In this document: one piece after another, positions 1 to 64,000 of the stretch | How the letters are laid out: the number at the start of each line of letters is the position of its first letter | Position numbering within the stretch: position 1 is the stretch's first letter | The notes under the pieces: generated by a model | Database searches by the model: none | Told to the model about the DNA's origin: nothing | The model's input: only the letters and a program-made list of their open reading frames with translations | Made by a program: the position numbers and the translations under genes | NCBI GenBank assembly: GCA_003157015.1 | Contig: PMIJ01000092.1 | Location: forward strand, 6,731 to 70,730 | Reading direction: 5' to 3' | Origin: Bacteroidales bacterium | Lineage (GTDB): Bacteria > Bacteroidota > Bacteroidia > Bacteroidales > VadinHA17 | Length of the DNA: 64,000 nt

Positions 1-525
1 AATAACTGGGAATGGCCCACACTGCTTCCATATTATCTGAAATACAAAACCATCATAATATATAAACCTTTACAGAACAAGTACTTTAATAATTTTGTGA
101 ATAATAACAGGTCAAAAGACGGCATAGTTCTTACTCCGACATCACAGGTAATAAGAGAAATAATAAACTACAGAAAGAATAATATAAATACACTATCAGT
201 TTTTATTTCCGATCAGATTCCTGCCATGGGAGATATTAAATACTGGACAACATTCTTGAATCAGGATACAGCAGTATTTACAGGCGCCGGCAAGATCGCA
301 TCGAAATACGATATGGCAATTGTCTTCTTTCATGTTCAAAAAGTTAAACGGGGATATTACAATCTTGATATAGAACTTCTGTTTGACCATGCTAAAGGGC
401 TTTCTGAAGAGGTGATAACGGAAAAGCATGTAAGAAGACTAGAGGAGATAATCAGAGAAAAACCCGAGAACTGGATCTGGAGTCATCGCAGATGGAAACA
501 CAAAAAGCCTGTTGGAAATGGCTAA
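1..525 (+). CDS. Lipid A / lysophospholipid acyltransferase (LpxL/HtrB-type), 3' part; the gene starts upstream of the window
   Basis: Frame 1 is open from base 1 (NNWEWPTLLPYYLKYK... precedes the listed GTG at 97). The C-terminal ENWIWSHRRWKHK is the usual end of HtrB/LpxL-type acyltransferases. Confidence 0.6.
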   Translation, partial: NNWEWPTLLPYYLKYKTIIIYKPLQNKYFNNFVNNNRSKDGIVLTPTSQVIREIINYRKNNINTLSVFISDQIPAMGDIKYWTTFLNQDTAVFTGAGKIASKYDMAIVFFHVQKVKRGYYNLDIELLFDHAKGLSEEVITEKHVRRLEEIIREKPENWIWSHRRWKHKKPVGNG

Positions 526-1540
526 AACAGCTGTGGTAATATTAAACTGGAATGGACTTGGGTTCCTGAAAATGTTCCTGGGAGTGGTGATTAATTATTC
601 CATAGATGATGATACTATTGTCTGTGTCGCTGATAACGGATCGACTGACGGATCAGTCGACTGGATAGCCGAAAATTTCAGCGACGTGAAACTCATAAAA
701 CTTGATAAAAACCATGGATTTGCCGGTGGATATAACGAAGCACTTAATAAGGTTGATGCCAAATACTTCGTTTTATTAAATTCAGACATTGAGGTCACAG
801 AAAACTGGCTCAGGCCTCTGGTCAGTTTTATGGATAACAATCCAGATGTGGCATCGTGCCAGCCAAAAATACTTTCATATTATAACAAAGATCATTTTGA
901 GCATGCCGGTGCTGCAGGATGCTTTATTGATAAGTATGGATATCCATTCTGTCGCGGACGAGTCATAAATAAAACTGAAAAAGACACAGGTCAATATGAT
1001 TCGCAAGTAAACGTTTTCTGGACCAGCGGCGCATGCATGATCGTAAAAAGTGAGGCATGGACTAAATGCGGCGGATTCGATACCGATTTCTTTGCCCATA
1101 TGGAAGAGATAGATTTATGCTGGCGATTCCAAAAAGCAGGATACCGGGTATGCTTTATACCTGAATCAATTATTTATCATGTTGGCGGCGGTACACTCCC
1201 TTATAGTTCTCCTTTAAAAACTTATCTTAACTTCAGGAACAGCCTGTTTCTCCTCTATAAAAATCTGCCAGACAATAAATTACATTCTATTATGTTTATA
1301 AGAAGACTTCTCGACGGACTTGCTGCTATGTATTTTCTGGTTAAAGGTAGTTTCAGAAGTGTAAGAGCTGTATGGAAGGCACATATGGATTTCTATAGAG
1401 TTATAAACGGACTCAGAGAAAAGAGAGAAGTCATAAAGAAAATAGAGATTAATCACAATCAGGAATATGTATTGAACAAGAGCATCGTTTTTGAGTTTTA
1501 TATCAAGGGCAATAAAACTTATAATAGCCTGACATCGTAA
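512..1540 (+). CDS. Glycosyltransferase family 2
   Basis: N-terminal VVILNWNG...DNGSTDGS and a downstream acidic motif (LLNSDIEV) are typical of GT2 (rhamnosyltransferase-like). It overlaps the upstream gene by 14 nt. Confidence 0.8.
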   Translation: MEMAKTAVVILNWNGLGFLKMFLGVVINYSIDDDTIVCVADNGSTDGSVDWIAENFSDVKLIKLDKNHGFAGGYNEALNKVDAKYFVLLNSDIEVTENWLRPLVSFMDNNPDVASCQPKILSYYNKDHFEHAGAAGCFIDKYGYPFCRGRVINKTEKDTGQYDSQVNVFWTSGACMIVKSEAWTKCGGFDTDFFAHMEEIDLCWRFQKAGYRVCFIPESIIYHVGGGTLPYSSPLKTYLNFRNSLFLLYKNLPDNKLHSIMFIRRLLDGLAAMYFLVKGSFRSVRAVWKAHMDFYRVINGLREKREVIKKIEINHNQEYVLNKSIVFEFYIKGNKTYNSLTS

Positions 1541-1553
1541 AACTCCTTTTAAA

Positions 1554-2708
1554 ATGAAGAGATATCAGATGATAGTGTTTTTTTCAATAGCACTCACAAT
1601 TTACTCACTGGTAAATATCTACCTATTCTATAAAGGATATAAGGCAATACCATGCCTTCAGAGAAACAGGGTATTATATTCAATTACATTTTTTTTGCTT
1701 GCTGCGCTTTTTATTTTTGCAAAGATCCTTGAATCAAAACATTCCTCAGTTATCACTGATATCCTGAATATTGTAGGAGGATTCTGGCTCGCTTTCATGC
1801 TTTATGGTTTTTTATTTTTTCTTCTGTCTGATATTATTTTACTTATCCTGAAAATTCCCGGAATTATAAAAGGCGATAATCTTCTTCATTACCGCAAATG
1901 GTCATTCATTATCATAGCAGCTGCATCATCCATGTTAATAATAGGAGGATTTATTAATGCAATAATTCCTGTTACACGTGAATATAATATCACAATAAAC
2001 AAGTCGGCCGGATCAGTCAAAACTTTGCGGATTGCAGCAGTCTCGGACATTCATCTCGGGAGTATAATAAGAAAAAGAAGCCTGAAAAAGATGTCAGGTA
2101 TGATAAAAGACCTGAAACCCGATCTTGTCCTGCTGCTTGGTGATATAGTAGATGGAGAAATTGGTCCGGTATTAAGAGGTGATCTCCTGCAGTATTTTAC
2201 ATGGCCTGAATGCGTTGATGGTCTTTATGCAATTACCGGGAACCATGAATTTATCGGTGGTGCAAATCGTACGATTCCATACATTGAAAGCAAAGGAATA
2301 AGAGTCTTAAAAGATGAAATGGTGACGATTGAGGGCGGAATTCAGATAATAGGAAGAATCGACAGGGATTCATACCGTTTTTACAGAAAAGAACGAATGC
2401 CATTAGGAGAATTAATGAAACTGGCAGATACCACAAAACCGGTTATATTACTTGATCACCAACCCTTTCATCTCGATGAAACTGCAAAGTACGGCATTGA
2501 TCTGGAGCTTTCGGGACATACTCATAACGGACAGATGTGGCCTCTTAATTATGTGACCAGGATGATTTATGAATTAAGCTATGGTTATCTGAAGAAGAGG
2601 AATACAAATTTTATAGTTTCTTCGGGCTACGGTTTGTGGGGACCAAGAGTCAGATTGGGAAGCAGATCCGAAGTTCTACTGATTAACCTGACATTTGCAG
2701 GAAATTAA
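1554..2708 (+). CDS. Membrane-anchored metallophosphoesterase (calcineurin-like, YkuE-type)
   Basis: Several N-terminal hydrophobic helices are followed by the phosphoesterase motifs DIHLG, GDIVDG, GNHE and GHTHNGQ. Confidence 0.8.
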   Translation: MKRYQMIVFFSIALTIYSLVNIYLFYKGYKAIPCLQRNRVLYSITFFLLAALFIFAKILESKHSSVITDILNIVGGFWLAFMLYGFLFFLLSDIILLILKIPGIIKGDNLLHYRKWSFIIIAAASSMLIIGGFINAIIPVTREYNITINKSAGSVKTLRIAAVSDIHLGSIIRKRSLKKMSGMIKDLKPDLVLLLGDIVDGEIGPVLRGDLLQYFTWPECVDGLYAITGNHEFIGGANRTIPYIESKGIRVLKDEMVTIEGGIQIIGRIDRDSYRFYRKERMPLGELMKLADTTKPVILLDHQPFHLDETAKYGIDLELSGHTHNGQMWPLNYVTRMIYELSYGYLKKRNTNFIVSSGYGLWGPRVRLGSRSEVLLINLTFAGN

Positions 2709-2774
2709 CTGACAACCTCTGAGCCAATACCAGGGTTAGAGGTTATAAATAGACGCAAAACTTTAGTGATTTTA

Positions 2775-4067
2775 TTATAGGAGATCGTATATCTTCTCAA
2801 GCCCCATTCCCCTTGAACCTTTTATAAGTATCGTGTTTCCCGTTAACGGTACGCCCCTAATAAATTCCATTAGTTTATCTATTTTATCAAATGCTTTAAA
2901 GCCTGATTTTGCTGATATTTTATAAAATACCGGGCCTAAAAGAAGCACTTTTTCTGCAATGTCTGACTGAAGCATTTTCAACACTTTAAGATGCTCTTCT
3001 TCGCTCTTCTCACCAAGTTCAAGCATATCTCCAATGATAATAATTTTATGGTCAGCCTTTATTGCCGAAAAAGAGTCAATTGCTAACCTCATGCTTGTTG
3101 GATTGGCATTATAAGAATCACAGATAAGAGTATTGTTTTTTGTTCTTTTTACCTGCGACCTGTTATTTGCAGGCGCATATTGCTCAATTGCTTCAATTAT
3201 ATCTTTCATCTCAACACCAAGGAAAAGACTGGTAGCTACTGCTGCTCTTATATTTTCGAGATTATAGCTGCCAAACAAGTTAGTATTTATTATATGTGTT
3301 TGATGAAGATAGGTTATTGATATCTTTAGAGTAAGATCAGAGGGGACCGTTTCAATCAGAAGATCCGTGCCGGTTGGATCAGAAAAGGGAACAGCCCTGT
3401 TAATGATTTTAAATATTTTTTCAGCCAGAAGGGGATCTTTATCATTATACAAAGCTATCCCGTTTACCTTGCGAAGATGTTCATACAATTCTGTTTTCGC
3501 CCTTGCAACGCCATCGGCTGATCCAAATCCTTCAATATGGGCAGTACCAATGTTCGTGATTAATCCATAATCGGGTTTTGCTATAAGACATAAGGTCCTT
3601 ATCTCACCAATGTGACTGGCACCCATTTCAATTATCAATATTTCAGTATCGGCAGAAGCTGACAGAATCGTAAGAGGTACCCCGATATGATTATTCAGGT
3701 TTCCCCTGGTATAATGAACTTTATACTTTTTGGAAAGTATTGTAGCAATGAGTTCTTTGGTTGTTGTTTTGCCATTGGTTCCTGTTATAGCAAGAACCGG
3801 AACTTTCAGTTCCTTCCTGTAATGTGAGGCAAGAGCCTGTAGTTCAAAGAGGCAGTCATCTACAAGGATTGTGTTTTCTGTTTCAAACAGAGGATCATCA
3901 ATAACGGCACTTAAAGCACCTCTGGCAAGCGCATCGGAAGCAAATTTATTCCCGTTATAATTGTCACCCCACAGAGCAAAAAAAATCTGCTCTTTTCCTA
4001 CTGTTCGGGAATCGGTTGATACACCTTTTGATTCCTGAAATAGCCTGTATATTTGTTCTGTTTTCAT
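2775..4067 (-). CDS. murF: UDP-N-acetylmuramoyl-tripeptide--D-alanyl-D-alanine ligase
   Basis: Mur ligase motifs are present (GTNGKTTTKE P-loop, DSYNANP). The first 28 codons of the listed ORF (4068-4151) overlap the gldJ 3' end, so the ATG at 4065-4067 (MKTEQIYRLF...) is preferred. Confidence 0.85.
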   Translation of the reverse strand: MKTEQIYRLFQESKGVSTDSRTVGKEQIFFALWGDNYNGNKFASDALARGALSAVIDDPLFETENTILVDDCLFELQALASHYRKELKVPVLAITGTNGKTTTKELIATILSKKYKVHYTRGNLNNHIGVPLTILSASADTEILIIEMGASHIGEIRTLCLIAKPDYGLITNIGTAHIEGFGSADGVARAKTELYEHLRKVNGIALYNDKDPLLAEKIFKIINRAVPFSDPTGTDLLIETVPSDLTLKISITYLHQTHIINTNLFGSYNLENIRAAVATSLFLGVEMKDIIEAIEQYAPANNRSQVKRTKNNTLICDSYNANPTSMRLAIDSFSAIKADHKIIIIGDMLELGEKSEEEHLKVLKMLQSDIAEKVLLLGPVFYKISAKSGFKAFDKIDKLMEFIRGVPLTGNTILIKGSRGMGLEKIYDLL

Positions 4068-4128
4068 ACCTTTAAAAAAATGCCTCATTATGATTACATA
4101 ATGAGGCTTATTTTCATAGAACCGGGTC

Positions 4129-5634
4129 TTATAAACCTGAAGGACTTCCAACCCTGATCATTGCGCACCTGAAACCAATATCATCACGGCTGCTTTCCTG
4201 ATCGAGGAATCTTCTGGTTGAGGGATTGAGCCAATAAGCTCTGTCTCTCCATGATCCACCTTTATACACCCTGGCATTATCATTTATAAGAGTTACAAAA
4301 TCGCTGCTGGTTGGATTGCTGTCCTGAGCGTACATCCTCAAAGATCCTTTTTTCCCATCCTCTGTTTTATAATCATCTCCTCCACCGTTTGGTATGGCCG
4401 ACTGAAGATCGCCATCCCTGTAGTTCCGGTAATCTCCTTTCTGATAGTTATATCTGTTTGCGACGTCAACATCTTTAACGGTATCAATAATTAAACGCCC
4501 GAGTTTATCCTTTGCAACTACCGAACCATTTGCATCGCGCTTAAGGTCAGTAAATACGTTCCCTCTGAAAGGATTAAATTCATCAATATCTTCTGAACTA
4601 AGAGGACGGTAAACATCCTGTACCCATTCGTTAACATTACCAGCCATACAGTAAAGACCATAATCATTTGGCCAGTATGATTTTACATCAACTGTAATAC
4701 TACCGTTATCATTCAGGGCTCCTGCAACTCCCATAAGGTCACCTCTGCCGCGAACGAAGTTCGCCATCATCTGACCCCTGTTCTTTTTTGATGAATTCCT
4801 GACGTTATGTCCATCCCATGGATAAATTCTTCTTTCATAAATCCTCTCCTCAAATGTGTTCCCTCTGAGAGCATATGCTGCAAATTCCCATTCAGCTTCG
4901 GTAGGCAGCCTGTAACTTGGAAGCAGCACACCATCCTCAAAGTTAGTCCTGCGTTCGGTCTTATTCGGATCTTTACTCTCGCGTAACTGATTTACAACAC
5001 CTTCATATTGACCTGCCAGATATGCTTCAGTATTAAAGTTCTTTTCATTTGTCTGATTCGGATCGGGGTTCAGCTCTCCCTCATCGATAAGCAATTGCTC
5101 ATTAACCCTGTCGGTTCTCCAAAGGCAAAAATCATTTGCCTTTACCCAGCTTACACCAACAACAGGATAATTATTATATGAAGGGTGACGGAAATAATAC
5201 TGGACATAAGGATCATTGAATCCCATTGGAGTTCTCCATACTAATGTATCAGGCAGTGCTCTTCTGTAAACTTCAGGATAATCTTTGTATACCCTGCGCA
5301 GCCAGAAAAGATATTCACGGTAATCAACATTCTTAACCTCTGTCTCATCCATGTAGAATGAAGATACTGTAACAGTTCTTGGGCTGTTATTCCAGTCGAA
5401 CATAACATCCTGGGCAACCTGTCCCATCGTAAAACGTCCACCTTCAATCAGTACCAGGCCAGGTCCGGTTTTCTGTTCAGCGCCAGTAGCAACTTCAAAC
5501 CCACCCATGTCAGGATCATTATACTTCCATCCTGTTGAAGTGGAAATTTCGTCTTTACCCTTCTTCTTAAATATGCAGGAGGTAAAAAGCAAGAGTGTGA
5601 TTAAAACAACTGGTAAGGCTCTGAATTTATACAT
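4129..5634 (-). CDS. gldJ: Gliding motility lipoprotein GldJ (FGE/sulfatase-modifying-factor-like fold)
   Basis: It has a lipoprotein signal (LLLFTSC) and GldJ-like strings (GWKYNDPDMGGFEV, LVLIEGGRFTMGQ, GNVNEWV, GFRCA). The start is moved to ATG 5634 because a TATATTTG box lies at 5668-5675; the alternative start is 5670. Confidence 0.75.
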   Translation of the reverse strand: MYKFRALPVVLITLLLFTSCIFKKKGKDEISTSTGWKYNDPDMGGFEVATGAEQKTGPGLVLIEGGRFTMGQVAQDVMFDWNNSPRTVTVSSFYMDETEVKNVDYREYLFWLRRVYKDYPEVYRRALPDTLVWRTPMGFNDPYVQYYFRHPSYNNYPVVGVSWVKANDFCLWRTDRVNEQLLIDEGELNPDPNQTNEKNFNTEAYLAGQYEGVVNQLRESKDPNKTERRTNFEDGVLLPSYRLPTEAEWEFAAYALRGNTFEERIYERRIYPWDGHNVRNSSKKNRGQMMANFVRGRGDLMGVAGALNDNGSITVDVKSYWPNDYGLYCMAGNVNEWVQDVYRPLSSEDIDEFNPFRGNVFTDLKRDANGSVVAKDKLGRLIIDTVKDVDVANRYNYQKGDYRNYRDGDLQSAIPNGGGDDYKTEDGKKGSLRMYAQDSNPTSSDFVTLINDNARVYKGGSWRDRAYWLNPSTRRFLDQESSRDDIGFRCAMIRVGSPSGL

Positions 5635-5667
5635 AACTCCTTTAGTTTTATGGCTTTTAAGAATACC

Positions 5668-5675
5668 CAAATATA
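5668..5675 (-). promoter_or_regulatory. Bacteroidetes-type -7 box (TAnnTTTG) upstream of gldJ
   Basis: The minus strand reads TATATTTG, 33 nt upstream of ATG 5634. A second identical box lies at 5707-5714. Confidence 0.35.
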
Positions 5676-5715
5676 ATAATTTTTACTAAATCTTTTTTTT
5701 ACTCATCAAATATAA

Positions 5716-6684
5716 CTACAATTTAGGGAAATTTATTGTTTTGATTGTATTTCTTTTTTCAACATTATTCAAACTGAAAGCCAGTCCTGTCTGATGCAGA
5801 AGCGATATGGGCAATAATTTATTGCCGGAAGCCACATTAAAACGATAATTGTAGAATCCGGTAATTCTGCCGGCCCTGAAAGAAAACCCTGTTTGAATAT
5901 TCAGATTTTTTCCGTTATTCCCCATTATGACACCATTAATTGCCAGCGACTTAATCTCCAGCGCTGCTCCTGCCCCGCCATTTATGTATCCACCCTGTAT
6001 ACCAAAGTAAGCAAGAGGTTCGATTTTCAGATTCTGCGCTTTGCTGACAGTGAGATCCTCTGACAGATGGACGAGCAGTTTTCTCTTTAATCTGTCAGAA
6101 GAACTGCCTGCTGCAGATAAATCAGGTTCAGCAAGATGATTTATTGAGAAGCCGCCTGAAAATTTTCCGGATGTAAAAAGAAACCCTGCCCCAATATCAA
6201 ATACGGTTCTTCCGGGTAATGTCAGCGTTTCCGAGGAAGGTAGTGATACTCCTCCAAGGGGATCAATCTGATCGGGCAATATTGCATTGTTAAAGTCATA
6301 ACCCCTGTGATAAATGGAAGCAGAAAGCCCTCCGTTAATGAAGAGATCCTTGCCTGCCTGCAAAAAGTAGGAGTATGATAATCCTCCTCTGAAATCGTTA
6401 ATTATACCACCCAGGTAATCATCTGTGAGATATATTCCTGCTCCTCCATGAATTTGTGAAAAATACGAATCATATGAAAAATATACAGAATGAAGATTAT
6501 AATTATTGCCCGGATAAAAATTAAGATAAGACAGCCTCAATTCACCATCGCCGCAGCTCCCGGCAAGTGCAGGATTGTTTATCATCATCATCTGGTAGCC
6601 GGGACCCGGATCAATCTCCTGTCCAGAACAATATGAAGCCATGAAAAAGATAAATAATGCTATTAAGTTTAGGCGTCTCAACAT
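5716..6684 (-). CDS. PorP/SprF-family type IX secretion membrane protein
   Basis: It has a signal peptide, then QEIDPGPGYQMMMINNPALAG (the PorP/SprF N-terminal motif pattern). It is Gly/Ser/aromatic rich like a beta-barrel, about 320 aa long, and flanked by gldJ and porU. Confidence 0.65.
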   Translation of the reverse strand: MLRRLNLIALFIFFMASYCSGQEIDPGPGYQMMMINNPALAGSCGDGELRLSYLNFYPGNNYNLHSVYFSYDSYFSQIHGGAGIYLTDDYLGGIINDFRGGLSYSYFLQAGKDLFINGGLSASIYHRGYDFNNAILPDQIDPLGGVSLPSSETLTLPGRTVFDIGAGFLFTSGKFSGGFSINHLAEPDLSAAGSSSDRLKRKLLVHLSEDLTVSKAQNLKIEPLAYFGIQGGYINGGAGAALEIKSLAINGVIMGNNGKNLNIQTGFSFRAGRITGFYNYRFNVASGNKLLPISLLHQTGLAFSLNNVEKRNTIKTINFPKL

Positions 6685-6785
6685 ATTAAAAATTACTACA
6701 ATATCAACGGAATGATGTCGTTATTATTATCTTAATTCAGGTTTACAAAAAAACAAAATAAACTAACAAACAAGAAGCACATTTC

Positions 6786-6793
6786 TATCTTTG
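6786..6793 (+). promoter_or_regulatory. Bacteroidetes-type -7 box upstream of porU
   Basis: TATCTTTG lies 8 nt upstream of ATG 6802. Confidence 0.35.
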
Positions 6794-6801
6794 TGGGTAC
6801 A

Positions 6802-9800
6802 ATGAGATGCTTTTTTCAAATATCGGTAGCACTGTTGCTTTTAACGGCTGACATTTATGCTCAGAATTCCAAAGATAGTTATTCTTCGGCTTCCAAACTC
6901 TCAGAAGGTATATGGTTCAAGATTGCCATAACTTCCGACGGAATATACAGGATCGACTATTCAAAACTCAAACAGCTTGGCCTGGAGAATCCATCCAATC
7001 CCATGATTTTTGGCAACAACTATGGCCAGCTTTCTTATTTCAATGATGCACCAAAACCCGATGACCTGAAAGAGATTGCTATTCAGTTATATACCGGAAG
7101 TGATGGTATATTTAATGATGGCGATTATCTTCTTTTCTTTGCAAAAGCGACAGGCAGGTGGATATATAATCAAACCACCGGACAGTATGATTACCTGCGT
7201 CACAATTATTCCGATACCGCATTTTATTTTCTTACATCAGGCCCGGAACCCGGGAAACAAATTGTTGATGCTATCGAACCAACAGAGCCAGCATCCTACA
7301 ATTCATCGGAATCAGACGCTTTATTTATACATGAACAGGATAATGTAAACCTTATTCAATCAGGAAGAGAGTGGTTTCAGGAAATTTCTACTGTACATAT
7401 CGATCCAGGATTCAGTGAACTGATGACTTCAGAAAACATTAAATACAATATCAGAGTTGCTGCAAGGGCCTCAGTTCCCACAATCTTCAGACTATCCGAT
7501 GGAAGCTCACTCCAAAAAAGCATTCTGGTTGATGGCGTCGATCTATTCGACTTTACCGGCACTTATGCGCAGATCACTGATTCAGCAGGTTCAATTCAAC
7601 CCTCTTCAACCTCACCGGCTTATGATATTACATTTTATAATAACGGGGAAACTGGAGCCCATGGCTGGCTCGATTGGATAACCCTGCAGGGAAGACAGTC
7701 GAATTCATTTTCCGGAACAGAAATGCAATACAGCGATTCAAAATCTGTTGCACCCGGCAATATTAGCAATTTTAGCTTAAAAAGCTCAAATTACGATCCG
7801 GAGATCTGGGATGTTACTGATCCTCTTAATATTAAGCAGATACAATTTACAAAAAACGGAGATAATATTAATTTCAAATATTCTTCTGATACGCTTAGGA
7901 CATTTATAGCTTTTACAACTGAAAATGCTGCTGTTCCTTTAATTAAACCGGTTACAGTTCCGAATCAGAATCTTCATTCATCTGCTCCCGCCGATATGAT
8001 AATTGTTACTCACCCTTTATTCAAAGCATATGCTGAAGAACTGGCAGATATTCATCTTAAGAACGATGGCCTGATCACACTGATCGTTACTCCGGAACAG
8101 ATATATAACGAATTTTCAGGAGGTGTACCAGATATTGCTGCCATAAGAAACTTTTTAAGAATGAAGTATATAAGACAGAATGGCAGTGGCCATCCGCTTA
8201 AATATCTGCTTCTTTTCGGGGATGGTTCTTATGAAAACAAAACACCTCCTCCAAATAATCCGAATTTCATTCCTACTTACCAGTCCGAGAACTCTAACGT
8301 TGTTGTTTCTTCCTTTACATCAGATGATTTTTATGGACTTCTTGAAGATGGAGCCGGAGAAGCAGATGGCACACTAAACATTGGAATTGGTCGCCTGCCG
8401 GTTTCAGATACTATTCAGGCAGGTATAGTTATAACAAAGATTAAGAGATACCTCGATCCTGCAAATATGGGCGATTGGAAAAATGTGGTCTGTTTAACTG
8501 CCGATGATGAAGATGGGAATACGCATATGATAGATGCCGAGGGTCTTGCCTCTGTTATAACTGACAGTGTCCCAGCCTATAATATTGATAAAATTTATCT
8601 CGATGCATACCCTCAGATGACGACAGGGAGTGGCCAGTCTTATCCTGAAGTGAACAAAGCAATCAATGATCGCATAAATTCGGGATGTCTTATTTTCAAT
8701 TATACCGGACATGGAAATGCAAACGGTCTTGCCGCTGAAAGGGTAGTCACAACTGATGATATTAATTCGTGGAAAAATGGTGGCAGACTCCCGTTATTTA
8801 TAACTGCCACTTGTGAATTCAGCCGTTTCGATGATATTGATATTAATCTGGCAACCAGGCAGATGACGAATAAGCCATCGGGTGGGGAATTGGTACTTCT
8901 GAATAAAGATGGTGGCGGCATTGCCCTGATGTCGACCACAAGGGTAGTTTATTCCGCTCCGAATTATGATCTGAACAGAAATATTTTCAGCTACGCTTTT
9001 AATCATGACGAATCAGGCAATCCTCTGAGCTTTGGAGACATTATCAGGATTGCCAAAAATCAATCGGGAACTGGTCCGAATAAAAGGAACTTCACACTGC
9101 TGGGAGATCCGGCATTAAAGTTTGCCTATCCTTACCATGGAAAAGTTATTACAGACTCTGTTAATAAGATTCCAGTTTATGATAAGGTTGACACTCTTAA
9201 AGCCCTCTCCCTCATTACAGTCACCGGGCATATTGAAAATGCCACCGGGAATCCCGTTACAACTTTCAATGGAGTGGTCTCTCCTATTGTATACGACAAA
9301 GCAAGTAAAGTGAAGACTCTTGCAAATGACGGCGGGCCGGCTATGACTTTCAATCTTATGAACAACATTCTGTTCAGTGGCAATACCATGGCAACTAAAG
9401 GAAGATTCAGCTTTACTTTTATTGTTCCAAGGGATATTGATTATACTTTCGGTTCAGGGAAAATCAGTTATTATGCCAGTAATAACAAGGAGGACATGAA
9501 TGGAAGTTTCAGTAAAATAATCGTAGGGGGATTCCTCAACTCGTTGCTTACTGATAACATAGGCCCGAAAATAAATCTGTATATGAATGACACACTCTTT
9601 AAGAATGGTGGTCTTACCGACAGTAATCCAACCCTACTTGCAATTCTAAGTGACACAGATGGCATAAATACGACAGGCACTGGAATCGGACACGATCTGA
9701 CTGGCATTCTTGACAATGATAGTGACCATCCCCTTATACTTAACAGCTATTTTGAAGATGATTTCAATAACTATATGAAAGGAAGTGTAAAGTATAGTCT

Positions 9801-10212
9801 TTCGGGGCTAAGCGAAGGCTATCATACTATTACCGTTAAAGCATGGGATAATTTCAATAACTCGTCAGAAAAAACGATATCATTTCAGGTTGTAACAGGT
9901 GAAAAATTCCTGGTAAGAAACCTTTTCAATTATCCTAATCCTTTCATGAATGAAACAAATATCAGCCTGGAGCACAACAGACCTGATAATGAGCTTGAGG
10001 TTACAATAAATATATATAATATTGACGGAAGAATTATCAGAATCTTAAATACAAAAATCGGATCAACAGGCTATACCCTACCACCTGTAGTATGGGATGG
10101 GAAAGATGAGGGTGGAAGAAAAGTAGGAAGGGGAATGTATCCGTATACAGTCACTGTTATTACCGGCAATGGTGAAACAGCAAGGGTATCAGGTCGAATG
10201 ATCATTTTGTGA
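6802..10212 (+). CDS. porU: Type IX secretion system sortase PorU (C25 gingipain-like peptidase)
   Basis: About 1136 aa with a signal peptide. The putative catalytic His (YTGHGNANG) and Cys (ITATCEFSRFDD) are present, and there is a C-terminal Por_Secre_tail-like CTD (NYPNPFMNETNISL...). porV lies immediately downstream. The ATG at 6802 is preferred over the listed GTG at 6793, which overlaps a TATCTTTG box. Confidence 0.8.
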   Translation: MRCFFQISVALLLLTADIYAQNSKDSYSSASKLSEGIWFKIAITSDGIYRIDYSKLKQLGLENPSNPMIFGNNYGQLSYFNDAPKPDDLKEIAIQLYTGSDGIFNDGDYLLFFAKATGRWIYNQTTGQYDYLRHNYSDTAFYFLTSGPEPGKQIVDAIEPTEPASYNSSESDALFIHEQDNVNLIQSGREWFQEISTVHIDPGFSELMTSENIKYNIRVAARASVPTIFRLSDGSSLQKSILVDGVDLFDFTGTYAQITDSAGSIQPSSTSPAYDITFYNNGETGAHGWLDWITLQGRQSNSFSGTEMQYSDSKSVAPGNISNFSLKSSNYDPEIWDVTDPLNIKQIQFTKNGDNINFKYSSDTLRTFIAFTTENAAVPLIKPVTVPNQNLHSSAPADMIIVTHPLFKAYAEELADIHLKNDGLITLIVTPEQIYNEFSGGVPDIAAIRNFLRMKYIRQNGSGHPLKYLLLFGDGSYENKTPPPNNPNFIPTYQSENSNVVVSSFTSDDFYGLLEDGAGEADGTLNIGIGRLPVSDTIQAGIVITKIKRYLDPANMGDWKNVVCLTADDEDGNTHMIDAEGLASVITDSVPAYNIDKIYLDAYPQMTTGSGQSYPEVNKAINDRINSGCLIFNYTGHGNANGLAAERVVTTDDINSWKNGGRLPLFITATCEFSRFDDIDINLATRQMTNKPSGGELVLLNKDGGGIALMSTTRVVYSAPNYDLNRNIFSYAFNHDESGNPLSFGDIIRIAKNQSGTGPNKRNFTLLGDPALKFAYPYHGKVITDSVNKIPVYDKVDTLKALSLITVTGHIENATGNPVTTFNGVVSPIVYDKASKVKTLANDGGPAMTFNLMNNILFSGNTMATKGRFSFTFIVPRDIDYTFGSGKISYYASNNKEDMNGSFSKIIVGGFLNSLLTDNIGPKINLYMNDTLFKNGGLTDSNPTLLAILSDTDGINTTGTGIGHDLTGILDNDSDHPLILNSYFEDDFNNYMKGSVKYSLSGLSEGYHTITVKAWDNFNNSSEKTISFQVVTGEKFLVRNLFNYPNPFMNETNISLEHNRPDNELEVTINIYNIDGRIIRILNTKIGSTGYTLPPVVWDGKDEGGRKVGRGMYPYTVTVITGNGETARVSGRMIIL

Positions 10213-10245
10213 GAGATGCACAATATTAAGGAAGAAAAATAGTTT

Positions 10246-10253
10246 TATATTTG
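10246..10253 (+). promoter_or_regulatory. Bacteroidetes-type -7 box upstream of porV
   Basis: TATATTTG lies 18 nt upstream of ATG 10272. Confidence 0.35.
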
Positions 10254-10271
10254 TAAATTCGTTGAAAGATA

Positions 10272-11456
10272 ATGATCCTTATGAAGAAAAAGAGAGTTGC
10301 TTTAGTTTTATTCCTAATAGCCCTTTCGGGAGCAACAATGATATTTTCACAGAGTTCCGGACAGCTGAACGCCATTCAGACAGTTGTTCCTTTCCTGACT
10401 ATCGCTCCTGATTCAAGAGCCGGAGCTATGGGGGATGCAGGAGTTGCTACATCACCTGATGTTTACAGCAATCACTGGAATCCAGCAAAGTATGCTTTTA
10501 TAGATGGAAATGCCGGATTGGGTATTTCTTATTCTCCCTGGCTCAGAAATCTTGTTCCGGATATAAATATTGCCTATCTGGCCGGTTATAAAAGAATTGA
10601 CTCCAAACAGGTTTTATCAGCAAGTCTTATTTACTCGTCACTGGGAGATGTACCATTTACCGATGAATTCGGAAACCTTCAGCGCACCTTTACTCCTAAT
10701 GAATTTGCAATTGATGCTGCCTATTCGAGGTTGTTCTCAGAACATTTTTCTGGAGGAATCGCATTCCGTTTCATCTATTCAAATTTAACAGGAGGCACTT
10801 ATTCCGGAGGAGTAGCAACTAAACCAGGTACTTCATTTGCGGCTGACATTTCAGGCTATTATCAGAAGAAGATAAGTGTATCCAGCAAAGACGGACAACT
10901 CGGTCTCGGTTTTAATTTCTCGAACATCGGAACAAAGATGAGTTATTCAACTTCACAGACTGCTGATTTCATTCCTATGAATATGCGTCTCGGTACTTCC
11001 GCCACTATTAATCTTGATCACTTTAATAAGATTACAGCGTCACTCGATCTAAATAAACTGCTTGTTCCCACTCCTCCTATTTACAGCAGCACAAATCCCG
11101 ACAGTATAATCAAAGGCAGAAATCCGAATGTATCAGTCCCGGTTGCAATATTTCAGTCATTTTTCGATGCTCCCGGCGGCTTCAAGGAGGAAATGCATGA
11201 AATTACCTATTCTTTCGGTCTCGAATATTGGTATAATAATCAGTTTGCTATCAGGGGTGGCTATTTTTATGAAGATCCAACCAAAGGCAACCGTAAATAC
11301 TTCACTGCCGGTGCAGGTTTCAGGCTGAAAGCATTTACTCTTGACTTCTCTTATCTCATGCCGGTTGCACAGAATAATCCTCTGGCGCACACTCTGCGGT
11401 TTTCCATCGCATTCGATTTCAATGCGTTGAGAAATGCCAACCGTTCAAAGGGATGA
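10272..11456 (+). CDS. porV: Type IX secretion outer membrane channel/shuttle protein PorV (LptO)
   Basis: It has a signal peptide and the N-terminal TVVPFLTIAPDSRAGAMGDAGVATSPD string characteristic of PorV. It is a beta-barrel-like protein of about 390 aa that directly follows porU. Confidence 0.8.
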   Translation: MILMKKKRVALVLFLIALSGATMIFSQSSGQLNAIQTVVPFLTIAPDSRAGAMGDAGVATSPDVYSNHWNPAKYAFIDGNAGLGISYSPWLRNLVPDINIAYLAGYKRIDSKQVLSASLIYSSLGDVPFTDEFGNLQRTFTPNEFAIDAAYSRLFSEHFSGGIAFRFIYSNLTGGTYSGGVATKPGTSFAADISGYYQKKISVSSKDGQLGLGFNFSNIGTKMSYSTSQTADFIPMNMRLGTSATINLDHFNKITASLDLNKLLVPTPPIYSSTNPDSIIKGRNPNVSVPVAIFQSFFDAPGGFKEEMHEITYSFGLEYWYNNQFAIRGGYFYEDPTKGNRKYFTAGAGFRLKAFTLDFSYLMPVAQNNPLAHTLRFSIAFDFNALRNANRSKG

Positions 11457-11929
11457 ACATCAGAATAGGGCAGGGAATTGATTTTCACCAGCTAAAAGCA
11501 GGTTTGGATTTATGGCTCGGAGGTGTCAGGGTACCTTCTGGCAAAGGGTGCGTGGCACACTCCGACGGTGATGTTCTCCTCCACGCAATATGCGATGCCC
11601 TTCTGGGAGCAGCCGGGTTGAAAGATATCGGATATTATTTTCCTGATACAGACAATAAATACAAAAATATAGACAGTAAAATATTACTGAAGAATACGTT
11701 TGCCCTGGTAAGCCAGAAAGGTTACAGAGTGAATAATATTGATGCAACAATATGCCTGGAGAAACCTAAAATATCTCCATTTGTTGAGGAAATGAAAAAA
11801 GCTATATCAGCAATTGTTGAAATACAGCCTGATGATGTAGCTGTCAAAGCCACCACTACAGAAAAGCTCGGATTCATTGGAGATGAGGATGGAATTGCAG
11901 CAATAGCCGTAGTTTTAATCTCAAAATAA
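11453..11929 (+). CDS. ispF: 2-C-methyl-D-erythritol 2,4-cyclodiphosphate synthase
   Basis: IGQGIDFHQL...HSDGDVLLHAICDALLGA motifs are present and the length is 158 aa. It shares an ATGA start/stop overlap with porV. Confidence 0.9.
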   Translation: MNIRIGQGIDFHQLKAGLDLWLGGVRVPSGKGCVAHSDGDVLLHAICDALLGAAGLKDIGYYFPDTDNKYKNIDSKILLKNTFALVSQKGYRVNNIDATICLEKPKISPFVEEMKKAISAIVEIQPDDVAVKATTTEKLGFIGDEDGIAAIAVVLISK

Positions 11930-11935
11930 AGAACA

Positions 11936-12013
11936 TACACTGAGTTTCACTAAATAAAATACTCCCTTCCACTGTGACTCTCTATGTTTCACTCCCTGAT
12001 TCGCAGTGTAACC
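11936..12013. repeat. Intergenic copy of the same word family (CACTGAG / CACTGTG / CAGTGTAAC) between convergent ispF and hutU
   Basis: TACACTGAGTTTCACT... ...GCAGTGTAACC. CACTGAGTT(T/A)CACT is shared with the reverse complement of 44754-44770. Confidence 0.35.
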
Positions 12014-12038
12014 AGTATCTATACATTATCGAAAGTTC

Positions 12039-14054
12039 TTATCCTTGCAATAAAACATTATCGATTAATTTATCATCTGCTATATATGGTATCGTCACTT
12101 TAAGACCAGGAGTTCTCTCCATTTCTCTTTTAAGAGTAAAGATGGCTTCCGTGTTCCGTGCCCAGCTTCTGCGTGAAATACCGTTACTGACATCCCAATG
12201 AAGCATCATACGTAGTTTCTCTTCAGTCTCTGGAGTGCCATCAAGTACCATTCCGAATCCACCGTTAATTACTTCACCCCATCCCACTCCGCCTCCGTTG
12301 TGCAGCGATACCCATGTTGCACCACGGAATGAATCGCCTATAACATTCTGAACGGCCATATCAGCTGTGAATTTTGATCCGTCGCGGATATTTGAGGTTT
12401 CCCTGAAAGGCGAATCGGTGCCTGAAACATCATGATGATCCCTGCCGATCACCACCGGCGCTGAAATTACACCTTTTGATACTGCATAATTGAATGCTGA
12501 GGCAATTTCCATTCTCCCTTCAGCATCGGCGTACAGAATTCTTGCCTGCGAACCCACCACAAGTCTGTTTTTACCTGCTTCCTTAATCCATTGGATATTG
12601 TCGTTCATCTGCTGTTTTATCTGGTCAGGTGATTTTTCAATTAAATGACTGAGAGTATTAATGGCAATTCTGTCAGTAATTTCCAGATCGGAAGGTAGAT
12701 TGGAACAGCAGACCCATCTGAATGGTCCGAATCCGTAGTCGAAACACATTGGTCCCATAATATCCTGGACATATGAAGGATATCTGAACTCTCCATCCGG
12801 CTTTAATACATCTCCTCCTGCTCTCGAAGCTTCAAGAAGAAAGGCGTTTCCATAGTCAAAAAAATATGTACCCCTGGAAGTATGCCTTTTTATCGCCTCC
12901 ACCTGCCGCCTTAATGATTTTCTGACAACATCTTTAAACTTCTCGGGATTTTCCGACATCATTCTGTTTGATTCTTCAAAACTCAGTCCTGCAGGGTAAT
13001 AACCGCCTGACCATGGATTATGCAAAGATGTCTGGTCAGAACCCAGATCCACAAAAACATCTTCATCAGCAAATTTCTCCCAGAGGTCGACTATATTGCC
13101 CTCGTATGCTATGGAAATAACTGTTTTAGATATAATTACTTCTCTCACTCTTTTTACAAGACTGCTCAAATCTGAAAATACCTCATCGACCCACCCCTGT
13201 TCATGCCTTGTCCTGATAGCTTTCGTATTTACTTCAGCTATAACCGAAACTACACCGGCAATATAGGCAGCTTTAGGCTGTGCACCTGACATTCCTCCCA
13301 GACCTGAGGATACAAAAAGTTTGGCTTTTTGAGCAACACCGGGTTTACTGATCATCCTGGCAGCATTAAGAATGGTAATAGTCGTACCATGAACTATTCC
13401 CTGTGGTCCGATATACATATACGAACCTGCGGTCATCTGACCATATTGTGAAACTCCAAGAGCATTGAACTTTTCCCAGTGATCCTGCGAAGAATAATTT
13501 GGAATTACCATTCCATTGGTTACGACTGCCCTGGGTGCATCTTTGGGCGAAGGGAATAGTCCGAGGGGATGACCGGAATAGATCACAAGCGTCTGTTCAT
13601 CAGTCATCTCCGAGAGATATTTCATAGTCAAACGGTACTGAGCCCAGTTCTGAAAGACTGCTCCGTTTCCTCCATAAGTAATCAGTTCATGTGGGTGCTG
13701 GGCTACCGCAACATCGAGGTTATTTGAGATCATCATCATTATAGCCGCAGCGCTTCGTGAACGGTGAGGAAAATCGTCAATATGTCGGGCTTTAATCTCA
13801 TAATCAGGCCTGAACCGGTACATATATATTCTTCCAAAAGTCATAAGCTCGTCAGCAAATTCCCTGGCAAGAACATTATGGAATTTTTCAGGAAAATACC
13901 TCAGGGCATTCTTTATCGCGAGCCGCTTTTCAATATCATTAAGTATATCTTTTCTTTTTGGTGCGTGATTAATATTCCTGTCATATAATTTAATAGCAGG
14001 AAGTTCTGAAGGAATTCCCTCATTCACCATTTTCTTAAATTCAGCAGTGGTCAT
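12039..14054 (-). CDS. hutU: Urocanate hydratase
   Basis: This is a long HutU-type protein (GGMSGAQ, strong similarity along its length to urocanases). The ATG at 14052-14054 (MTTAEFKKMV) is preferred, because the listed 25-codon extension runs through a GC-rich nested hairpin. Confidence 0.85.
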   Translation of the reverse strand: MTTAEFKKMVNEGIPSELPAIKLYDRNINHAPKRKDILNDIEKRLAIKNALRYFPEKFHNVLAREFADELMTFGRIYMYRFRPDYEIKARHIDDFPHRSRSAAAIMMMISNNLDVAVAQHPHELITYGGNGAVFQNWAQYRLTMKYLSEMTDEQTLVIYSGHPLGLFPSPKDAPRAVVTNGMVIPNYSSQDHWEKFNALGVSQYGQMTAGSYMYIGPQGIVHGTTITILNAARMISKPGVAQKAKLFVSSGLGGMSGAQPKAAYIAGVVSVIAEVNTKAIRTRHEQGWVDEVFSDLSSLVKRVREVIISKTVISIAYEGNIVDLWEKFADEDVFVDLGSDQTSLHNPWSGGYYPAGLSFEESNRMMSENPEKFKDVVRKSLRRQVEAIKRHTSRGTYFFDYGNAFLLEASRAGGDVLKPDGEFRYPSYVQDIMGPMCFDYGFGPFRWVCCSNLPSDLEITDRIAINTLSHLIEKSPDQIKQQMNDNIQWIKEAGKNRLVVGSQARILYADAEGRMEIASAFNYAVSKGVISAPVVIGRDHHDVSGTDSPFRETSNIRDGSKFTADMAVQNVIGDSFRGATWVSLHNGGGVGWGEVINGGFGMVLDGTPETEEKLRMMLHWDVSNGISRRSWARNTEAIFTLKREMERTPGLKVTIPYIADDKLIDNVLLQG

Positions 14055-14196
14055 AAAGTAAAATTGTGAATTATTATGTAAAGTTAGGATTTTCCGGGAA
14101 TGTAAACCCCCTATGCCGCTTCGCGGCATCTCCTCTAAGGGGGCGAATTAATCCGTCCATTTAGTGTAAATGTACTTATAAGAAGATTTTTCATCC

Positions 14197-14220
14197 ACCT
14201 TGGGAGGAGTACCCCAAGGT
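14197..14220 (-). terminator. GC-rich hairpin downstream of the Nif3/Zn-ribbon operon
   Basis: ACCTTGGG-(8 nt)-CCCAAGGT lies 97 nt after the Zn-ribbon gene stop. There is no T-tract. Confidence 0.3.
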
Positions 14221-14316
14221 CATGGGGGATTCAATGCAGCGGAAAATAGGAGTAGATATTATCAATAAAAAACAGGACTTTTGAGACACCCTCTTTTTCT
14301 ATTTTATATCGGTAAT

Positions 14317-15081
14317 TTACAAGTGACCTTCTTTTATGATTTCATCGTCAACAAGAATTCGACCGCAATATTCACATACAATAATCTTCTTTCTTGATTT
14401 AATGTCAAGTTGTCTCTGAGGGGGAATCTGATTAAAGCAACCTCCACACGCATCCCTCTGCACCGGAACTACAGCAAGTCCGTTTCTGGCATTGGACCGT
14501 ATCCTTTTGTAAGCGGTAAGCAACCTTTCTTCAATAATGGCTTCAACTTTTTCAGATTTTTTGTAAAGCCCTTCTTCCTCTTTCTGAGTATCGGAAATAA
14601 TCTCATCGAGCTCTGATTTTTTATTCTCCAGATCGCTTTTCCGGTCAGCAAAAGTAGCTTCGGAGTCGGCAATAACCAATTTTTTTTCTTCAATAAGAAA
14701 ATTGAACTCCTTAATTTTTTTATTGAATAGTTCTATCTCAAGGTTCTGATATTCAATTTCTTTCGACAGAGAATCAAATTCACGGTTATTGCGAACATTT
14801 TTTTGCTGCTCTTCATATTTTTTTATGAGGCCTTCAGCATCTGTTATCTCATTATTCTTTTTTACCACTGATTTTTCAAGGTTTTCAACCTCTTCTTTCA
14901 GATTTCCCAACCTTGTCTCCAGTCCAGCAATCTCATCTTCAAGATCCTGCACTTCCAGAGGTAATTCGCCTCTGAGCGTCTTAATTTTATCTATTTCTGA
15001 ATCAACTAATTGTAAACCATATAATGCTCTTAATCTCTCTTCGACAGAAATTTCGGACTCATGTAATTTTGCTTTTTCCAT
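14317..15081 (-). CDS. Coiled-coil protein with C-terminal C4 zinc ribbon (COG1579/DUF164-type)
   Basis: A long Glu/Lys-rich coiled coil is followed by CGGC...CEYCGRIL. It follows the Nif3 gene after a 2-nt gap, which is a common pairing. Confidence 0.7.
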   Translation of the reverse strand: MEKAKLHESEISVEERLRALYGLQLVDSEIDKIKTLRGELPLEVQDLEDEIAGLETRLGNLKEEVENLEKSVVKKNNEITDAEGLIKKYEEQQKNVRNNREFDSLSKEIEYQNLEIELFNKKIKEFNFLIEEKKLVIADSEATFADRKSDLENKKSELDEIISDTQKEEEGLYKKSEKVEAIIEERLLTAYKRIRSNARNGLAVVPVQRDACGGCFNQIPPQRQLDIKSRKKIIVCEYCGRILVDDEIIKEGHL

Positions 15082-15083
15082 AT

Positions 15084-16178
15084 TTAAAAATAATTTATCG
15101 GATTCGTATTTGTTTCTGAAAACCGGATTGCAAATTTAGGGAATTTTTTAATAAGTAAGTCTTTTAATATTTCGCTTGAGAATTTTTCAGTTTCAAAATG
15201 CCCTGCATCCACAAGCAGAATCTGATTCTCCGCATCAAAAAAATCGTGGTATTTAAGATCAGACGTCAAAAATACATCTGCGCCTGCATTAATTGCCACT
15301 TTAAGCAGCGATGCTCCCGCGCCGCCACAAAGAGCGATTTTTTTAACCTGTTTCCCTGTCAGATTAGAATACCTTATACCTTTTGCATCAAATACTGAAT
15401 ACACGAGTCTCAAAAAATCGTTTTCAGAAAGAGGGTCAGTCATTTCTCCTATGCATCCCAGACCGGTCACGGAATTTTTATTTTCAAGTGAGAAAAGATC
15501 ATATGCTACCTCCTCATAAGGATGAGCCTCAAGAAGAGCCTTTATTACTTGATCTTTAAGATGATAAAACAGTATTGTTTCAAATCGCGTCTCATTTTCA
15601 AAATGAATCTCCCCCTTCTGGCCTCTGAATGGATTTGTCATTTCACCGGCTCTGAAACTGCCTGTTCCGGAAGAAGCGAAACCACATTGATCGTAATTGC
15701 CAATAACACCTGCTCCGGCATCAAAAAGTGCGTTTCTTACTGCTTCAAGATGAGTTTCAGGAATATAGGTAACGAGCTTTAATAATTTGTCCGAGGAGGG
15801 CACCAGAACATTAATCTTTTGCAAACCAATTTTTTCTGCCATCTTCCTGGTTACTCCGTTGCTGAATATATCGAGGTTGGTGTGAGCAGAATAGACTGCC
15901 ACGTCGTTTTTTACAGCTTCATAAAGAATCCTTTCTGTAACTGAACTGCATGTCAGATGTTTTACCGGGTGGAAAATAAGAGGATGATGTGAGATCACCA
16001 CATCGCATTTATTGGAAATGGCCTCATTCAATACCTCCTCAGTGACATCAAGTGTAATTATTGCTGAAGAAATGTTTCTTTCAGGCAAGCCTACCTGCAG
16101 CCCTGAATTATCATATCCTTCCTGGAGTGAAAGTGGAACTGCTGAATCGAGATATGAAGTAAGATCTTTAAGTTTCAT
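15084..16178 (-). CDS. Nif3-like dinuclear metal centre protein (GTP cyclohydrolase 1 type 2 homologue)
   Basis: It is 364 aa with an N-terminal NIF3 pattern (DNSGLQVG, VISHHPLIF, YSAHTNLD) and C-terminal DAGHFETE. Confidence 0.8.
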   Translation of the reverse strand: MKLKDLTSYLDSAVPLSLQEGYDNSGLQVGLPERNISSAIITLDVTEEVLNEAISNKCDVVISHHPLIFHPVKHLTCSSVTERILYEAVKNDVAVYSAHTNLDIFSNGVTRKMAEKIGLQKINVLVPSSDKLLKLVTYIPETHLEAVRNALFDAGAGVIGNYDQCGFASSGTGSFRAGEMTNPFRGQKGEIHFENETRFETILFYHLKDQVIKALLEAHPYEEVAYDLFSLENKNSVTGLGCIGEMTDPLSENDFLRLVYSVFDAKGIRYSNLTGKQVKKIALCGGAGASLLKVAINAGADVFLTSDLKYHDFFDAENQILLVDAGHFETEKFSSEILKDLLIKKFPKFAIRFSETNTNPINYF

Positions 16179-16190
16179 TATATTCTCCTT

Positions 16191-16372
16191 TGTGATCCTC
16201 TGTGAACGGCGAAGCCCTCGACGAAATCAATCCTCTGTGATTCTCTGTGTAAGTTTTTTTTGCCTCTCCCTAAATCCCTCCCCCAGGTGGGAGGGACTTA
16301 AATCTCAATTTTAGCCTCACCCCATTCTGTCTTGGGGAAGGGGGAAAGAGGCCCCAGAGAACCACAGAGATC
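16191..16372. repeat. Intergenic element: CTCTGTG/CACAGAG word repeats in inverted orientation flanking two GC-rich hairpins (MITE-like or structured RNA)
   Basis: CCTCTGTGA occurs at 16197 and 16232, and TTCTCTGTG at 16241. The inverse CAGAGAACCACAGAGA lies at 16356-16371, matching 15 of 18 nt with 16232-16249. Internal hairpins are TCCCTCCC-CCAGGT-GGGAGGGA (16275-16296) and GCCTC...GAGGC (16314-16352). Confidence 0.5.
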
Positions 16373-16374
16373 TT

Positions 16375-16710
16375 CTATATATTATCTTTTATATCGAGAA
16401 GCATTGATTTAATTTTCTGAAGCGATTCGGTGATCTCATATTTATAATCCGTTTCTTCCCACTTTTCAGACAGTTTCTTTTTGGCGCCGGAGAGAGTCAT
16501 CCCCTCTTCTTTAACAAGATGATGAAGTATTTTAAGGTTTTTAATATCAACTGGTGTAAATAGCCTGTTGCCTTTCTTATTTTTCATAGGTTTTAGAATA
16601 TCGAACTCATTCTCCCAGAAACGAATCGTAGAGACCGGCACTTCAAGCATTTCAGCCACCTCACCTATAGAATAATAGAGCTTTTCGATTTTTTTTTCTT
16701 TGTAAGGCAT
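16375..16710 (-). CDS. MerR-family transcriptional regulator
   Basis: YSIGEVAEMLEVPVSTIRFWENEF is a MerR-type HTH, and the protein is 111 aa. Confidence 0.8.
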   Translation of the reverse strand: MPYKEKKIEKLYYSIGEVAEMLEVPVSTIRFWENEFDILKPMKNKKGNRLFTPVDIKNLKILHHLVKEEGMTLSGAKKKLSEKWEETDYKYEITESLQKIKSMLLDIKDNI

Positions 16711-16805
16711 ACCATTTTAATTAAATTGAATTCTTCCTTAAGATAACACTTTATCTGATAATAGTATAGACGTCAGCGACGTATTATGATAAAGAGAAAA
16801 AAATC

Positions 16806-17786
16806 CTAATCAAAAGACTGCCCGGTCTTGGATGCTATTTCAACCAATTTTTCATATTGTGCCGAGCTGAGATCTTCAAAATAGTAATTTACCGGATCAA
16901 CATTTACACCATTCAGTTTGATCTCATAATGAAGGTGGTTGGCAACCGACATTCCTGTATTCCCGACAAAACCTATAACTTCTCCCCGCTGAACCTTCTG
17001 ACCAACTCTAACATTGAAATCGCTCAGATGTGCATATATACTGGTATATCCGAAACCATGATCGATAACTATATTTTTGCCAAGACCTCTCTGTGATGAT
17101 AATACGTCGATAACCTTCCCATCGCCTGTAGCATATACTTCAGTTCCAAGCGGAGCAGTGAAGTCCATCCCGTAATGAAATTTACTGATCTTATAATAAG
17201 GATGAATTCTCCATCCGAATCCCGAAGCTGTTCTTGTCAGATCCTTGTTGGATATTGGAATAATTGCAGGAATGGACTTAAGCATCTCTTCCTTATTCGC
17301 AGCCAGTCTAATTAGGTTGTCGAATGATTTTGATTGAACATAAATTTTTTTCCGTATCTTATCAAGCCGGGTTGCTGTTTCAATAGCAAGGTTGGAATTA
17401 CTATAACCTTCAAGAGCTTCATATCGGTTTACACCTCCGATACCTCCTTCCCTCTGTGCAGAAGGAATCGGTTCAGCATCAAAAATGGTTCTATATAAAT
17501 TATCATCGGTTTTTTGAAGATCTTCGAGTACACTTTCAACATTTGCCATCTCTCTGTGTATAAGATCGTACTGAATTGTCATCTGCTCGACTTCCCTTTT
17601 AAGGGCTTTTTCTTTTGGAGAATCGAAGAAAGCTGCATAAATAACCCAGTAAATTAAAGCAATAAAGAGGGAGCCGACAAAATAAGCTAAAAACCTGAGC
17701 AATATGGCCTTCAACCCAAGTCTTATTTTATCAAAACTCAAAGAATCCGGATCAAATTTATATTTTTCTGGTGTCATAATGTGCAA
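16806..17786 (-). CDS. M23 (LytM-type) metallopeptidase, membrane anchored
   Basis: An N-terminal TM helix and coiled coil are followed by M23 motifs (HYGMDF, GDGKV, HLHYE). Confidence 0.85.
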   Translation of the reverse strand: MHIMTPEKYKFDPDSLSFDKIRLGLKAILLRFLAYFVGSLFIALIYWVIYAAFFDSPKEKALKREVEQMTIQYDLIHREMANVESVLEDLQKTDDNLYRTIFDAEPIPSAQREGGIGGVNRYEALEGYSNSNLAIETATRLDKIRKKIYVQSKSFDNLIRLAANKEEMLKSIPAIIPISNKDLTRTASGFGWRIHPYYKISKFHYGMDFTAPLGTEVYATGDGKVIDVLSSQRGLGKNIVIDHGFGYTSIYAHLSDFNVRVGQKVQRGEVIGFVGNTGMSVANHLHYEIKLNGVNVDPVNYYFEDLSSAQYEKLVEIASKTGQSFD

Positions 17787-17863
17787 AGATAATCAAATCT
17801 GAAAAAACAAGAAACTCAATTTCCAGGTTGGACATTAAGATGCTTTTTTTAACGGGGAGGAAA

Positions 17864-18835
17864 TTACCTGAGCTTTGATTTGGATTCGAATGCCTGGATC
17901 ATATCCTTATATTCTTCAACACTGACATCACTATTAAAGAAATTAACAGGATTCTTATGCGTTCCGAATTGTTCGACCTGGTAATGGAGATGAGGTCCTG
18001 AGGATAAACCGCTGCTTCCGCTAATTCCTATCAGGTCACCTCTTTTAACGTTCTGTCCATTGGCAATTTTTATATCACTCAGATGTCCGTATACAGTTTG
18101 AAGGCCGTAGCCATGATCGATAACTATACAATTTCCAAATCCGCCGGTGTTCCATCCCGATTCAATAACTTTACCATCGCCGGTGGCATATACCTCCGTA
18201 CCATAAGGAACTTCGAAATCCTGGCCGTTATGCATTCTCGGTGTACCTAATACAGGGTGTATTGTCCTCCACCTGTATCCGTCTCCTAGTCTGAAGTTTA
18301 CACTTACCGGACTTATCCCCGGAAAATGATCCATCTCCCGTTTCCATTCGGCTGACATTTCTGCAATGGAACTAAAAGATTCCTTTTGCACTGTTGCCCT
18401 TACCTTTATTTCATCAATTTTTGATTTGAACTCAATAAGCAGATCTGAATTCAGAAATCCTTTCAGATCACTGTACCGGTCAACCCCTCCGAATCCGGCT
18501 CTTCTGTACGATTCAGGAACACTATCCATATCAAGAATAGGCCTGTAGCGACTATCATCAGAAAGTCTGAAACTATTCAGAGCGGCAATGGAATTGTCCA
18601 GTTCTTTACCTATCAGTGTATATTGGAGCTTCAGGTTTTCAACCTGTTGACTCAGCAATTTCTCCTTTGGAGAACCAAACATGTTCTCAATAAATGTACC
18701 ATAAATGGCAGCCAGAACAAGCGATACAGAAAACCATAAAAGGAAATGCAATATTTTCTTCTTAAATGGAAGCCTGATCTGCTTATACTGCAAATCGGAC
18801 AAGTCAAGAATGTATTTCCGGTTTCTAGACAACAA
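17864..18835 (-). CDS. M23 (LytM-type) metallopeptidase, membrane anchored; paralogue of the downstream gene
   Basis: It has the same layout as 16806-17786 (F.SPKEK...Q...LQY.LI; HNGQDF, GDGKV, HLHYQ). Confidence 0.85.
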   Translation of the reverse strand: MLSRNRKYILDLSDLQYKQIRLPFKKKILHFLLWFSVSLVLAAIYGTFIENMFGSPKEKLLSQQVENLKLQYTLIGKELDNSIAALNSFRLSDDSRYRPILDMDSVPESYRRAGFGGVDRYSDLKGFLNSDLLIEFKSKIDEIKVRATVQKESFSSIAEMSAEWKREMDHFPGISPVSVNFRLGDGYRWRTIHPVLGTPRMHNGQDFEVPYGTEVYATGDGKVIESGWNTGGFGNCIVIDHGYGLQTVYGHLSDIKIANGQNVKRGDLIGISGSSGLSSGPHLHYQVEQFGTHKNPVNFFNSDVSVEEYKDMIQAFESKSKLR

Positions 18836-18904
18836 ACAGAGGTTTTTTCAAATTTTATTCTGCAATATGATAAATATTAAGCAAATAATCTAATTTTAAA
18901 CCCC

Positions 18905-18912
18905 TAAATTTG
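18905..18912 (+). promoter_or_regulatory. Bacteroidetes-type -7 box upstream of alaS
   Basis: TAAATTTG lies 32 nt upstream of ATG 18945. Confidence 0.35.
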
Positions 18913-18944
18913 ACGAATATTCATTTAAAATATTTTTCTCTGAG

Positions 18945-21575
18945 ATGAAGTCACTGGAACTGAGGCAGTTGTTTTTTGATTTTTTTGAATCTAAAGGTCA
19001 TCTTATAGTGCCTTCGGCACCAATGGTAGTTAAAAATGATCCTACCCTGATGTTTACCAATGCCGGGATGAACCAGTTCAAAGGCATCTTCCTTGGAAAC
19101 AGGTTACCTGTGAATAAAAGAGTTGCAAACTCCCAAAAATGTTTAAGAGTATCCGGAAAACATAATGATCTGGAAGAGGTTGGGCACGATACTTATCACC
19201 ATACAATGTTTGAGATGCTTGGCAACTGGTCATTTGGTGACTATTTTAAAAAGGAGGCTATTGGTTGGGCTTGGGAATTGCTCATAAAAAAACTCGGCAT
19301 TCCCGAGGACAGGTTATATGCGACGATATTTGAAGGTAGTGCAGAGGATAATTTACCACGTGATAATGAAGCATTTACTTATTGGGAAAAATGTTTTTCA
19401 AAGCCTGAGGGCAGGATTCTCGAGGGCTCAAAAAAGGATAACTTCTGGGAGATGGGAGAAACCGGACCATGCGGACCATGTTCCGAGATACATGTTGATA
19501 TACGTGATGATGAAGAGAGAAGAAAAACACCCGGGAAAGATCTTGTGAACAAAGGTCATCCCCAGGTAATTGAAATCTGGAACCTGGTTTTTATTCAGTA
19601 TAACCGTCGTGCTGCCGGTGTTCTAGAACAGCTTCCTGCTCAACATGTCGACACCGGTATGGGATTCGAGAGACTCTGCATGGTAGTACAGGGTAAAAAA
19701 TCAAATTATGATACTGATATTTTTCAGTCTATTATAAAAGAAATTTCCAAAATTACCGGCAAGTTATACGGGATTGACGAAAAATGGGATATTGCTCTGC
19801 GTGTGGTTGCAGATCACCTGAGAGCAGTTTCCTTCTCAATAGCTGACGGTCAGCTTCCTTCAAATAATAAAGCTGGCTATGTTATTCGAAGGATCTTGCG
19901 GCGAGCCGTCAGATATGGCTATAATAATCTGGGAATTGAAGAGCCATTCATGTTCCGTCTGGTTCCTGTTCTCGCTTCTGTCATGGGTGAACAATACCCT
20001 GAACTTCTGTCCGGAAAAGAACAGATCGCAAAGATAATTTTTGAAGAAGAGACTTCCTTTCTTAAGACTCTGGGCAAAGGATTAAAAATGATTGAAAGGA
20101 TGATTAATGATCTCAAAAGAGAACAAAAAAACATTCTGCCCGGAAAAGTTGCCTTCGAAATGTATGATACTTTCGGATTCCCGGTCGACCTAACACAACT
20201 TATTCTTAAAGAACATGATATGCATCTTGATCTGAATGGTTTTGAAGCAGAGATGAAAAACCAGAAAAACCGGTCAAGGGAAGACGCATCAGTCGAAGCT
20301 GACGACTGGACAATTGTGAAAGAAATTGAAGGAACGGAATTCACTGGTTATAAAAAGACCGAAGATGATGTGATAATAACAAAGTATAGGGGTGTCAAAG
20401 TCAAAGGGAAAGAGAGCTTCCAGCTTGTCTTTAATAAAACTCCTTTCTATGCTGAAGCGGGTGGCCAGGCCGGGGACACGGGCTTTATATCATCATCGCA
20501 AGAAAAAATTGGCATAACAGACACTTATAAAGAGAATAACCTGATATTGCATATAGCCGGAAAATTGCCTTCTGATATCACCTCAGCGTTCAAAGCAACA
20601 GTCGATGGCGAAAAACGTTTGATGACTGCAAATAATCATACAGCTACTCATCTTATTCATTTTGCATTACGTTCTGTACTCGGAAAGCATGTGGAACAAA
20701 AAGGCTCTCTGGTAACACCCGACCGGCTTCGTTTTGACTTCAGTCATTTCAGCAAGATGACTAAAGAAGAGCTGTCGAAGGTGGAAGAAATGGTAAACAG
20801 GATGGTGAGGAATAATTATACCGGCAGGATAACTGATAGCCTATCGATGGAAGAGGCAAAATCAATGGGTGCCATGGCTCTCTTTGGTGAAAAATATGGC
20901 AATCAGGTAAGAGTTGTTGAATTCGGAGACTCAATTGAACTGTGCGGAGGAACACATGTGGAATCAACTGGCAGCATAGGGATTGTAAAAATTATTTCCG
21001 AAGGGGCAATAGCTGCCGGAATAAGAAGGATTGAAGCAGTTACGGCATCAAAAGCTGAGGAGTATATTAATGAAAAATTAAAAATTGTCGACAATATAAG
21101 TGCTCTTCTCAAGAGTTCCGGTGGTATTACGGATAGTGTTGAAAAACTTCTGTCTGAAAATAATTCACTTAAGAAGACCGTGGAAAAATTCAGAATTCAG
21201 TCTGCAATTGATAATATTAATGAGCTGATTAACAAAGCTGTAGTAGTTAATAATATAAGATTTGTTTCCGGGAAGGTCGAAACCGATTCATCCGAAGTAT
21301 TAAAAAATATTGCCTTTCAGATAAGAACATCCTCCTCCAATACTGTAATGGTTATAGGATCAGAGCTTAACGGGAAAGCAAGTTTGCTGGTAACTGTTAC
21401 CGACGACCTTGTCAGGGAGAGAAATATTAATGCAGTCGCTATTATCAGGGATATTTCCAGTGAAATTAACGGAGGTGGTGGCGGACAACCTTTTCTTGCA
21501 ACTGCCGGCGGAAAAAATCCTAATGGGATTCAACCAGCCATCAAAAAAGCAGCCGAATTCATCCAGAAATCATGA
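18945..21575 (+). CDS. alaS: Alanine--tRNA ligase
   Basis: It is 876 aa with class II AlaRS strings (FTNAGMNQFK, HHTMFEMLGNWSFGDYFK), the editing-domain HxxxH/CGGTH motifs and a C-terminal DHHA1-like GGGGQ. Confidence 0.95.
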   Translation: MKSLELRQLFFDFFESKGHLIVPSAPMVVKNDPTLMFTNAGMNQFKGIFLGNRLPVNKRVANSQKCLRVSGKHNDLEEVGHDTYHHTMFEMLGNWSFGDYFKKEAIGWAWELLIKKLGIPEDRLYATIFEGSAEDNLPRDNEAFTYWEKCFSKPEGRILEGSKKDNFWEMGETGPCGPCSEIHVDIRDDEERRKTPGKDLVNKGHPQVIEIWNLVFIQYNRRAAGVLEQLPAQHVDTGMGFERLCMVVQGKKSNYDTDIFQSIIKEISKITGKLYGIDEKWDIALRVVADHLRAVSFSIADGQLPSNNKAGYVIRRILRRAVRYGYNNLGIEEPFMFRLVPVLASVMGEQYPELLSGKEQIAKIIFEEETSFLKTLGKGLKMIERMINDLKREQKNILPGKVAFEMYDTFGFPVDLTQLILKEHDMHLDLNGFEAEMKNQKNRSREDASVEADDWTIVKEIEGTEFTGYKKTEDDVIITKYRGVKVKGKESFQLVFNKTPFYAEAGGQAGDTGFISSSQEKIGITDTYKENNLILHIAGKLPSDITSAFKATVDGEKRLMTANNHTATHLIHFALRSVLGKHVEQKGSLVTPDRLRFDFSHFSKMTKEELSKVEEMVNRMVRNNYTGRITDSLSMEEAKSMGAMALFGEKYGNQVRVVEFGDSIELCGGTHVESTGSIGIVKIISEGAIAAGIRRIEAVTASKAEEYINEKLKIVDNISALLKSSGGITDSVEKLLSENNSLKKTVEKFRIQSAIDNINELINKAVVVNNIRFVSGKVETDSSEVLKNIAFQIRTSSSNTVMVIGSELNGKASLLVTVTDDLVRERNINAVAIIRDISSEINGGGGGQPFLATAGGKNPNGIQPAIKKAAEFIQKS

Positions 21576-21820
21576 GAGCGACATGAGTGAGATTCCTCCT
21601 TTACGCCCGGAATTCAGGGCATTAGAGAGAGGGATCTTATGGTCACATTACTGGCCTGATCAAAATCAATTTTTTTATTTATTCGAATTATATTATTAAA
21701 CCTGTATTTGTATTACCTTGATTTTATGATATATACAATTCATTTTGCATTTTGCACGTAGCCTCATTAATATTTGTTCGAAAATAATTACTAGACTTGC
21801 TTCCATTTTAATTATTAATC

Positions 21821-23668
21821 ATGACAGAAGTTACAAGAACATTCGACATAATTCAATGGAACCTGGAAAAATATCCGCGCAAAGATATGTACGGCGGAAA
21901 AAGGGATAAAGAATGGATAACCTACTCTACGGAAGATGTGAGTAATTATGTGAACTGGGTAAGTTATGGATTGCTTTCTTTAGGCTATAAGAAGGGAGAC
22001 AAAATTGCCACTATCAGCGGGAACAAACCTGAATGGAACTTTGTTGACCTTGGCCTTGCACAGGTCGGGATCATACATGTTCCCATTTATCCAACTATCG
22101 GTACAGAGGAGTATGAATATATACTTGAACATTCTGATGTCAGTGCGATTATTCTTAGCAACAAAACCATATATAACAAAGTAAAACCCATAACTAATAA
22201 AATTCATGGCCTGAAAAAAATCTATTCATTTGATCCTGTTGAAGATGTAAATTCTTTTGACGAAATAATCGACGCTGGTAAACTAAATGCCGGAAGGTTC
22301 CATGATGAGCTGGAAAGAATAAAAGCAAGCATTAAACCTGAAGATATGGTGACAATCATTTATACTTCAGGCACTACAGGAAATTCGAAGGGCGTTATGC
22401 TTTCACATAATAACCTTGTGAAAAATGCAATTACAACTTCAAAAGCTCACCACCTGGGTTACGGACACAGGGCGATCAGTTTTCTTCCATTATGTCATGT
22501 TTATGAAAGAATGGTAAACTATCACTTTCAGTATAAAGGTATAAGCATATACTATGTTGAGAATATGGGTATAGTATCAGAGACCGTTAAAGAGATAAAA
22601 CCACACATTTTCAATACTGTCCCGCGGCTTCTGGAAAAAATATATGATAATATTATCGGAAAAGGACGTAACCTTCCATGGATCAAAAAGAGGATATTTT
22701 TCTGGGCTGTCAATCTGGGGCTAAAGTTCAGGCTAAAAGGAAATTCTCAGTTTTACAAATTCCGTCTTAAAATAGCCAGAAAGCTGATTTTCAACAAGTG
22801 GCAGGAAGCTCTCGGAGGAGAGCTACAGGTACTGGTCTCAGGCGGAGCAGCTTTGCAATCGAGACTCGAAAAGATTTTCTGGGCGGCAGGAATTCCTGTC
22901 ATTCAGGGTTACGGGCTTACCGAGACATCGCCGGTTATAGCAGTCAATCCACTACGGATAGATGAAATAGGCTTTGGAACATGCGGACCTGTTATCGAAG
23001 GAGTTGAAGTTAAAATAGCTGAAGATGGTGAAATACTCTGCAAAGGGGTCAATGTCATGATGGGCTACTACAAAGCTCCCGACCTTACTGCCGAGATGAT
23101 AGACCAGGATGGCTGGCTTCATACAGGCGATATCGGTGTAATTGAAGAGGGAAAGTTCCTGAGGATAACCGATAGGAAGAAAGAGATGTTTAAACTCAGT
23201 GCTGGAAAATACATTGCTCCGCAGCCAATTGAGAACAAGCTTAAAGAGTCGTTCTTTATTGAACAGGCAATGGTAATTGGCGAGAATCAGAAGTTTGCAA
23301 GTGCAATTCTGTCACCTAATTTTGCATTTCTCCATGACTGGTGCTCAATACACAAAATACAGTTCAGGGACAACGGAGAGCTGATTGAACTCGACGAAGT
23401 AATTGATCGAATTAACAGGGAAGTCAGAGAGGTAAATAAAACGCTTGGCGAGTTTGAGCAGATCAAGAGATTTCGTTTAGTGACTGAAGAATGGACTCCC
23501 CAGACCGGAGAATTATCTCCGACACTTAAACTGAAAAGGAATTATCTTTCTAAAGAATACAAAGATATTATTGAGGAAATATATTTTTACGGAGAAAAAG
23601 ATATCAACGTATTACTAAGAATTAAAAACGGAATTAATGGTATGCTGAAGAATCTGCCGAAGTTCTAG
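21821..23668 (+). CDS. Long-chain-fatty-acid--CoA ligase (AMP-dependent synthetase)
   Basis: The AMP-binding signature YTSGTTGNSKGVMLSH is present, together with GYGLTE and TGDIG...DRKK motifs. Confidence 0.85.
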   Translation: MTEVTRTFDIIQWNLEKYPRKDMYGGKRDKEWITYSTEDVSNYVNWVSYGLLSLGYKKGDKIATISGNKPEWNFVDLGLAQVGIIHVPIYPTIGTEEYEYILEHSDVSAIILSNKTIYNKVKPITNKIHGLKKIYSFDPVEDVNSFDEIIDAGKLNAGRFHDELERIKASIKPEDMVTIIYTSGTTGNSKGVMLSHNNLVKNAITTSKAHHLGYGHRAISFLPLCHVYERMVNYHFQYKGISIYYVENMGIVSETVKEIKPHIFNTVPRLLEKIYDNIIGKGRNLPWIKKRIFFWAVNLGLKFRLKGNSQFYKFRLKIARKLIFNKWQEALGGELQVLVSGGAALQSRLEKIFWAAGIPVIQGYGLTETSPVIAVNPLRIDEIGFGTCGPVIEGVEVKIAEDGEILCKGVNVMMGYYKAPDLTAEMIDQDGWLHTGDIGVIEEGKFLRITDRKKEMFKLSAGKYIAPQPIENKLKESFFIEQAMVIGENQKFASAILSPNFAFLHDWCSIHKIQFRDNGELIELDEVIDRINREVREVNKTLGEFEQIKRFRLVTEEWTPQTGELSPTLKLKRNYLSKEYKDIIEEIYFYGEKDINVLLRIKNGINGMLKNLPKF

Positions 23669-23700
23669 TATTTTTTTACCACAAAGGACAAACAGATAAT

Positions 23701-23718
23701 TTGCCCCCTGGGGGGCAA
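23701..23718 (+). terminator. GC-rich hairpin after the acyl-CoA ligase gene
   Basis: TTGCCCCC-TG-GGGGGCAA lies 33 nt after the stop. There is no clear T-tract. Confidence 0.45.
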
Positions 23719-23818
23719 TAAGATTCTTTGCAGTAATTGTTTTAATTCTTTTTCCAATATTTGATGTTATTGCTGATCACACCAATATTTTTGTAATTTT
23801 GGGACTTTCAACTAAGTA

Positions 23819-24280
23819 ATGAGAAAATTTATTACGGGGAGTCTCTTTATTTTGATACCAGCTATTATTCTGTTCACTGCTTCATGCACGGCAGGATCAT
23901 GTTTTGAAGAGACAGAATCATATCTGAAAGCTACATTTTATGTAAATGCCACTCTTGCAGCTCCCGATAGTCTGACACTTTACGGACTGAACAATGATTC
24001 GCTTATTTATAATAAGACTGTAAATGTGCAACCTGCTCTTATGCCTCTGAACGCATTAACGGAAAGTTCATCTTTTGTCATTCAGGTAAACGGGATTTCC
24101 GATACCATCGAATTCCATTATACGAGTTATTCCCATCTGATTTCAAAGGAATGCGGTTATACGTATTATCATCAGCTTGATACATTACCCAGGTTTACAA
24201 AACATTTTATAAAAGATATATATACCGGAAACAAGACTATCACAAATCTAAATGTTGAAAACATCCGCATATTCTATTAG
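23819..24280 (+). CDS. Small lipoprotein of unknown function (possibly DUF6452-like)
   Basis: It has the lipobox LFTASC. It is 153 aa and overlaps the next gene by 29 nt. The family name is from memory only. Confidence 0.45.
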   Translation: MRKFITGSLFILIPAIILFTASCTAGSCFEETESYLKATFYVNATLAAPDSLTLYGLNNDSLIYNKTVNVQPALMPLNALTESSSFVIQVNGISDTIEFHYTSYSHLISKECGYTYYHQLDTLPRFTKHFIKDIYTGNKTITNLNVENIRIFY

Positions 24281-25037
24281 TCTCCTGTTTTTGCTGAATT
24301 TCATATCAATTCAGGTTCAGGCACAGGACACAATTCCAATCCCCCTCAAAATAAAGGCTGGGTTAGAAGTGTCAGGACCGGCTATATATTATTCAGATAA
24401 AAATATTCTGAATGAAGAAGGCTATATTTCTGTCGATCTTGATGAAAGACGTTCTGCCGTTCTTGCTGCCGGTTATCTGAATTTTAAATATTCACAATAT
24501 AATTACTCCTATCTCACCCATGGAAGTTTTGTTCGTATCGGAGTGGATTATAATCTTCTGAAAGCTGATAAATCTCAGGGAAAGTACTGGGCCGGAATTG
24601 GATTAAGATACGGGCTTAGCCGTTTCAGTACTCAGGTTCCTTTCTTTCAGACAACAGATTACTGGGGTATAACTACCTCCTCTATTCCTTTAAAAACAAG
24701 CTGGGCACATTTTATTGAAGCATGCCCGGGGATAAGAGCAGAAATATTCAGTCATTTCAGCATCGGTTGGTCAATAAGCCTGAGAATGCTGCTCTATTCA
24801 GGTACCGGGAAAGATCTGAAAGCAATATATATTCCAGGGTTCGGCAATGGCACAAAAACAATTGCTCCGGGACTAAACTACTATATTGTCTGGAATATTC
24901 CTTATAAAAAGATAAATGTAATTCTTAAAAAAGAAGTTAAGGAAGATACTGAAGATAATACTGATACTGATACAAATAATACTAACAGCACCAATACATC
25001 CGGCAACAGGCAACAGGGTTCGGGCATCAGGCAATAA
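24252..25037 (+). CDS. Secreted beta-rich protein of unknown function (possibly DUF6048-like outer membrane protein)
   Basis: It has a signal peptide (ISIQVQAQ), alternating aromatic/Gly-rich segments and an acidic/Thr/Asn low-complexity tail. Confidence 0.4.
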   Translation: MLKTSAYSISLLFLLNFISIQVQAQDTIPIPLKIKAGLEVSGPAIYYSDKNILNEEGYISVDLDERRSAVLAAGYLNFKYSQYNYSYLTHGSFVRIGVDYNLLKADKSQGKYWAGIGLRYGLSRFSTQVPFFQTTDYWGITTSSIPLKTSWAHFIEACPGIRAEIFSHFSIGWSISLRMLLYSGTGKDLKAIYIPGFGNGTKTIAPGLNYYIVWNIPYKKINVILKKEVKEDTEDNTDTDTNNTNSTNTSGNRQQGSGIRQ

Positions 25038-25144
25038 GAATCTTTTAATTTCAGTAAACGGTATACAAATGAGCTTTAGAGGCTATAACAGCTATAAAAG
25101 CTTTATGTGACCAGAAGACATCCAGACTTCAAGACTCCATGACA

Positions 25145-26599
25145 TTAAGATTTTTCTGACTTCCTGCTGAATATATATAGTCCGGCAAACATCAGCAAGC
25201 CATTCAAAAGAAGCAATTCAAATCCGAATTTATACCCGTTAAAAAGCACAACCGAGTATTTGCTCAGAAAGTAGCACGCAGCAGGCGAAAAAATCGCAAC
25301 AAAAGGGGTTACCTTATCATTCACGATCCTTCTGGTAAATAAACCAAATGAATACATGCCAAGCAATGGCCCATAAGTATACCCTGCAATTGTAAAAAGT
25401 TTATCTATTACAGCCTTGTCATTCACCGTGCTGAATAGCATAACACTTATAAAAAACACGAGCGCTATCGCCAGGTGTACCATGTACCTTATCCTGGTTT
25501 TTGCTTTTTCAGAAATGCCTTTTCTTTGTTCAAGACCCAAAAAATCGATACTTACTACCGTAGTGAGAGAAGTCAATGCACCGTCTGCACTTGGAAACGC
25601 TGCCGAAATTAGTCCTATTAAAAAAACCACTCCTGCAACAGGTCCAAGGTACCTTATCGCGACAGTAGGGAAAATATCATCACTTGAGGCTATATTCATC
25701 CCCTTATTTTGAATAAAAATAAGAAGAAGTGCTCCCAGGAACAGGAACAATAGATTTACAAATACAAGTATTGCACTGAATGTGAACATATTTTTTTGAG
25801 CTTCCTTTATGTTCTTGCAGCTGAGATTTTTCTGCATCATTTCCTGGTCCAGTCCTGTCATAACAATTGTGATAAACATCCCGCTGAAGAACTGTTTAAG
25901 AAAAAACCTCGGATGATGCCAGTCAGTTATGAACATTTTCGAAACCGGACTTTCTTTAACAATGGAAACAAGCTTCAATACAGGAATGTGCATGTTTTTT
26001 CCGATGTAAATTACAGACAGGACTACCGCAAGGAGCATAAAAGTTGTCTGCAAAGTGTCGGTCCAGATTATTGTCCTTATTCCTCCCTTAAGCGTGTAAA
26101 GAATTATAAGTGTAATGAAAATAAGAACATTTATCCAGAACGGAATGTGCCAGGCATCAAAAACAAAAATCTGCAAAACATTTATAACCAGGAACATGCG
26201 CAAAGAAGCTCCCATGGTTCTTGACAGTATAAAAAAGCCGGCACCGGTTTTATATGACCAGTATCCGAACCGTTGTTCCAGATATGAGTAGATTGATGTG
26301 AGTTTTAACCTGTAGTATAATGGAAGCAATACGAGCGCTATAACTAAATAGCCTAACAGGTAGCCCAGAACAACCACCATATAGCTGAACTGGGTATCTT
26401 TTACCCATCCCGGAACAGACATAAATGTTACGCCTGAGAGTGAAGCTCCGATCATTCCGTATGCAACCACAAACCAGGGAGATATTCTGTTACCTATGAA
26501 AAATGACTGGTTGTCGGCTTTCCTGGAAGTAAACCAGGTAACAGAAAACAAGGCAGCTGTATAGATAAGGAATATTCCAAGTATCAGAAGAGGCGACAT
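25145..26599 (-). CDS. Sodium:solute symporter family transporter
   Basis: It is 484 aa with about 12-13 hydrophobic helices and an SSF-like pattern (GGIRTIIWTDTLQ). Confidence 0.75.
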   Translation of the reverse strand: MSPLLILGIFLIYTAALFSVTWFTSRKADNQSFFIGNRISPWFVVAYGMIGASLSGVTFMSVPGWVKDTQFSYMVVVLGYLLGYLVIALVLLPLYYRLKLTSIYSYLEQRFGYWSYKTGAGFFILSRTMGASLRMFLVINVLQIFVFDAWHIPFWINVLIFITLIILYTLKGGIRTIIWTDTLQTTFMLLAVVLSVIYIGKNMHIPVLKLVSIVKESPVSKMFITDWHHPRFFLKQFFSGMFITIVMTGLDQEMMQKNLSCKNIKEAQKNMFTFSAILVFVNLLFLFLGALLLIFIQNKGMNIASSDDIFPTVAIRYLGPVAGVVFLIGLISAAFPSADGALTSLTTVVSIDFLGLEQRKGISEKAKTRIRYMVHLAIALVFFISVMLFSTVNDKAVIDKLFTIAGYTYGPLLGMYSFGLFTRRIVNDKVTPFVAIFSPAACYFLSKYSVVLFNGYKFGFELLLLNGLLMFAGLYIFSRKSEKS

Positions 26600-26685
26600 A
26601 TCAGATTTAATTAATCCACAAGAATAGCAAAAAGAATGGAAGACAAAAAATTCCCTCCCAGATTAATAACACAAGAAAATTGAAC

Positions 26686-26693
26686 TAATTTTG
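26686..26693 (+). promoter_or_regulatory. Bacteroidetes-type -7 box upstream of recR
   Basis: TAATTTTG lies 17 nt upstream of ATG 26711. Confidence 0.35.
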
Positions 26694-26710
26694 TCTGAAA
26701 GTTTTTAATA

Positions 26711-27325
26711 ATGAGTTTTACTGAATTTCCATCAAGGCTCCTCGAAAATGCCGTAAATGAATTTGCTTCTCTCCCCGGTGTTGGAAGAAAAACGGCATTC
26801 AGACTGGTAATGAATCTGTTAAGAAGAGATTCGGAAGAAGTGAAAAAATTCGGAGAAAGTATTATCAGGCTTCACGATGAGATCCACTATTGTAAAATCT
26901 GCAACAACATCTCAGATACTGAAATATGCAATATCTGCAATGATGAAAAAAGAGAGAAAGGAGTTATCTGCATAGTGGAAAACATTCAGGATGTGATGGC
27001 AATAGAAAACACTCGGCAATTCAGGGGAATATATCATGTTCTCGGAGGGATTATATCACCAATTGACGGTATTGGTCCTTCCGATCTGAAAATCGACAAC
27101 CTTGAAGAAAAAGTGAAAGCCGGAAGTATAACCGAGATAATTCTTGCTTTAAGTACCACAATGGAAGGTGACACTACAAATTATTATTTGTTTAAAAGGC
27201 TGAATAAATATGATATACGCATTACAACCCTGGCCAGGGGTGTTGCGATTGGAGATGAGCTTGAATATACAGACGAGATAACCCTGGGAAGAGCAATTAA
27301 TAACAGAAATCCATACCAGCAATGA
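26711..27325 (+). CDS. recR: Recombination protein RecR
   Basis: It has an HhH motif ([12 protein letters not shown]), a C4 zinc finger (CKICNN...CNIC) and a Toprim domain, and is 204 aa. Confidence 0.95.
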
Positions 27326-28536
27326 TAACATCAATCAATCAGTTCCTGTCAAATTCAGGAAAAAGCATGAAGCGATCTGCAATAAGAGAAATCCTTAAGC
27401 ATCTGCAGAAACCTGGTATGATCTCATTTGCCGGCGGACTTCCGGCTCCTGAAACTTTTCCGATTAATGATCTCAGAGAAATAATAGACGAGATTCTTGA
27501 GAAAGACGGTCCGGAAAGTCTCCAGTACGGCACGACTGAAGGAGATCCTCTTTTAAGAAGGATGCTTGTTGAAAGGCACAACAGGCAGGGATTAAAAATA
27601 GGTATTGAAAATCTGATCATTACTTCTGCTTCACAGCAGGCACTCGATCTTATAGCCAAGATATTTCTCGATCCCGGTGATTATGTACTGTGCGGTCTTC
27701 CCTCCTATCTTGGCGGTATAAACGCTTTTACATTTTACGGAGCAAAACTGAAGGGGATTGCCCTTGATAAAGACGGAATGAAACCTGACGAACTCGAAGA
27801 GACTATTATTATTCTTAAAGAGCTAGGACGGAAAGTCAAGTTTATTTATTTAATACCTGATTTTCAGAACCCTTCAGGAATCACGATTCCTGAATCAAGA
27901 AGACTGAAAATCATAGAAATTGCCGAAAAATATAACCTCCTGATTGTAGAGGACAGCCCCTACAGGGAAGTTCGTTTTGATGGAGAGTCTCAAAAACTGA
28001 TGTATGAGCTTGATACGACCGGCAGGGTTATTGCACTATTTACATTTTCAAAAATCTTTGCCCCGGGGTTCAGGGTTGGATGGGTTATTGGTCACCCGGA
28101 AATACTCGATAAGCTGGTTATGGCGAAACAGACTGCCGATCTGTGTACGTCCGCTTTTGTTCAGAGGATCATTGCCCGGTACATAGAGAAAGGGCTGCTC
28201 GAGAAAAACCTGAAAAAAACTATTGCTCTTTATCGCGAACGCCGTACCCATATGATAACCTGCTTCAGAAAATATATGCCGGAAGGAGTAAGCTGGACTG
28301 AACCTCAGGGCGGTCTGTTCCTGTTTGTAACCCTGCCTCCACGTCTGGATACCGATGAGCTTTTTAAAAAAGCCCTGGAAAAAAATGTCGCATTCGTTGC
28401 CGGGTCTTCCTTCTTTTGTAATAATTCAGGGCATGATACAATGCGGATTAACTTCTCCTTTTCAAATAAGGAAGAGATTGAAACAGGGGTTAAAAGACTT
28501 TCAGAGGTTATCAGAGAAGAACTTAACTGCAAATAA
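27322..28536 (+). CDS. PLP-dependent aminotransferase (class I/II, 2-aminoadipate/LysN-like)
   Basis: [25 protein letters not shown] and [13 protein letters not shown] (PLP lysine) are present. It shares an ATGA overlap with recR. Confidence 0.75.
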
Positions 28537-28754
28537 CTTCATTGTTTGATTTAAATTTTTTATAGTCTGGAGAATTGTTTCAACATACAACGGATATCTG
28601 AAACATTTCACTGATCCGGTTGTTTAGTATGAAAGAAAATCTTTTCAGATGATACCTTTCTCAGGCTTCTCCGTAATGGAGGGTCAAAATATGCCTATAG
28701 GGGCAATATTTGAAAGAAAGGAAAAAGAACGTAGAAAAAATTAAACCAAGGTTT

Positions 28755-30071
28755 ATGGCAAGACTGAATATCGTATTACCTGCAATGGGAGAAGGAGTTA
28801 TAGAAGCAACAATAAATAAATGGCTGGTTTCAGAAGGTTCAAAGGTAAATGAAGATGATCCCCTTGTTGAAGTAGCGACCGATAAAGTGGATTCTGAAGT
28901 TCCAGCTCCTGCTACTGGCACTTTGGTTTCAATAGTTGCTAAAGAGGGTTCAGTTGCCAAAATCGGTGATTTGCTTGCAGTAATTGAGAATGATGTTCTT
29001 CAGAGCAAAGAAGATCTGAAAAAGATTGATAAGGAAGTTGAACGAGTCCGCGAAACCATAGCTCAGGTAAAACAGGAAAAGTCTGAAATTGAAGCCTCAT
29101 CGCATAGTATGAAAAGCCGGACTCCATCCGGAAAATTCATTTCACCTCTGGTAAGAAATATTGCGTCACGCGAAGGAATAACCTATGCTGATCTCGATAA
29201 GACAACCGGAACAGGAATGGATGGGCGGATAACAAAAGATGACATACTGAAGCTACTCGAGGAAAAGAATACTGAAAAGGAAACAATTAAGGTCACGCAG
29301 GCTGTGGAAGCTTTACATACTCCAAAGGCTCAGAAGCAAGGGACAATACCTGTTACCAGGTCAGCAGGAGATGAAATAATTCCGATGGACAGGGTACGCA
29401 AAATCATAGCAGATCACATGGTTTTGTCGAAAAGGACATCACCTCATGTTACGTCATTTATTGATGCTGATGTAACCCGTCTCGTTAACTGGAGAAATAC
29501 TTTCAAGGAGAAATTTCTGGCAGCAGAAGGTCAAAAACTTACTCTGACACCGATTTTTATCGATGCCGTGGCAAAAGCCCTCTACGAGTTTCCTATGGTC
29601 AACATATCAGTTGATGGTGATAATATCATTAAAAAGAAAAACATCAATATAGGTATGGCCACTGCACTTCCTGACGGCAACCTGATTGTCCCCGTAATAA
29701 AAAATGCCAACGAAAAAAATCTTACAGGTCTGGCTAAAGCTGTAAATGATCTGGCTGACAGGGCCCGGGCAAATAAATTAAAACCTGATGAAATTACCGG
29801 TGGTACCTTTACCATCACTAATTTTGGCAGTTACAATAATCTTGCCGGCACACCAATAATTAATCAGCCGCAGGCTGCCATCCTCGGCACAGGAGTGGTG
29901 AGAAAGACTCCGGTCGTAATTGAAACACCCGAAGGAGACATGATTGCAATCAGGCAGATAATTATACTATCATTAAGTTATGACCACAGAGTAATTGACG
30001 GGGCACTGGCAGGAAAGTTCCTGCATAAGGTTAAACAGATTCTTGAAAATTATTCTCCTGATATTGTTTAA
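28755..30071 (+). CDS. 2-oxo acid dehydrogenase E2 component (dihydrolipoamide acyltransferase)
   Basis: It has a lipoyl domain (VEVATDKVDSEVPAP), an E3-binding domain (ISPLVRNIA...GTGMDGRITKDDI) and a catalytic DHRVIDGA. The ATG at 28755 (MARLNIVLP) is preferred over 28710. Confidence 0.85.
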   Translation: MARLNIVLPAMGEGVIEATINKWLVSEGSKVNEDDPLVEVATDKVDSEVPAPATGTLVSIVAKEGSVAKIGDLLAVIENDVLQSKEDLKKIDKEVERVRETIAQVKQEKSEIEASSHSMKSRTPSGKFISPLVRNIASREGITYADLDKTTGTGMDGRITKDDILKLLEEKNTEKETIKVTQAVEALHTPKAQKQGTIPVTRSAGDEIIPMDRVRKIIADHMVLSKRTSPHVTSFIDADVTRLVNWRNTFKEKFLAAEGQKLTLTPIFIDAVAKALYEFPMVNISVDGDNIIKKKNINIGMATALPDGNLIVPVIKNANEKNLTGLAKAVNDLADRARANKLKPDEITGGTFTITNFGSYNNLAGTPIINQPQAAILGTGVVRKTPVVIETPEGDMIAIRQIIILSLSYDHRVIDGALAGKFLHKVKQILENYSPDIV

Positions 30072-30151
30072 TCCGTGCATCGGGCTCTGCCATTGATTAG
30101 GATTTTTATCTATCAATAAACTGATTTTGAAAAAAAAAGGGGAGAATTGGT

Positions 30152-30181
30152 AAAAAGGACTATTATAAATAGCCCTTTTTT
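30152..30181 (+). terminator. A-tract / stem / T-tract hairpin after the E2 gene
   Basis: AAAAAGGACTAT-TATAA-ATAGCCCTTTTT has one mismatch and is followed by further T residues. Confidence 0.4.
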
Positions 30182-30318
30182 CTAATATTTATCCTATATT
30201 AGTAGCCTTGAGTAGAGAAATAACAGATTGATTTCCTCCATTCTAAAAATAGAAACTTAGGATTATATTTTTCACAAATGTTTTATGTGTCCGTATTCCA
30301 TTTTGACTTAATTGTATT

Positions 30319-33171
30319 ATGATGAAAAGGTTAGTTCTCTTAACGTGGCTTCTTGCTGCATTTATCAATTCTGATTTATTTTCTCAGTCCAAAGGAGATC
30401 TGAGAGATAATTTTTATGATGCCGAAAGCTGGATTTTGTTTGAAGCTTACCAGGATGCATTGCCTTTATATCTGCAATTATTGAGAAATTACCCGGATAA
30501 TGCAAATTTCCAATACCGTGTCGGCCAATGCTACATAAACATTCCGGGAGAAAAAGTTAAAGCTGTCAGTTACCTTGAATCCGCAGTTAAAAATATTGAT
30601 CCGAAATACAAAGAGGGAAAATTCAATGAAACGGGAGCTCCTTATGATGCTCTCTACTATCTTGCCAATGCTTACCGGATAAATAATCAGATAGATAAGG
30701 CTCTCAGAGCTTATGAGCTTTTCAAAAAAAACCTCAACCCTGAAGTTTATGATTCAACAATTGTAAATCTTCAGATCCAATCGTGCCATAACGCTAAGGA
30801 ACTTATGAAAATGCCTCTCTTTATCAAGGAGAAAAACCTCGGTAGCGTCATCAATAGCAGCAACAATGATTTTAACCCCGTAGTGTCTGATAAAGAGGAT
30901 CTTCTCGTCTTTTCAAGAAGTCAGGCATTTTATGATGCAGTTATGTATTCAACAAAGATAAACGGAGCATGGACCGAACCAAAAAATATGAATGAATTGC
31001 TGAAAGTTGACCGCGATCTTTTTCCAACATCCATATCTAAAGACGGGAAGGATCTTTACCTGTACAGCTCAGCAGATTATGACGGAATTATTTATACTTC
31101 AAGATTTGAGAACGGAACTTGGTCACCTCTTGTAAAACTAAATGATAACATCAATACTAAATATTGGGAATCACATGCAACGATCTCACACGACAATAAA
31201 AAACTCTATTTCACCAGTAACAGAAAAGGAACATATGGTGGTCTAGATATATATGTATCGAACCGTGACAGCACGAGCGACTGGGGGCCAGCAGTAAACA
31301 TGGGTCCTGTCATAAATACTCCATATAATGAAGAAACTCCTTTTCTTAGTGATGATGACAAAACCCTGTTTTTCAGCTCAAGAGGTCATTTCAACATGGG
31401 AGGTTATGACATTTTCTATTCTACCCTCCTTGATAACGGGGAATGGTCCGTTCCTCTCAATGTAGGTTACCCACTGAACACGACCGACGATGATATCTTC
31501 TTTAAGCCTCTGAATCAAGGTTATGAAGGATATATGGCAAAAGAATTGCCTGGGGGGTACGGCAAGCAGGACATTTACAGGATCGAGATTTTCTCCAATG
31601 ACCATCCCAGAAAATTCTTTGTGAGAGGTATGGTAAAAGTGGCTGACCTTATAAGCAGTATGACTGACAGCGTGAAGGTAAGCGCTATGAACATTAAAAA
31701 TCCGAATCAGACAATAATTGTCTATTCGAATCCTAAAACAGGAGAATATGAATTTCAGCTTCCTCAGGGAGATTATGAGATTACTTACGAAGGTGATGGA
31801 GGTGAGAAAGTTGTCAGAAAAATTGATTTGCCTCTTACAAACCCATCCGACAGTTTTGTACTTCCGGGAACTATACTGCCAAAAACAGATTTTGTTGCAG
31901 ATTTAAAAGTTGAAACAAATAAAACAATTTCAGTTACAAAGGGCGACTCGATCCTTTTTCCGATGAAAGTTGAACCTAAATCTTTCCTGACAATTGAACA
32001 CTGGGTAGGCGATTCCCTTGTATCAGTTGAACACTACACAATGCTCGATTCAACTTTTAACTATAAAATGGCGCCAAGCCGTGGGAAAAACAGAGTTGTC
32101 TTTAAACTGACGGACAGGTTTAATAATACTACCACAACTGAGGTTCTAATCACAAGGGACAAAACAATAACAACTCAGCCTGTAATAAGTCCTGAATATA
32201 GCAGAGTCATATCACAAAATCAGATAAGCTCGCTTGCCGCCATGTTGAAGAACAGGGCCAGGGATAGTCTTTTAAAGGTTGTTACAAATGCAAATATCGA
32301 AAATAAAGAATTCGGAAAAGTCGACGAATATATCTCATATCTGAAGGAAGAGGCCGGTAAAAACAACCTCAACCCTGAAGAGGTGGATATGCTGGCTCTA
32401 AAGGTAGCCGTTATGGATAATATCCTTACTCAGGCCGCTGTTGATTTATTGGCAAAACATACCGATGGCGATCTGAAAAAGCTTCTCTCAGATATTGATA
32501 TCTATAAGCTCAATCTCAAGACCTGGACCGATTTACAGGAGTACATTAATGCAAAAACAAGTGGTAGAATAAGCCCTGAGTACCTGAATAGAATTGCTGC
32601 AGCAATCTTGGGTGAAACAGATCCTGCTATTGCAGATTTAAGAAATAAAATCCTTACATTCAGTGAAAAATCTATTTACGGAGACCTCATTCGGCAGACG
32701 GTTACAGCTGTCGATAACAGCAACATAAAAGTTAAGGAAAAATGGTTGCAGGCATTTTACGAGGAAGGTATTAAACATGGGCTTACCAGGAGTCAGATAT
32801 CAGAATTACTTGTGATGATTAGCTCGGTGCCAGGTATCAAAGTTGAACAATACCTCAACGATCTTGTCGAACATTCAGAAGAACCCTTGGCATCAGCTCT
32901 GAAATCAATTGATTTGAGAAAAGAAGGAATTAAAACACCTGAGGATCTTATATTATATCTTTTCACACATAAAGAAAAATATCCTGAAGAAGCTGTATCA
33001 AAAAGTATCGCAAATCTTATAGCTGCGAAAGATATTTCTGCAGATAAAATTAAAGCACAAACTACGCCTGCAAGGAACAGCAATCTTTGGATTTTATGGA
33101 TCGTGCTTGGAGCTGGTATTCTGAGTTTATTCATAATCTTTTGGCGACGAAACAGGAATCAGAAAAAATAG
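30319..33171 (+). CDS. PorE-family-like envelope protein A: signal peptide, TPR, TolB/PD40-type propeller, CRD-like sandwich, about 300 aa helical region, C-terminal TM helix
   Basis: It shares motifs with the next three genes (CYINIPGEK, INTKYWESH, LYFTSNRKGTYGGLDIYVS, SSRGHFNMGGYDIF). The extreme C-terminus NLWILWIVLGAGILSLFIIFWRRNRNQKK is a TM helix plus a basic tail. Confidence 0.55.
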   Translation: MMKRLVLLTWLLAAFINSDLFSQSKGDLRDNFYDAESWILFEAYQDALPLYLQLLRNYPDNANFQYRVGQCYINIPGEKVKAVSYLESAVKNIDPKYKEGKFNETGAPYDALYYLANAYRINNQIDKALRAYELFKKNLNPEVYDSTIVNLQIQSCHNAKELMKMPLFIKEKNLGSVINSSNNDFNPVVSDKEDLLVFSRSQAFYDAVMYSTKINGAWTEPKNMNELLKVDRDLFPTSISKDGKDLYLYSSADYDGIIYTSRFENGTWSPLVKLNDNINTKYWESHATISHDNKKLYFTSNRKGTYGGLDIYVSNRDSTSDWGPAVNMGPVINTPYNEETPFLSDDDKTLFFSSRGHFNMGGYDIFYSTLLDNGEWSVPLNVGYPLNTTDDDIFFKPLNQGYEGYMAKELPGGYGKQDIYRIEIFSNDHPRKFFVRGMVKVADLISSMTDSVKVSAMNIKNPNQTIIVYSNPKTGEYEFQLPQGDYEITYEGDGGEKVVRKIDLPLTNPSDSFVLPGTILPKTDFVADLKVETNKTISVTKGDSILFPMKVEPKSFLTIEHWVGDSLVSVEHYTMLDSTFNYKMAPSRGKNRVVFKLTDRFNNTTTTEVLITRDKTITTQPVISPEYSRVISQNQISSLAAMLKNRARDSLLKVVTNANIENKEFGKVDEYISYLKEEAGKNNLNPEEVDMLALKVAVMDNILTQAAVDLLAKHTDGDLKKLLSDIDIYKLNLKTWTDLQEYINAKTSGRISPEYLNRIAAAILGETDPAIADLRNKILTFSEKSIYGDLIRQTVTAVDNSNIKVKEKWLQAFYEEGIKHGLTRSQISELLVMISSVPGIKVEQYLNDLVEHSEEPLASALKSIDLRKEGIKTPEDLILYLFTHKEKYPEEAVSKSIANLIAAKDISADKIKAQTTPARNSNLWILWIVLGAGILSLFIIFWRRNRNQKK

Positions 33172-33179
33172 GAACGCGA

Positions 33180-33207
33180 AATATGACCGGTAAAAGCCGG
33201 TCATATT
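33180..33207 (+). terminator. Perfect 11-bp hairpin between PorE-like genes A and B (terminator/attenuator candidate)
   Basis: AATATGACCGG-TAAAAG-CCGGTCATATT starts 9 nt after the stop of gene A. Confidence 0.45.
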
Positions 33208-33251
33208 CATAAAATAATATATCATTAACAGTTCTTTTGCTATTTTTTTAA

Positions 33252-33259
33252 TAAATTTG
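33252..33259 (+). promoter_or_regulatory. Bacteroidetes-type -7 box upstream of PorE-like gene B
   Basis: TAAATTTG lies 19 nt upstream of ATG 33279, downstream of the 33180-33207 hairpin. Confidence 0.3.
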
Positions 33260-33278
33260 TTTACCAAAATCTTTGTCT

Positions 33279-34553
33279 ATGAGCAAAAGAGCAGTGTGTC
33301 TGTTATTTATATTACTTTTAATCGCCCCTGTTTATGCACAAGAGAACAAAGACCTTGAGGATTCATTCCTTGAAGCTGAATATTTCCTGATGAATGAATC
33401 TTATTCTGATGCTCTTACATATTATCTTCAACTTTATGAGAAACTGCCTGATAACGCAAATCTGGCCTATTGCGTCGGTGTTTGTTACCTCAATATTCCG
33501 GGGAAGAAAAATCTTTCAATTCAGTATCTTGAAAATGCAATAAAAAATATGTCTGCCAAACATAAGGAGGGAACTCTGACTCAGGTGGCAGCTTCATATG
33601 ATGCACTGTTTGAGCTTGGAAGAGCGTACCGCATAAATTACAGGTTTGACAAGGCTAAAGAGACATTCACTAAATATCTTGCCACCCTGCTTCCTGATGA
33701 TCATGAGAACATCGATTTTGTTCGAAACGAAATAAAGGCATGCGAGATGGCGAAAGACCTTATCGCGACGCCTGTGGCCTATGCTGAAGAAAATATGGGT
33801 GAACTCTTCAATGATGAAAAGTCAAACTTTAATCCTCTGATCTCGGCCGATGGAAAATCTTTTGCATATATGGTCTCTCTTAAATTCTATGATGCCGTAA
33901 TGTTTTCTCGACTGGTCAATGGAAGATGGAGCGCACCTGTCAATATTACTCCTGAACTTCAGTCTGATGGAGATTTTTATATTTCCTGTTTATCTGCAGA
34001 TGGTAAGCTGTTGTTTCTTTCTAAAGATGATCATGTTAACAGTGATATCTATGTGAGCTCATATGATGGAAAAACCTGGAGCAAGACTGTTAAACTTAAT
34101 AAAAACATTAACACAAAAGATTGGGAATCACATGGCTTTATATCTGAAGACGGGAATCAGCTTGTTTTTGCATCTGACAGACCCGGAGGTTTTGGAGGAC
34201 TCGATCTGTATATCTCACGTAAGGTAAACGGAGATTGGGGCCCCGCTGTGAACCTTGGACCGGAAATTAATACACAGTTCAATGAGGACAGGCCATATCT
34301 GATTAACAATGGAAAAACTCTCTTTTTCAGTTCTCAGGGACATGAAAATATGGGAGGATATGATATTTTTAGATCCGATCTGCAATCAAATGGCCTGTGG
34401 AGTATTCCTAAAAACCTTGGCTATCCGATTAACACTCCTGATGATGACATTTTCTTTATGCCAGTCGCAGATGGGAAATCAGGCTATTATTCTAAATTTA
34501 AAGAGACCGGAGGATTCGGGAAGGAAGATATTTATAAAGTCACATTCAAATAA
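33279..34553 (+). CDS. PorE-family-like envelope protein B: signal peptide, TPR and PD40 propeller only
   Basis: It is a paralogue of A, C and D (CYLNIPGKK, INTKDWESH, LVFASDRPGGFGGLDLYIS, SSQGHENMGGYDIF). The ATG at 33279 is preferred over the listed TTG at 33273. Confidence 0.55.
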   Translation: MSKRAVCLLFILLLIAPVYAQENKDLEDSFLEAEYFLMNESYSDALTYYLQLYEKLPDNANLAYCVGVCYLNIPGKKNLSIQYLENAIKNMSAKHKEGTLTQVAASYDALFELGRAYRINYRFDKAKETFTKYLATLLPDDHENIDFVRNEIKACEMAKDLIATPVAYAEENMGELFNDEKSNFNPLISADGKSFAYMVSLKFYDAVMFSRLVNGRWSAPVNITPELQSDGDFYISCLSADGKLLFLSKDDHVNSDIYVSSYDGKTWSKTVKLNKNINTKDWESHGFISEDGNQLVFASDRPGGFGGLDLYISRKVNGDWGPAVNLGPEINTQFNEDRPYLINNGKTLFFSSQGHENMGGYDIFRSDLQSNGLWSIPKNLGYPINTPDDDIFFMPVADGKSGYYSKFKETGGFGKEDIYKVTFK

Positions 34554-34605
34554 AATTACATTTTCACTAGTTTAAACGTCTAGAAAAATTACTATATTTG
34601 TTTTG

Positions 34606-36558
34606 ATGGTAAATCTTCGAATAAAGATCATAAGCATTATACTGCTATTACTGACGCTGGTCGTTCTTCCCACAGCCGTTTCAGCTCAGTCTCAAAGCGA
34701 GATGAAAAAGATATTTGCAAAGGCAGAGTCATACTATCTTTTTGAAGAATATGAACTTGCAAATCAGCTTTACCTGCTCCTTGATACTACCAACAATCTC
34801 AATATTAAATATAAAATCGGCAACTGCTATCTTAATATACCGGGCGAAAAGGAAAAATCGATTCCTTATCTTGAAGCTGCCGTTAAGACTTCCAGCTATG
34901 ATTCAAAAACTCTTACATTTAAAGAGTTAAGAGCTCCGCTCGATGCTTATTTTTCGCTTGCTAAAGCTTATCTTGTTAATAATCAACTTGAAAAAGCATT
35001 GAGCACTCTCGAAACCTTCAGCAAGCTTGCCAGGGAAACAAAAGCCAAAGGAGGCATGACAAACCTCGATTATATTGATCAGCAGATACAGGCTTGTAAA
35101 AATGCTATTCAGTACAAAGCCAATCCTGTGACCTTCAGTAAAAAAACAATGGGAAATGATTTTAATCAGGGTGCTATAAATGATAACCCGGCTGTAAGCT
35201 TTGACGGGAACACAATTGTATATACTGAACGCAGGGGTGTTGTGAACGCGATCTTCTATTCAAAAAAGGAAAGGGGAAAATGGCAGACACCCATAGAAAT
35301 AACCGCTCAGCTTAATGCAGGAGAAGATTGCTCTTCATCTTCCCTTAACAGCGATGGTACTGAACTTTTTTTATATAAAACTGATAATTACGACGGTAAT
35401 ATATATTCCTCAAATTTTCTAAACGGGGCATGGACTCCTATTAAAAAACTTAATAAGAATATAAATACCAAGTTTTATGAATCACACGCCTCTATTTCAG
35501 CAGACGGAAAAAAACTATATTTTACAAGCAACAGGGATGGAGGCCAGGGCAACCTCGATATTTATGTTTCTGAAAAAGACGCCAGCGGCGAATGGGGCCC
35601 TGCAGTAAACATGGGAGCAGCTATCAATACTCCATTTAATGAGGATACTCCATTTATAACACAAAATGACTCTGTGTTATACTTTAGCTCTGAAGGCCAC
35701 AGTTCAATGGGTGGATATGATATTTTCAAAAGTCAGAAAATAGGAAATGTATGGAAAACACCAACCAACGTTGGGTTTCCTATAAATACCACAGATGACG
35801 ATAAGTTTTTCCAGCCTGTAAATAACGGCAAGAATGCTTATTATTCGATGACAACTGATTATAAAAAGAAAGATATATTCTATCTGGGAATGGGGAGCAC
35901 TGATGTAAACCAGGTGTTTGAAATCAAAGGTAAGTTCAGTCTTAAAGATACTGTGGTAAACTTTGATGAGAATTATTCAGTTCATCTTATAAACAGGACT
36001 TCAGGAGATACCCTCGATGTAGGATTCCCGAATAAATATACAGGCTTGTACAGCTTTAATGTTTCTCCCGGACAATTTAAAATTTTTTATAAGGGTTATG
36101 GTTATATAACACAAAAGATTGATACTACAATTTTACAGGATAATCCGAATCTGGCATTAAATATTGACGTTTCTCTTGAGAGAGATACTTCTATAAAGAA
36201 AATCAGCCTGCCACTCACAGTTTATGAAAAGATTAACCTCGCGCTGATACCTACGGTTTCTTCGGTTGATACCAGCACTTTGATCAGAAACCTGAATGTT
36301 AGTGACGTCGGCGATATTAATATTAAAGACTCTGATATCTTATACTATACTGTTCAGGTTATGGCGCTCCATAATCCTGTTGATGTAACATATTTTAAAT
36401 ACATTACTGATATGAAAGTATTGTATAATGATCTGGATAAGTTCTACCGTTATACAACCGGTAGATTCTCAACAAGAGAAGATGCATATTCTTCAAGGCT
36501 GGAGTTGATAAGGAAAGGATATCCTGAAGAAATCTTTATTAAGAAAGTATCAAAATAA
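34606..36558 (+). CDS. PorE-family-like envelope protein C: signal peptide, TPR, PD40 propeller, CRD-like domain, C-terminal SPOR domain
   Basis: It is a paralogue (CYLNIPGEK, INTKFYESH, LYFTSNRDGGQGNLDIYVS, SSEGHSSMGGYDIF). The C-terminal YYTVQVMALHNP...YRYTTGRFSTREDAYSSRLELIRKGYPEEIFI is SPOR-like. The ATG at 34606 is preferred over the TTG at 34603. Confidence 0.55.
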   Translation: MVNLRIKIISIILLLLTLVVLPTAVSAQSQSEMKKIFAKAESYYLFEEYELANQLYLLLDTTNNLNIKYKIGNCYLNIPGEKEKSIPYLEAAVKTSSYDSKTLTFKELRAPLDAYFSLAKAYLVNNQLEKALSTLETFSKLARETKAKGGMTNLDYIDQQIQACKNAIQYKANPVTFSKKTMGNDFNQGAINDNPAVSFDGNTIVYTERRGVVNAIFYSKKERGKWQTPIEITAQLNAGEDCSSSSLNSDGTELFLYKTDNYDGNIYSSNFLNGAWTPIKKLNKNINTKFYESHASISADGKKLYFTSNRDGGQGNLDIYVSEKDASGEWGPAVNMGAAINTPFNEDTPFITQNDSVLYFSSEGHSSMGGYDIFKSQKIGNVWKTPTNVGFPINTTDDDKFFQPVNNGKNAYYSMTTDYKKKDIFYLGMGSTDVNQVFEIKGKFSLKDTVVNFDENYSVHLINRTSGDTLDVGFPNKYTGLYSFNVSPGQFKIFYKGYGYITQKIDTTILQDNPNLALNIDVSLERDTSIKKISLPLTVYEKINLALIPTVSSVDTSTLIRNLNVSDVGDINIKDSDILYYTVQVMALHNPVDVTYFKYITDMKVLYNDLDKFYRYTTGRFSTREDAYSSRLELIRKGYPEEIFIKKVSK

Positions 36559-39221
36559 TGAGAACTGCATTCAGGAAGACAGTCATACTTTCTCTTCTAC
36601 TTTTTTACTTCCTGCCCCTCTTTTCGCAAGTACTCTCTAAAAAGGGATTAATCAAAGCCGTTCACGACGCTGATATTTATTATTACTATGATCAGAACTT
36701 TGAAAAGGCATTTCTTCTCTATGAATCTTTGCTTAAAATTTATCCCGATAATTCCAACTTTTGTGCAAAATTGGGAATATGCTGTTTAAACCTTGACGGG
36801 AAAAAACCCGAAGCCCTGAGGCTCCTGTCAATAGCATCACAAAATGTTGTAAAAAATGACAAGGAGTATCTTGAATACGGGGAAAAAGCACCTTTGGATA
36901 CCTATCTTTACCTTGCTGAAGCCTTTCATCAGAATGACAGCCTCCAAAAAGCCATAGTCCTGTATACAGATGCAAAAAGAAGACTTTCACTGACTGAAAT
37001 ATTCCGAAATGAATATATTGACAATCAAATAAGAAACTGCAGGTACGCTATTGAGATACAAAAGAAGCCACTGACAATCCAAACCAGCCTCTTTGCAACA
37101 TGGCTTAGTGATTACCCCGGAGCCAGCAATCCGGTACTCTCTAGAAATGATTCTGTATTTATTTTTACTCAGATAATAAATGAGAAAACCCGGATAATGT
37201 GTTCTTATAAATCAGGTTCATGGAAAAAACCTGTGGATATTACCAAACAACTCGGAGGCTATGACAGGTATTATTCAAATTCAATCACCGGGGATGGTAA
37301 GTTGTTAATAATTTATATGGATGAAGGTGGTGACGGAAACCTGTTTTACAGTCAGCGAAAGGATAGTACCTGGTCAAAAATACGGAGTCTTGGCAAAGAA
37401 ATCAACACAATCTACTGGGAAGCTCATGGTTTTATTACACCCGATGGAAAGACATTGTATTTTGCCAGTAACAGACCGGGAGGTTACGGGGAACTCGATA
37501 TATGGGTTTCCGAAAAAACTGATAATGGTTTCTGGAAGCATCCGGTGAATTGTGGTCCTGTCATTAATACACCCTATAACGATAACACGCCTTTTTTTGA
37601 TCCATCATCCAATACGCTTACATTTAGCTCTGTGGGCCATCTAGGTATGGGAGGATATGATGTATTCAGGTCAGTTAAGAGAAATGGCACCTGGACCGAG
37701 CCTATCGGTTTACCCTATTCCTTTAATACTACTCTGGATAATACATTTTTTATCCGAAGTAATTCAACTACAGGATATATTACCAGCCTTTTCAATGAAA
37801 AAGACAACTCCCGTAATATCTATTCAATCTCGGAGAAGGAAAATGCCGACAAAACTATTTCTGCAAACGGGTTGGTTTCTCTTCAGGATGGGATGCCTGT
37901 CGATCCGGTTCAAATGCGCATCCAGCTTTTTGATCAGAAAACCGGATCTCTTCTTAAGAATATATCGGTTAATGATTCAGCCTCATTCAGGTATGAGATG
38001 AAGCCTGGCAAATTTAAGATCCTGATAAGCAGAATCAGTAAAAAGAAAACCGATACAATTAACGTGAATGTAAATGTAAAGAAGGAACAAAAAGAAGAAA
38101 ATCAGACACAACAGCGATCGCTGTCTGATACGGCTTCATTTAAATTTGAAATAAAACCAGGGGACTATCAATTGTTCGTAAACCACATCGGATATAAAAC
38201 AGATACAATAAACCTCAGTATTCCTTCAACGAACTCAGGCAATTATATCGCTCTCAACTCCTCACTGGTACCAGATAAAGTATCCAGGGGAGAATTCCTT
38301 ACAATTAAAAATCTGTTGTTTGATTTTGACAGCTATAAGTTAACCAGTGAGTCAATATCAACATTGGAAATTCTAAAATCCATACTCATCCGTTACCCGC
38401 AGTTAAAAATCGAAGTTGCCGGATATACCGATTCAAAAGGCACCGATGAATATAACAGAAAACTCGCCTATAACAGGGTACAGGAAGTGATCAACTACCT
38501 TACCAGGTCAGGAATTGTGTCTTCCCGATTTACAACGAAAGCATTCGGGAAATCAGAATTCGAGGCTCTGAATACTAATCCCGACGGTTCTGATAATCCC
38601 GAAGGAAGAAGGTATAACAGGAGAGTGGCATTCGGGATCGTTGATCCTAAAACCGGCATTGTTATTCATCAGGAGACGTTTATCCCTGAATATCTCAGGC
38701 AGCCATTCTCGATGAAATACAGCATAGTTCTGATAAAGACCTCTCATGCTCTTGCTCCCGACTATTTCAGGGCTCTGAAGATGAATGAAATGTATTTTAT
38801 CAGACCGGTAAAGAAAGACTCTGTTTCATTTTATATCCTTAGTCTGTTTTACAACAGGAATGACGCATTACAGTATCTTGTTTATGCTAAAGAGAATGGG
38901 TTTAAGGATGCCTACGTGGTAAACCAATATGAAATTAATGCTTCAGCGGATTCGTTGTACAAAAACGAACCAATTAGCGGAGAGAATGCAGCTGAAAAGA
39001 TCTACACAATCCAGCTTAAAGCTTCAAAAGTACAACTAAGTATGAATCAATTCAAAGGGGTTGAAGGAGTAAGTGAAATATACTCTAATGACGGTTATTA
39101 CCGTTACGTACACGGAAACTTCAGCTCATTTTCAAAAGCTAAAGCCGAACTCATTCGAATGCAGGATTCAGGATTCACAAATGCATTTATAAGAGACCTT
39201 AATTCGATTACTGATAAATAG
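36558..39221 (+). CDS. PorE-like protein D: signal peptide, TPR, PD40 propeller, two CRD-like domains, OmpA_C peptidoglycan-binding domain, two SPOR-like domains
   Basis: The OmpA_C core is LLFDFDSYKL...IEVAGYTDSKGTDEYNRKLAYNRV...NRRVAFGIV (about 38290-38650). SPOR-like segments are YSIVLIKTSH... and YTIQLKASKV...YRYVHGNFSSFSKAKAEL. It shares a TAATG start/stop overlap with gene C. There is no lipobox Cys. Confidence 0.6.
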   Translation: MRTAFRKTVILSLLLFYFLPLFSQVLSKKGLIKAVHDADIYYYYDQNFEKAFLLYESLLKIYPDNSNFCAKLGICCLNLDGKKPEALRLLSIASQNVVKNDKEYLEYGEKAPLDTYLYLAEAFHQNDSLQKAIVLYTDAKRRLSLTEIFRNEYIDNQIRNCRYAIEIQKKPLTIQTSLFATWLSDYPGASNPVLSRNDSVFIFTQIINEKTRIMCSYKSGSWKKPVDITKQLGGYDRYYSNSITGDGKLLIIYMDEGGDGNLFYSQRKDSTWSKIRSLGKEINTIYWEAHGFITPDGKTLYFASNRPGGYGELDIWVSEKTDNGFWKHPVNCGPVINTPYNDNTPFFDPSSNTLTFSSVGHLGMGGYDVFRSVKRNGTWTEPIGLPYSFNTTLDNTFFIRSNSTTGYITSLFNEKDNSRNIYSISEKENADKTISANGLVSLQDGMPVDPVQMRIQLFDQKTGSLLKNISVNDSASFRYEMKPGKFKILISRISKKKTDTINVNVNVKKEQKEENQTQQRSLSDTASFKFEIKPGDYQLFVNHIGYKTDTINLSIPSTNSGNYIALNSSLVPDKVSRGEFLTIKNLLFDFDSYKLTSESISTLEILKSILIRYPQLKIEVAGYTDSKGTDEYNRKLAYNRVQEVINYLTRSGIVSSRFTTKAFGKSEFEALNTNPDGSDNPEGRRYNRRVAFGIVDPKTGIVIHQETFIPEYLRQPFSMKYSIVLIKTSHALAPDYFRALKMNEMYFIRPVKKDSVSFYILSLFYNRNDALQYLVYAKENGFKDAYVVNQYEINASADSLYKNEPISGENAAEKIYTIQLKASKVQLSMNQFKGVEGVSEIYSNDGYYRYVHGNFSSFSKAKAELIRMQDSGFTNAFIRDLNSITDK

Positions 39222-39241
39222 TCAGTAAATACTCTCTTATT

Positions 39242-39769
39242 ATGAAATATAAAAATATTATACTCAGGGCCCTTGAGCCCGAGGATCTGGAACTTCTTTA
39301 CAAATGGGAGAATGATGATAACTACTGGTTAATTAGTAATACATCCTCCCCTTTTTCAAAATATACACTCAAGCGGTATATTGAGAATTCTCATAAGAGC
39401 ATTTATGAAACAGGGCAGCTGCGTTTCATGATCGAACTTATTGAGGACAAAATTGCAATCGGAACAATAGATATTTTTGAGTTTGATTCATTTCACAAAA
39501 GAGCCGGAATCGGGATTCTCATTGCCAATGAAGCATATAGAAGAAAGGGGTATGGCTTTATGTCTCTGACTTGTTTAATAAAGTACTGTTTTGAAACCCT
39601 CCAGCTTCATCAGTTGTACTGTAATATCCTTTCAAATAATAAAGAAAGCTTAGATTTATTTAAAAAGATGGGGTTTACAGAGTCGGGGATTAAAAAAGAC
39701 TGGGTACTTACCTCAAGTGGATATATAGATGAGCTTATGTTACAGCTAATTAGCGAAGAACAAGAATAA
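39242..39769 (+). CDS. GNAT-family N-acetyltransferase (RimJ/RimL-like)
   Basis: It is 175 aa with an acetyl-CoA binding-like RRKGYGF motif. It starts 20 nt after gene D. Confidence 0.75.
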   Translation: MKYKNIILRALEPEDLELLYKWENDDNYWLISNTSSPFSKYTLKRYIENSHKSIYETGQLRFMIELIEDKIAIGTIDIFEFDSFHKRAGIGILIANEAYRRKGYGFMSLTCLIKYCFETLQLHQLYCNILSNNKESLDLFKKMGFTESGIKKDWVLTSSGYIDELMLQLISEEQE

Positions 39770-39777
39770 TTTTATTT

Positions 39778-39807
39778 GTAGAGACAGGTCTCAGACCTGT
39801 CTCTACA
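39778..39807. terminator. Perfect 13-bp hairpin between the convergent GNAT and rlmN genes (bidirectional terminator candidate)
   Basis: GTAGAGACAGGTC-TCA-GACCTGTCTCTAC. The right arm overlaps the rlmN stop codon. Confidence 0.6.
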
Positions 39808-40828
39808 GTTTTAATCCTGATGCAAGAAGCCCGCAGGCTGCTGATATATCTGTTCCGCGCGATTTTCTTATCGAAGCAGAGATTCCTGAAACAATAAGAT
39901 TATGTTTGAAAAAATGCATCCTTTCGGCTGAAGAGGAGCACTTTTTGTCATTCCTATCCGGATGATACGAAAGCAGATTAACCCTTATTTGTGAACCCTG
40001 CAGAATTGAGATGAGTCCTTTAAGATGATTATCAGTGTCATTTATATCTTTTATCATAATATATGCCACGCTTAATCTCCTCCCTTTTTTAATGCGGAAA
40101 TTCTTCATGGTGTCAATAATCCCTTGAACCGGGTATTGAGTTTCAGCCGGCACAATTTCTCTTCTTTCTTCAGGGAACGGAGAGTAGAGACTTAAAGTAA
40201 GATTGCAATCAGATCTCTTCAAGAATTGATCTACAGCGGGAATTATACCCACCGTTGAAACAGTTACATTTCTTGAACTGATAGCAATTCCCCATTCGGC
40301 TGTGATTATTTTGCAGGCTTTAATAACGTTTTCAAGGTTATCCATCGGCTCACCCATACCCATAAATACCACATGAGTGACCTTGTCTGCATCTGGAAGG
40401 GCTATTATCTGATTCACAATCTCCCCTGCAGTAAGATTTCCACGGAAGCCATACCTGCCTGTAACGCAGAATGAACATCCCATTCTGCAACCCGATTGAG
40501 TTGAAACGCAGACCGTATTTCTCTTATCATCGGGGATATAAATCGTTTCGAACTCTTTCCCGTCTTCTGTCCTGAACAGGTATTTAACAGATTCATCTGC
40601 TGAAACTTCAAGATTCAGAGGAAAATAGATTCCACTTGAAGCAAATTCAACAAGCTTTTCTTTTAGCTTGAGCGGGATCTTCTGAAACTCATGAATGTCG
40701 GAAATGCTCTTTTTATATATACTGTTTGATATTGAAACTGCATGAAGGTATAAGTAACCCATGGGTTCAATAAGATCATAGATTTCATCTGCAGTCAGAC
40801 CACAAAGGCCAGTCTTAATCATAATCAC
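39803..40828 (-). CDS. rlmN: Radical SAM 23S rRNA/tRNA adenine-C2 methyltransferase, RlmN/Cfr family
   Basis: It has the CRMGCSFC radical-SAM cluster, an upstream conserved Cys (TVCVSTQSGC) and C-terminal RKSRGTDISAACGLL. I cannot separate RlmN from Cfr-like by eye. Confidence 0.7.
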   Translation of the reverse strand: MIMIKTGLCGLTADEIYDLIEPMGYLYLHAVSISNSIYKKSISDIHEFQKIPLKLKEKLVEFASSGIYFPLNLEVSADESVKYLFRTEDGKEFETIYIPDDKRNTVCVSTQSGCRMGCSFCVTGRYGFRGNLTAGEIVNQIIALPDADKVTHVVFMGMGEPMDNLENVIKACKIITAEWGIAISSRNVTVSTVGIIPAVDQFLKRSDCNLTLSLYSPFPEERREIVPAETQYPVQGIIDTMKNFRIKKGRRLSVAYIMIKDINDTDNHLKGLISILQGSQIRVNLLSYHPDRNDKKCSSSAERMHFFKHNLIVSGISASIRKSRGTDISAACGLLASGLKL

Positions 40829-40838
40829 CGGATATTTG

Positions 40839-40846
40839 CAAAAATA
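40839..40846 (-). promoter_or_regulatory. Bacteroidetes-type -7 box upstream of the rlmN-family gene
   Basis: The minus strand reads TATTTTTG, 10 nt upstream of ATG 40828. Confidence 0.3.
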
Positions 40847-40944
40847 GAACGATTATCAATATCTTAGTGACTACTTTCAGATATCATGAAACTTTTCTCC
40901 GATAATCATCAAAAGTCCTAATAACCCGAAATGACTTATAAAAA

Positions 40945-42186
40945 ATGAAAAAAATAACTTATTTGCTCATCGCCTCTCTGGTACTTACATCATTTACAGA
41001 CAATAATCAATTGAAAAACAAAAACATAATAGATAAAGCAATGACACCCGACAGCACTAAACAGTATGGATATAACAGGGATTTTCTTAAAAAATATACA
41101 AACATTATTGAACTCAGGAACGCAAACTCTGCGATAACCATTGTTCCTTCATGGCAGGCACGTGTAATGACCAGCACGGCAGAAGGTGATCATGGTTTTA
41201 GTTTCGGATGGATAAACAGGAACCTGATAGCCTCTGGCAAATTAGTACCCCATATTAATCCTTTTGGAGGGGAGGAAAGGTTATGGCTCGGCCCTGAGGG
41301 TGGACAGTTTTCCATTTTCTTCAGCAAGGGAAAATCTTTTGTTTATGATAACTGGCAAACACCTGCATTCCTGGATACTACACCATTTCAACTAATTTCA
41401 TCGACTGATTCATCAGCTTTGTTTGGAAATGACATAAGTACTGAGAATTATAGTGGAACAGTATTAAAATTACGGATTGAAAGAGAGATCACACTGCTGT
41501 CTGAAAAAGAGATACATAATCTTATCCATGTAGACCTTAAAAGCATTAAATGTGTTGTATATCGTTCTGAAAATAAATTAATTAATAAAGGAGAGGTGAT
41601 ATGGGAAAGGAAGACAGGTCTTTTATCAATATGGATGCTTGGAATGTTTAATCCTTCTCCTTCTGTAATCATTGTAATCCCTGTTAAACCCGGTGACGAA
41701 CAAATAATTGGTCCAAAAGTCAATGATAATTACTTTGGCAAGATATCCGGTGACCGTCTGAAGGTTTCAGATGATCATATCTTCTTTAAAGCTGATGGGA
41801 AAAACCGTGGGAAAATAGGCATTCCTCCGCTGAGAGCAACAGGAGTTATGGGAAGTTTTGATTCAGACAACAGGATTCTGACACTTCTTATCTGCCGTTT
41901 GCCGGATGGAAAAAAGGATTATGTTAACTCATCCTGGCAGATTCAGGAGAATCCTTTCTCGGGAGATGCTCTCAATTCCTATAATGACGGACCTCTGGCA
42001 GACGGATCCCAGATGGGTCCATTTTATGAACTTGAGACCTCCTCTCCGGCTGCTGATCTCAAGCCTGGAGAAAGTCTCAGTCATATACAATATACTCTGC
42101 ATTTAACTGGTGAAGCACAGGAACTTGACAAAGTAGCACGTAAAGTACTTGGTGTAAGTCTCGAAGATATCACCGGTGCATTTTAG
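40945..42186 (+). CDS. Secreted protein of unknown function
   Basis: It has a signal peptide and is 413 aa. The only motif I noticed is GGEERLWLGPEGGQF, reminiscent of mutarotase-like/carbohydrate-binding folds. I recognise no family. Confidence 0.35.
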   Translation: MKKITYLLIASLVLTSFTDNNQLKNKNIIDKAMTPDSTKQYGYNRDFLKKYTNIIELRNANSAITIVPSWQARVMTSTAEGDHGFSFGWINRNLIASGKLVPHINPFGGEERLWLGPEGGQFSIFFSKGKSFVYDNWQTPAFLDTTPFQLISSTDSSALFGNDISTENYSGTVLKLRIEREITLLSEKEIHNLIHVDLKSIKCVVYRSENKLINKGEVIWERKTGLLSIWMLGMFNPSPSVIIVIPVKPGDEQIIGPKVNDNYFGKISGDRLKVSDDHIFFKADGKNRGKIGIPPLRATGVMGSFDSDNRILTLLICRLPDGKKDYVNSSWQIQENPFSGDALNSYNDGPLADGSQMGPFYELETSSPAADLKPGESLSHIQYTLHLTGEAQELDKVARKVLGVSLEDITGAF

Positions 42187-44300
42187 TTCATCAGCCCCCT
42201 GTTTTTAAGCAGTGGTTCAATATCAGGTTTCCTGCCTCTGAAGCTTATAAAGCTTTGTTCGGCATCAGTTATTCCCATAGGAGCAAGTATGTTTTTACGG
42301 AACGATTCAGCTGTTGTTTTGTCAAAAATGCCCTTCTCTTTAAAGGCTGCGAAGGCATCATTGTCAAGCACTGCTGCCCATGTATAGCAATAGTAACCTG
42401 CATCATATCCGTCACTGGCAATATGCAGAAAATAAGTACTTCTGTATCTAGGTTCTATTTCTTTTATGAGACCCATCTTCTGAAGATGTTCTTTTTCGAA
42501 CTTTTCAACATCTATATTTACTGGAGCTTCAAGAGTATGGTAGTCCATATCGAGCAGAGAAGCTGCAAGCAGTTCCACATTATCAAACCCGGTGTTAAAA
42601 AACTTGCTGTTTTTAATCTTATTTATCAGAGAGTCAGGGATAATTTCACCGGTTTTGTAATTCTTAGCATATATTTTCAATACCTCCGGCTCGGTTGCCC
42701 AATGCTCCATTATCTGTGAAGGAAGCTCAACTATATCCTGTGCAGTGTTTGTTGTGCTGTATTTATTTATGGAGAACAAAGACTGAAGTCCATGTCCGAA
42801 TTCATGGAAAAGGGTTCGTACATCATCTATACTAAGTAATGAAGGAACTTCATTGACGGGATTATTGAAGTTACACACAATCGTCACAACAGGGTTGATC
42901 TCCTTCCCATCGAGCCATTTGTGATCGCGATATTCTCCGCACCATGCTCCCTGAACTTTGCTTGTTCTGGTGAAGAAATCCATGTAAAGAACGCCCAGGG
43001 GGCGCCCATCGGCTTCCTTAACCTCAAATGCCTTTGCGTCGGGATGGGGAAGCGGAATTGCAGTAATCGGCGTAAATGTAATTCCATATAATTTGTTTGC
43101 AACCGAGAATGCTCCTTCTCTTACATTATCGAGTTTAAAATAAGGCCTCAGTTCATTATCATCCAGACTATATTTTTCTTTACGCAATTTTTCTGCGAAG
43201 TACCACCAGTCAGAAGGTTCAATTTTGTATTTTACTCCTTCCCTGTCAGCAATTGTTTGCATCTGTTTAAGTTCTTCTCCGGCAACTTTCAACGCGGGCG
43301 TCCAAAGCTGATTAAGCAATGCATACACATTTGCAGGAGTTTTAGCCATTCTATTATCAAGACTCAGGTCAGCGTGCGTCTTAAACCCGAGAAGCTTTGC
43401 CTTTTTTGCCCGTAGTGCAACCAGATCTTCAAGAACTTTTTTGTTGTCAAGATTATCATTATGATTTCCCCTTGTCAGATAGGCATCATATATTTTTTTC
43501 CGTAAACCACGATTTTCATCGTAAGTCAGGAAGGGAAGCATGCTTGGTTTCTGGGTTGTAAATACCCATTTACCTTCCAGGCTGTCTTTTTTAGCAAGAC
43601 TGGCCGCTCCATTTATTACGTTCTGAGGCAGACCTTTTAAATCAGCTTCATTATCAATAACCAATCTGAATTTATTTGTCTCTGCCAGGACATTCTGACC
43701 GAATTTTACCGACAGTACGGATATTTTTTCATTCAGCTTCTTGAGGGTATCTTTATCTGCACCTTTAAGAAGAGCCCCGTTGCGTACGAAATTTTTATAA
43801 AGGTTTTTAAGCAAAAATTCCTGTTCGGATGTAAGAGACAGTTTTGCTTTCCTGTCATATAGATATTTTACCCTTGAGAAAAGTGCAGAATCAAGCAGTA
43901 TTTCATCATGATATGCTGAAAGTAAAGGGGAGACTTCCACTTCGGTCTTTTGAATTGAATCATTTGTATTTGCAGAAGACTGAGAGAAAAACACAAATGA
44001 CACTTTGCTGAGTATCTCTCCTGACTTATCCAAAGCTTCTATTGTATTCTGAAATGTCGGTATACTTTTACTATTAGAAAGACTTCTAATTTCTTCCGTG
44101 CCTTCAGCCATTCCCTTTATAAAAGCAGGCATATAATGTTTTGCCATTATCTTATCAAACGTAGGTACTCCAAAAGGAGTATTATATTCTGAAAAGAATG
44201 GATTGCTTTTATCAGATACAGCCACAGGCTTGTTTTTACATCCTGCCATGATAAGACTTATAATTCCGCATATAAAAATAATTTTTAATAAATTTTTCAT
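42183..44300 (-). CDS. dcp: M3-family peptidyl-dipeptidase (Dcp-like) lipoprotein
   Basis: It has the HEFGHGLQ zinc motif, is 705 aa and has the lipobox LIMAGC. Confidence 0.75.
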   Translation of the reverse strand: MKNLLKIIFICGIISLIMAGCKNKPVAVSDKSNPFFSEYNTPFGVPTFDKIMAKHYMPAFIKGMAEGTEEIRSLSNSKSIPTFQNTIEALDKSGEILSKVSFVFFSQSSANTNDSIQKTEVEVSPLLSAYHDEILLDSALFSRVKYLYDRKAKLSLTSEQEFLLKNLYKNFVRNGALLKGADKDTLKKLNEKISVLSVKFGQNVLAETNKFRLVIDNEADLKGLPQNVINGAASLAKKDSLEGKWVFTTQKPSMLPFLTYDENRGLRKKIYDAYLTRGNHNDNLDNKKVLEDLVALRAKKAKLLGFKTHADLSLDNRMAKTPANVYALLNQLWTPALKVAGEELKQMQTIADREGVKYKIEPSDWWYFAEKLRKEKYSLDDNELRPYFKLDNVREGAFSVANKLYGITFTPITAIPLPHPDAKAFEVKEADGRPLGVLYMDFFTRTSKVQGAWCGEYRDHKWLDGKEINPVVTIVCNFNNPVNEVPSLLSIDDVRTLFHEFGHGLQSLFSINKYSTTNTAQDIVELPSQIMEHWATEPEVLKIYAKNYKTGEIIPDSLINKIKNSKFFNTGFDNVELLAASLLDMDYHTLEAPVNIDVEKFEKEHLQKMGLIKEIEPRYRSTYFLHIASDGYDAGYYCYTWAAVLDNDAFAAFKEKGIFDKTTAESFRKNILAPMGITDAEQSFISFRGRKPDIEPLLKNRGLMN

Positions 44301-44493
44301 AATAAGAAACTTAAAAGTTAATTAATTCGCACCTGTCAGATTACAAAATAAGGATATTCAGATATGGAATCAAAAGAAAGTTAAAGAATTAACAGTTCAC
44401 GTTACAGTTTGGATCATTGATTCAACCCCGGTCAGGTACTCAATTAAGTTGCTTAAAAAATGAACTTCGCTGTTATATGATAATCTAAGTTTG

Positions 44494-44582
44494 CGGAGAG
44501 AGGGGGATTCGAACCCCCGGTTCGCCGGAAGGCGAACAACGGTTTTCGAGACCGCCGCATTCGACCACTCTGCCATCTCTCC
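44494..44582 (-). tRNA. tRNA-Ser (anticodon CGA)
   Basis: A manual cloverleaf fold works: acceptor GGAGAGA/TCTCTCC, anticodon loop CUCGAAA, long variable arm GTTCGCC-TTCC-GGCGAAC, T arm GGGGG-TTCGAAT-CCCCC and discriminator G. CCA is not encoded. Confidence 0.9.
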
Positions 44583-44680
44583 TTAAATACAGGATTCCAA
44601 AAGTAGTAAATATTTATCTCCTGATTATCAATAAAAAAAAGAAGATCAAAAATACATATAATTCAGTTTCAAATCTATTA

Positions 44681-44793
44681 ACCACGGAGTATCACGGAGT
44701 TAAACACGAGTAACATGGAGTTTATAAGGAACTATATCCTGAAAAAAATTAAGCAGTGTAACTCAGTGAAAAACTTTGTGTAAATCTGTGGTC
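44681..44793. repeat. Intergenic imperfect inverted repeat (about 40-nt arms) built of CACGGAG-type heptamers at about 10-nt spacing
   Basis: The left arm is ACCACGGAGTATCACGGAGTTAAACACGAGTAACATGGAG. The right arm is CAGTGTAACTCAGTGAAAAACTTTGTGTAAATCTGTGGTC, whose reverse complement is GACCACAGATTTACACAAAGTTTTTCACTGAGTTACACTG. Confidence 0.5.
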
Positions 44794-44828
44794 AAAAGAA
44801 ATCTGAACAAATCAATCTACATTATTTT

Positions 44829-46106
44829 CTAGAGTAGTATTCCGGCCAGTGAAGCTGAAATATACGAAGCCATAGTTCCACAGAGCATAGCCTTAAAGCC
44901 GAGTTTTGCAAGGTCTGCTTTTCGATTCGGAACAAGTACACCTATTCCACCAAGCTGAATTGCTATTGAACTGAAATTTGCAAATCCGCAAAGGGCAAAA
45001 CTTGCAATTACCACTGATTTTGCACTTAAAAGTCCCTGATGTATCATCGGAGTCAGGTCGGAATAGGCAACAAATTCGTTAATTACCATTTTTGTACCCA
45101 TCAGGGAACCTACATGTAATGATTCAGAGGGAGGGACTCCCATTACTACGGCAAACAGACTGAAAAAAGCTCCAACAACATCTTTCAGGCGAAGGTTATC
45201 GACATTCAGTCCCAATGCATTGAGTGATAACCCGGTCCATGAAAGAAAATGTCCGAAATAGCCAAGGAGAGCATCAATAAGCGCTATAAGGGCAATAACC
45301 CCGATGAGCATAGCTATGACATTAATTGAGATTTTCATGCCGTCACTTGCCCCGTGGGATATCGCATCCATAATGTTTGAATGTTCTTTTTTCACCTCAA
45401 GTTTAACTACTCCTTGTGTTTCTGACTCTTCCGTCTCTGGAAAGACTATTTTAGCAATGACAAGTGCACCAGGCGCTGCCATCAGGCTGGCGGCCAGGAG
45501 GTATGATGCCGGCACACCCATTGATATATAGACAGCCATTACTCCCCCTGCAATACAAGCCATGCTTCCTGTCATGGAGGCAAGCAGTTCTGACATTGTC
45601 ATTCCTGAAAGATAAGGCCGGATCATAATCTGAGCTTCAACCTGCCCTACAAATGCACTGGCAACATTCGATAATGCTTCGCTCCCGCTCACCCTCATTG
45701 CCCAGTGAACAAAGCGTGCTATAACGGCTATTACTCTCTGCATCAATCCTATATGATACGCTATTGCGACCAGAACACAAACAAATATAATCGTGGGTAG
45801 TAAGATGAAGAGAAAAATACCGCTTTTCACAATACCTTCGGGAAGTATCTGGGTCACTTTTGTAAGATCTCCGAATACAAAAAGCCCACCGGCTTTTGAA
45901 AAATCAAGCAGTTTATTTATGGCCTTCCCCATCCAGAAAAAAATTTCCTGACCTATAGGAACCTTAAGAATAAAGATTGCAAGAACAATCTGCAGAATAA
46001 GACCTGTGATGACGAGACGGTAATTTATTTTTTTCCTGTTATTCGACCATAGGAATGCAAGTCCAAGAATAATAATTATCCCAATAACACCGGTAAATCT
46101 GCCCAT
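44829..46106 (-). CDS. NupC/CNT-family nucleoside transporter
   Basis: It is a polytopic membrane protein of 425 aa with CNT-like strings (NEFVAY, GFANFSSIAIQLGG). Confidence 0.8.
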   Translation of the reverse strand: MGRFTGVIGIIIILGLAFLWSNNRKKINYRLVITGLILQIVLAIFILKVPIGQEIFFWMGKAINKLLDFSKAGGLFVFGDLTKVTQILPEGIVKSGIFLFILLPTIIFVCVLVAIAYHIGLMQRVIAVIARFVHWAMRVSGSEALSNVASAFVGQVEAQIMIRPYLSGMTMSELLASMTGSMACIAGGVMAVYISMGVPASYLLAASLMAAPGALVIAKIVFPETEESETQGVVKLEVKKEHSNIMDAISHGASDGMKISINVIAMLIGVIALIALIDALLGYFGHFLSWTGLSLNALGLNVDNLRLKDVVGAFFSLFAVVMGVPPSESLHVGSLMGTKMVINEFVAYSDLTPMIHQGLLSAKSVVIASFALCGFANFSSIAIQLGGIGVLVPNRKADLAKLGFKAMLCGTMASYISASLAGILL

Positions 46107-46137
46107 GAACTCAACAATTAAATAAAAGAGTCTTCTT

Positions 46138-46145
46138 CAAACCTA
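46138..46145 (-). promoter_or_regulatory. Bacteroidetes-type -7 box upstream of the nucleoside transporter gene
   Basis: The minus strand reads TAGGTTTG, 31 nt upstream of ATG 46106. Confidence 0.3.
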
Positions 46146-46266
46146 CATTATTTTTTGATAATTAATGAAAGTTTCAGAAAAAACTCCATCCAATCCAGAA
46201 TATTAAAGTATCTGAAATAGTTCGTACAAGCAACAGTATATAAAAAAATTAATATCAGGGAAACTG

Positions 46267-46656
46267 CTACTTGTTGCCGGCAGTCAATGACTCAGACCAT
46301 TTTTTAATAATGTCAGCCTGATCATTAGTGGGGATAAGATCTGGTCTTTTTTCTCTGGCAGCTTTAGGCGGCATAGCACCTTTATTAATTTCTGAATACA
46401 TTTTAGCTGCTCTTTCCTTCTGCTTTTCAGGTGAATAGTTTGTCCACTCTGTAAAATTCAATTTAGTTTTGGACATTAAGCCACCCTGGCTTGTATGACA
46501 GGGAGTACATGAAACAGAGACTATTTTATTCACATCCTCCGGTATCGATGCATTTGTTTTTGATACGTCCTGGGCTGAAACCGGAATATTAAATAGAAAG
46601 AGACTGATTAATAAAAATCCGGAAAACAGGATAAATGAAACTACAGTTTTCTTCAT
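46267..46656 (-). CDS. Small secreted heme-binding-domain protein (CxxCH)
   Basis: It has a signal peptide and a single CTPCHT motif. The following MPPK...IIKKW pattern resembles Haem_bd-type domains. Confidence 0.6.
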   Translation of the reverse strand: MKKTVVSFILFSGFLLISLFLFNIPVSAQDVSKTNASIPEDVNKIVSVSCTPCHTSQGGLMSKTKLNFTEWTNYSPEKQKERAAKMYSEINKGAMPPKAAREKRPDLIPTNDQADIIKKWSESLTAGNK

Positions 46657-46734
46657 AACGTCATAAATTAAATTATTAATAATATAAAGATAAACTATAA
46701 TATTTTAACAAAGACTAAGATACAGTTTGATTTG

Positions 46735-47574
46735 CTAGTTAAAAACTGCAATCTGACCATTCTTTGGAATAGCCCTGTAAATAATCTTTGCATCGGTACG
46801 TGGCAATCTGATTTTTATAAATGGGTGATATTCAGGAATTTTAAATACAGCAACTCTTTTTAGTGCACTCCATGTATCTCTAAGCCTATCCTGCAGATCG
46901 AAACTTAGTTGGTTGATCCTGTCACTGAATTTCATGTTCTCTTCCTGGTAGACATAGATTCTTATTCCCCTGTTCATTTCGAGAATATAATTAACCGGTT
47001 CAGTAATAGATGTATCGGGCATAACATCAGGTTTATATTCAGATGTATCTTTAGGTGCCATTTTGATCATTACCGGGTCCTTCTTTATTGTAGCATATGC
47101 ATGTAAAATGGTAAAAGGAGTTGAGAGCATTGACAGTATTGCATTATCGTTGTCAGTCCGCAAAATCTTACTGCTCTTAAAACCTCTTATCTTTGATTTA
47201 TAAACGACTACACCGCTTATTTCAATATTGGTGGTGCTGTCTTCCAGGTTAATAATAAGGTAAATTGAATCTGATTCAGCCATCAGTATCCTTGATTGAA
47301 GAAATGCCTTTTCTTTCAAAAACTTAAGATAAGATGAATCATTCACTACTTGCCTGTCAACACCGTTTTTATCATTGACCTTAGCACCGAATTCCTTTTT
47401 TATCTCTTCCATTTTCCTGACAGGAGAGAGCATTGACATTATGGAATAATAGATAATGAAGACTGATAGAATACTTATCAGCACTCTGAAAGTGATTTTT
47501 CCAAAATGCCGTATTTTACTGTCTTTGGTTTCCATTTTATCTGGCAGATCAGTAAATATATACTTTTGAACCAA
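46735..47574 (-). CDS. Membrane-anchored, Cys-less paralogue of the adjacent L,D-transpeptidase (putative pseudoenzyme)
   Basis: It has an N-terminal TM helix. SIYLIINLED...KIRGFKSS and PFIKIRLPRTDAKIIY align to LDT2 SYIVINTTEN...LIREGFCSS and THGCVRLNDDDLKVIY. The protein contains no cysteine. An alternative start is ATG 47535. Confidence 0.5.
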   Translation of the reverse strand: MVQKYIFTDLPDKMETKDSKIRHFGKITFRVLISILSVFIIYYSIMSMLSPVRKMEEIKKEFGAKVNDKNGVDRQVVNDSSYLKFLKEKAFLQSRILMAESDSIYLIINLEDSTTNIEISGVVVYKSKIRGFKSSKILRTDNDNAILSMLSTPFTILHAYATIKKDPVMIKMAPKDTSEYKPDVMPDTSITEPVNYILEMNRGIRIYVYQEENMKFSDRINQLSFDLQDRLRDTWSALKRVAVFKIPEYHPFIKIRLPRTDAKIIYRAIPKNGQIAVFN

Positions 47575-48385
47575 TATTTAGTGTATTGTAGATCACCTTC
47601 AGATCATCATCGTTCAACCTCACACAACCATGTGTAACCGGCATACCAAGAAAACGCTTATAAATAGTTCCATGTATCATGTATCCGTCTCCCAAAATAA
47701 GAGCATAATCTCCTAAAACACCATATTCAAAACGCGAATCAGCATTTGCAGAGGGTATCGGTGAACCTTCTTCCACGAATGACCAGTCGGGTCGTTTCCA
47801 TACGGGATTGGTTATTTTTCCATGGACCCAGTATTTTCCTTTGGGCGTTTTGAAGATCCACTTTTTATTTCCGGCTGTCTGAAGCATTGTGTAGCTTCCT
47901 GAACTGCAGAAGCCTTCTCTTATCAGCTTTTTGTTAGTATATAGGGCGAACCTGTTTTCAGTGGTGTTTATGACAATATATGATTGTCCCGATGTGTAGG
48001 CATTAAATCTCAACGAAAGACGCTGTATATCTTTAGTCAGAAGGCCCATCTGCTTTTTATAAATAAGATCCCTTTTCAATTCCTGATTAATTGCAGACTC
48101 TGTTTTATGTTGGAGTGAAATTTCCTCAAGAACCGGAACCATATACAGAATAAAAAGAACCAGGGCGAGAGTTACCAGAACTGTGCAAATGAATATAAGC
48201 AATGAACGTAAAATAATGAAGAGAGGCTTCTTTGAAATATCTTTTTTTTCAACACCGCTTTCAGTCTGGACAGGAATTTCATTTTTACTTTTATTGGCTT
48301 CTGTTGCCGGATATCCATTCTCAGACTCAGTACTGTTTTTTACTATCTCCTCGTCTTCCATATCAGATAATTTACTTGTCCACAA
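47549..48385 (-). CDS. L,D-transpeptidase (YkuD domain), membrane anchored
   Basis: The catalytic motif is IHGT...THGCVRL (Cys codon at 47624-47626). It has an N-terminal acidic segment plus a TM helix. Confidence 0.8.
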   Translation of the reverse strand: MWTSKLSDMEDEEIVKNSTESENGYPATEANKSKNEIPVQTESGVEKKDISKKPLFIILRSLLIFICTVLVTLALVLFILYMVPVLEEISLQHKTESAINQELKRDLIYKKQMGLLTKDIQRLSLRFNAYTSGQSYIVINTTENRFALYTNKKLIREGFCSSGSYTMLQTAGNKKWIFKTPKGKYWVHGKITNPVWKRPDWSFVEEGSPIPSANADSRFEYGVLGDYALILGDGYMIHGTIYKRFLGMPVTHGCVRLNDDDLKVIYNTLNIGSKVYIY

Positions 48386-49484
48386 TATCTTTCAATTCGA
48401 CCATTGATCCAATGATTGTAACAGGAGTACCTACCTTTGCAATCTTAAAAACAACATCCATCTCTCTATCAGTAAGAGCGATACATCCTTCAGTCCAGTC
48501 TATGCCTTTACCTCCGTTTCCATGAATTTCAATCAATCCGCCAATTTTAGCCGATACAGGAAGAGATCCATGTTCAATTTCAGATCTGAATTTTGCTCTG
48601 TCTTCTTCATTGGGATAATCGAGTAACAGCGCTTTGTAATATTTGGTTTTACCTCCGTCAAATTTTTGGGATATTTTATACATTCCTTCAGGAGTCGCCT
48701 TATCCCCTCTTTCTCTCTTGTCCCCGACCCAGTTTTTTCCTAATTCCGCTTCAAATTCATATTTTCTGACACCTTCAAGATAAATAAAACATTTTCGTGA
48801 AAATTTATCAATAATTATTGAATAATCGCGATTTTTTCTGGATTCATTTACAGTCTTATCAGCCCATTTTTTCCAGACAGAATATGATTTGAAATAATTT
48901 TTCAGATTTGATGATGCATTTTCGTAGGATTCTGTGAGAAGATACTCTGAATCAGTCAGTTTCCTGTTCGCTTGTAAATACTGTCCCTTATCATAGATTA
49001 TCTCGGCCTCATTTAATAATACCTTTCCTTTTGAAATGCGGTTCCGTATTTCAGAAGTTAACGGATAAGTGGTGAAAAGGTCATCAATCTGAGATACCAG
49101 AACATCAAGTGAGTCAATCTTTTGTTTCAGTATTATTTTAAGGTTCGATGAACTGGCTATTGAATTATCAGCGGCAAGGCTTGCTTTTTTGGCTGACAGA
49201 TCAGCAAACATTACAACCTTATCATAATGCCTGAAATAGATAAATCTATTGTTTTCTTTCTTCCAGTTTACCATTGCTGAATCATAAAAGATCTTTGCCT
49301 CGGTAAATAGCTTTTTTGAATATGTATCTGCTTTGTTAGTTCCTGCCTTAGAAAGAATTTCCCTGGCACGTTCCATTTCACCTGAAGGTGGCTTAGGTGT
49401 AAAACGGACCAATAATAAGATTACTAACGGTATAGAAACTGCAATAGCAGAAAAAATCAGCACATCTCTCCAACTCTTTCTCAT
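48372..49484 (-). CDS. L,D-transpeptidase (YkuD domain) with an N-terminal helical DUF4398-like module
   Basis: It has the catalytic IEIHGNGG...TEGCIAL motif and an N-terminal TM helix. The helical region shares YDKGQYLQANRK with the upstream lipoprotein (YDKGSYMDAQNK). Confidence 0.75.
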   Translation of the reverse strand: MRKSWRDVLIFSAIAVSIPLVILLLVRFTPKPPSGEMERAREILSKAGTNKADTYSKKLFTEAKIFYDSAMVNWKKENNRFIYFRHYDKVVMFADLSAKKASLAADNSIASSSNLKIILKQKIDSLDVLVSQIDDLFTTYPLTSEIRNRISKGKVLLNEAEIIYDKGQYLQANRKLTDSEYLLTESYENASSNLKNYFKSYSVWKKWADKTVNESRKNRDYSIIIDKFSRKCFIYLEGVRKYEFEAELGKNWVGDKRERGDKATPEGMYKISQKFDGGKTKYYKALLLDYPNEEDRAKFRSEIEHGSLPVSAKIGGLIEIHGNGGKGIDWTEGCIALTDREMDVVFKIAKVGTPVTIIGSMVELKDIVDK

Positions 49485-49503
49485 GTAAACCTGTGACGAT
49501 TTT

Positions 49504-49530
49504 AAAAAAAACCCCGGAAATTTCCCGGGG
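49504..49530 (-). terminator. Rho-independent terminator after the Ala/Lys-rich lipoprotein gene
   Basis: On the minus strand it reads CCCCGG-GAAATTT-CCGGGG followed by T8, and it sits 30 nt after the stop codon. Confidence 0.75.
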
Positions 49531-49560
49531 ATTTTATATAAATAAGTTAATACTTATTAA

Positions 49561-50229
49561 TTATTTTTTCTTTGGTGCCGGTGCTGCTGCAGGTTTAGCT
49601 GCTGGCTTAACTGCTGGTTTAGCTGCTGATGCTGCTTTTCCTCCGTGTACTTTCGCAATAGCATCTTTTAATTCAGTATTGATACCTGTTGCACTTGCGT
49701 TGGCTGCTTTAACTTTATTCTGAGCATCCATGTATGAACCTTTGTCGTACAAACCCTGAGCTTCTGCTACAGTTGCATCGATAGTAGTCATTTCGGTTTT
49801 AATCTGCTCAAGAACAGCTGCGCCTTCTTTACCTCTAGGAGCTTTTGTAATAAGAGTTTTGTTTTCTTCAATAACAGCTTTTACAGCTGCCAGGGAAGTT
49901 TCAACATCTTTCTTAACTTCTTCTTTTTTAGCTACAGCATCAGTTGCTGTTTTATTGGCTGCGGCTAAAGTAGCATCCAATTTGAGTTCAATAGGACCAA
50001 ATTTCTTGAATAATTTTGATTTCTGAACTTCAATTGCAGCATTAATAGATTTCATAGAATCCTGTACAGCTGAAAGTTCAGCAGGTACATAAACAGCTGC
50101 TTCAGCAGTCTGTGCAGCTGCGATTGCTGCGTTAGTAGCATCAACTTTTGCCTGTGGAACTTTTCCACAACTAGAAAGGAAAGCAACCATTGCGATAGCG
50201 GCTAATCCCATTAAAACTTTGTTCTTCAT
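49561..50229 (-). CDS. Ala/Lys-rich helical lipoprotein (DUF4398-like) with a C-terminal AKP repeat ending in KKK
   Basis: It has the lipobox AFLSSC and predicted helical repeats (AEAAVYVPAELSAVQDSM, EAQGLYDKGSYMDAQNK). The tail is AAKPAVKPAAKPAAAPAPKKK. The ATG at 50229 is preferred over 50265. Confidence 0.6.
   Translation of the reverse strand: MKNKVLMGLAAIAMVAFLSSCGKVPQAKVDATNAAIAAAQTAEAAVYVPAELSAVQDSMKSINAAIEVQKSKLFKKFGPIELKLDATLAAANKTATDAVAKKEEVKKDVETSLAAVKAVIEENKTLITKAPRGKEGAAVLEQIKTEMTTIDATVAEAQGLYDKGSYMDAQNKVKAANASATGINTELKDAIAKVHGGKAASAAKPAVKPAAKPAAAPAPKKK
49589..49624 (-). repeat. Three tandem 12-nt units (plus strand GCWGGYTTARCT) encoding the AKP repeat tail of the lipoprotein
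   Basis: GCAGGTTTAGCT GCTGGCTTAACT GCTGGTTTAGCT, in frame within CDS 49561-50229. Confidence 0.7.
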
Positions 50230-50311
50230 TTTTCTAACCTTTTTAATACTTTGTTTATTTAACAACTTCCGATCTATTTAGTTTAATCGTTTTCGTTTAA
50301 AAATTACGGTG

Positions 50312-50319
50312 CAAATATA
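50312..50319 (-). promoter_or_regulatory. Bacteroidetes-type -7 box upstream of the Ala/Lys-rich lipoprotein gene
   Basis: The minus strand reads TATATTTG, 82 nt upstream of ATG 50229. Confidence 0.3.
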
Positions 50320-50508
50320 TTAAAATTATAGAACATTACAATATAAAAATGAAATAATCTTGGTTTCCGGTAAAAAATATGTCGTAAAACACATTATTTT
50401 GTAACTGTTTGGCTATTTCTAATTACTTATGTTACTTTTCATTCCAAAGTAAAACCAAGAGGTTCCAATCCGCTTTGTATTTCACCGCATGACATGTACA
50501 GGTTCTAT

Positions 50509-53319
50509 TTACTCTTCACTTTCAGATTCTTTAATAAGAAACTCCGTGAGATTCTTATCATGACCAAGGCTTAGTTTCCGCCTTAACCGGTACCTGCTTA
50601 TTTCGACTGCCCTGCCTGAGATATTTAAAAGTTTGGCAATTTCTTTCGTAGTAAAGTTCATTCTCAGGTATGAGCTCAGTCTCAGATCATGAGGTGTCAG
50701 ATTAGGATACTTTTCTTTTAACCTTTTAAAGAATCCCTGCTGTGATAATTTCAGAACATTCATTGCATTCTTCCACTCTTCAGTCTGTGAATCGCGACCT
50801 TGATTTATTATCCTTTCCATCTCCCTTATGAATTTCACGGGAAATTTTGCAGATTGCTCCTGAAGAGTATTAATCTGTTCGTGTAATTCCGTTAAAATTT
50901 CATTCTTTTGTATAAGGTATCTCATTGTAAGCATCAACTCATAACTCTTGTAATCCAGTTCACTCTCCAGTCTGTTTCTATTTACTTCGAATTCAATAAG
51001 CTGCTTTTGCTTTCTGAGTTCAACCCTGAATATTCTTATACTTAGAACAACAACGCTCATCAGGATCAGGCTGTATAAAACATATGAGTACCATTCCAAA
51101 TACCATGGTCTTTCAATAGTAAATACCAGCGTATCGAAATTACTTGTTATATCTGACCTGATAATAAGGTTGTAAGTTCCATAACCAAGGTTTAGATATG
51201 AAAAATAATCCTGTGTTGTAATGTGCCAGTCATCATCAATCTCTAAAAGTTTATATTGAAACTCCTTCTGCTCCATATAAAACTGGCCCGGATTGGCGAA
51301 ATGGACTGTAAGATTATTTGTATTGTATGGAACCTTTATTTCACCATTGTGTTCAACCGAAAATTCAATCTTTTTTTTGTTGCCCTGAAAAACCAGGTTG
51401 GTGATTTTTAAATCCGACGCAGATGAAGATAATCCCAAATGTGCCAGATTATAAACTATAAAAGCCTGTCGGGTTGGAATAAGTACACTCTTTTCACTCA
51501 GCTGAATGATCTGCAATTCTCTTTCGCGGACATCAGAAGATTTCTGAACAAGCTCCAGTTTCTTTACTGCCTCGAAATCTTTCGATATTTCAAATAAAGC
51601 AATTTTGTTTCCATTGACAAACCAGTAGTTATTTTTCAGATAGGGTATTATCTGAGATGCTCTCCGGAAATCTCCCAGAGTGAGGTTAAGTTTTACTAAC
51701 GGGATGATTTCTCCTTTTTCATAATTAAATGCATAAGTAGAGTCAGATGTGGAAAAAATGATCTGATTATTAATTTTGTGGATAGCTATTTTTCTTGGGA
51801 CTCCCGAAATGCTATTAAAAAACTTTAAATTGACAATTGAATCAAGCGCTTCATTCAACTCAATTTTATAAATACCTTTTTGAGGATGTGAAGCCCAAAT
51901 ATATCCAAGATAATCAACTTCGATGTTTCTGGTAGGCTCAATAAATCCTTTAATTCTGTTCCTGAATGTCCATCTGCCTTTATTATCTTTTTTGAAGAAA
52001 ATGATACCCGTGTAAGTTCCCTCGATCAGAAGATCATTATATCTTTTTATGGTCCAACCTCCTGTAACATCTGATATCTTTCTTACATCTGATCCATCAA
52101 GGAGAAAAGTACCATCGTTATGTCCACACAATATCTGGTCATCGTACTGATCAATTGTCCAGACCTGCCCCTGGGTTCCGGGTATAAGTTTAATATCCGA
52201 AAAGCTATAATCTTCATTCATATTTTTAATTGTAGCTACAAACAAACCATGGTTTGTGCCTAGGTACAACTTCCCTTTATCTTGAATAGTGGTATAAATT
52301 GTACCCAATGTGCCGGAAGAATTAGTAAAGGTAGCCCCGGGAGAAAAAACATTAAAATAATTTGCTCCCTCATCCAAACCGATCCATAAACCGTTATCAC
52401 GATCCTTGTAGAGAGATAATACTGTATTGTTATTCAGGCCATTGGTATAATCAAACTTCTTTACTATTTCCCCTTCTCTGTTACTAAGTACAACTCCATT
52501 CTGTATGGTGCCAAAAACAAATAGCGAATCATTCAGGGACAATCCGGCGTTACAGGTTTGTAACTTCAGGTAAGAAGATATTTCAGAATTCATAAAAATA
52601 AATTTTCCGCGGTGAAAACTAAAAATCCCGTCATTTGCTGTACAAATCCAGTACTCATCATTACCTTTTTCAATAATAGAATGCACTTTTTTCCAGCTGA
52701 AGAGTTCACTCCCCTCAATAAATTTGAATTTGTCTCCATTGAACCAGTAAAGACCACTCCCAAGTCCCTGGGTTATAAATCCTTTGCTGGTTCGAAACAT
52801 AAATAATAAAATAGATGGCCCCTTTATGGGTTTTACTTCAGCTCCGTTATAAGAATAAATTGTTGTGAATGATTGAAAGTAAATGATGCCTTTATCTTCG
52901 TAGATTTTCCATATCTCATCATTTTTCTCGATACTCATTTTAGCAGAAAGAGAATGATAAATAAGGTTGCCATTGTGGCTATCCTTCCAATAACCAAATT
53001 CCTCAAAAGAACCGGTAAATATGGTCCCATCCCGGGAAACATGCACAGATCTAATTGTTTGTCCATATGGAAGGCTGAAACGCCTGCAGCTGATTCCGTT
53101 GAATTCTATCAATCCTTCAGAATTTGCAAAGTAAATGAATCCGTTTACCGAATTCTGGCTGATTCCCCAGTTTTGATTTTCAACAGGAACATGGCTGGAA
53201 ATAAACCTTTTAATATCTTGATCGTTGGATAAAGATGAAGCATTGAGGAAGGAAATCCCGGAGAGAGAAAGTAAAACAGTGATCCATAATCCGGAAATAT
53301 TTTTCAGAGTTACTGACAT
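50509..53319 (-). CDS. Transmembrane one-component regulator: periplasmic two-component-regulator-propeller repeats plus Y_Y_Y domain, TM helix, coiled coil, LuxR/GerE HTH
   Basis: Propeller-like repeats are present (GFIYFANSEGL, DEYWICTANDGIF, NGLWIGLDEGANYF, GKLYLGTNHGLFV). The Y_Y_Y-like string is FQYKLLEIDDDW...GYGTYNLIIRS, the TM helix is YSYVLYSLILMSVVVLSI and the C-terminal HTH is LTPHDLRLSSYLRMNFTTKEIAKLLNISGRAVEISRYRLRRKL. No kinase or receiver motifs are present. Confidence 0.7.
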   Translation of the reverse strand: MSVTLKNISGLWITVLLSLSGISFLNASSLSNDQDIKRFISSHVPVENQNWGISQNSVNGFIYFANSEGLIEFNGISCRRFSLPYGQTIRSVHVSRDGTIFTGSFEEFGYWKDSHNGNLIYHSLSAKMSIEKNDEIWKIYEDKGIIYFQSFTTIYSYNGAEVKPIKGPSILLFMFRTSKGFITQGLGSGLYWFNGDKFKFIEGSELFSWKKVHSIIEKGNDEYWICTANDGIFSFHRGKFIFMNSEISSYLKLQTCNAGLSLNDSLFVFGTIQNGVVLSNREGEIVKKFDYTNGLNNNTVLSLYKDRDNGLWIGLDEGANYFNVFSPGATFTNSSGTLGTIYTTIQDKGKLYLGTNHGLFVATIKNMNEDYSFSDIKLIPGTQGQVWTIDQYDDQILCGHNDGTFLLDGSDVRKISDVTGGWTIKRYNDLLIEGTYTGIIFFKKDNKGRWTFRNRIKGFIEPTRNIEVDYLGYIWASHPQKGIYKIELNEALDSIVNLKFFNSISGVPRKIAIHKINNQIIFSTSDSTYAFNYEKGEIIPLVKLNLTLGDFRRASQIIPYLKNNYWFVNGNKIALFEISKDFEAVKKLELVQKSSDVRERELQIIQLSEKSVLIPTRQAFIVYNLAHLGLSSSASDLKITNLVFQGNKKKIEFSVEHNGEIKVPYNTNNLTVHFANPGQFYMEQKEFQYKLLEIDDDWHITTQDYFSYLNLGYGTYNLIIRSDITSNFDTLVFTIERPWYLEWYSYVLYSLILMSVVVLSIRIFRVELRKQKQLIEFEVNRNRLESELDYKSYELMLTMRYLIQKNEILTELHEQINTLQEQSAKFPVKFIREMERIINQGRDSQTEEWKNAMNVLKLSQQGFFKRLKEKYPNLTPHDLRLSSYLRMNFTTKEIAKLLNISGRAVEISRYRLRRKLSLGHDKNLTEFLIKESESEE

Positions 53320-53409
53320 CTGGTTAATCCATGCAAGGTTCTTTAAAGCTTTTAAATTTACAAATTATCTTTTAAAAACCTTTGTAAAGTAGTGCAATAT
53401 GATTTCAGG

Positions 53410-54771
53410 TCAGTAGCTGAATCCCAGTTTTTGAAGACCATTTTTGATTTCCGGACTTGACATGAATAGATTCCAGATCAGACCAGATCTGTAGTTTTCG
53501 ATCATAATTACCACTGGTCCCTGATCTATAGCAAGATATCGTTCGGGGTACCAGTTTTTCTGTTCACTGAAGGCATCATAAAAACCATAAATACCCCATA
53601 TCTTGCTGCCAAGTTCATAATAGAAATATTTCAAGGCAGCCATCGATTGTTCCGGGGTATATGGAAAAGCTGATAGTGCGGCAGTTGGAGTAATAACTCC
53701 AAGGTCATTATTTTCCCCGGGGCTATGAGCTGCATAGCCATTAACGGAATAACTTGCACTTAATCCCCAGCAATCTTCACTATATCCTGCATACTTGTCA
53801 GGATTCCTGATACACCATTGCCAATTAATAAGGGTCTGATTAATATTTTCGTGCCAGTAATCTGCATACGAGTCTTTAAGATGTCTGGGATCTAATCCCA
53901 GGTAAGAATAATGAGTCCAAAATAATGGACCACCAAATTCTGGTGAACCATTATGGTTCAATGATAATACATAACCATATTTTTCATGTTCCTCTTTTAT
54001 TGCGCCATCCCTTGCCCATCCCTTATGATAAACTACAGAAGAAACAGGAAAAGTCGGAGAAGATGCTGCAAGTACATACAATATCAAGCATTCGTTATAA
54101 CCTTTTACCGGATTATTCATCTGCCAGCCATAATCAGGTGACCAGTGCCAGTAAATAACAGGTTCGCCACCTTTTGTAAACCAATTCCAATCAACTTCTT
54201 TCCATAGCGTGTCAATCCTGGCAGCAAGTGCTTTTTCCTGGTCTGATCCATTGATAAAATATTGACGTACCGCCAATAATCCCTGGACCAGGTAAGCCGT
54301 TTCCACAATATCTGCTCCATCGTCTTTCTTACTGAATGGCTTCACATTTCCAGTTTCACCATACAACCAGTGAGGCCATGCTCCATGGAACCTGTCGGCT
54401 TTTCTAAGGAAATCCAATATCTTTAAATAACGATTAATGGCTTCATCCCTGGTAATAAAACCTCTTTCAATACCTGCCAGTATTGCCATAAGACCAAACC
54501 CGCTTCCTCCTGTTGTAACAACATTCATGTCATTCTCGGGATAAATTCCGTCTACATGAAATCGCTCACGGGCCATTCCCGAATTAGGTTCAGCTCCATT
54601 CCAGAAATATTGAAAGGTTCTGTACTGAACCAGCGTGAGGAGTGAATCATCTGATATCTTTTTAAACTCTGACGCACTATATTTACCAGTTGTTTTGTCA
54701 CTCTTACCGACACATCCGCTAACACCAAATATAATTAGAGCTAACAGTGTATATACTCTGAGGTTTTTCAT
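53410..54771 (-). CDS. GH144-like glycoside hydrolase (PF10091 'putative glucoamylase' family; beta-1,2-glucanase-like) lipoprotein
   Basis: It has the lipobox FGVSGC. Family strings are LVQYRTFQYFWNGAEPNSGMARER, TTGGSGFGLMAI, RFHGAWPHWL and DDGADIVETAYL. The ATG at 54771 is preferred (MKNLRVY...). Confidence 0.55.
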   Translation of the reverse strand: MKNLRVYTLLALIIFGVSGCVGKSDKTTGKYSASEFKKISDDSLLTLVQYRTFQYFWNGAEPNSGMARERFHVDGIYPENDMNVVTTGGSGFGLMAILAGIERGFITRDEAINRYLKILDFLRKADRFHGAWPHWLYGETGNVKPFSKKDDGADIVETAYLVQGLLAVRQYFINGSDQEKALAARIDTLWKEVDWNWFTKGGEPVIYWHWSPDYGWQMNNPVKGYNECLILYVLAASSPTFPVSSVVYHKGWARDGAIKEEHEKYGYVLSLNHNGSPEFGGPLFWTHYSYLGLDPRHLKDSYADYWHENINQTLINWQWCIRNPDKYAGYSEDCWGLSASYSVNGYAAHSPGENNDLGVITPTAALSAFPYTPEQSMAALKYFYYELGSKIWGIYGFYDAFSEQKNWYPERYLAIDQGPVVIMIENYRSGLIWNLFMSSPEIKNGLQKLGFSY

Positions 54772-54775
54772 TTTT

Positions 54776-56737
54776 TCAATATGTGAAGCCAAGTTTTGTC
54801 AGGCCGTTTTGTACTTCTGGGGCTGACATGAATAAATTCCATAGAAGTCCTGTTCTGTAGTTTTCAATCATACAGATAATTGGTCCCTGGTCGATTGCCA
54901 GGGTAGAGTTTGCCCACCAGCCAACAGTTACGTCAAAAGCATCGTAAAAGCCATAATTGCCCCAGAGATGATCCCCAAGAAAATAGTAATCAGTTTTCAA
55001 TGCATCAAGGGATTGAGAAGGTGTGTAGGGAATAGATGATATGGCTGCTGTTGGTGTGATCACTCCAAGGTCATTGGTCGGAGATTGTGCATTATACCCG
55101 GTTGGATTATCGGAAGCAGTCAATCCCCAGATACCAGTACCATAACCAGGGTATTTTTGGGGATTTGCCTGGCAATAGTACCAGTTTATCAGAGACTGAT
55201 TTACATTTTGTTCCCAATAATCAGCGTATTGATCTTTAAGGTGTCGCGGATCAAGACCCAAAAATGAATATTGGGTAAAAAACAGAGGTCCGCCATAGGC
55301 CTGACCCAATGGCAAAAGATATCCGTAATAACTACTCCCGTTTTTTATTCCTCCATTATTCGCGTAACCCATTGTATAAACATCTTGTGTAATTGTATGT
55401 GTAGGAGAAGATGCGGCCAAAACGTAAGTGATCAGGGTTTCATTGTAGCCCTGAACTTTCAGATTGTATCCATAATTAGGCGACCATTCCCAGTAGAGGG
55501 TATTTTGACCATTCGTAAACCAGTCAAATTCTACAGATTTATATAAATTATTGATCCTGCCGATTTCTGTTTTCTCTGCCACGACTGTCGAATCAAGATA
55601 TTGTCTCATGCATAAAAGTCCCTGAATCATATATGAGGTTTCCACTATATCTCCACCGTTGTCCTGGGCGCTGAATGGTACCGTTTTACCGGTAACCCCA
55701 TTTAACCAATGAGGCCAGACGCCATGAAAACGATCACAGGTTTCCAGGAAGCCAAGTATTTTATCCAGTCTGGATATTCCATCGGTTCTTGTAATGAATC
55801 CTCTATTAATGGCCACAATTATATCCATAATTCCAAATCCTGAGCCTCCTGTTGTTACTACATCGCCTGAGGTATTGCGTTCTCGGGCCATACCACTTGA
55901 AGGATGCCCGAAATCCCAGAAATATTTGAAGGTTTGTCGTTGTACAAGTGTTAAAAGATCATCATCCGATAATTGTGCGAACTGATATGTGGAATCGATC
56001 GCTGTAAAAAAATATGATGAAAAACCTGTGAAGGTAAATCCACCGGCAGATGTCAGTGCAGACGAAATGGATAATGAATATTTGGTCAGGCCTTTAGCCT
56101 TGCCACTATTAGTTGCAGTAAGGGTTTTGTTGTCGCTTGACAACATATAGATTAATGAGGGTCCCGTAAATGTAAATGATGATTTGTAATTGGAAGGATC
56201 CAGAGCCTGAGAAAAAATTATTTTTATATTAATTGCTTTGGGGTCAATGTTTTGTAAAGGAGTAGTTGTCATAGATTTTCCATTAAGAGTAATGGAATCA
56301 ATCACTATGGAGCCTGCTATGGTGGTAAATTTAAACTGGATACCCGGAAATGTCTCCCCGTTCAATCCATGCAATGCAGAGGAAATTGACAGTGTATAAT
56401 TTGTGGAGTAAAGTAGTATCGGAGTCGGTGTCAGGATGAGACCAGTTGAATTGTTTACTGGAGAGTAAGTAAAATGGATCACCGTACCGGTTGAATCATG
56501 AAGGCTGATCACCTTTTTTATGGAACTGGTATCTACCGCAATGTTGAATGTTAACTGGATGGGCTGATCATTGGGTACATTTTTTAACATATTGCCGGAA
56601 CTGAGTGTGGAATTACCAATCTTTACGGTTATCAGCTGGATCATTCCTGCATTTTTATTCTGTGAGTTATCCTTCTTACACGATAATAAGCAAATGAAGA
56701 ATATGAAAAGGAAGACCGGCAATATTTTATATTTCAT
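54776..56737 (-). CDS. GH144-like glycoside hydrolase with two N-terminal Ig-like (SbsA_Ig-type) domains, lipoprotein
   Basis: It has the lipobox ICLLSC and two beta-sandwich repeats (..YTLSISSALHGLNGE.., ..YSLSISSALTSAGG..). It has the same catalytic-domain strings as 53410-54771 (LVQRQTFKYFWDFGHPSSGMARER, TTGGSGFGIMDI, RFHGVWPHWL). The ATG at 56737 is preferred. Confidence 0.55.
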   Translation of the reverse strand: MKYKILPVFLFIFFICLLSCKKDNSQNKNAGMIQLITVKIGNSTLSSGNMLKNVPNDQPIQLTFNIAVDTSSIKKVISLHDSTGTVIHFTYSPVNNSTGLILTPTPILLYSTNYTLSISSALHGLNGETFPGIQFKFTTIAGSIVIDSITLNGKSMTTTPLQNIDPKAINIKIIFSQALDPSNYKSSFTFTGPSLIYMLSSDNKTLTATNSGKAKGLTKYSLSISSALTSAGGFTFTGFSSYFFTAIDSTYQFAQLSDDDLLTLVQRQTFKYFWDFGHPSSGMARERNTSGDVVTTGGSGFGIMDIIVAINRGFITRTDGISRLDKILGFLETCDRFHGVWPHWLNGVTGKTVPFSAQDNGGDIVETSYMIQGLLCMRQYLDSTVVAEKTEIGRINNLYKSVEFDWFTNGQNTLYWEWSPNYGYNLKVQGYNETLITYVLAASSPTHTITQDVYTMGYANNGGIKNGSSYYGYLLPLGQAYGGPLFFTQYSFLGLDPRHLKDQYADYWEQNVNQSLINWYYCQANPQKYPGYGTGIWGLTASDNPTGYNAQSPTNDLGVITPTAAISSIPYTPSQSLDALKTDYYFLGDHLWGNYGFYDAFDVTVGWWANSTLAIDQGPIICMIENYRTGLLWNLFMSAPEVQNGLTKLGFTY

Positions 56738-56810
56738 AGCTAAAAGATAATAAATAAAAAGAAAAGGAAGGACTATTTTGCCCTCCCTTTTCAACTGACT
56801 GCAAAACTAA

Positions 56811-58076
56811 TTATGGTTTCCCTGAATTGTACATTAGTGTGATCAGAGCAGGTGTCAGAACCGAATGATAGATGGCGACGTCATCCAATAGGCCTTTAAA
56901 ATGGCCATTGGCAGGTACTGTATAATCTGCCCAGCTATCAGGAATTGTCGGACTTACCTTGTCCTGGATAAATCCAAAAACAAGTGAATTATTGGCAGCA
57001 GTCCCGGCAAATTTCAGACCGGTAGCATTTAACAGCGGAACAGGATACAGATTAAAATCCTGTGCCTTCATTTCCTGGCCATTTATATACATGGTACCAA
57101 TCTTGGTAGTATGGTCATAGGTACAAACAACATGGGCCCATTGCTGAGCTAACAGACCATTGACACCTGTTCCGTTATTTGCGACAAGGTTTTTGCTGAA
57201 GGTCCATCCCTGCCATCCACCATTGTCCTTTGTAGCACCTGTGCCATCAAGCCACAAATCCTGTGAGGTACTTCCGCCTGTATAGCTGTATTGTGCTGCC
57301 AGTTTGCATTGGCCTATCTGTGCAGTAGCGCCTGTACCATATATATTACTGTTGTACTCAAATTGGAACCCATACCATCCGGCCAGTCCCAGTACGAATT
57401 GATCCCTTTTTGCAGTAGTGTCATCTTTCATCCAGAAACTTATGGAGAAGTCAGCGGAATTTTCCAATACATCCCCACCAGGAATCTCAATAAGAGATGT
57501 GGTTCCGTTAAAGCTTGCTGCCTGACCTGAAGCTGCATTACGACCTGTTACATAGGTTATGTCGGTGACACCACCTGTTGCAGCGTTATATGCTCCTGTC
57601 TGGTCATTGGCGTTTCCGTCAAAGTTCCAATAGGCAACCATTCCTGCTGGGAGAAATGAACCCACTGTAGTGAATGAACGGTTGGTCGCTGTGAGCAGCT
57701 GCCCATCGGAAGCCTTTAGCCCGGCCGAGATGGCGAGATTATATAGAGCACCATTGTCCAGATTTGCGGTAGGTGTTATGGTAACAACCGTCGCCGCAAC
57801 TGTGATAGTCAAAGGGACAGAAACATTGTTATAATCCTCCGTAAGAGTTATGTTACTGGTTGTTGCAGTTGTTGCATCAACAGGAGTAGTAAAAGTGGCA
57901 GTAATGGTGGGCAATACGGGTACGTTCGTAGGAGCAGTGGCGGCATTAAGATCAATAGTGCCAACCATCAATGTCCCCAGGTTAATAGGGGCAGGATTAC
58001 TTTTTTTGCAACTGTCTATTAGAAAAACAGTTGTCATCATCATTAAAACACTAAGAATTAGAATCTTTCTTTTCAT
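56811..58076 (-). CDS. Surface glycan-binding-type lipoprotein: Ig-like domain plus LamG/concanavalin-like domain
   Basis: It has the lipobox LIDSC and an Ig-like segment (YNLAISAGLKASDG). The LamG-like region is YWNFDGNANDQTG...ASFNGTTSLIEIPGG...FSISFWMK. It occupies the SusE/F-like position after susD. Confidence 0.55.
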   Translation of the reverse strand: MKRKILILSVLMMMTTVFLIDSCKKSNPAPINLGTLMVGTIDLNAATAPTNVPVLPTITATFTTPVDATTATTSNITLTEDYNNVSVPLTITVAATVVTITPTANLDNGALYNLAISAGLKASDGQLLTATNRSFTTVGSFLPAGMVAYWNFDGNANDQTGAYNAATGGVTDITYVTGRNAASGQAASFNGTTSLIEIPGGDVLENSADFSISFWMKDDTTAKRDQFVLGLAGWYGFQFEYNSNIYGTGATAQIGQCKLAAQYSYTGGSTSQDLWLDGTGATKDNGGWQGWTFSKNLVANNGTGVNGLLAQQWAHVVCTYDHTTKIGTMYINGQEMKAQDFNLYPVPLLNATGLKFAGTAANNSLVFGFIQDKVSPTIPDSWADYTVPANGHFKGLLDDVAIYHSVLTPALITLMYNSGKP

Positions 58077-58122
58077 AATAGTCATTTATTTAATTATACA
58101 TATCGAATGGGATTGAATCATA

Positions 58123-59610
58123 CTAATAATCAGGATTTTGTGTTAAAGAACCTTGTGAAATATCTATTTCACTCTGATGGATAGGCAATAATTCGTTTTT
58201 GCCGGGGACAAATCCCAAAGGACCAAGAACCGTGGCTGCATTTCCTGTACGGACAAGATCCCAAAACCTTTCTCCTTCCAAAGCAAGTTCATGCCGACGT
58301 TCCAGTAATATTTTATCCCTGAGCAAACTTTGATCAGTAACAATAACATCCGGCAATATCGAATTGTTCCCACCCCTGGCTCTATTTCTCACCTGATTCA
58401 AATAAATAAGGGCATTTGCCGCTTTACCATCTTCATTCAAGGCTTCAGCTGCCATTAGCAATACATCGGCATATCGGATCAACCTTCGATGGTGTGCCCA
58501 TTGAGTAGGGGTATCGTTTCCCGGTGTCCACACTTTTCTGTTATAACACTGGATATTGAGAGTATCACCATTTTGATTCAGTACTATAACAGGATCGTTG
58601 GCTGGATCAGGATCTCCCTTTATATATACACCATCTATGGTATCACCCAGATCTATGATAGTACCTTTCAGTCGGGGATCACCCCGTTCAAAAGACTTCC
58701 TTAAATCAACAGAAGGCCTGTTGAATCCCCATCCCCTGTTAGGCGTCCCCCGAACTCCCTGGGTGTTAGCATATTGAGCGCCTCCACCTTCATAATCTTC
58801 TACACCCAGTGCCCCTACTTCGAAAATTGATTCGACACCATTATTACCGTTCACCCCGTTAGCGTCAATGAAATGGGGCTCAAGAGAATACTCGTTTGAT
58901 TGAATAACTTTCAGAGCATATAATTCTGCATTAACAAAATCTTTCTGAAAAAGGTAAACTTTTGCCAGCAAGGCTTCTGCCGCCCCCGAAGTGGCCCTTC
59001 CCTGATCAGAGGAGCTTAGTTCACTCTTTTTTGTCAGATTGGCTTCAGCATAAAGCAGGTCTGAAACTATGAGACTATATATTTCTGTGGTTGTTGCCCG
59101 GCCAAGGTGCAATGAAGGATCAAGAGTGGTCACTTCGGGCACTCCTCCCCAGGCACGGACCAGATCGAAATAGAAGAGTCCCCTCAGAAATCTTGCCTCA
59201 CCTACATAACGGTTTCTTAAAGTTGTATCCATAGGAACGACTGATACCTTTTCAATGACCACATTGGCCCATTTGATGCCCTGGTATAATGTGGCCCACC
59301 AACGATCCAAGCCATCACCAGTGGTATTGAAAGTGAAATTATCATAAGCTCCGACAGTGGTTAACTGGTCATTGGTATTGCTGCCTTTATATGCATCATC
59401 AGACATAATATCCAGAATAGGGTATCCACCTGAATTATAATACCAGTTTCTTACTGCTGCATAAACGGCATTGGTCGCCTGCAAGGCATCTGTGGAAGAG
59501 GTGGGGAAAGAAGCTTGAGTAAGGTCTCCCTGGGGATCAATCTTTAAAAAGTCGGTACATCCTGATATCAGTATGAACAGACAGAACAATATAATAATAT
59601 TTATTTTCAT
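58123..59610 (-). CDS. susD: SusD/RagB-family nutrient-binding outer membrane lipoprotein
   Basis: It has the lipobox ILISGC and TPR-like SusD strings (RFLRGLFYFDLVRAWGGVP, RRHELALEGERFWDLVR). It lies directly downstream of the SusC-like gene. Confidence 0.85.
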   Translation of the reverse strand: MKINIIILFCLFILISGCTDFLKIDPQGDLTQASFPTSSTDALQATNAVYAAVRNWYYNSGGYPILDIMSDDAYKGSNTNDQLTTVGAYDNFTFNTTGDGLDRWWATLYQGIKWANVVIEKVSVVPMDTTLRNRYVGEARFLRGLFYFDLVRAWGGVPEVTTLDPSLHLGRATTTEIYSLIVSDLLYAEANLTKKSELSSSDQGRATSGAAEALLAKVYLFQKDFVNAELYALKVIQSNEYSLEPHFIDANGVNGNNGVESIFEVGALGVEDYEGGGAQYANTQGVRGTPNRGWGFNRPSVDLRKSFERGDPRLKGTIIDLGDTIDGVYIKGDPDPANDPVIVLNQNGDTLNIQCYNRKVWTPGNDTPTQWAHHRRLIRYADVLLMAAEALNEDGKAANALIYLNQVRNRARGGNNSILPDVIVTDQSLLRDKILLERRHELALEGERFWDLVRTGNAATVLGPLGFVPGKNELLPIHQSEIDISQGSLTQNPDY

Positions 59611-59615
59611 AACAA

Positions 59616-62600
59616 TCAGAAGGTTAAGTTAATGCCAAAGGAATAAACCGAAGTTACCGGATAGGTTCCGTAATCAATCCCGTTGGAAAGAACATCGGAG
59701 CTTCCAATTTCAGGTGTATAACCTGTAAACTTGCTAAGAGTATAAATATTGGAGCCTTTTATATAGATCCGCACCTGACTAACTGCTATCTTTCTGGTTA
59801 AAGCTGATGGCAGCGTATAACCCAGAGTTACGTTTCTAAGACGGGTAAATGATCCATCCTGAATAAACTTGTCTGAAGGCAAATAATTATTCCCTCCATA
59901 CGAAGCTATGGGTTCTGTGTTGCTTGTCCCGGGTCCGGTCCATGCTCCGAGAACATGCTTTTCCCAGTTGTAAGGATCGGGTCTGACAACCTCCTTGGCA
60001 TTGAATATCTTATTGCCATAAACTCCCTGGATATCAACGGAAAAGTCGAATCCTTTATAATCAGCTTCCAAATTAAGTCCTAAAATGAATTTAGGTATAG
60101 GAGATCCAATATATGTACGGTCATTGCCATCTATCTTTCCGTCGTTGTTCACATCAACAATCCGCAAGTCGCCTGGAACTGCTGTAGAAAGATGTGGATA
60201 AGCATTCAGATCCTCAATACTCTGAAATATGCCATTGGTTTTGTATCCATAAAAAGCTCCGATAGGCAATCCTACCCTGCTTTGGGTAACCGGGATCCCG
60301 TTAGCCAGATATCCACCGTATAATACTGAATCGATTCCACTGCTTCCCCCTACTTTTAATACTGTGTTCTTAATGGTTGATCCCAAAACTGTAATGCTGT
60401 AACCTACCTGTCCTATCTTGTCTTTCCAGGTAATCTTGCTTTCAAAGCCGGTGTTTTTAACAGAAGCTGCATTGAATTCTACTTTGGCACCCTGTCCGTT
60501 TCCAAGGTAGTCGGGTGTGGACAATGGGATCAGAATGTTGCTGGTGACTCTATTATAATAGTCGAATTCTCCTGTGAGTTTATTCTTGAACAGGCCGATT
60601 TCCAAACCGGCATCACCCTGAGTTGTACTTTCCCATTTCAGGTTTGGGTTACCTGAAACAGAATATGTGACAGCTGAATTTGTTGATGGTGGGTTTCCAA
60701 GAACTGTTACCACACTCTGAGTCAGAGAATATTGATTGGTATAAGCTATTTTATCATTTCCTATTATTCCCCAGCTCCCACGCACTTTTAAATTCGAAAT
60801 AAAGGGTAGATTTTCCATGAAGTGCTCCTTGGAAACATTCCATCCTGCAGCAAAGGAAGGGAAATTGCCGTATCTGTTACCCGGACTGAATTTGGATGAT
60901 CCGTCGCGACGAAAAGTAGCTGTTAAAATATATTTTGAATTATAGGTATAATTAGCCCGGAAAAGGTACGAGATCATTGAGTAGTTTTGATTGGGATCAA
61001 CTCCATTGGAAATTGTACCAAGAGTATTAACTCCATTTGTGGGATCATATATATAATTAGGGTTGAAGTACCAGAAATCCGGTGAAGTGCGGATTATGTT
61101 TTTTCCTGTCATTGCGAAATTCTCAGATGTAGCTTTCTGCATGGTATAACCTGACACAATATCTATGGAATGAACACCAAATTGCTTATTGTAAGAAAGT
61201 GTATTTTCCCAGAGCCATGTGATATTGTCGCTATTTCCTTTGGTGAGCGTGTTCAACAGATTTTGTTGCTGAGGCGAAACAAAATATTCCGGGGCAAAAC
61301 TTATTGCCTGGTTATAGGCAGCATCCAGTCCAAAGCTTGTTTTGGCTTTAAAATCTTTCAATATCGTAGCTTCTGTAAAAAGATTGCCCACTCCCCGAAC
61401 CCCTTTGTTATAATTATTGGAATATGCCAGATCAGCCAGGGGATTTCCTACATTAAATACTTGAGCAAAACTACCGTCCTGATTATATGGAAGAAGATCC
61501 GGCCGGGCACGATAAGCTGAATAAGTCACATCAGGTGCATTCTGTTGCTTATAAGGAGTAATTGTTATAAAATTACTCACCTTAATATTCTTTGTCAGGG
61601 AATAAGTATTATTTAATTTGAAAGTTACTCTTTCATAACTTGACTTATCTACTATCCCTTCCTGTTTGAAATAACCTATACTTACATAATACTGATTGTT
61701 TTGAGTAGCACCGGAAGCCGATAACTGATGGCTCTGTATGGAAGCTGGATGAAAAATAAGCGATTGCCAGTCGGTATTTGGGACCAGATTGACATTATTG
61801 TATGTCGGGGTAATTTCATTAACTACGGTAGCATATTCTGGTCCGGTAAGCAAATCTATTTTTTTTGCCAATAACTGCACACTATATTCTCCTGAATAGC
61901 TAAAAACGGCTTTTCCTTCACCACTTTTTCCGGTCTTGGTGGTTACCAGAATGACACCATTAGCTCCCCTTGAGCCATAAATTGCTGTGGCTGAAGCATC
62001 TTTAAGAATTTCCATTGAGGCAATATCTTCCGAATTAAGAAATGAAATATCATCCAGAATCACTCCATCGACCACAAAGATGGGAGAGCTGTTGCCAAAA
62101 GTGCCCACACCTCTGATGCGAAGAGTTGGTATCGCTCCGGGTGCCCCGGAAGTACTTGTAACCTGAACACCTGCAACCTTACCCTGTAGTGATTGCTCAG
62201 GGTTCAGGGAAGTGATTTTTGTAAGATCAACTGATTTTACTGATGCTACCGATCCGGTCAAATCGCTTTTCTTGACAGTACCATAACCAATTACCACGAC
62301 CTCGCCCAATTCCTTGGCTTCCTCGAGTAACTTTACGTTTAAGTTCGTATTGCCAGCAACCGGAATCTTCTGAGTGGCCATGCCTAACATTGAAATTACC
62401 AGAGTGTCACTCGGAGAAGCAACAATTACAAAAGCTCCTTCAATATCGCTGAAGGTGCCTCGCAATGTATTCTTAACCTGTACGGATGCACCTACAACAG
62501 GAATATTCTTATCATCAGTTATTTTCCCTTTTACAGACTGTTGAGAAAATATGGGAAATAGAATAACCTGTGAAATAAAAAACAGGATTAATTTTTTCAT
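59616..62600 (-). CDS. susC: SusC/RagA-family TonB-dependent outer membrane transporter
   Basis: It has an N-terminal CarboxypepD_reg-like domain (VKGKITDDKNIPVVGASVQVKNT), a plug (GYGTVKKSDLTGSV, IRGVGTF, PIFVVDGV) and a terminal aromatic (...FGINLTF). It is 994 aa. Confidence 0.9.
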   Translation of the reverse strand: MKKLILFFISQVILFPIFSQQSVKGKITDDKNIPVVGASVQVKNTLRGTFSDIEGAFVIVASPSDTLVISMLGMATQKIPVAGNTNLNVKLLEEAKELGEVVVIGYGTVKKSDLTGSVASVKSVDLTKITSLNPEQSLQGKVAGVQVTSTSGAPGAIPTLRIRGVGTFGNSSPIFVVDGVILDDISFLNSEDIASMEILKDASATAIYGSRGANGVILVTTKTGKSGEGKAVFSYSGEYSVQLLAKKIDLLTGPEYATVVNEITPTYNNVNLVPNTDWQSLIFHPASIQSHQLSASGATQNNQYYVSIGYFKQEGIVDKSSYERVTFKLNNTYSLTKNIKVSNFITITPYKQQNAPDVTYSAYRARPDLLPYNQDGSFAQVFNVGNPLADLAYSNNYNKGVRGVGNLFTEATILKDFKAKTSFGLDAAYNQAISFAPEYFVSPQQQNLLNTLTKGNSDNITWLWENTLSYNKQFGVHSIDIVSGYTMQKATSENFAMTGKNIIRTSPDFWYFNPNYIYDPTNGVNTLGTISNGVDPNQNYSMISYLFRANYTYNSKYILTATFRRDGSSKFSPGNRYGNFPSFAAGWNVSKEHFMENLPFISNLKVRGSWGIIGNDKIAYTNQYSLTQSVVTVLGNPPSTNSAVTYSVSGNPNLKWESTTQGDAGLEIGLFKNKLTGEFDYYNRVTSNILIPLSTPDYLGNGQGAKVEFNAASVKNTGFESKITWKDKIGQVGYSITVLGSTIKNTVLKVGGSSGIDSVLYGGYLANGIPVTQSRVGLPIGAFYGYKTNGIFQSIEDLNAYPHLSTAVPGDLRIVDVNNDGKIDGNDRTYIGSPIPKFILGLNLEADYKGFDFSVDIQGVYGNKIFNAKEVVRPDPYNWEKHVLGAWTGPGTSNTEPIASYGGNNYLPSDKFIQDGSFTRLRNVTLGYTLPSALTRKIAVSQVRIYIKGSNIYTLSKFTGYTPEIGSSDVLSNGIDYGTYPVTSVYSFGINLTF

Positions 62601-62912
62601 AAGTCAGGGACATTTTCATCAAAGTAATTAAATAACAACCTCAGGGCGAAAAAGTTGTAGTAAATTTCACTTTCTCAATGAAAATTTCCCAATGTCCTGC
62701 TACTCAACAACAGTACAACATTGATTTTTTAGCTCTTGATTATGAATAATTTATAAATTCAATTTTTCTTTTATAAATTAATGTAATGAGGGATTTTAAG
62801 AAGGTCAAATGTCAGAAACCTGATTTAATCAACCTCATACTAACTATCTGATATAGTTTAATCCAAATCCAAACGGGAATAAAGGATTGGCGGAATCATA
62901 TTATGGTTTGTA

Positions 62913-64000
62913 TCAGGTTGACCTTAAATAAAAAACCACACCTGCCGTACCGACCTTTTCAAAAAATCTGTTAAATGATCTTCTAATGGCATTCTTGTCT
63001 AGCATAATCAGGCGATTATCAACCTGACGCATCAGGGTGTTCAATACTGCTACACTTATTTCATACCCCCCTGGTTTATTGCGCAGCATCCATAGGTGAC
63101 GGTTTTCATTAAGATATTGTGTACCAAGCTCCTTCAGAAATTTCAATTGTGATTTCTCATGAGCAAGGTCAAGACTACTGCGAAAATGAATATAACTCTG
63201 CAGTCCTGCCCCCAATCTGATGAGTCTGATTGAATTAAGGTATTCATCCCTGATAAGAAGGCTATCGGCCGATTTGATTTTGACATTTGTCAGCAACACT
63301 TCTTTTGAATCGAGGAATTTATTCAGGCCATCATAATCAAAAGAGTGCCTGTTTTCATAATTTTCTTTCAAGATAGAAATCATCTCCGGTGCAATATCTT
63401 TCATTAAATCGCTTATGCCTTTTATCGCTTTTTCGAAAATTGCCGAGATCATAATCCTGTCGTGCAGTCCTAACTGCAGTGATAACATTGTAGTGGTCAT
63501 ATTAAATAGAGGAAATTCTTCGTACTTATTATATCGCCCAAGGTTCAGTGCAAGATCGCCCATTAAGGAGCTTTTATCCCTAAATACATAGGAATTCAGA
63601 AATGAGCTTAAATCCATATTTTCACGGCTATTGCGGTTCCAGCTAAAAGCGGCTCCGGCAGTGTACCCTGCATAACTTACCGGCAAATATTGCCAGTGTC
63701 CCATATCTCCCCAATCGGTAAGCAGCATTCCCATGGCACCGTATTTTACTCCGCTTTTTACAGCTAATTCAATATTTGCGAGCATATTGTCGGTACGCCC
63801 TGTAATAGAGGTCCAGCTGCTTGTGCCGGGACATACCATATAATTCAGTCCTGATTTCTGCAGAAGCACTCCATGTTTTTCGTAAGGATAGCCCGATTCA
63901 TAACCCCAGTCAAGCAGGGTGATGTCTTTTGGAATTTTTGGTATAAGCTCAGGATGCCTCAGTACAATATCACCCCACATCATCATCTTCCTGTTTTTCC
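62913..64000 (-). CDS. Glycoside hydrolase, GH20-like (beta-N-acetylhexosaminidase family), 3' part; the 5' end lies beyond the window
   Basis: The reading frame stays open upstream of the listed Met to the window edge. MWGDIVL.HPELIP...LLTDWGDMGHWQ is a pattern I associate with family-20 glycosylhydrolases. A C-terminal helical domain follows. Confidence 0.4.
   Translation of the reverse strand, partial: KNRKMMMWGDIVLRHPELIPKIPKDITLLDWGYESGYPYEKHGVLLQKSGLNYMVCPGTSSWTSITGRTDNMLANIELAVKSGVKYGAMGMLLTDWGDMGHWQYLPVSYAGYTAGAAFSWNRNSRENMDLSSFLNSYVFRDKSSLMGDLALNLGRYNKYEEFPLFNMTTTMLSLQLGLHDRIMISAIFEKAIKGISDLMKDIAPEMISILKENYENRHSFDYDGLNKFLDSKEVLLTNVKIKSADSLLIRDEYLNSIRLIRLGAGLQSYIHFRSSLDLAHEKSQLKFLKELGTQYLNENRHLWMLRNKPGGYEISVAVLNTLMRQVDNRLIMLDKNAIRRSFNRFFEKVGTAGVVFYLRST

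What the first reader, a model, noticed from the sequence alone, without database searches (positions are those of the whole stretch)
30319..39221. Tandem array of four PorE-like (TPR plus PD40 propeller) paralogues with swapped envelope anchors
Four consecutive same-strand genes encode paralogues built on one N-terminal chassis. The gaps between them are 107, 52 and -1 nt, and the last pair shares TAATG.

The shared chassis is:
- a cleavable signal peptide with no lipobox Cys;
- a TPR region with a shared C(Y/C)(I/L)N(I/L)(P/D)G(E/K)K motif;
- a TolB/PD40-type propeller with shared strings INTK.(W/Y)ESH, LYF(T/A)SNR.GG.G.LDI(Y/W)VS, WGPAVN(M/L)G..INT and SS.GH..MGGYD(I/V)F.

The C-termini differ:
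- A has a CRD-like sandwich, about 300 aa of helical sequence and a single TM helix at the extreme C-terminus.
- B has nothing further.
- C has a CRD-like domain plus SPOR.
- D has two CRD-like domains, OmpA_C and two SPOR-like domains.

TPR plus propeller plus CRD plus OmpA_C is the published architecture of PorE (P. gingivalis PG1058), the peptidoglycan anchor of the T9SS. The same window also carries gldJ, porP-like, porU and porV. Unlike PorE, none of the four is a lipoprotein.

To my knowledge, one chassis carrying alternative anchors (inner membrane, denuded/septal glycan via SPOR, peptidoglycan via OmpA) in a single operon-like array has not been described. It suggests a multi-subunit envelope-spanning tether, or a division-site-associated variant of the T9SS anchor.
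Basis: partly seen in the sequence, partly recalled or inferred. Interest (0 to 1): 0.8.

Follow-up and report, generated by a model that had tools for sequence, protein, structure and literature searches.

The report
Envelope-anchor variants of a PorE-like protein
Four neighbouring genes in an uncultured Bacteroidales genome encode copies of one periplasmic PorE/TolB-like protein, ending respectively in an inner-membrane anchor, nothing, a division-site cell-wall binder, or a general cell-wall binder plus division-site binders; this conserved but unstudied set may tie the cell-envelope layers together.

Summary
A (30319-33171), B (33279-34553), C (34606-36558) and D (36558-39221) share a signal peptide, a TPR region and a TolB-like PD40 propeller.

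Their C-termini differ:
- A: CRD, a second beta-sandwich, about four ~65-aa helical repeats with no known fold match, and a C-terminal TM helix.
- B: nothing further.
- C: CRD and SPOR.
- D: two CRDs, OmpA_C with PorE's peptidoglycan-binding D/N/R residues, a degenerate SPOR and a SPOR.

All four score far below the curated PorE and CHU_0125 family cut-offs. None is a lipoprotein. No porP-like gene lies nearby, so the T9SS link rests on distant homology only.

The array is old and conserved. A-led arrays occur in at least 129 species-level MAGs and in more distant Bacteroidota, with changing gene order and number. A GNAT gene almost always follows directly. A is followed by a conserved terminator-like hairpin, and C/D overlap in 44 of 50 loci.

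Best reading, by inference: a set of periplasmic adaptors linking a common partner to inner membrane, sacculus and septal glycan. This would be Tol-Pal-like in function, and fits a 2025 proposal for PorE. I rate it a new variant of a known kind, of moderate to high interest, and untested.

The parts
30319..33171 (+). Gene A, 950 aa: signal peptide, TPR, PD40 propeller, CRD-like sandwich, second sandwich, helical repeats, C-terminal TM anchor
   Evidence: ORF; Pfam PD40 64 bits; AF2 model, pLDDT 74.5; more than 120 full-length orthologue clusters at >=70% identity
30388..30807 (+). A residues 24-163: TPR-like helical region with the shared CYINIPGEK motif and the invariant Cys71/Cys156
   Evidence: Helices in the AF2 model; sub-threshold TPR Pfam hits; invariant columns
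30820..31593 (+). A residues 168-425: TolB-like PD40 beta-propeller
   Evidence: Pfam PD40. In Foldseek, TolB structures (7mx5, 3iax, 2ivz, 1crz) are the compact matches: rmsd 4.2-5.9 over 200-245 columns, E 8e-6 to 5e-5
31612..31860 (+). A residues 432-514: CRD-like beta-sandwich (low model confidence)
   Evidence: Cross-hits between the A, C and D CRD profiles, E 7e-8 to 9e-8; strands in the AF2 model
31897..32157 (+). A residues 527-613: second beta-sandwich, no family assigned
   Evidence: AF2 strands, pLDDT about 85; no Pfam hit; recurs in A-type relatives as 'beta2'
32215..33060 (+). A residues 633-914: all-helical region built of ~65-aa repeat units; no known fold or family match
   Evidence: AF2 of residues 616-950: pLDDT 88.3, pTM 0.74. 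Foldseek against PDB: best E 0.95. No Pfam or PDB sequence match. The unit recurs up to 9 times in relatives
33079..33150 (+). A residues 921-944: single TM helix, followed by the basic tail RRNRNQKK (stop-transfer inner-membrane anchor)
   Evidence: Hydropathy 2.62; helix 923-949 in AF2. 86 of 150 superfamily representatives end the same way, with a median 10-aa tail that is 54% K/R and no conserved motif before the helix
33180..33207 (+). Hairpin just after the A stop codon (AATATGACCGG / CCGGTCATATT); terminator-like in orthologous loci
   Evidence: Sequence. In 72 loci the mean MFE is -13.4 against -6.6 for shuffles, and 42 have MFE <= -10. Stems vary with both arms changed, and some are followed by T-runs
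33279..34553 (+). Gene B, 424 aa: signal peptide, TPR and propeller only
   Evidence: ORF; PD40 57 bits; orthologues in 68 loci
34606..36558 (+). Gene C, 650 aa: chassis, CRD, ~50-aa linker, SPOR
   Evidence: ORF; PD40 72 bits; C-terminal analysis
35911..36180 (+). C residues 436-525: CRD-like sandwich
   Evidence: 12/51 orthologues hit Pfam CarboxypepD_reg; cross-hit with the A CRD profile
36331..36555 (+). C residues 576-650: SPOR domain (YYTVQVMAL...FYRYTTGRF...)
   Evidence: 19/51 orthologues hit Pfam SPOR, best E 1.7e-4; hhalign to D SPOR2 97%, E 2.8e-11
36558..39221 (+). Gene D, 887 aa: chassis, two CRD-like domains, OmpA_C, a degenerate SPOR and a SPOR. Its start overlaps the C stop codon (TAATG)
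   Evidence: ORF; Pfam. The C/D overlap is -1 or -4 nt in 44 of 50 loci
37860..38276 (+). D residues 435-573: two CRD-like sandwiches. The first is an insertion specific to the window's close relatives
   Evidence: Alignment A4: most D orthologues lack columns 50-100. CRD Pfam hits in 33/49 orthologues, best E 5.9e-9
38280..38648 (+). D residues 575-697: OmpA_C peptidoglycan-binding domain with the D, N, R triad
   Evidence: Pfam OmpA 56-58 bits. Aligns to PorE structure 6TOP, E 8e-16, with ytD/eyN/ynR opposite haD/ayN/drR. These residues are invariant in 49 orthologues
38703..38942 (+). D residues 716-795: degenerate SPOR-like domain (YSIVLIKT..., lacks the beta1 Gln)
   Evidence: hhalign to SPOR2 97%, E 1.3e-10
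38994..39215 (+). D residues 813-886: SPOR domain (YTIQLKAS...YYRYVHGNF...)
   Evidence: Pfam SPOR 17 bits in the window protein (cut-off 21); 44/49 orthologues hit, best E 1.9e-9
39242..39769 (+). GNAT (Acetyltransf_3) gene 20 nt after D; conserved directly downstream of such arrays. No signal peptide by inspection of the N-terminus
   Evidence: NCBIfam hits are below cut-off, PseH-like 64 bits against 93. It follows the array in 61 loci and in distant contexts L085/86, L087/88, L090, L092 and the P0207 locus. It is 54% identical to the L086 copy
39776..39808 (.). 15-bp GC-rich hairpin between the convergent GNAT and rlmN genes; probable end of the transcription unit
   Evidence: Terminator scan

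Best explanation
The four genes are anciently duplicated members of a distinct clade of the PorE/CHU_0125 superfamily. All four are Sec-exported periplasmic proteins with a TPR region and a TolB-like propeller.

Each copy attaches the same head to a different envelope layer:
- A stands on the inner membrane. It has a C-terminal stop-transfer helix, below a stalk of two beta-sandwiches and a variable number of ~65-aa helical repeats.
- D binds the sacculus through OmpA_C, and denuded (septal) glycan through SPOR.
- C binds denuded glycan through SPOR only.
- B is free in the periplasm.

Most likely the heads bind one another or a shared partner. By analogy with the PorE propeller binding PorP, that partner would be the periplasmic face of an outer-membrane protein. 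The set would then tie inner membrane, peptidoglycan and outer membrane together, and concentrate at division sites. That is the job Tol-Pal does in Proteobacteria; tol-pal loci were reported as not identifiable in Bacteroidetes (PMC12204202).

Shown: the domain architectures, topology signals, age of the duplication, conservation and tight gene linkage.

Inferred: complex formation, the partner, septal localisation and the physiological role.
For: **Architecture and anchors**.
- D keeps PorE's peptidoglycan-binding D/N/R residues (PMC12773672).
- C and D SPOR2 keep the beta1 Gln of functional SPOR domains (sequence; importance from my own knowledge of FtsN/DamX work).

**Linkage.**
- The C stop and D start overlap in 44/50 loci.
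- The B-C spacer is 50-54 nt in 50 of 65 loci.
- D to GNAT is a median 18 nt.
- There is no terminator-like site between B and the GNAT, and a strong one lies after it.

**Old and maintained.**
- Each paralogue is 50-90% identical to its orthologue but only 28-47% to its neighbours.
- At least 129 species genomes carry an A relative.

**Recurrence in different settings.** Where found, A-type genes sit in tandem with OmpA-type chassis genes. The order varies (A-B-C-D, B-A-OmpA, A-OmpA-B-OmpA/SPOR, A-OmpA, A-OmpA-OmpA-B-X) and so do the flanks. A-type chassis from different lineages cluster together in a neighbour-joining tree.

**Stalk length varies.** The helical unit occurs from none to 9 detectable copies, and proteins range from 546 to 1489 aa among the representatives. 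Orthologues of up to 1630 aa exist. This fits a spacer.

**Published context.**
- The PorE propeller probably binds the outer-membrane barrel PorP (PMC12773672).
- PorE has been proposed as a fused CpoB-TolB-Pal, a 'compact Tol-Pal' that may traffic to the septum (PMC12204202, section 10).
Against: - There is no direct evidence that the four proteins interact or share a partner.
- No outer-membrane anchor is present: no lipobox and no barrel. The link to the outer membrane is pure analogy.
- A's TM helix is C-terminal with a ~8-aa tail. It lacks any motor-coupling feature of TolA/TonB, so energy transduction is not supported.
- The whole neighbourhood (SSS, recR, E2 ... GNAT, rlmN) is syntenic in this lineage, so conserved gene order there could be inheritance alone.
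- Array composition is fluid. ABC without D occurs in 13 loci, AB only in 2, and one distant array (L085/86) has no A-type gene. That argues against a fixed stoichiometric machine.
- A is separated from B by a terminator-like hairpin.
- All carriers found are uncultured MAGs.
Confidence: 0.4

Rival explanations
1. These are T9SS accessory anchors. On this view they are PorE paralogues, each pairing with a PorP/SprF-like outer-membrane protein. They would fix T9SS components or type-B cargo to the wall, the septum or the inner membrane.
For: - Both the PorE and CHU_0125 models hit all four proteins.
- D has the full PorE domain order with the peptidoglycan-binding residues.
- The genome has T9SS genes: gldJ, a porP-family gene, porU and porV.
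- PorE-like/PorP-like pairs are proposed to anchor non-mobile type-B cargo (PMC9143113).
- Gliding bacteria have several non-lipoprotein PorE homologues (PMC12773672).
Against: - Scores are 121-170 bits against a PorE cut-off of 600. Even OmpA-only relatives of this chassis score 171-228 for PorE.
- None of the four is a lipoprotein.
- No PorP/PorU/PorV homologue lies within 10 kb of the array in 83 loci.
- In the window the T9SS genes are 19-25 kb away, behind hutU, alaS, recR and others.
- OmpA_C is reported as conserved in almost all PorE homologues and is essential for PorE function (PMC12773672), yet A, B and C lack it.
Confidence: 0.25
2. The four are independent tandem duplicates with separate jobs. 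They would be neighbours only because they arose by duplication and the region is syntenic. No joint complex exists.
For: - The whole 15-kb neighbourhood is conserved, including unrelated housekeeping genes.
- Members are gained and lost freely: ABC, AB, ACDD, ABCDD.
- The superfamily is very large and modular: 9128 clusters at E <= 1e-30, with every kind of C-terminus.
- A is followed by its own terminator-like hairpin.
Against: - C/D stop-start overlap is kept in 44/50 loci.
- A-type plus OmpA-type tandems recur with different gene orders and different flanks.
- The paralogues have stayed adjacent although they are only 28-47% identical, so they are old.
Confidence: 0.25
3. The C-terminus of A is a sorting signal for an exosortase-, rhombosortase- or sortase-like enzyme rather than a permanent membrane anchor. 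A would then be processed and released or attached elsewhere.
For: - The C-terminal layout (TM helix plus basic tail) resembles such signals.
- JGI labelled some orthologues 'LPXTG-motif cell wall-anchored protein'.
Against: - No conserved motif precedes the helix in 86 A-type representatives.
- Among 10 close orthologues, the only invariant residues in or next to the helix are W924, W927 and G931.
- No sortase-like gene lies in the cluster.
Confidence: 0.05

Closest known systems
PorE (PG1058/PGN_1296) of Porphyromonas gingivalis, NCBIfam NF052230
   Same: - TPR, beta-propeller, CRD, OmpA_C domain order (D only).
- OmpA_C similar to structure 6TOP (E 8e-16), with the D/N/R peptidoglycan-binding residues.
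- Periplasmic location.
   Different: - Far below the family cut-off (121-170 bits against 600).
- Not lipoproteins.
- A, B and C lack OmpA_C.
- SPOR domains, the helical repeats and the TM anchor are absent from PorE.
- No porP-like neighbour.
CHU_0125 family (Cytophaga hutchinsonii 'Pal-like' outer-membrane integrity protein), NCBIfam NF053607
   Same: - TPR, PD40, OmpA_C architecture.
- It is the best-scoring curated model for A, C and D; B scores marginally higher on PorE.
- An envelope-integrity role was shown by deletion (PMC5891637).
   Different: - 131-183 bits against a cut-off of 620.
- CHU_0125 is a single 656-aa protein without SPOR or a TM anchor.
Tol-Pal system (TolA, TolB, Pal, CpoB) of Proteobacteria
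   Same: - The set of folds matches: TPR (CpoB), PD40 propeller (TolB is the most compact structural match), OmpA_C (Pal), and an inner-membrane-anchored protein with a long helical periplasmic part (TolA-like in layout).
- Division-site targeting is plausible.
- PorE has been proposed as a compact Tol-Pal (PMC12204202).
   Different: - Not homologous as a system.
- TolB model scores are 13-32 bits against a cut-off of 343.
- No TolQR-like motor genes in the cluster.
- A is anchored by a C-terminal helix (opposite topology to TolA) with no cytoplasmic or motor-binding part.
- No lipoprotein.
SPOR-domain division proteins (FtsN, DamX, DedD, RlpA)
   Same: A C-terminal SPOR domain, which in those proteins binds denuded glycan strands at the septum.
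   Different: - Here SPOR is fused to a TPR-propeller head (C), or to OmpA_C (D).
- No paper with both 'SPOR domain' and 'PD40' was found in the searched library.

Membership tests
PorE family (NF052230) | Whole-protein score at or above the curated cut-off (600 bits) | tested here: not met
   A 120.7, B 150.1, C 122.8, D 169.7 bits
PorE family (NF052230) | Outer-membrane lipoprotein (lipobox Cys after the signal peptide) | tested here: not met
   No lipobox in any of the four; cleavage-type [S/A]|Q sites
PorE family (NF052230) | TPR + beta-propeller + CRD + OmpA_C in one chain | tested here: inconclusive
   Met by D only. A, B and C lack OmpA_C
PorE family (NF052230) | Peptidoglycan-binding residues in OmpA_C (D576, N584, R591 in PorE) | tested here: met
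   D aligns ytD...eyN...ynR opposite PorE haD...ayN...drR in 6TOP. Invariant in 49 orthologues
PorE family (NF052230) | Needed for T9SS secretion; binds PorP | not testable with these tools
   Only context could be checked: no PorP/PorU/PorV homologue within 10 kb in 83 loci
CHU_0125 family (NF053607) | Whole-protein score at or above the curated cut-off (620 bits) | tested here: not met
   A 168.3, B 149.1, C 130.5, D 182.9 bits. Ten OmpA-only relatives score 196-251
TolB (TIGR02800) | Score at or above 343 bits; N-terminal alpha/beta domain plus six-bladed propeller | tested here: not met
   13-32 bits. Only the propeller matches structurally; the N-terminal part is TPR
PD40 repeat (PF07676) | Score above the gathering threshold (20.9 bits) | tested here: met
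   63.9, 57.4, 72.1, 54.6 bits
OmpA_C-like (PF00691) | Score above the gathering threshold (27.2 bits) | tested here: met
   D 56.2-57.7 bits. Absent from A, B and C
SPOR (PF05036) | Score above the gathering threshold (21 bits) | tested here: inconclusive
   - Window D scores 15.5-17.1 bits; window C gives no hit.
- Orthologues of D reach E 1.9e-9 (44/49), and of C E 1.7e-4 (19/51).
- Profile-profile comparison links C to D SPOR2 (97%) and D SPOR1 to SPOR2 (97%).
SPOR (PF05036) | Binds denuded glycan; localises to the septum | not testable with these tools
   Needs sacculus binding and localisation experiments
CarboxypepD_reg (PF13620) | Score above the gathering threshold (32.3 bits) | tested here: inconclusive
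   Window D scores 18-20.5 bits. Orthologues of D reach E 5.9e-9 (33/49) and of C 2.6e-4 (12/51). A's sandwich cross-matches the C profile at E 9e-8

The most novel reading that the evidence does not exclude
The A-led array is a Bacteroidota counterpart of Tol-Pal. An inner-membrane-anchored TPR-propeller protein, whose helical-repeat stalk sets the reach across the periplasm, would work with SPOR-targeted and OmpA_C-anchored paralogues. Together they would hold and constrict the outer membrane at the division site without a TolQR-type motor. The helical repeat would be a new fold family. The conserved GNAT would be a functional partner.
Probability: 0.15. Interest if true: 0.85.

Novelty: new variant of a known kind. 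Interest (0 to 1): 0.55.

Why it matters
tol-pal loci were reported as not identifiable in Bacteroidetes, and what PorE actually does is disputed: T9SS part, or general outer-membrane tether (PMC12204202 against the T9SS literature).

This locus shows that the PorE-type head has been combined, in one conserved gene cluster, with three things:
- an inner-membrane anchor on a length-variable stalk;
- a general peptidoglycan binder;
- SPOR domains, the standard septal-glycan binders.

That is the kind of evidence the 'compact Tol-Pal with septal trafficking' idea lacked. It gives concrete proteins to localise and delete.

It also defines a large uncharacterised family. About 86 of the 150 best superfamily representatives end in the C-terminal TM helix. 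Its helical repeat has no match in Pfam or the PDB.

The main limit is that every carrier found is an uncultured MAG.

Tried and rejected
- **Sorting-signal reading of A's C-terminus.** No conserved motif precedes the TM helix in 86 relatives. Rejected in favour of a plain anchor.
- **EF-hand or annexin likeness of the helical repeats.** The only hits were recoverin by PDB profile (E 0.06), annexin VI by Foldseek (E 0.95, prob 0.08) and one JGI 'EF-hand' label. The loops do not fit the Ca-binding pattern. Not significant.
- **Structure search with full-length A.** It returned only propeller matches. That is why the helical part was modelled separately.
- **PDB profile search with the C-terminus of C.** Nothing found. 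SPOR had to be shown through orthologues and profile-profile comparison instead.
- **Sigma-70 promoter scan.** 30 sites against 31.8 expected.
- **Bacteroidetes -7 box TAnnTTTG.** 69 sites against 68 expected in the window. The copies at 33252 (before B) and 34593 (before C) are therefore only suggestive.
- **Search for a porP-like partner near the arrays.** None found.
- **Search for cultured carriers.** Two protein searches and two cluster look-ups gave only MAG names.
- **Supplementary tables of the PorE paper,** which list PorE homologues in model gliders, are not held.
- **Canonical lipoprotein PorE in the same genome.** Could not be tested.
- **Other chassis, OmpA_C or SPOR genes in the window.** None.


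Full report
**1. What is there**

The window holds four consecutive + strand ORFs at the coordinates given:
- A: 30319-33171, 950 aa
- B: 33279-34553, 424 aa
- C: 34606-36558, 650 aa
- D: 36558-39221, 887 aa

The spacers are 107 and 52 nt. The C stop and D start share one base, TAATG.

Each protein starts with a signal peptide ending [S/A]|Q, and none has a lipobox. The only other hydrophobic helix is at the C-terminus of A (residues 921-944), followed by RRNRNQKK.

**2. Domains**

*Shared head.*
- PD40 is above Pfam's threshold in all four. TPR hits are sub-threshold.
- An AlphaFold2 model of A (98-sequence alignment, mean pLDDT 74.5) gives a helical TPR-like region at 24-163 and a propeller at 168-425.
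- TolB structures are the most compact structural matches to that propeller (rmsd 4.2-5.9 over 200-245 columns).

*A.* After the propeller, the model gives:
- a low-confidence sandwich at 432-514;
- a confident second sandwich at 527-613;
- an all-helical region at 633-914;
- a TM helix at 923-949.

*D.*
- It has OmpA_C at 56 bits.
- That domain aligns to the PorE crystal structure 6TOP (E 8e-16). The three peptidoglycan-contact residues are in register: D, N, R with spacing 8 and 7 (residues named in PMC12773672).

*CRD and SPOR.* These are weak in the window proteins themselves, so I tested them on orthologues taken from 80 related genome loci.
- For D: OmpA in 49/49, SPOR in 44/49 (best 1.9e-9), CRD in 33/49 (best 5.9e-9).
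- For C: SPOR in 19/51 (best 1.7e-4), CRD in 12/51.
- Profile-profile comparison ties C's last 75 residues to D's last SPOR (97%, E 3e-11). It also ties D's first SPOR-like domain to its second (97%, E 1e-10).
- A's first sandwich cross-matches the CRD profiles of C and D.

Three details can be added:
- A has a second sandwich.
- D's first CRD is a recent insertion, present only in close relatives.
- D's first SPOR-like domain has lost the beta1 glutamine, which C and D SPOR2 keep.

**3. The C-terminal half of A is new**

Residues 431-950 match no Pfam family and no PDB sequence. The 616-950 part, which holds the helical region, was modelled alone with high confidence (pLDDT 88.3, pTM 0.74). 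It has no Foldseek match in the PDB better than E 0.95.

A profile of the helical region hits relatives several times in tandem. This defines a ~65-aa unit, roughly A residues 836-905, with from none to 9 detectable copies. The proteins range from 546 to 1489 aa among the representatives, and orthologues of up to 1630 aa exist.

The C-terminal helix plus a short K/R-rich tail (median 10 aa, 54% K/R) is found in 86 of the 150 best superfamily representatives. No conserved motif precedes it. I read it as a stop-transfer inner-membrane anchor, N-terminus out, and not as a sorting signal.

**4. Family placement**

NCBIfam's two curated models for this architecture hit all four proteins, but far below their cut-offs:
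- CHU_0125 family: 131-183 bits against 620.
- PorE family: 121-170 bits against 600.

Ten OmpA-only relatives of this chassis also fail both (171-251 bits).

A profile of the four heads finds 9128 clusters (50% identity level) at E <= 1e-30 among 1.84 billion representatives. I made a census of the best 150 with my own module profiles:
- 86 end in the C-terminal TM helix, and a dozen more have the A-type modules without a detectable helix;
- about 21 have OmpA plus SPOR;
- about 17 have OmpA only;
- about 6 have SPOR only;
- about 13 have no detected C-terminal module.

So the four genes belong to a separate, large and modular clade of the PorE/CHU_0125 superfamily. They are not PorE itself.

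**5. Conservation and gene linkage**

*Distribution.* A has more than 120 full-length orthologue clusters at >=70% identity, all from metagenomes or MAGs. A scan of one genome per species found relatives in 129 genomes. All are uncultured and nearly all are titled Bacteroidales, Bacteroidia or Bacteroidota, from fens, peat, soil and lake sediment.

*Composition.* Among the 80 loci fetched:
- about 50 carry A-B-C-D or a variant (ABCDD, ACDD);
- 13 carry A-B-C and then the next gene directly;
- 2 carry A-B only.

*Age.* Every paralogue is much closer to its orthologue (50-90%) than to its neighbours (28-47%). The duplications therefore predate this radiation.

*Caveat.* The whole neighbourhood (symporter, recR, aminotransferase, E2 acyltransferase, array, GNAT, rlmN) is syntenic. 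Conserved order inside this lineage proves little by itself.

*Stronger evidence from more distant relatives.* Their A orthologues are only 30-40% identical. Gene order and flanks differ there, but the theme persists:

| Locus | Array |
|---|---|
| L087/88 | B-type, A-type, OmpA-type, GNAT |
| L090 | A-type, OmpA, B-type, OmpA+SPOR, GNAT |
| L092 | A-type, OmpA, CRD-OmpA, B-type, fifth paralogue, GNAT |
| P0207 locus | A-type, OmpA, B-type, GNAT |
| L091 | A-type, OmpA, then a Mur-ligase-like gene |
| L085/86 | OmpA, 2xSPOR ORF, OmpA+4xSPOR, OmpA+2xSPOR, GNAT; no A-type gene |

In a neighbour-joining tree of the heads, A-type proteins from different lineages group together. The other types are mixed, which hints at gain and loss of C-terminal modules (indicative only).

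*Transcription signals.*
- C and D overlap by 1 or 4 nt in 44 of 50 loci.
- The B-C spacer is 50-54 nt in 50 of 65 loci.
- The GNAT gene starts a median 18 nt after D.
- A 15-bp hairpin follows the GNAT gene at 39776-39808. No terminator-like site lies between B and it.
- Directly after A, however, there is a hairpin at 33180-33207. It is conserved in position with changed stem sequences. In several orthologous loci it is followed by a T-run.

A may therefore be partly uncoupled from B-C-D-GNAT.

**6. What it most likely does**

*Shown.* One periplasmic head is offered in four versions: anchored to the inner membrane on a stalk of variable length, unanchored, bound to SPOR-type ligands, and bound to peptidoglycan generally as well as to SPOR ligands. 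The four are encoded in a tight, ancient cluster.

*Inferred.* The heads bind each other or one shared partner, and thereby connect envelope layers, with a bias to the division site.

The inference leans on two published points:
- PorE's propeller probably binds the outer-membrane barrel PorP, and its OmpA_C contacts are essential (PMC12773672).
- tol-pal loci are not identifiable in Bacteroidetes, and PorE looks like a fused CpoB-TolB-Pal that 'potentially undergoes septal trafficking' (PMC12204202, section 10).

The present array adds exactly the missing pieces of that picture: an inner-membrane-anchored member and explicit septal-glycan binders. I give this reading 0.4.

*Weaknesses.*
- No outer-membrane anchor.
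- No motor genes.
- A fluid gene complement.
- No interaction data.

**7. Rivals**

- *T9SS accessory anchors (0.25).* Supported only by distant homology and by the presence of T9SS genes elsewhere in the window. No porP-like gene is near any of the 83 arrays. In F. johnsoniae, by contrast, six porP-like genes sit beside porE-like genes (PMC9143113).
- *Independent duplicates with no joint function (0.25).* This fits the fluid composition and the synteny. It does not fit the conserved overlaps or the recurrence in other contexts.
- *C-terminal sorting signal on A (0.05).* No motif supports it.

**8. Novelty and verdict**

Already known:
- the PorE/CHU_0125 architecture;
- that gliding Bacteroidota have several non-lipoprotein PorE homologues;
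- the Tol-Pal analogy.

Not found in the searched literature or in any source annotation, where the names are only 'hypothetical', 'TPR repeat protein', 'PD40 domain-containing' and 'OmpA family':
- the inner-membrane-anchored A-type family with its helical repeat;
- the fusion of this head to SPOR domains;
- the conserved A-led array with its GNAT.

I rate it a new variant of a known kind, with interest 0.55. It is robust and bears on an open question. It is without functional evidence, and so far it is confined to uncultured organisms.

Noticed in passing
window 39242-39769 (+); also L086 16252-16791, L087 6710-7249, L090 10824-11369, L092 19489-20025: A GNAT (Acetyltransf_3) gene with no signal peptide by inspection sits 12-36 nt after, or slightly overlapping, the last chassis gene. 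This holds in 61 close loci and in at least three differently flanked distant loci. The L086 copy is 54% identical to the window's. It may belong to the unit; its substrate is unknown (best NCBIfam hit PseH-like, below cut-off).
   Followed up: partly
window 33180-33207 (+): An 11-bp hairpin lies right after the stop codon of A. It is conserved in position across orthologous loci, with both arms changed together, and is followed by a T-run in some. This suggests termination or attenuation between A and B.
   Followed up: partly
window 33252-33259 and 34593-34600 (+): Bacteroidetes-type -7 boxes (TAAATTTG, TATATTTG) lie just upstream of B and C. The motif is not enriched in the window as a whole (69 found, 68 expected), so these are only leads for internal promoters.
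   Followed up: no
window 32215-33060 (+); relatives P0123, P0138, P0166, P0086, P0002, P0320: The helical part of A is built of a ~65-aa unit whose copy number varies from none to 9 detectable copies between relatives. Some close relatives in the same locus are 1130-1630 aa long. It looks like a length-variable periplasmic stalk.
   Followed up: partly
window 30529-30531 and 30784-30786 (Cys71, Cys156 of A) and the equivalent codons in B, C and D: Two cysteines in the TPR region are invariant in all four paralogues. Cys71 is invariant and Cys156 nearly so across 22 distant A-type proteins. This may be a periplasmic disulfide.
   Followed up: no
L086 9508-10008 (+): A 166-aa ORF made of two SPOR-like domains sits between two chassis genes of a distant array and overlaps the next gene by 8 nt. 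It could be a free SPOR protein, or a detached C-terminus of the upstream OmpA-type gene.
   Followed up: no
They are 19-25 kb from the array, with housekeeping genes in between.
   Followed up: yes
window 2775-4151 (-), 16806-18835 (-), 46735-49484 (-); L091 14875-16194; L085 4130-5596: Peptidoglycan-related genes are frequent around these arrays. In the window: murF, two M23 peptidases and three ORFs, two of which carry YkuD (L,D-transpeptidase) domains in the identical locus L001. In relatives: a Mur-ligase-like gene directly after one array and an S13 carboxypeptidase before another. Suggestive only.
   Followed up: no
window 39776-39808: A perfect 15-bp GC-rich hairpin lies between the convergent GNAT and rlmN genes. 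It is a likely bidirectional terminator.
   Followed up: no

Follow-up and report, generated by a model that had tools for sequence, protein, structure and literature searches.

Braun's lipoprotein (Lpp) of Escherichia coli, a 58-aa trimeric coiled coil confined to a gammaproteobacterial subclade, is attached to peptidoglycan by the YkuD-type L,D-transpeptidases (LDTs) LdtA, LdtB, and LdtC, and this link is undone by DpaA (LdtF). Besides Lpp, LDTs attach unrelated proteins, namely LimB27 of Coxiella burnetii, Lpg1810 of Legionella, and OutB of Dickeya (PMC12729407; PMC12274547), all of which are gammaproteobacterial and for all of which attachment was demonstrated by mass spectrometry. Attachment through a non-terminal lysine has precedents in the internal Lys21 of LimB and in Lys-Thr of Lpg1810, which is not strictly last (PMC12729407). 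DpaA-like proteins, the substrates of which are unknown, have also been reported in Bacteroidetes and Acidobacteria, both of which are without Lpp (PMC8263019).

In the present study, we analyzed a 64,000-nucleotide stretch of Bacteroidales DNA (hereafter the window), in which a lipoprotein gene is followed by genes for two YkuD proteins, LDT1 and LDT2, and for a Cys-less fourth protein (Table 1). Similar to Lpp, the lipoprotein is helical, lacks a surface signal, has a basic, lysine-bearing C-terminus, and is apparently highly expressed, and, as for Lpp with LdtA/B/C and DpaA/LdtF, two YkuD enzymes, one of the transpeptidase and one of the DpaA type, are associated with it. Its rod is inferred to be ~80 Å long, against an envelope spacing of ~85 Å in E. 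coli (PMC12729407). In contrast to Lpp, to which no sequence homology was found (BLASTP E 0.24; no match to Pfam LPP), the lipoprotein has 222 aa and is modeled as a five-helix double bundle, its terminal lysine is not invariant within the family, its enzymes carry membrane anchors and share its operon, together with an extra Cys-less protein, and the family is found, by name, in Bacteroidota, Eisenbacteria, Krumholzibacteriia, and Thermoanaerobaculia. It is also unrelated in sequence to LimB27, Lpg1810, and OutB, for which no conserved operon combining their genes with ones for a transpeptidase, a DpaA-like protein, and a pseudo-enzyme is described (PMC12729407; PMC12274547), and its attachment, unlike theirs, is hypothetical. 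The lipoprotein family carries no annotation, and a literature search did not uncover any description of a lipoprotein bound to peptidoglycan in Bacteroidota; if attached, the lipoprotein would represent a covalent envelope anchor in bacteria thought to be without Braun's lipoprotein.

Table 1. Positions of the genes, domains, and signals of the cluster in the window.
Feature	Position	Strand	Description
Promoter-like box TATATTTG	50312..50319	-	~83 nt before the start codon of the lipoprotein gene; region conserved
Lipoprotein gene, 222 aa	49561..50229	-	Signal peptide, lipobox LSSC, helical rod, disordered basic tail
Invariant loop A130-P131-R-G133-K134-E-G	49822..49842	-	Links the long helix to helix 4
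Disordered C-terminal tail GGKAASAAKPAVKPAAKPAAAPAPKKK	49564..49644	-	Variable (AAKP)n spacer, then terminal K cluster
Terminator-like hairpin CCCCGGGAAATTTCCGGGG + T8	49503..49530	-	Between the lipoprotein gene and LDT1
LDT1, 370 aa	48372..49484	-	N-terminal membrane anchor, helical domain, YkuD domain
LDT1 helical domain, ~residues 30-200	48885-49397	-	Homologous to the lipoprotein
LDT1 YkuD domain, residues 221-357	48414-48824	-	Pfam YkuD
LDT2, 278 aa (270 aa from ATG 48361)	47549..48385	-	Cytoplasmic acidic N-terminus, membrane anchor, YkuD
LDT2 YkuD domain, residues 135-277	47555-47983	-	Pfam YkuD, E 2e-19
Fourth gene, 266 aa	46735..47535	-	N-terminal membrane anchor, periplasmic domain rich in beta strands

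Conservation and expression signals of the cluster

The ORF list places the four genes in the same direction on the minus strand, as an earlier note on this DNA had described. Among the loci from Bacteroidales species genomes, the lipoprotein gene was followed by LDT1 in 78/78 and by LDT1 and then LDT2 in 72/76, with the fourth gene coming next and the flanking genes varying; all four genes were kept in a lineage of 45-50% identity, in which other genes flank them. In distant metagenome loci, LDT1 came after the lipoprotein gene in 29/35 and the series LDT1, LDT2 in 20/23, and so the lipoprotein and LDT genes, the lack of linkage of which in other genomes the earlier note would have counted against tethering, are linked in both sets. 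The family comprises 758 matches in a representative library search, the sources named for its members include Eisenbacteria, Krumholzibacteriia, and Thermoanaerobaculia, and every identified carrier of the cluster is an uncultured genome. That the four genes form a conserved envelope module in which the lipoprotein is coupled to cell-wall enzymes is strongly supported. Adjacent genes need not encode an enzyme and its substrate; in E. coli, lpp similarly adjoins an ldt gene, ldtE, yet ldtE is described as making 3-3 cross-links, while LdtA-C attach Lpp. In one lineage, the cluster is preceded by a gene for an ECF sigma factor.

The lipoprotein gene is furnished with the dedicated promoter box and the intrinsic terminator that had been proposed for it. 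In 70/85 orthologous loci, a TAnnTT[TC]G box preceded the start codon by 70-110 nt, and we take boxes of this type, TATATTTG in the window, to be the Bacteroidetes -7 promoter consensus. The hairpin CCCCGGGAAATTTCCGGGG has an 8-bp stem with 6 G-C pairs and a folding energy of -14.4 kcal/mol; it was conserved in most close (77/82) and all intermediate loci (5/5), but in few of the distant ones (8/37). The lipoprotein gene also has the lowest effective codon number, i.e. the strongest codon bias, among the 41 ORFs of the window. Since its own promoter and the terminator before the enzyme genes are combined with this bias, the amount of the lipoprotein is suggested to be much above that of the enzymes, as would rather be expected of a structural protein or substrate, and the lipoprotein appears to be highly expressed.

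The lipoprotein and its candidate linking lysines

The lipoprotein begins with MKNKVLMGLAAIAMVAFLSSC, followed by GKVPQ, with Cys21 of the lipobox LSSC at 50167-50169. The mature N-terminus, C-G-K-V-P, does not match the export signal C-X-K-(D/E)2, having no (D/E)2 after Cys, which bears out the view that a surface-export signal is lacking; from this absence, the lipoprotein would be placed in the inner leaflet of the outer membrane. A confident all-helical AF2 model (pLDDT 84.5), with helices at residues 26-41, 49-70, 78-129, 136-162, and 166-195, agrees with the helical body predicted previously and defines a rod of residues 26-195. The five helices may be regarded as two three-helix bundles that have one 52-residue helix, ~80 Å in length, in common. 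Deduced from the order of the helices, the lipid anchor would lie at one pole and the A-P-x-G-K loop and basic tail at the other, beside peptidoglycan.

No Pfam family matched the lipoprotein at threshold. DUF4398 matched the N-terminal bundle in 28/97 family members, the window lipoprotein itself not being among them, and in a sibling family, the same N-terminal domain is fused to a TonB_C domain. The top fold match of the rod was the N-terminal domain of Borrelia burgdorferi BB0323, with a TM-score of 0.53 (target length) that was not significant (E 0.47).

The C-terminus of the lipoprotein, AAKPAVKPAAKPAAAPAPKKK, ends in KKK, and residues 198-222 of the tail have pLDDT <50. Among close species, 3 to 43 aa (median 5) follow K193, and family-wide, the tail has a median length of 3-5 residues, most members missing the AKP tail. 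Conservation of the terminal lysine, the lack of which in orthologues the earlier note would have counted against tethering, was found in the long-tailed clade to which the window belongs, with the terminal K cluster present in 112/120 closest matches and K as the last residue in 20/21 long-tailed species of the Bacteroidales set, but not across the family: in unique LDT-linked orthologues, the last residue was K in 61/121, R in 52/121, and another residue in 8/121. Lysine was nevertheless among the last five residues in 116/121 of these orthologues, the last eight residues of which contained on average ~3 basic and 0.3 acidic residues. A C-terminal lysine alone is weak evidence because >20% of E. 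coli periplasmic proteins/lipoproteins end in K (PMC12274547).

A130, P131, G133, and K134 in the loop before helix 4 did not vary among 82 close and 35 distant orthologues, nor did they in further alignments of the family, and K134 (49828-49830) was the sole lysine conserved in all 117 of these LDT-linked proteins. Tethering would probably not hang on the last residue alone, and the internal Lys21 of LimB and the Lys-Thr of Lpg1810 would fit the use of K134 or a subterminal lysine.

Two YkuD enzymes and a Cys-less fourth protein

LDT1 and LDT2 were confirmed as YkuD proteins by Pfam (E 2e-14 and 2e-19, respectively). The catalytic motif of LDT2 is THGCVRL (Cys254 at 47624-47626), in which Arg stands two residues beyond Cys, as it does in 105/105 orthologues; the catalytic His and Cys motifs were retained in 105/106, and the closest solved structure was the L,D-transpeptidase 4lzh. 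Judged from its sequence, LDT2 is catalytically complete as a YkuD enzyme of the transpeptidase type. Its start is ambiguous, with TTG 48385 giving the 14-nt overlap with LDT1 that had been reported and ATG 48361 a 10-nt gap.

In LDT1, the motif is TEGCIAL (Cys334 at 48483-48485) and Ala occupies the second position beyond Cys, as in 113/115 orthologues, with the catalytic His and Cys motifs retained in 114/120. The top NCBIfam model was LdtF/DpaA/YafK at 33.6 bits, far below its cut-off (365 bits), and so LDT1 is no equivalog. The closest solved structures were Pgp2 and 4xzz, the latter titled 'conserved hypothetical secreted protein', which we take to be Csd6. Pgp2 is an L,D-carboxypeptidase, and Arg versus Ala at Cys+2 is a reported difference between transpeptidases and DpaA-like/carboxypeptidase proteins (PMC8263019). 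Sharing Ala at this position with DpaA-like proteins, Csd6, and Pgp2 (MEROPS C82.A01), LDT1 has features of this hydrolytic branch, not of the transpeptidase type, and is predicted to be a hydrolase, either an amidase or a carboxypeptidase. It differs from DpaA, Csd6, and Pgp2 in its additional N-terminal membrane anchor and 170-aa helical domain, the homology of which to the lipoprotein, also anticipated in the earlier note, is real (BLASTP with the N-terminal part, E 2e-5; hhalign, probability 92.5%, E 5e-7, 155 columns).

The fourth gene was always next after LDT2 in the Bacteroidales loci and in the lineage of 45-50% identity, and was also present in distant lineages. ATG 47535 is a likelier start than the previously assigned 47574; the resulting 266 aa equal the length of most listed homologues. 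The protein had been regarded as a third, Cys-less LDT paralogue; it indeed contains no cysteine, but matched no Pfam or NCBIfam family, including YkuD models, and resembled LDT2 in profile-profile comparisons only (E 0.023; with more diverse profiles, E 3e-4, probability 40%, 163 colinear columns), in which its HPFIKIRL (46804-46827) aligns with THGCVRL. Since it matched no YkuD model, two YkuD enzymes are certain, whereas the third is tentative. The AF2 model was unusable (pLDDT 45), and the protein is possibly a degenerate YkuD-like pseudo-enzyme.

Proposed covalent tethering and alternative explanations

Covalent tethering of the outer membrane to peptidoglycan by the lipoprotein is plausible, and the cluster is a good candidate for such an anchor in Bacteroidales. 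LDT2 would join a lysine of the lipoprotein, with invariant K134 and the lysines of the basic tail as candidates, to meso-diaminopimelate of a tetrapeptide stem; LDT1 would either undo this link, as DpaA does, or trim donor stems, and the Cys-less protein may be an accessory subunit or pseudo-enzyme. By analogy, the pair of a transpeptidase-type and a DpaA-type enzyme mirrors the chemistry of attachment and detachment. The Braun-like idea remains tenable once modified, LDT1 being of the hydrolase type and the single invariant lysine internal, and we consider the chance that the lipoprotein, LDT2, and LDT1 constitute a Braun-like covalent tether with attachment and detachment, built on an unrelated protein, to be slightly below even.

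It is conceivable, albeit rather unlikely, that the lipoprotein is not a substrate but a non-covalent regulator or scaffold for LDT1, LDT2, and the fourth protein. LpoA and LpoB, outer-membrane lipoproteins that span the periplasm and activate inner-membrane-anchored penicillin-binding proteins, provide the model, although they are not homologous to the window lipoprotein, do not act on YkuD enzymes, and are not encoded in the operons of their partners. The lipoprotein would similarly bind, position, or activate membrane-anchored enzymes that cross-link 3-3 or trim stems only at the right distance from the outer membrane, with the A-P-x-G-K loop as a protein-protein contact and the helical domain of LDT1 as a possible pairing partner. 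Strict synteny suits a protein complex as well as an enzyme-substrate pair, the homology between the lipoprotein and the LDT1 N-terminal domain suggests pairing or competition, the Cys-less YkuD-like protein suggests regulatory pseudo-enzyme subunits, and the terminal lysine is not conserved; however, the promoter, terminator, and codon bias point to much more lipoprotein than enzyme, scaffolding alone leaves the glycine-flanked invariant lysine and the lysine-rich tail unexplained, and the pairing of enzyme types resembles attachment/detachment chemistry.

We regard as improbable a non-covalent envelope spacer, in which the rod would lie in the periplasm, determine the envelope spacing, and stick by its K/R tail to anionic peptidoglycan or phospholipid, while the LDT genes encode co-regulated remodeling enzymes that perform 3-3 cross-linking and stem trimming without acting directly on it. 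Positive charge, K or R, is the conserved C-terminal property, the N-terminal half is DUF4398-like, and the fusion of the same domain to TonB_C in the sibling family suggests that the rod acts as a modular spacer; the ECF sigma factor gene and the non-significant match to BB0323 also speak for it. BB0323 is a Borrelia envelope lipoprotein that binds peptidoglycan non-covalently through a LysM domain, whereas the window lipoprotein ends in a short basic tail and is devoid of LysM, OmpA_C, and any other domain that binds peptidoglycan; 3-5 basic residues are a weak means of binding peptidoglycan beside an OmpA_C, LysM, or Pal domain. Moreover, co-regulation alone rarely keeps gene order and content across phyla amid changing flanks, and leaves the K134 loop and the copy of the rod in LDT1 unexplained. 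An adhesin exported to the cell surface that binds polyanions, such as host or matrix glycans, by its Lys/Ala/Pro-rich tail is highly improbable: although in mycobacterial heparin-binding hemagglutinin (HBHA), too, a K/A/P-rich repeat tail, which binds polyanions, follows a helical body, and the tail in the window is repetitive and of variable length in the family, the lipoprotein has no export signal, most members have a tail of only a few residues without AKP, and the family is strictly linked to periplasmic cell-wall enzymes, for which adhesion offers no explanation.

Layout and conservation of the four-gene module

Four co-directional, closely packed ORFs occupy the minus strand of the window between 46735 and 50229, at the positions assigned to them in the earlier note. 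LDT1 and LDT2 matched Pfam YkuD (PF03734) with 54.8 and 71.2 bits, respectively, against a cut-off of 23.4, whereas the product of the fourth gene matched neither YkuD nor any other Pfam or NCBIfam family; two of the three L,D-transpeptidase paralogues described earlier are thus retained as such. A hydrophobic segment preceded by basic residues was read at the N-terminus of LDT1, LDT2 and the fourth protein, which predicts an inner-membrane anchor with the remainder of each protein in the periplasm. Anti-phage defence models gave no match.

Genes and signals of the four-gene module in the window
Feature	Position	Strand	Remarks
Promoter-like box TATATTTG	50312-50319		Upstream of the lipoprotein gene
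Lipoprotein gene	49561-50229	minus	222 aa; N-terminus MKNKVLMGLAAIAMVAFLSSC followed by GKVPQAKVD, C-terminus AAKPAVKPAAKPAAAPAPKKK
Hairpin CCCCGGGAAATTTCCGGGG + T8	30 nt past the lipoprotein stop, ~20 nt ahead of the LDT1 start codon		Folding energy -14.4 kcal/mol
LDT1	48372-49484	minus	Pfam YkuD E 2e-14
LDT2	47549-48385	minus	Pfam YkuD E 2e-19
Fourth gene	Likeliest start ATG 47535	minus	266 aa, as in most homologues among the matches listed

The intrinsic terminator between the lipoprotein gene and LDT1 and the promoter box, both pointed out earlier, were recovered and are conserved in close loci. The hairpin is kept in 77 of 82 close and 5 of 5 intermediate loci, and in only 8 of 37 distant ones, and 70 of 85 loci have a TAnnTT[TC]G box 70-110 nt ahead of the start codon, within a strongly conserved upstream stretch. 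This stretch and the leader, at approximately 50240-50345 in the window, are strongly conserved across species (...TATGTTC[CT]ATAATTTTAATATAT[TC][TC]GCACCGTAATTTTTAAAC...), the conserved leader taking in about 80 nt from the promoter box to the start codon. No Rfam family matched the leader, and the sole Rfam match, below threshold, fell on the terminator.

When one genome per species was scanned, relatives of the lipoprotein were confirmed at 532 places, the best 80 of which are all in uncultured Bacteroidales/Bacteroidia genomes from soil, fen and sediment. Among these 80, LDT1 is the next gene in all 78 loci with enough sequence, and LDT1 followed by LDT2 was found in 72 of 76. The fourth gene comes next in the close loci, in which the upstream genes differ and the downstream genes partly agree, and a lineage at 45-50% identity carries the same four genes in unrelated surroundings. 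In the distant loci, collected by a metagenome scan with an alignment of distant family members, LDT1 follows in 29 of 35 and LDT1 then LDT2 in 20 of 23; wherever the contig continues, there is a fourth gene of 225-295 aa with an FYLVLD motif and weak matches to the fourth-gene HMM. Elsewhere in this distant branch, family members bear the source names Candidatus Eisenbacteria, Krumholzibacteriia and Thermoanaerobaculia. Linkage of the lipoprotein and LDT genes in other genomes, which the earlier note had named as a check on its proposal, is thus borne out in close and distant loci. Because the synteny extends across lineages, chance clustering is ruled out and, as judged from gene order, the lipoprotein and LDT genes are very likely functionally coupled; we regard it as highly probable that a conserved four-gene module couples the lipoprotein to two predicted active YkuD enzymes.

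Concerning the surroundings, the gene upstream of the lipoprotein gene in the window (50509-53319) encodes a regulator in which Reg_prop and LuxR-type GerE domains were recognised, along with a weak match to Y_Y_Y. The minus-strand gene at 46267-46656 encodes a small, secreted CxxCH protein (CTPCH; Pfam Haem_bd, E 1e-10); it lies 3' of the module in many, not all, Bacteroidales loci, and a NupC-type nucleoside transporter gene (44829-46106) is the more constant downstream neighbour. In three loci of the 45-50% lineage (L084:4628-5648, L085:3909-4938 and L087:4635-5656), genes for an ECF-type sigma factor (191 aa) and for a protein of 132 aa are located upstream on the opposite strand, and the sigma factor may place the lipoprotein gene under envelope-stress control. 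Three contigs of the genome bin MFD02416.bin.1.219 (loci L057, L058 and L062) carry one module copy each, with lipoproteins 74% identical to that of the window, which represent either a real triplication or co-binned strain variants.

The lipoprotein family and its predicted rod

A scan of 1.84 billion representative proteins yielded 758 relatives of the lipoprotein, 325 of them with E <=1e-10; almost without exception, the relatives are ~200-aa lipoproteins that align over their full length. The protein has no above-threshold Pfam or NCBIfam family; DUF4245, the Cbp1 adhesin family and the PG1828 lipoprotein family matched the signal-peptide region only, far under their cut-offs, and were discarded. 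Named homologues are all 'hypothetical protein' or bear plainly wrong automatic labels, such as 'cob(I)alamin adenosyltransferase', 'ATP/maltotriose-dependent transcriptional regulator MalT' and 'small lipoprotein YifL' (homologues P0001, P0021, P0034, P0502 and others), which were rejected because no domain match accompanied them. The only informative source names among the relatives are Breznakibacter, Eisenbacteria, Krumholzibacteriia and Thermoanaerobaculia, most others being unnamed proteins; the relative named Breznakibacter sp. (order Marinilabiliales) is 45% identical. Pfam DUF4398 (PF14346) weakly matched the N-terminal ~80 residues (26-106) of 28 of 97 family members (E <=0.01, best 1e-8); the lipoprotein of the window had no match, and three members checked singly scored under the gathering score of 27.9. 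A functional study of DUF4398 was not found in the literature.

Lipoproteins of Bacteroidetes are exported to the surface by a signal directly after the lipidated Cys, C-X-K-(D/E)2-X or S-D-D-D-D (PMC5080379). The lipobox LSSC is present and the mature N-terminus reads C-G-K-V-P-Q-A-K-V-D (family consensus C-x-K-x-P-Q-x-E), from which this signal is absent, as had been observed previously, and the lipoprotein is therefore predicted to face the periplasm, whichever membrane holds its lipid anchor. An HBHA-like adhesin was also considered and rejected on account of the absent export signal.

An AlphaFold2 model built with 143 homologues (mean pLDDT 84.5, core >95) contains helices at residues 26-41, 49-70, 78-129, 136-162 and 166-195, followed by a disordered stretch at 198-222. 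The up-down order of these helices, rather than coordinates, suggests two three-helix bundles stacked on one continuous helix of 52 residues, or ~78 Å at 1.5 Å/residue, with the lipid anchor at one pole and the 130-136 loop and C-terminal tail at the other. A fold search of the PDB gave no significant match, the best being the N-terminal helical domain of the Borrelia lipoprotein BB0323 (TM-score 0.53 by target length, E 0.47), a likeness that is only a hint. Four of the six distant loci in which LDT1 does not follow belong to a sibling family that has the N-terminal helical domain alone in common with the lipoprotein and ends in a TonB_C domain, and this fusion makes the rod look like a modular periplasmic spacer. 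Sibling members (metagenome loci L154:3451-4332, L157:128-913, L161:375-1238 and L145:2-733) combine a DUF4398-like N-terminal domain with TonB_C (E ~1e-21), and no LDT genes lie 3' of them where the contigs extend.

The conserved positions of the lipoprotein are the lipidated Cys21, P25 within C-x-K-x-P-Q, Y47, D57 and the loop A130-P131-x-G133-K134; in an alignment of 117 unique LDT-followed orthologues, K134 is the sole lysine at 100% in both the close and distant sets. The terminal lysines on which the earlier note had relied are kept in the window's own clade, in which 112 of the 120 closest homologues end in K. Among 78 Bacteroidales species, the tail past K193 varies from 3 to 43 residues, and 20 of 21 long (AAKP)n tails end in K. 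Family-wide, however, the last residue is K in only 61, R in 52 and another in 8 of 121 unique LDT-linked orthologues, and K in 47, R in 30 and another in 26 of the 103 complete, lipobox-bearing representatives at 50% identity. A lysine is present within the last five residues of 116 of the 121 orthologues, and their last eight residues contain on average ~3 basic and 0.3 acidic residues. These counts indicate that the feature conserved in the sequences is a short basic tail, usually with a lysine, and not the terminal lysine itself. The argument from the tail is also weakened because more than 20% of the periplasmic proteins and lipoproteins of E. coli end in lysine (OutB paper; PMC12274547). 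K134 or a tail lysine is a likelier acceptor than the terminal residue in itself. The (AAKP)n tail (49564-49644 in the window; also L005, L011, L014, L016 and L019 among the collected loci) ranges from 0 to ~40 residues among close species with the terminal KK/KKK kept, a variation that looks like the expansion and contraction of a spacer repeat.

Two YkuD enzymes and a Cys-less fourth protein

Orthologues of both enzymes retain the His...[ST]xGC motif, 114 of 120 for LDT1 and 105 of 106 for LDT2. In LDT2 the motif reads THGCVRL ([ST]HGC), an Arg stands two residues past the Cys in 105 of 105 orthologues, and among solved structures the L,D-transpeptidase 4lzh is closest. LDT2 accordingly bears the transpeptidase-type (LdtA-E-like) signature (PMC8263019), an assignment that stops short of the subtype, protein-attaching versus 3-3 cross-linking, because no NCBIfam equivalog cut-off was reached. 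The corresponding motif of LDT1 is TEGCIAL (T-[ED]-G-C), with Ala two residues past the Cys in 113 of 115 orthologues, and among solved structures its closest relatives are Pgp2 and, next, chain 4xzz ('conserved hypothetical secreted protein'), which we take to be Csd6. The best NCBIfam model for LDT1, LdtF/DpaA/YafK (NF040599), scored 33.6 bits against an equivalog cut-off of 365, and LDT1 is not a DpaA/LdtF/YafK protein at this level. With Ala in place of the Arg, it nevertheless bears the signature of the DpaA-like and L,D-carboxypeptidase branch, in which Ala or Asn stands at this position, since Winkle et al. reported that this Arg is lost in DpaA-like proteins and L,D-carboxypeptidases, unlike in transpeptidases (PMC8263019). 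The difference between Arg in LDT2 and Ala in LDT1, read with that report, argues that the module pairs a predicted 'forming' with a predicted 'hydrolysing' YkuD enzyme. DpaA-like proteins occur in Bacteroidetes and Acidobacteria, both of which are without Lpp, and may have other substrates (PMC8263019).

Residues ~30-200 of LDT1, beginning right after the membrane anchor, are homologous to the lipoprotein, and the common domain noted earlier is supported in agreement by BLASTP (E 2e-5), hhalign (probability 92.5% over 155 columns) and reciprocal HMM matches (to 1e-14). What LDT1 lacks is precisely the G-K-E-G-A-A-V part of the invariant loop. We propose that this rod is used as a spacer at each of the two membranes: reaching in from the outer membrane, the lipoprotein would bring its tip to the peptidoglycan layer, and LDT1, anchored in the inner membrane, would bring its YkuD domain to the same layer.

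Regarding the fourth protein, previously described as a Cys-less LDT paralogue, the first part of this description holds because it contains no cysteine and the catalytic Cys is certainly absent, whereas the evidence for paralogy is modest. It is colinear with LDT2 through the C-terminus, HPFIKIRLPRTDAKIIY being aligned to THGCVRLNDDDLKVIY, and hhalign gave E 0.023, or 3e-4 (probability 40%) with more diverse profiles; an AF2 model from 72 homologues reached a pLDDT of only 45. From the hhalign alignment, a Cys-less YkuD-like pseudo-enzyme is plausible, not established.

Proposed covalent attachment and its alternatives

That a lipoprotein can tether the outer membrane covalently is textbook knowledge, but Lpp occurs only within one subclade of Gammaproteobacteria, and other phyla are considered to depend on Pal, OmpA or OmpM. 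The lipoprotein described here had no match to PF04728 at E up to 1 and reached only E 0.24 in BLASTP against E. coli Lpp, and it does not share the invariant C-terminal lysine through which Lpp is attached. The lack of both places this predicted lipoprotein outside the Lpp family, although by analogy it may still work like Lpp. LDT-dependent attachment elsewhere uses an internal lysine (Lys21 of LimB), a near-terminal one (Lpg1810) or an Lpp-like box (OutB) (PMC12729407; PMC12274547). A precedent for a tether-lipoprotein gene beside an LDT gene is found in E. coli K-12 (locus L169; NC_000913.3, 1757421-1758725), in which lpp adjoins ldtE in convergent orientation; since the ldtE product is described as forming 3-3 cross-links and not as attaching Lpp (PMC8263019), the attaching enzyme is not identifiable by adjacency alone. 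A review of LDTs that covers protein attachment (PMC12729407) makes no mention of Bacteroidota, and our literature search found neither a peptidoglycan-bound lipoprotein in Bacteroidota nor this four-gene module.

Considering these findings, the best single explanation, to which we give somewhat less than an even chance, is that LDT2 joins the lipoprotein covalently to peptidoglycan and that LDT1 releases it or acts as a counterbalance. Gene linkage is common to this explanation and to its main rival, in which the lipoprotein regulates or scaffolds the LDTs non-covalently. The effective number of codons is lowest for the lipoprotein gene (43.4) and second lowest for LDT1 among 41 large ORFs of the window, and this codon bias, together with the terminator and promoter box, suggests that the lipoprotein is highly expressed with attenuated read-through into the enzyme genes. 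Such expression, as indirect evidence, would be more in keeping with a structural protein or substrate than with a catalytic regulator. We consider the regulator or scaffold less likely; if true, no other lipoprotein would have been known before it to regulate L,D-transpeptidases. The modular appearance of the rod is also compatible with a non-covalent spacer whose only tie to the remodelling enzymes is co-regulation, a reading that we regard as improbable.

Extended to all four products, covalent attachment by LDT2 would amount to a complete attach-and-detach system in one operon, consisting of a non-Lpp rod lipoprotein, LDT2, LDT1 and the fourth protein, a fuller proposal that is possible but, as a whole, less likely than not. 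The DUF4398-like helical-rod lipoprotein would be bound via K134, internal and at the rod tip, or via the basic tail; a dedicated transpeptidase-type LDT would attach it, a DpaA-like enzyme mounted on a paralogous rod from the inner membrane would release it, and a Cys-less YkuD-like subunit would act as a regulator. This system, if true, would provide the long-sought substrate of DpaA-like enzymes in Lpp-less bacteria. With either attachment or regulation, an unannotated family of 758 representative clusters, at 532 places in species-representative genomes, becomes interpretable, and the module offers a concrete candidate substrate and enzymes, with K134, the tail lysines, Cys254 of LDT2 and Cys334 of LDT1 as the residues concerned.
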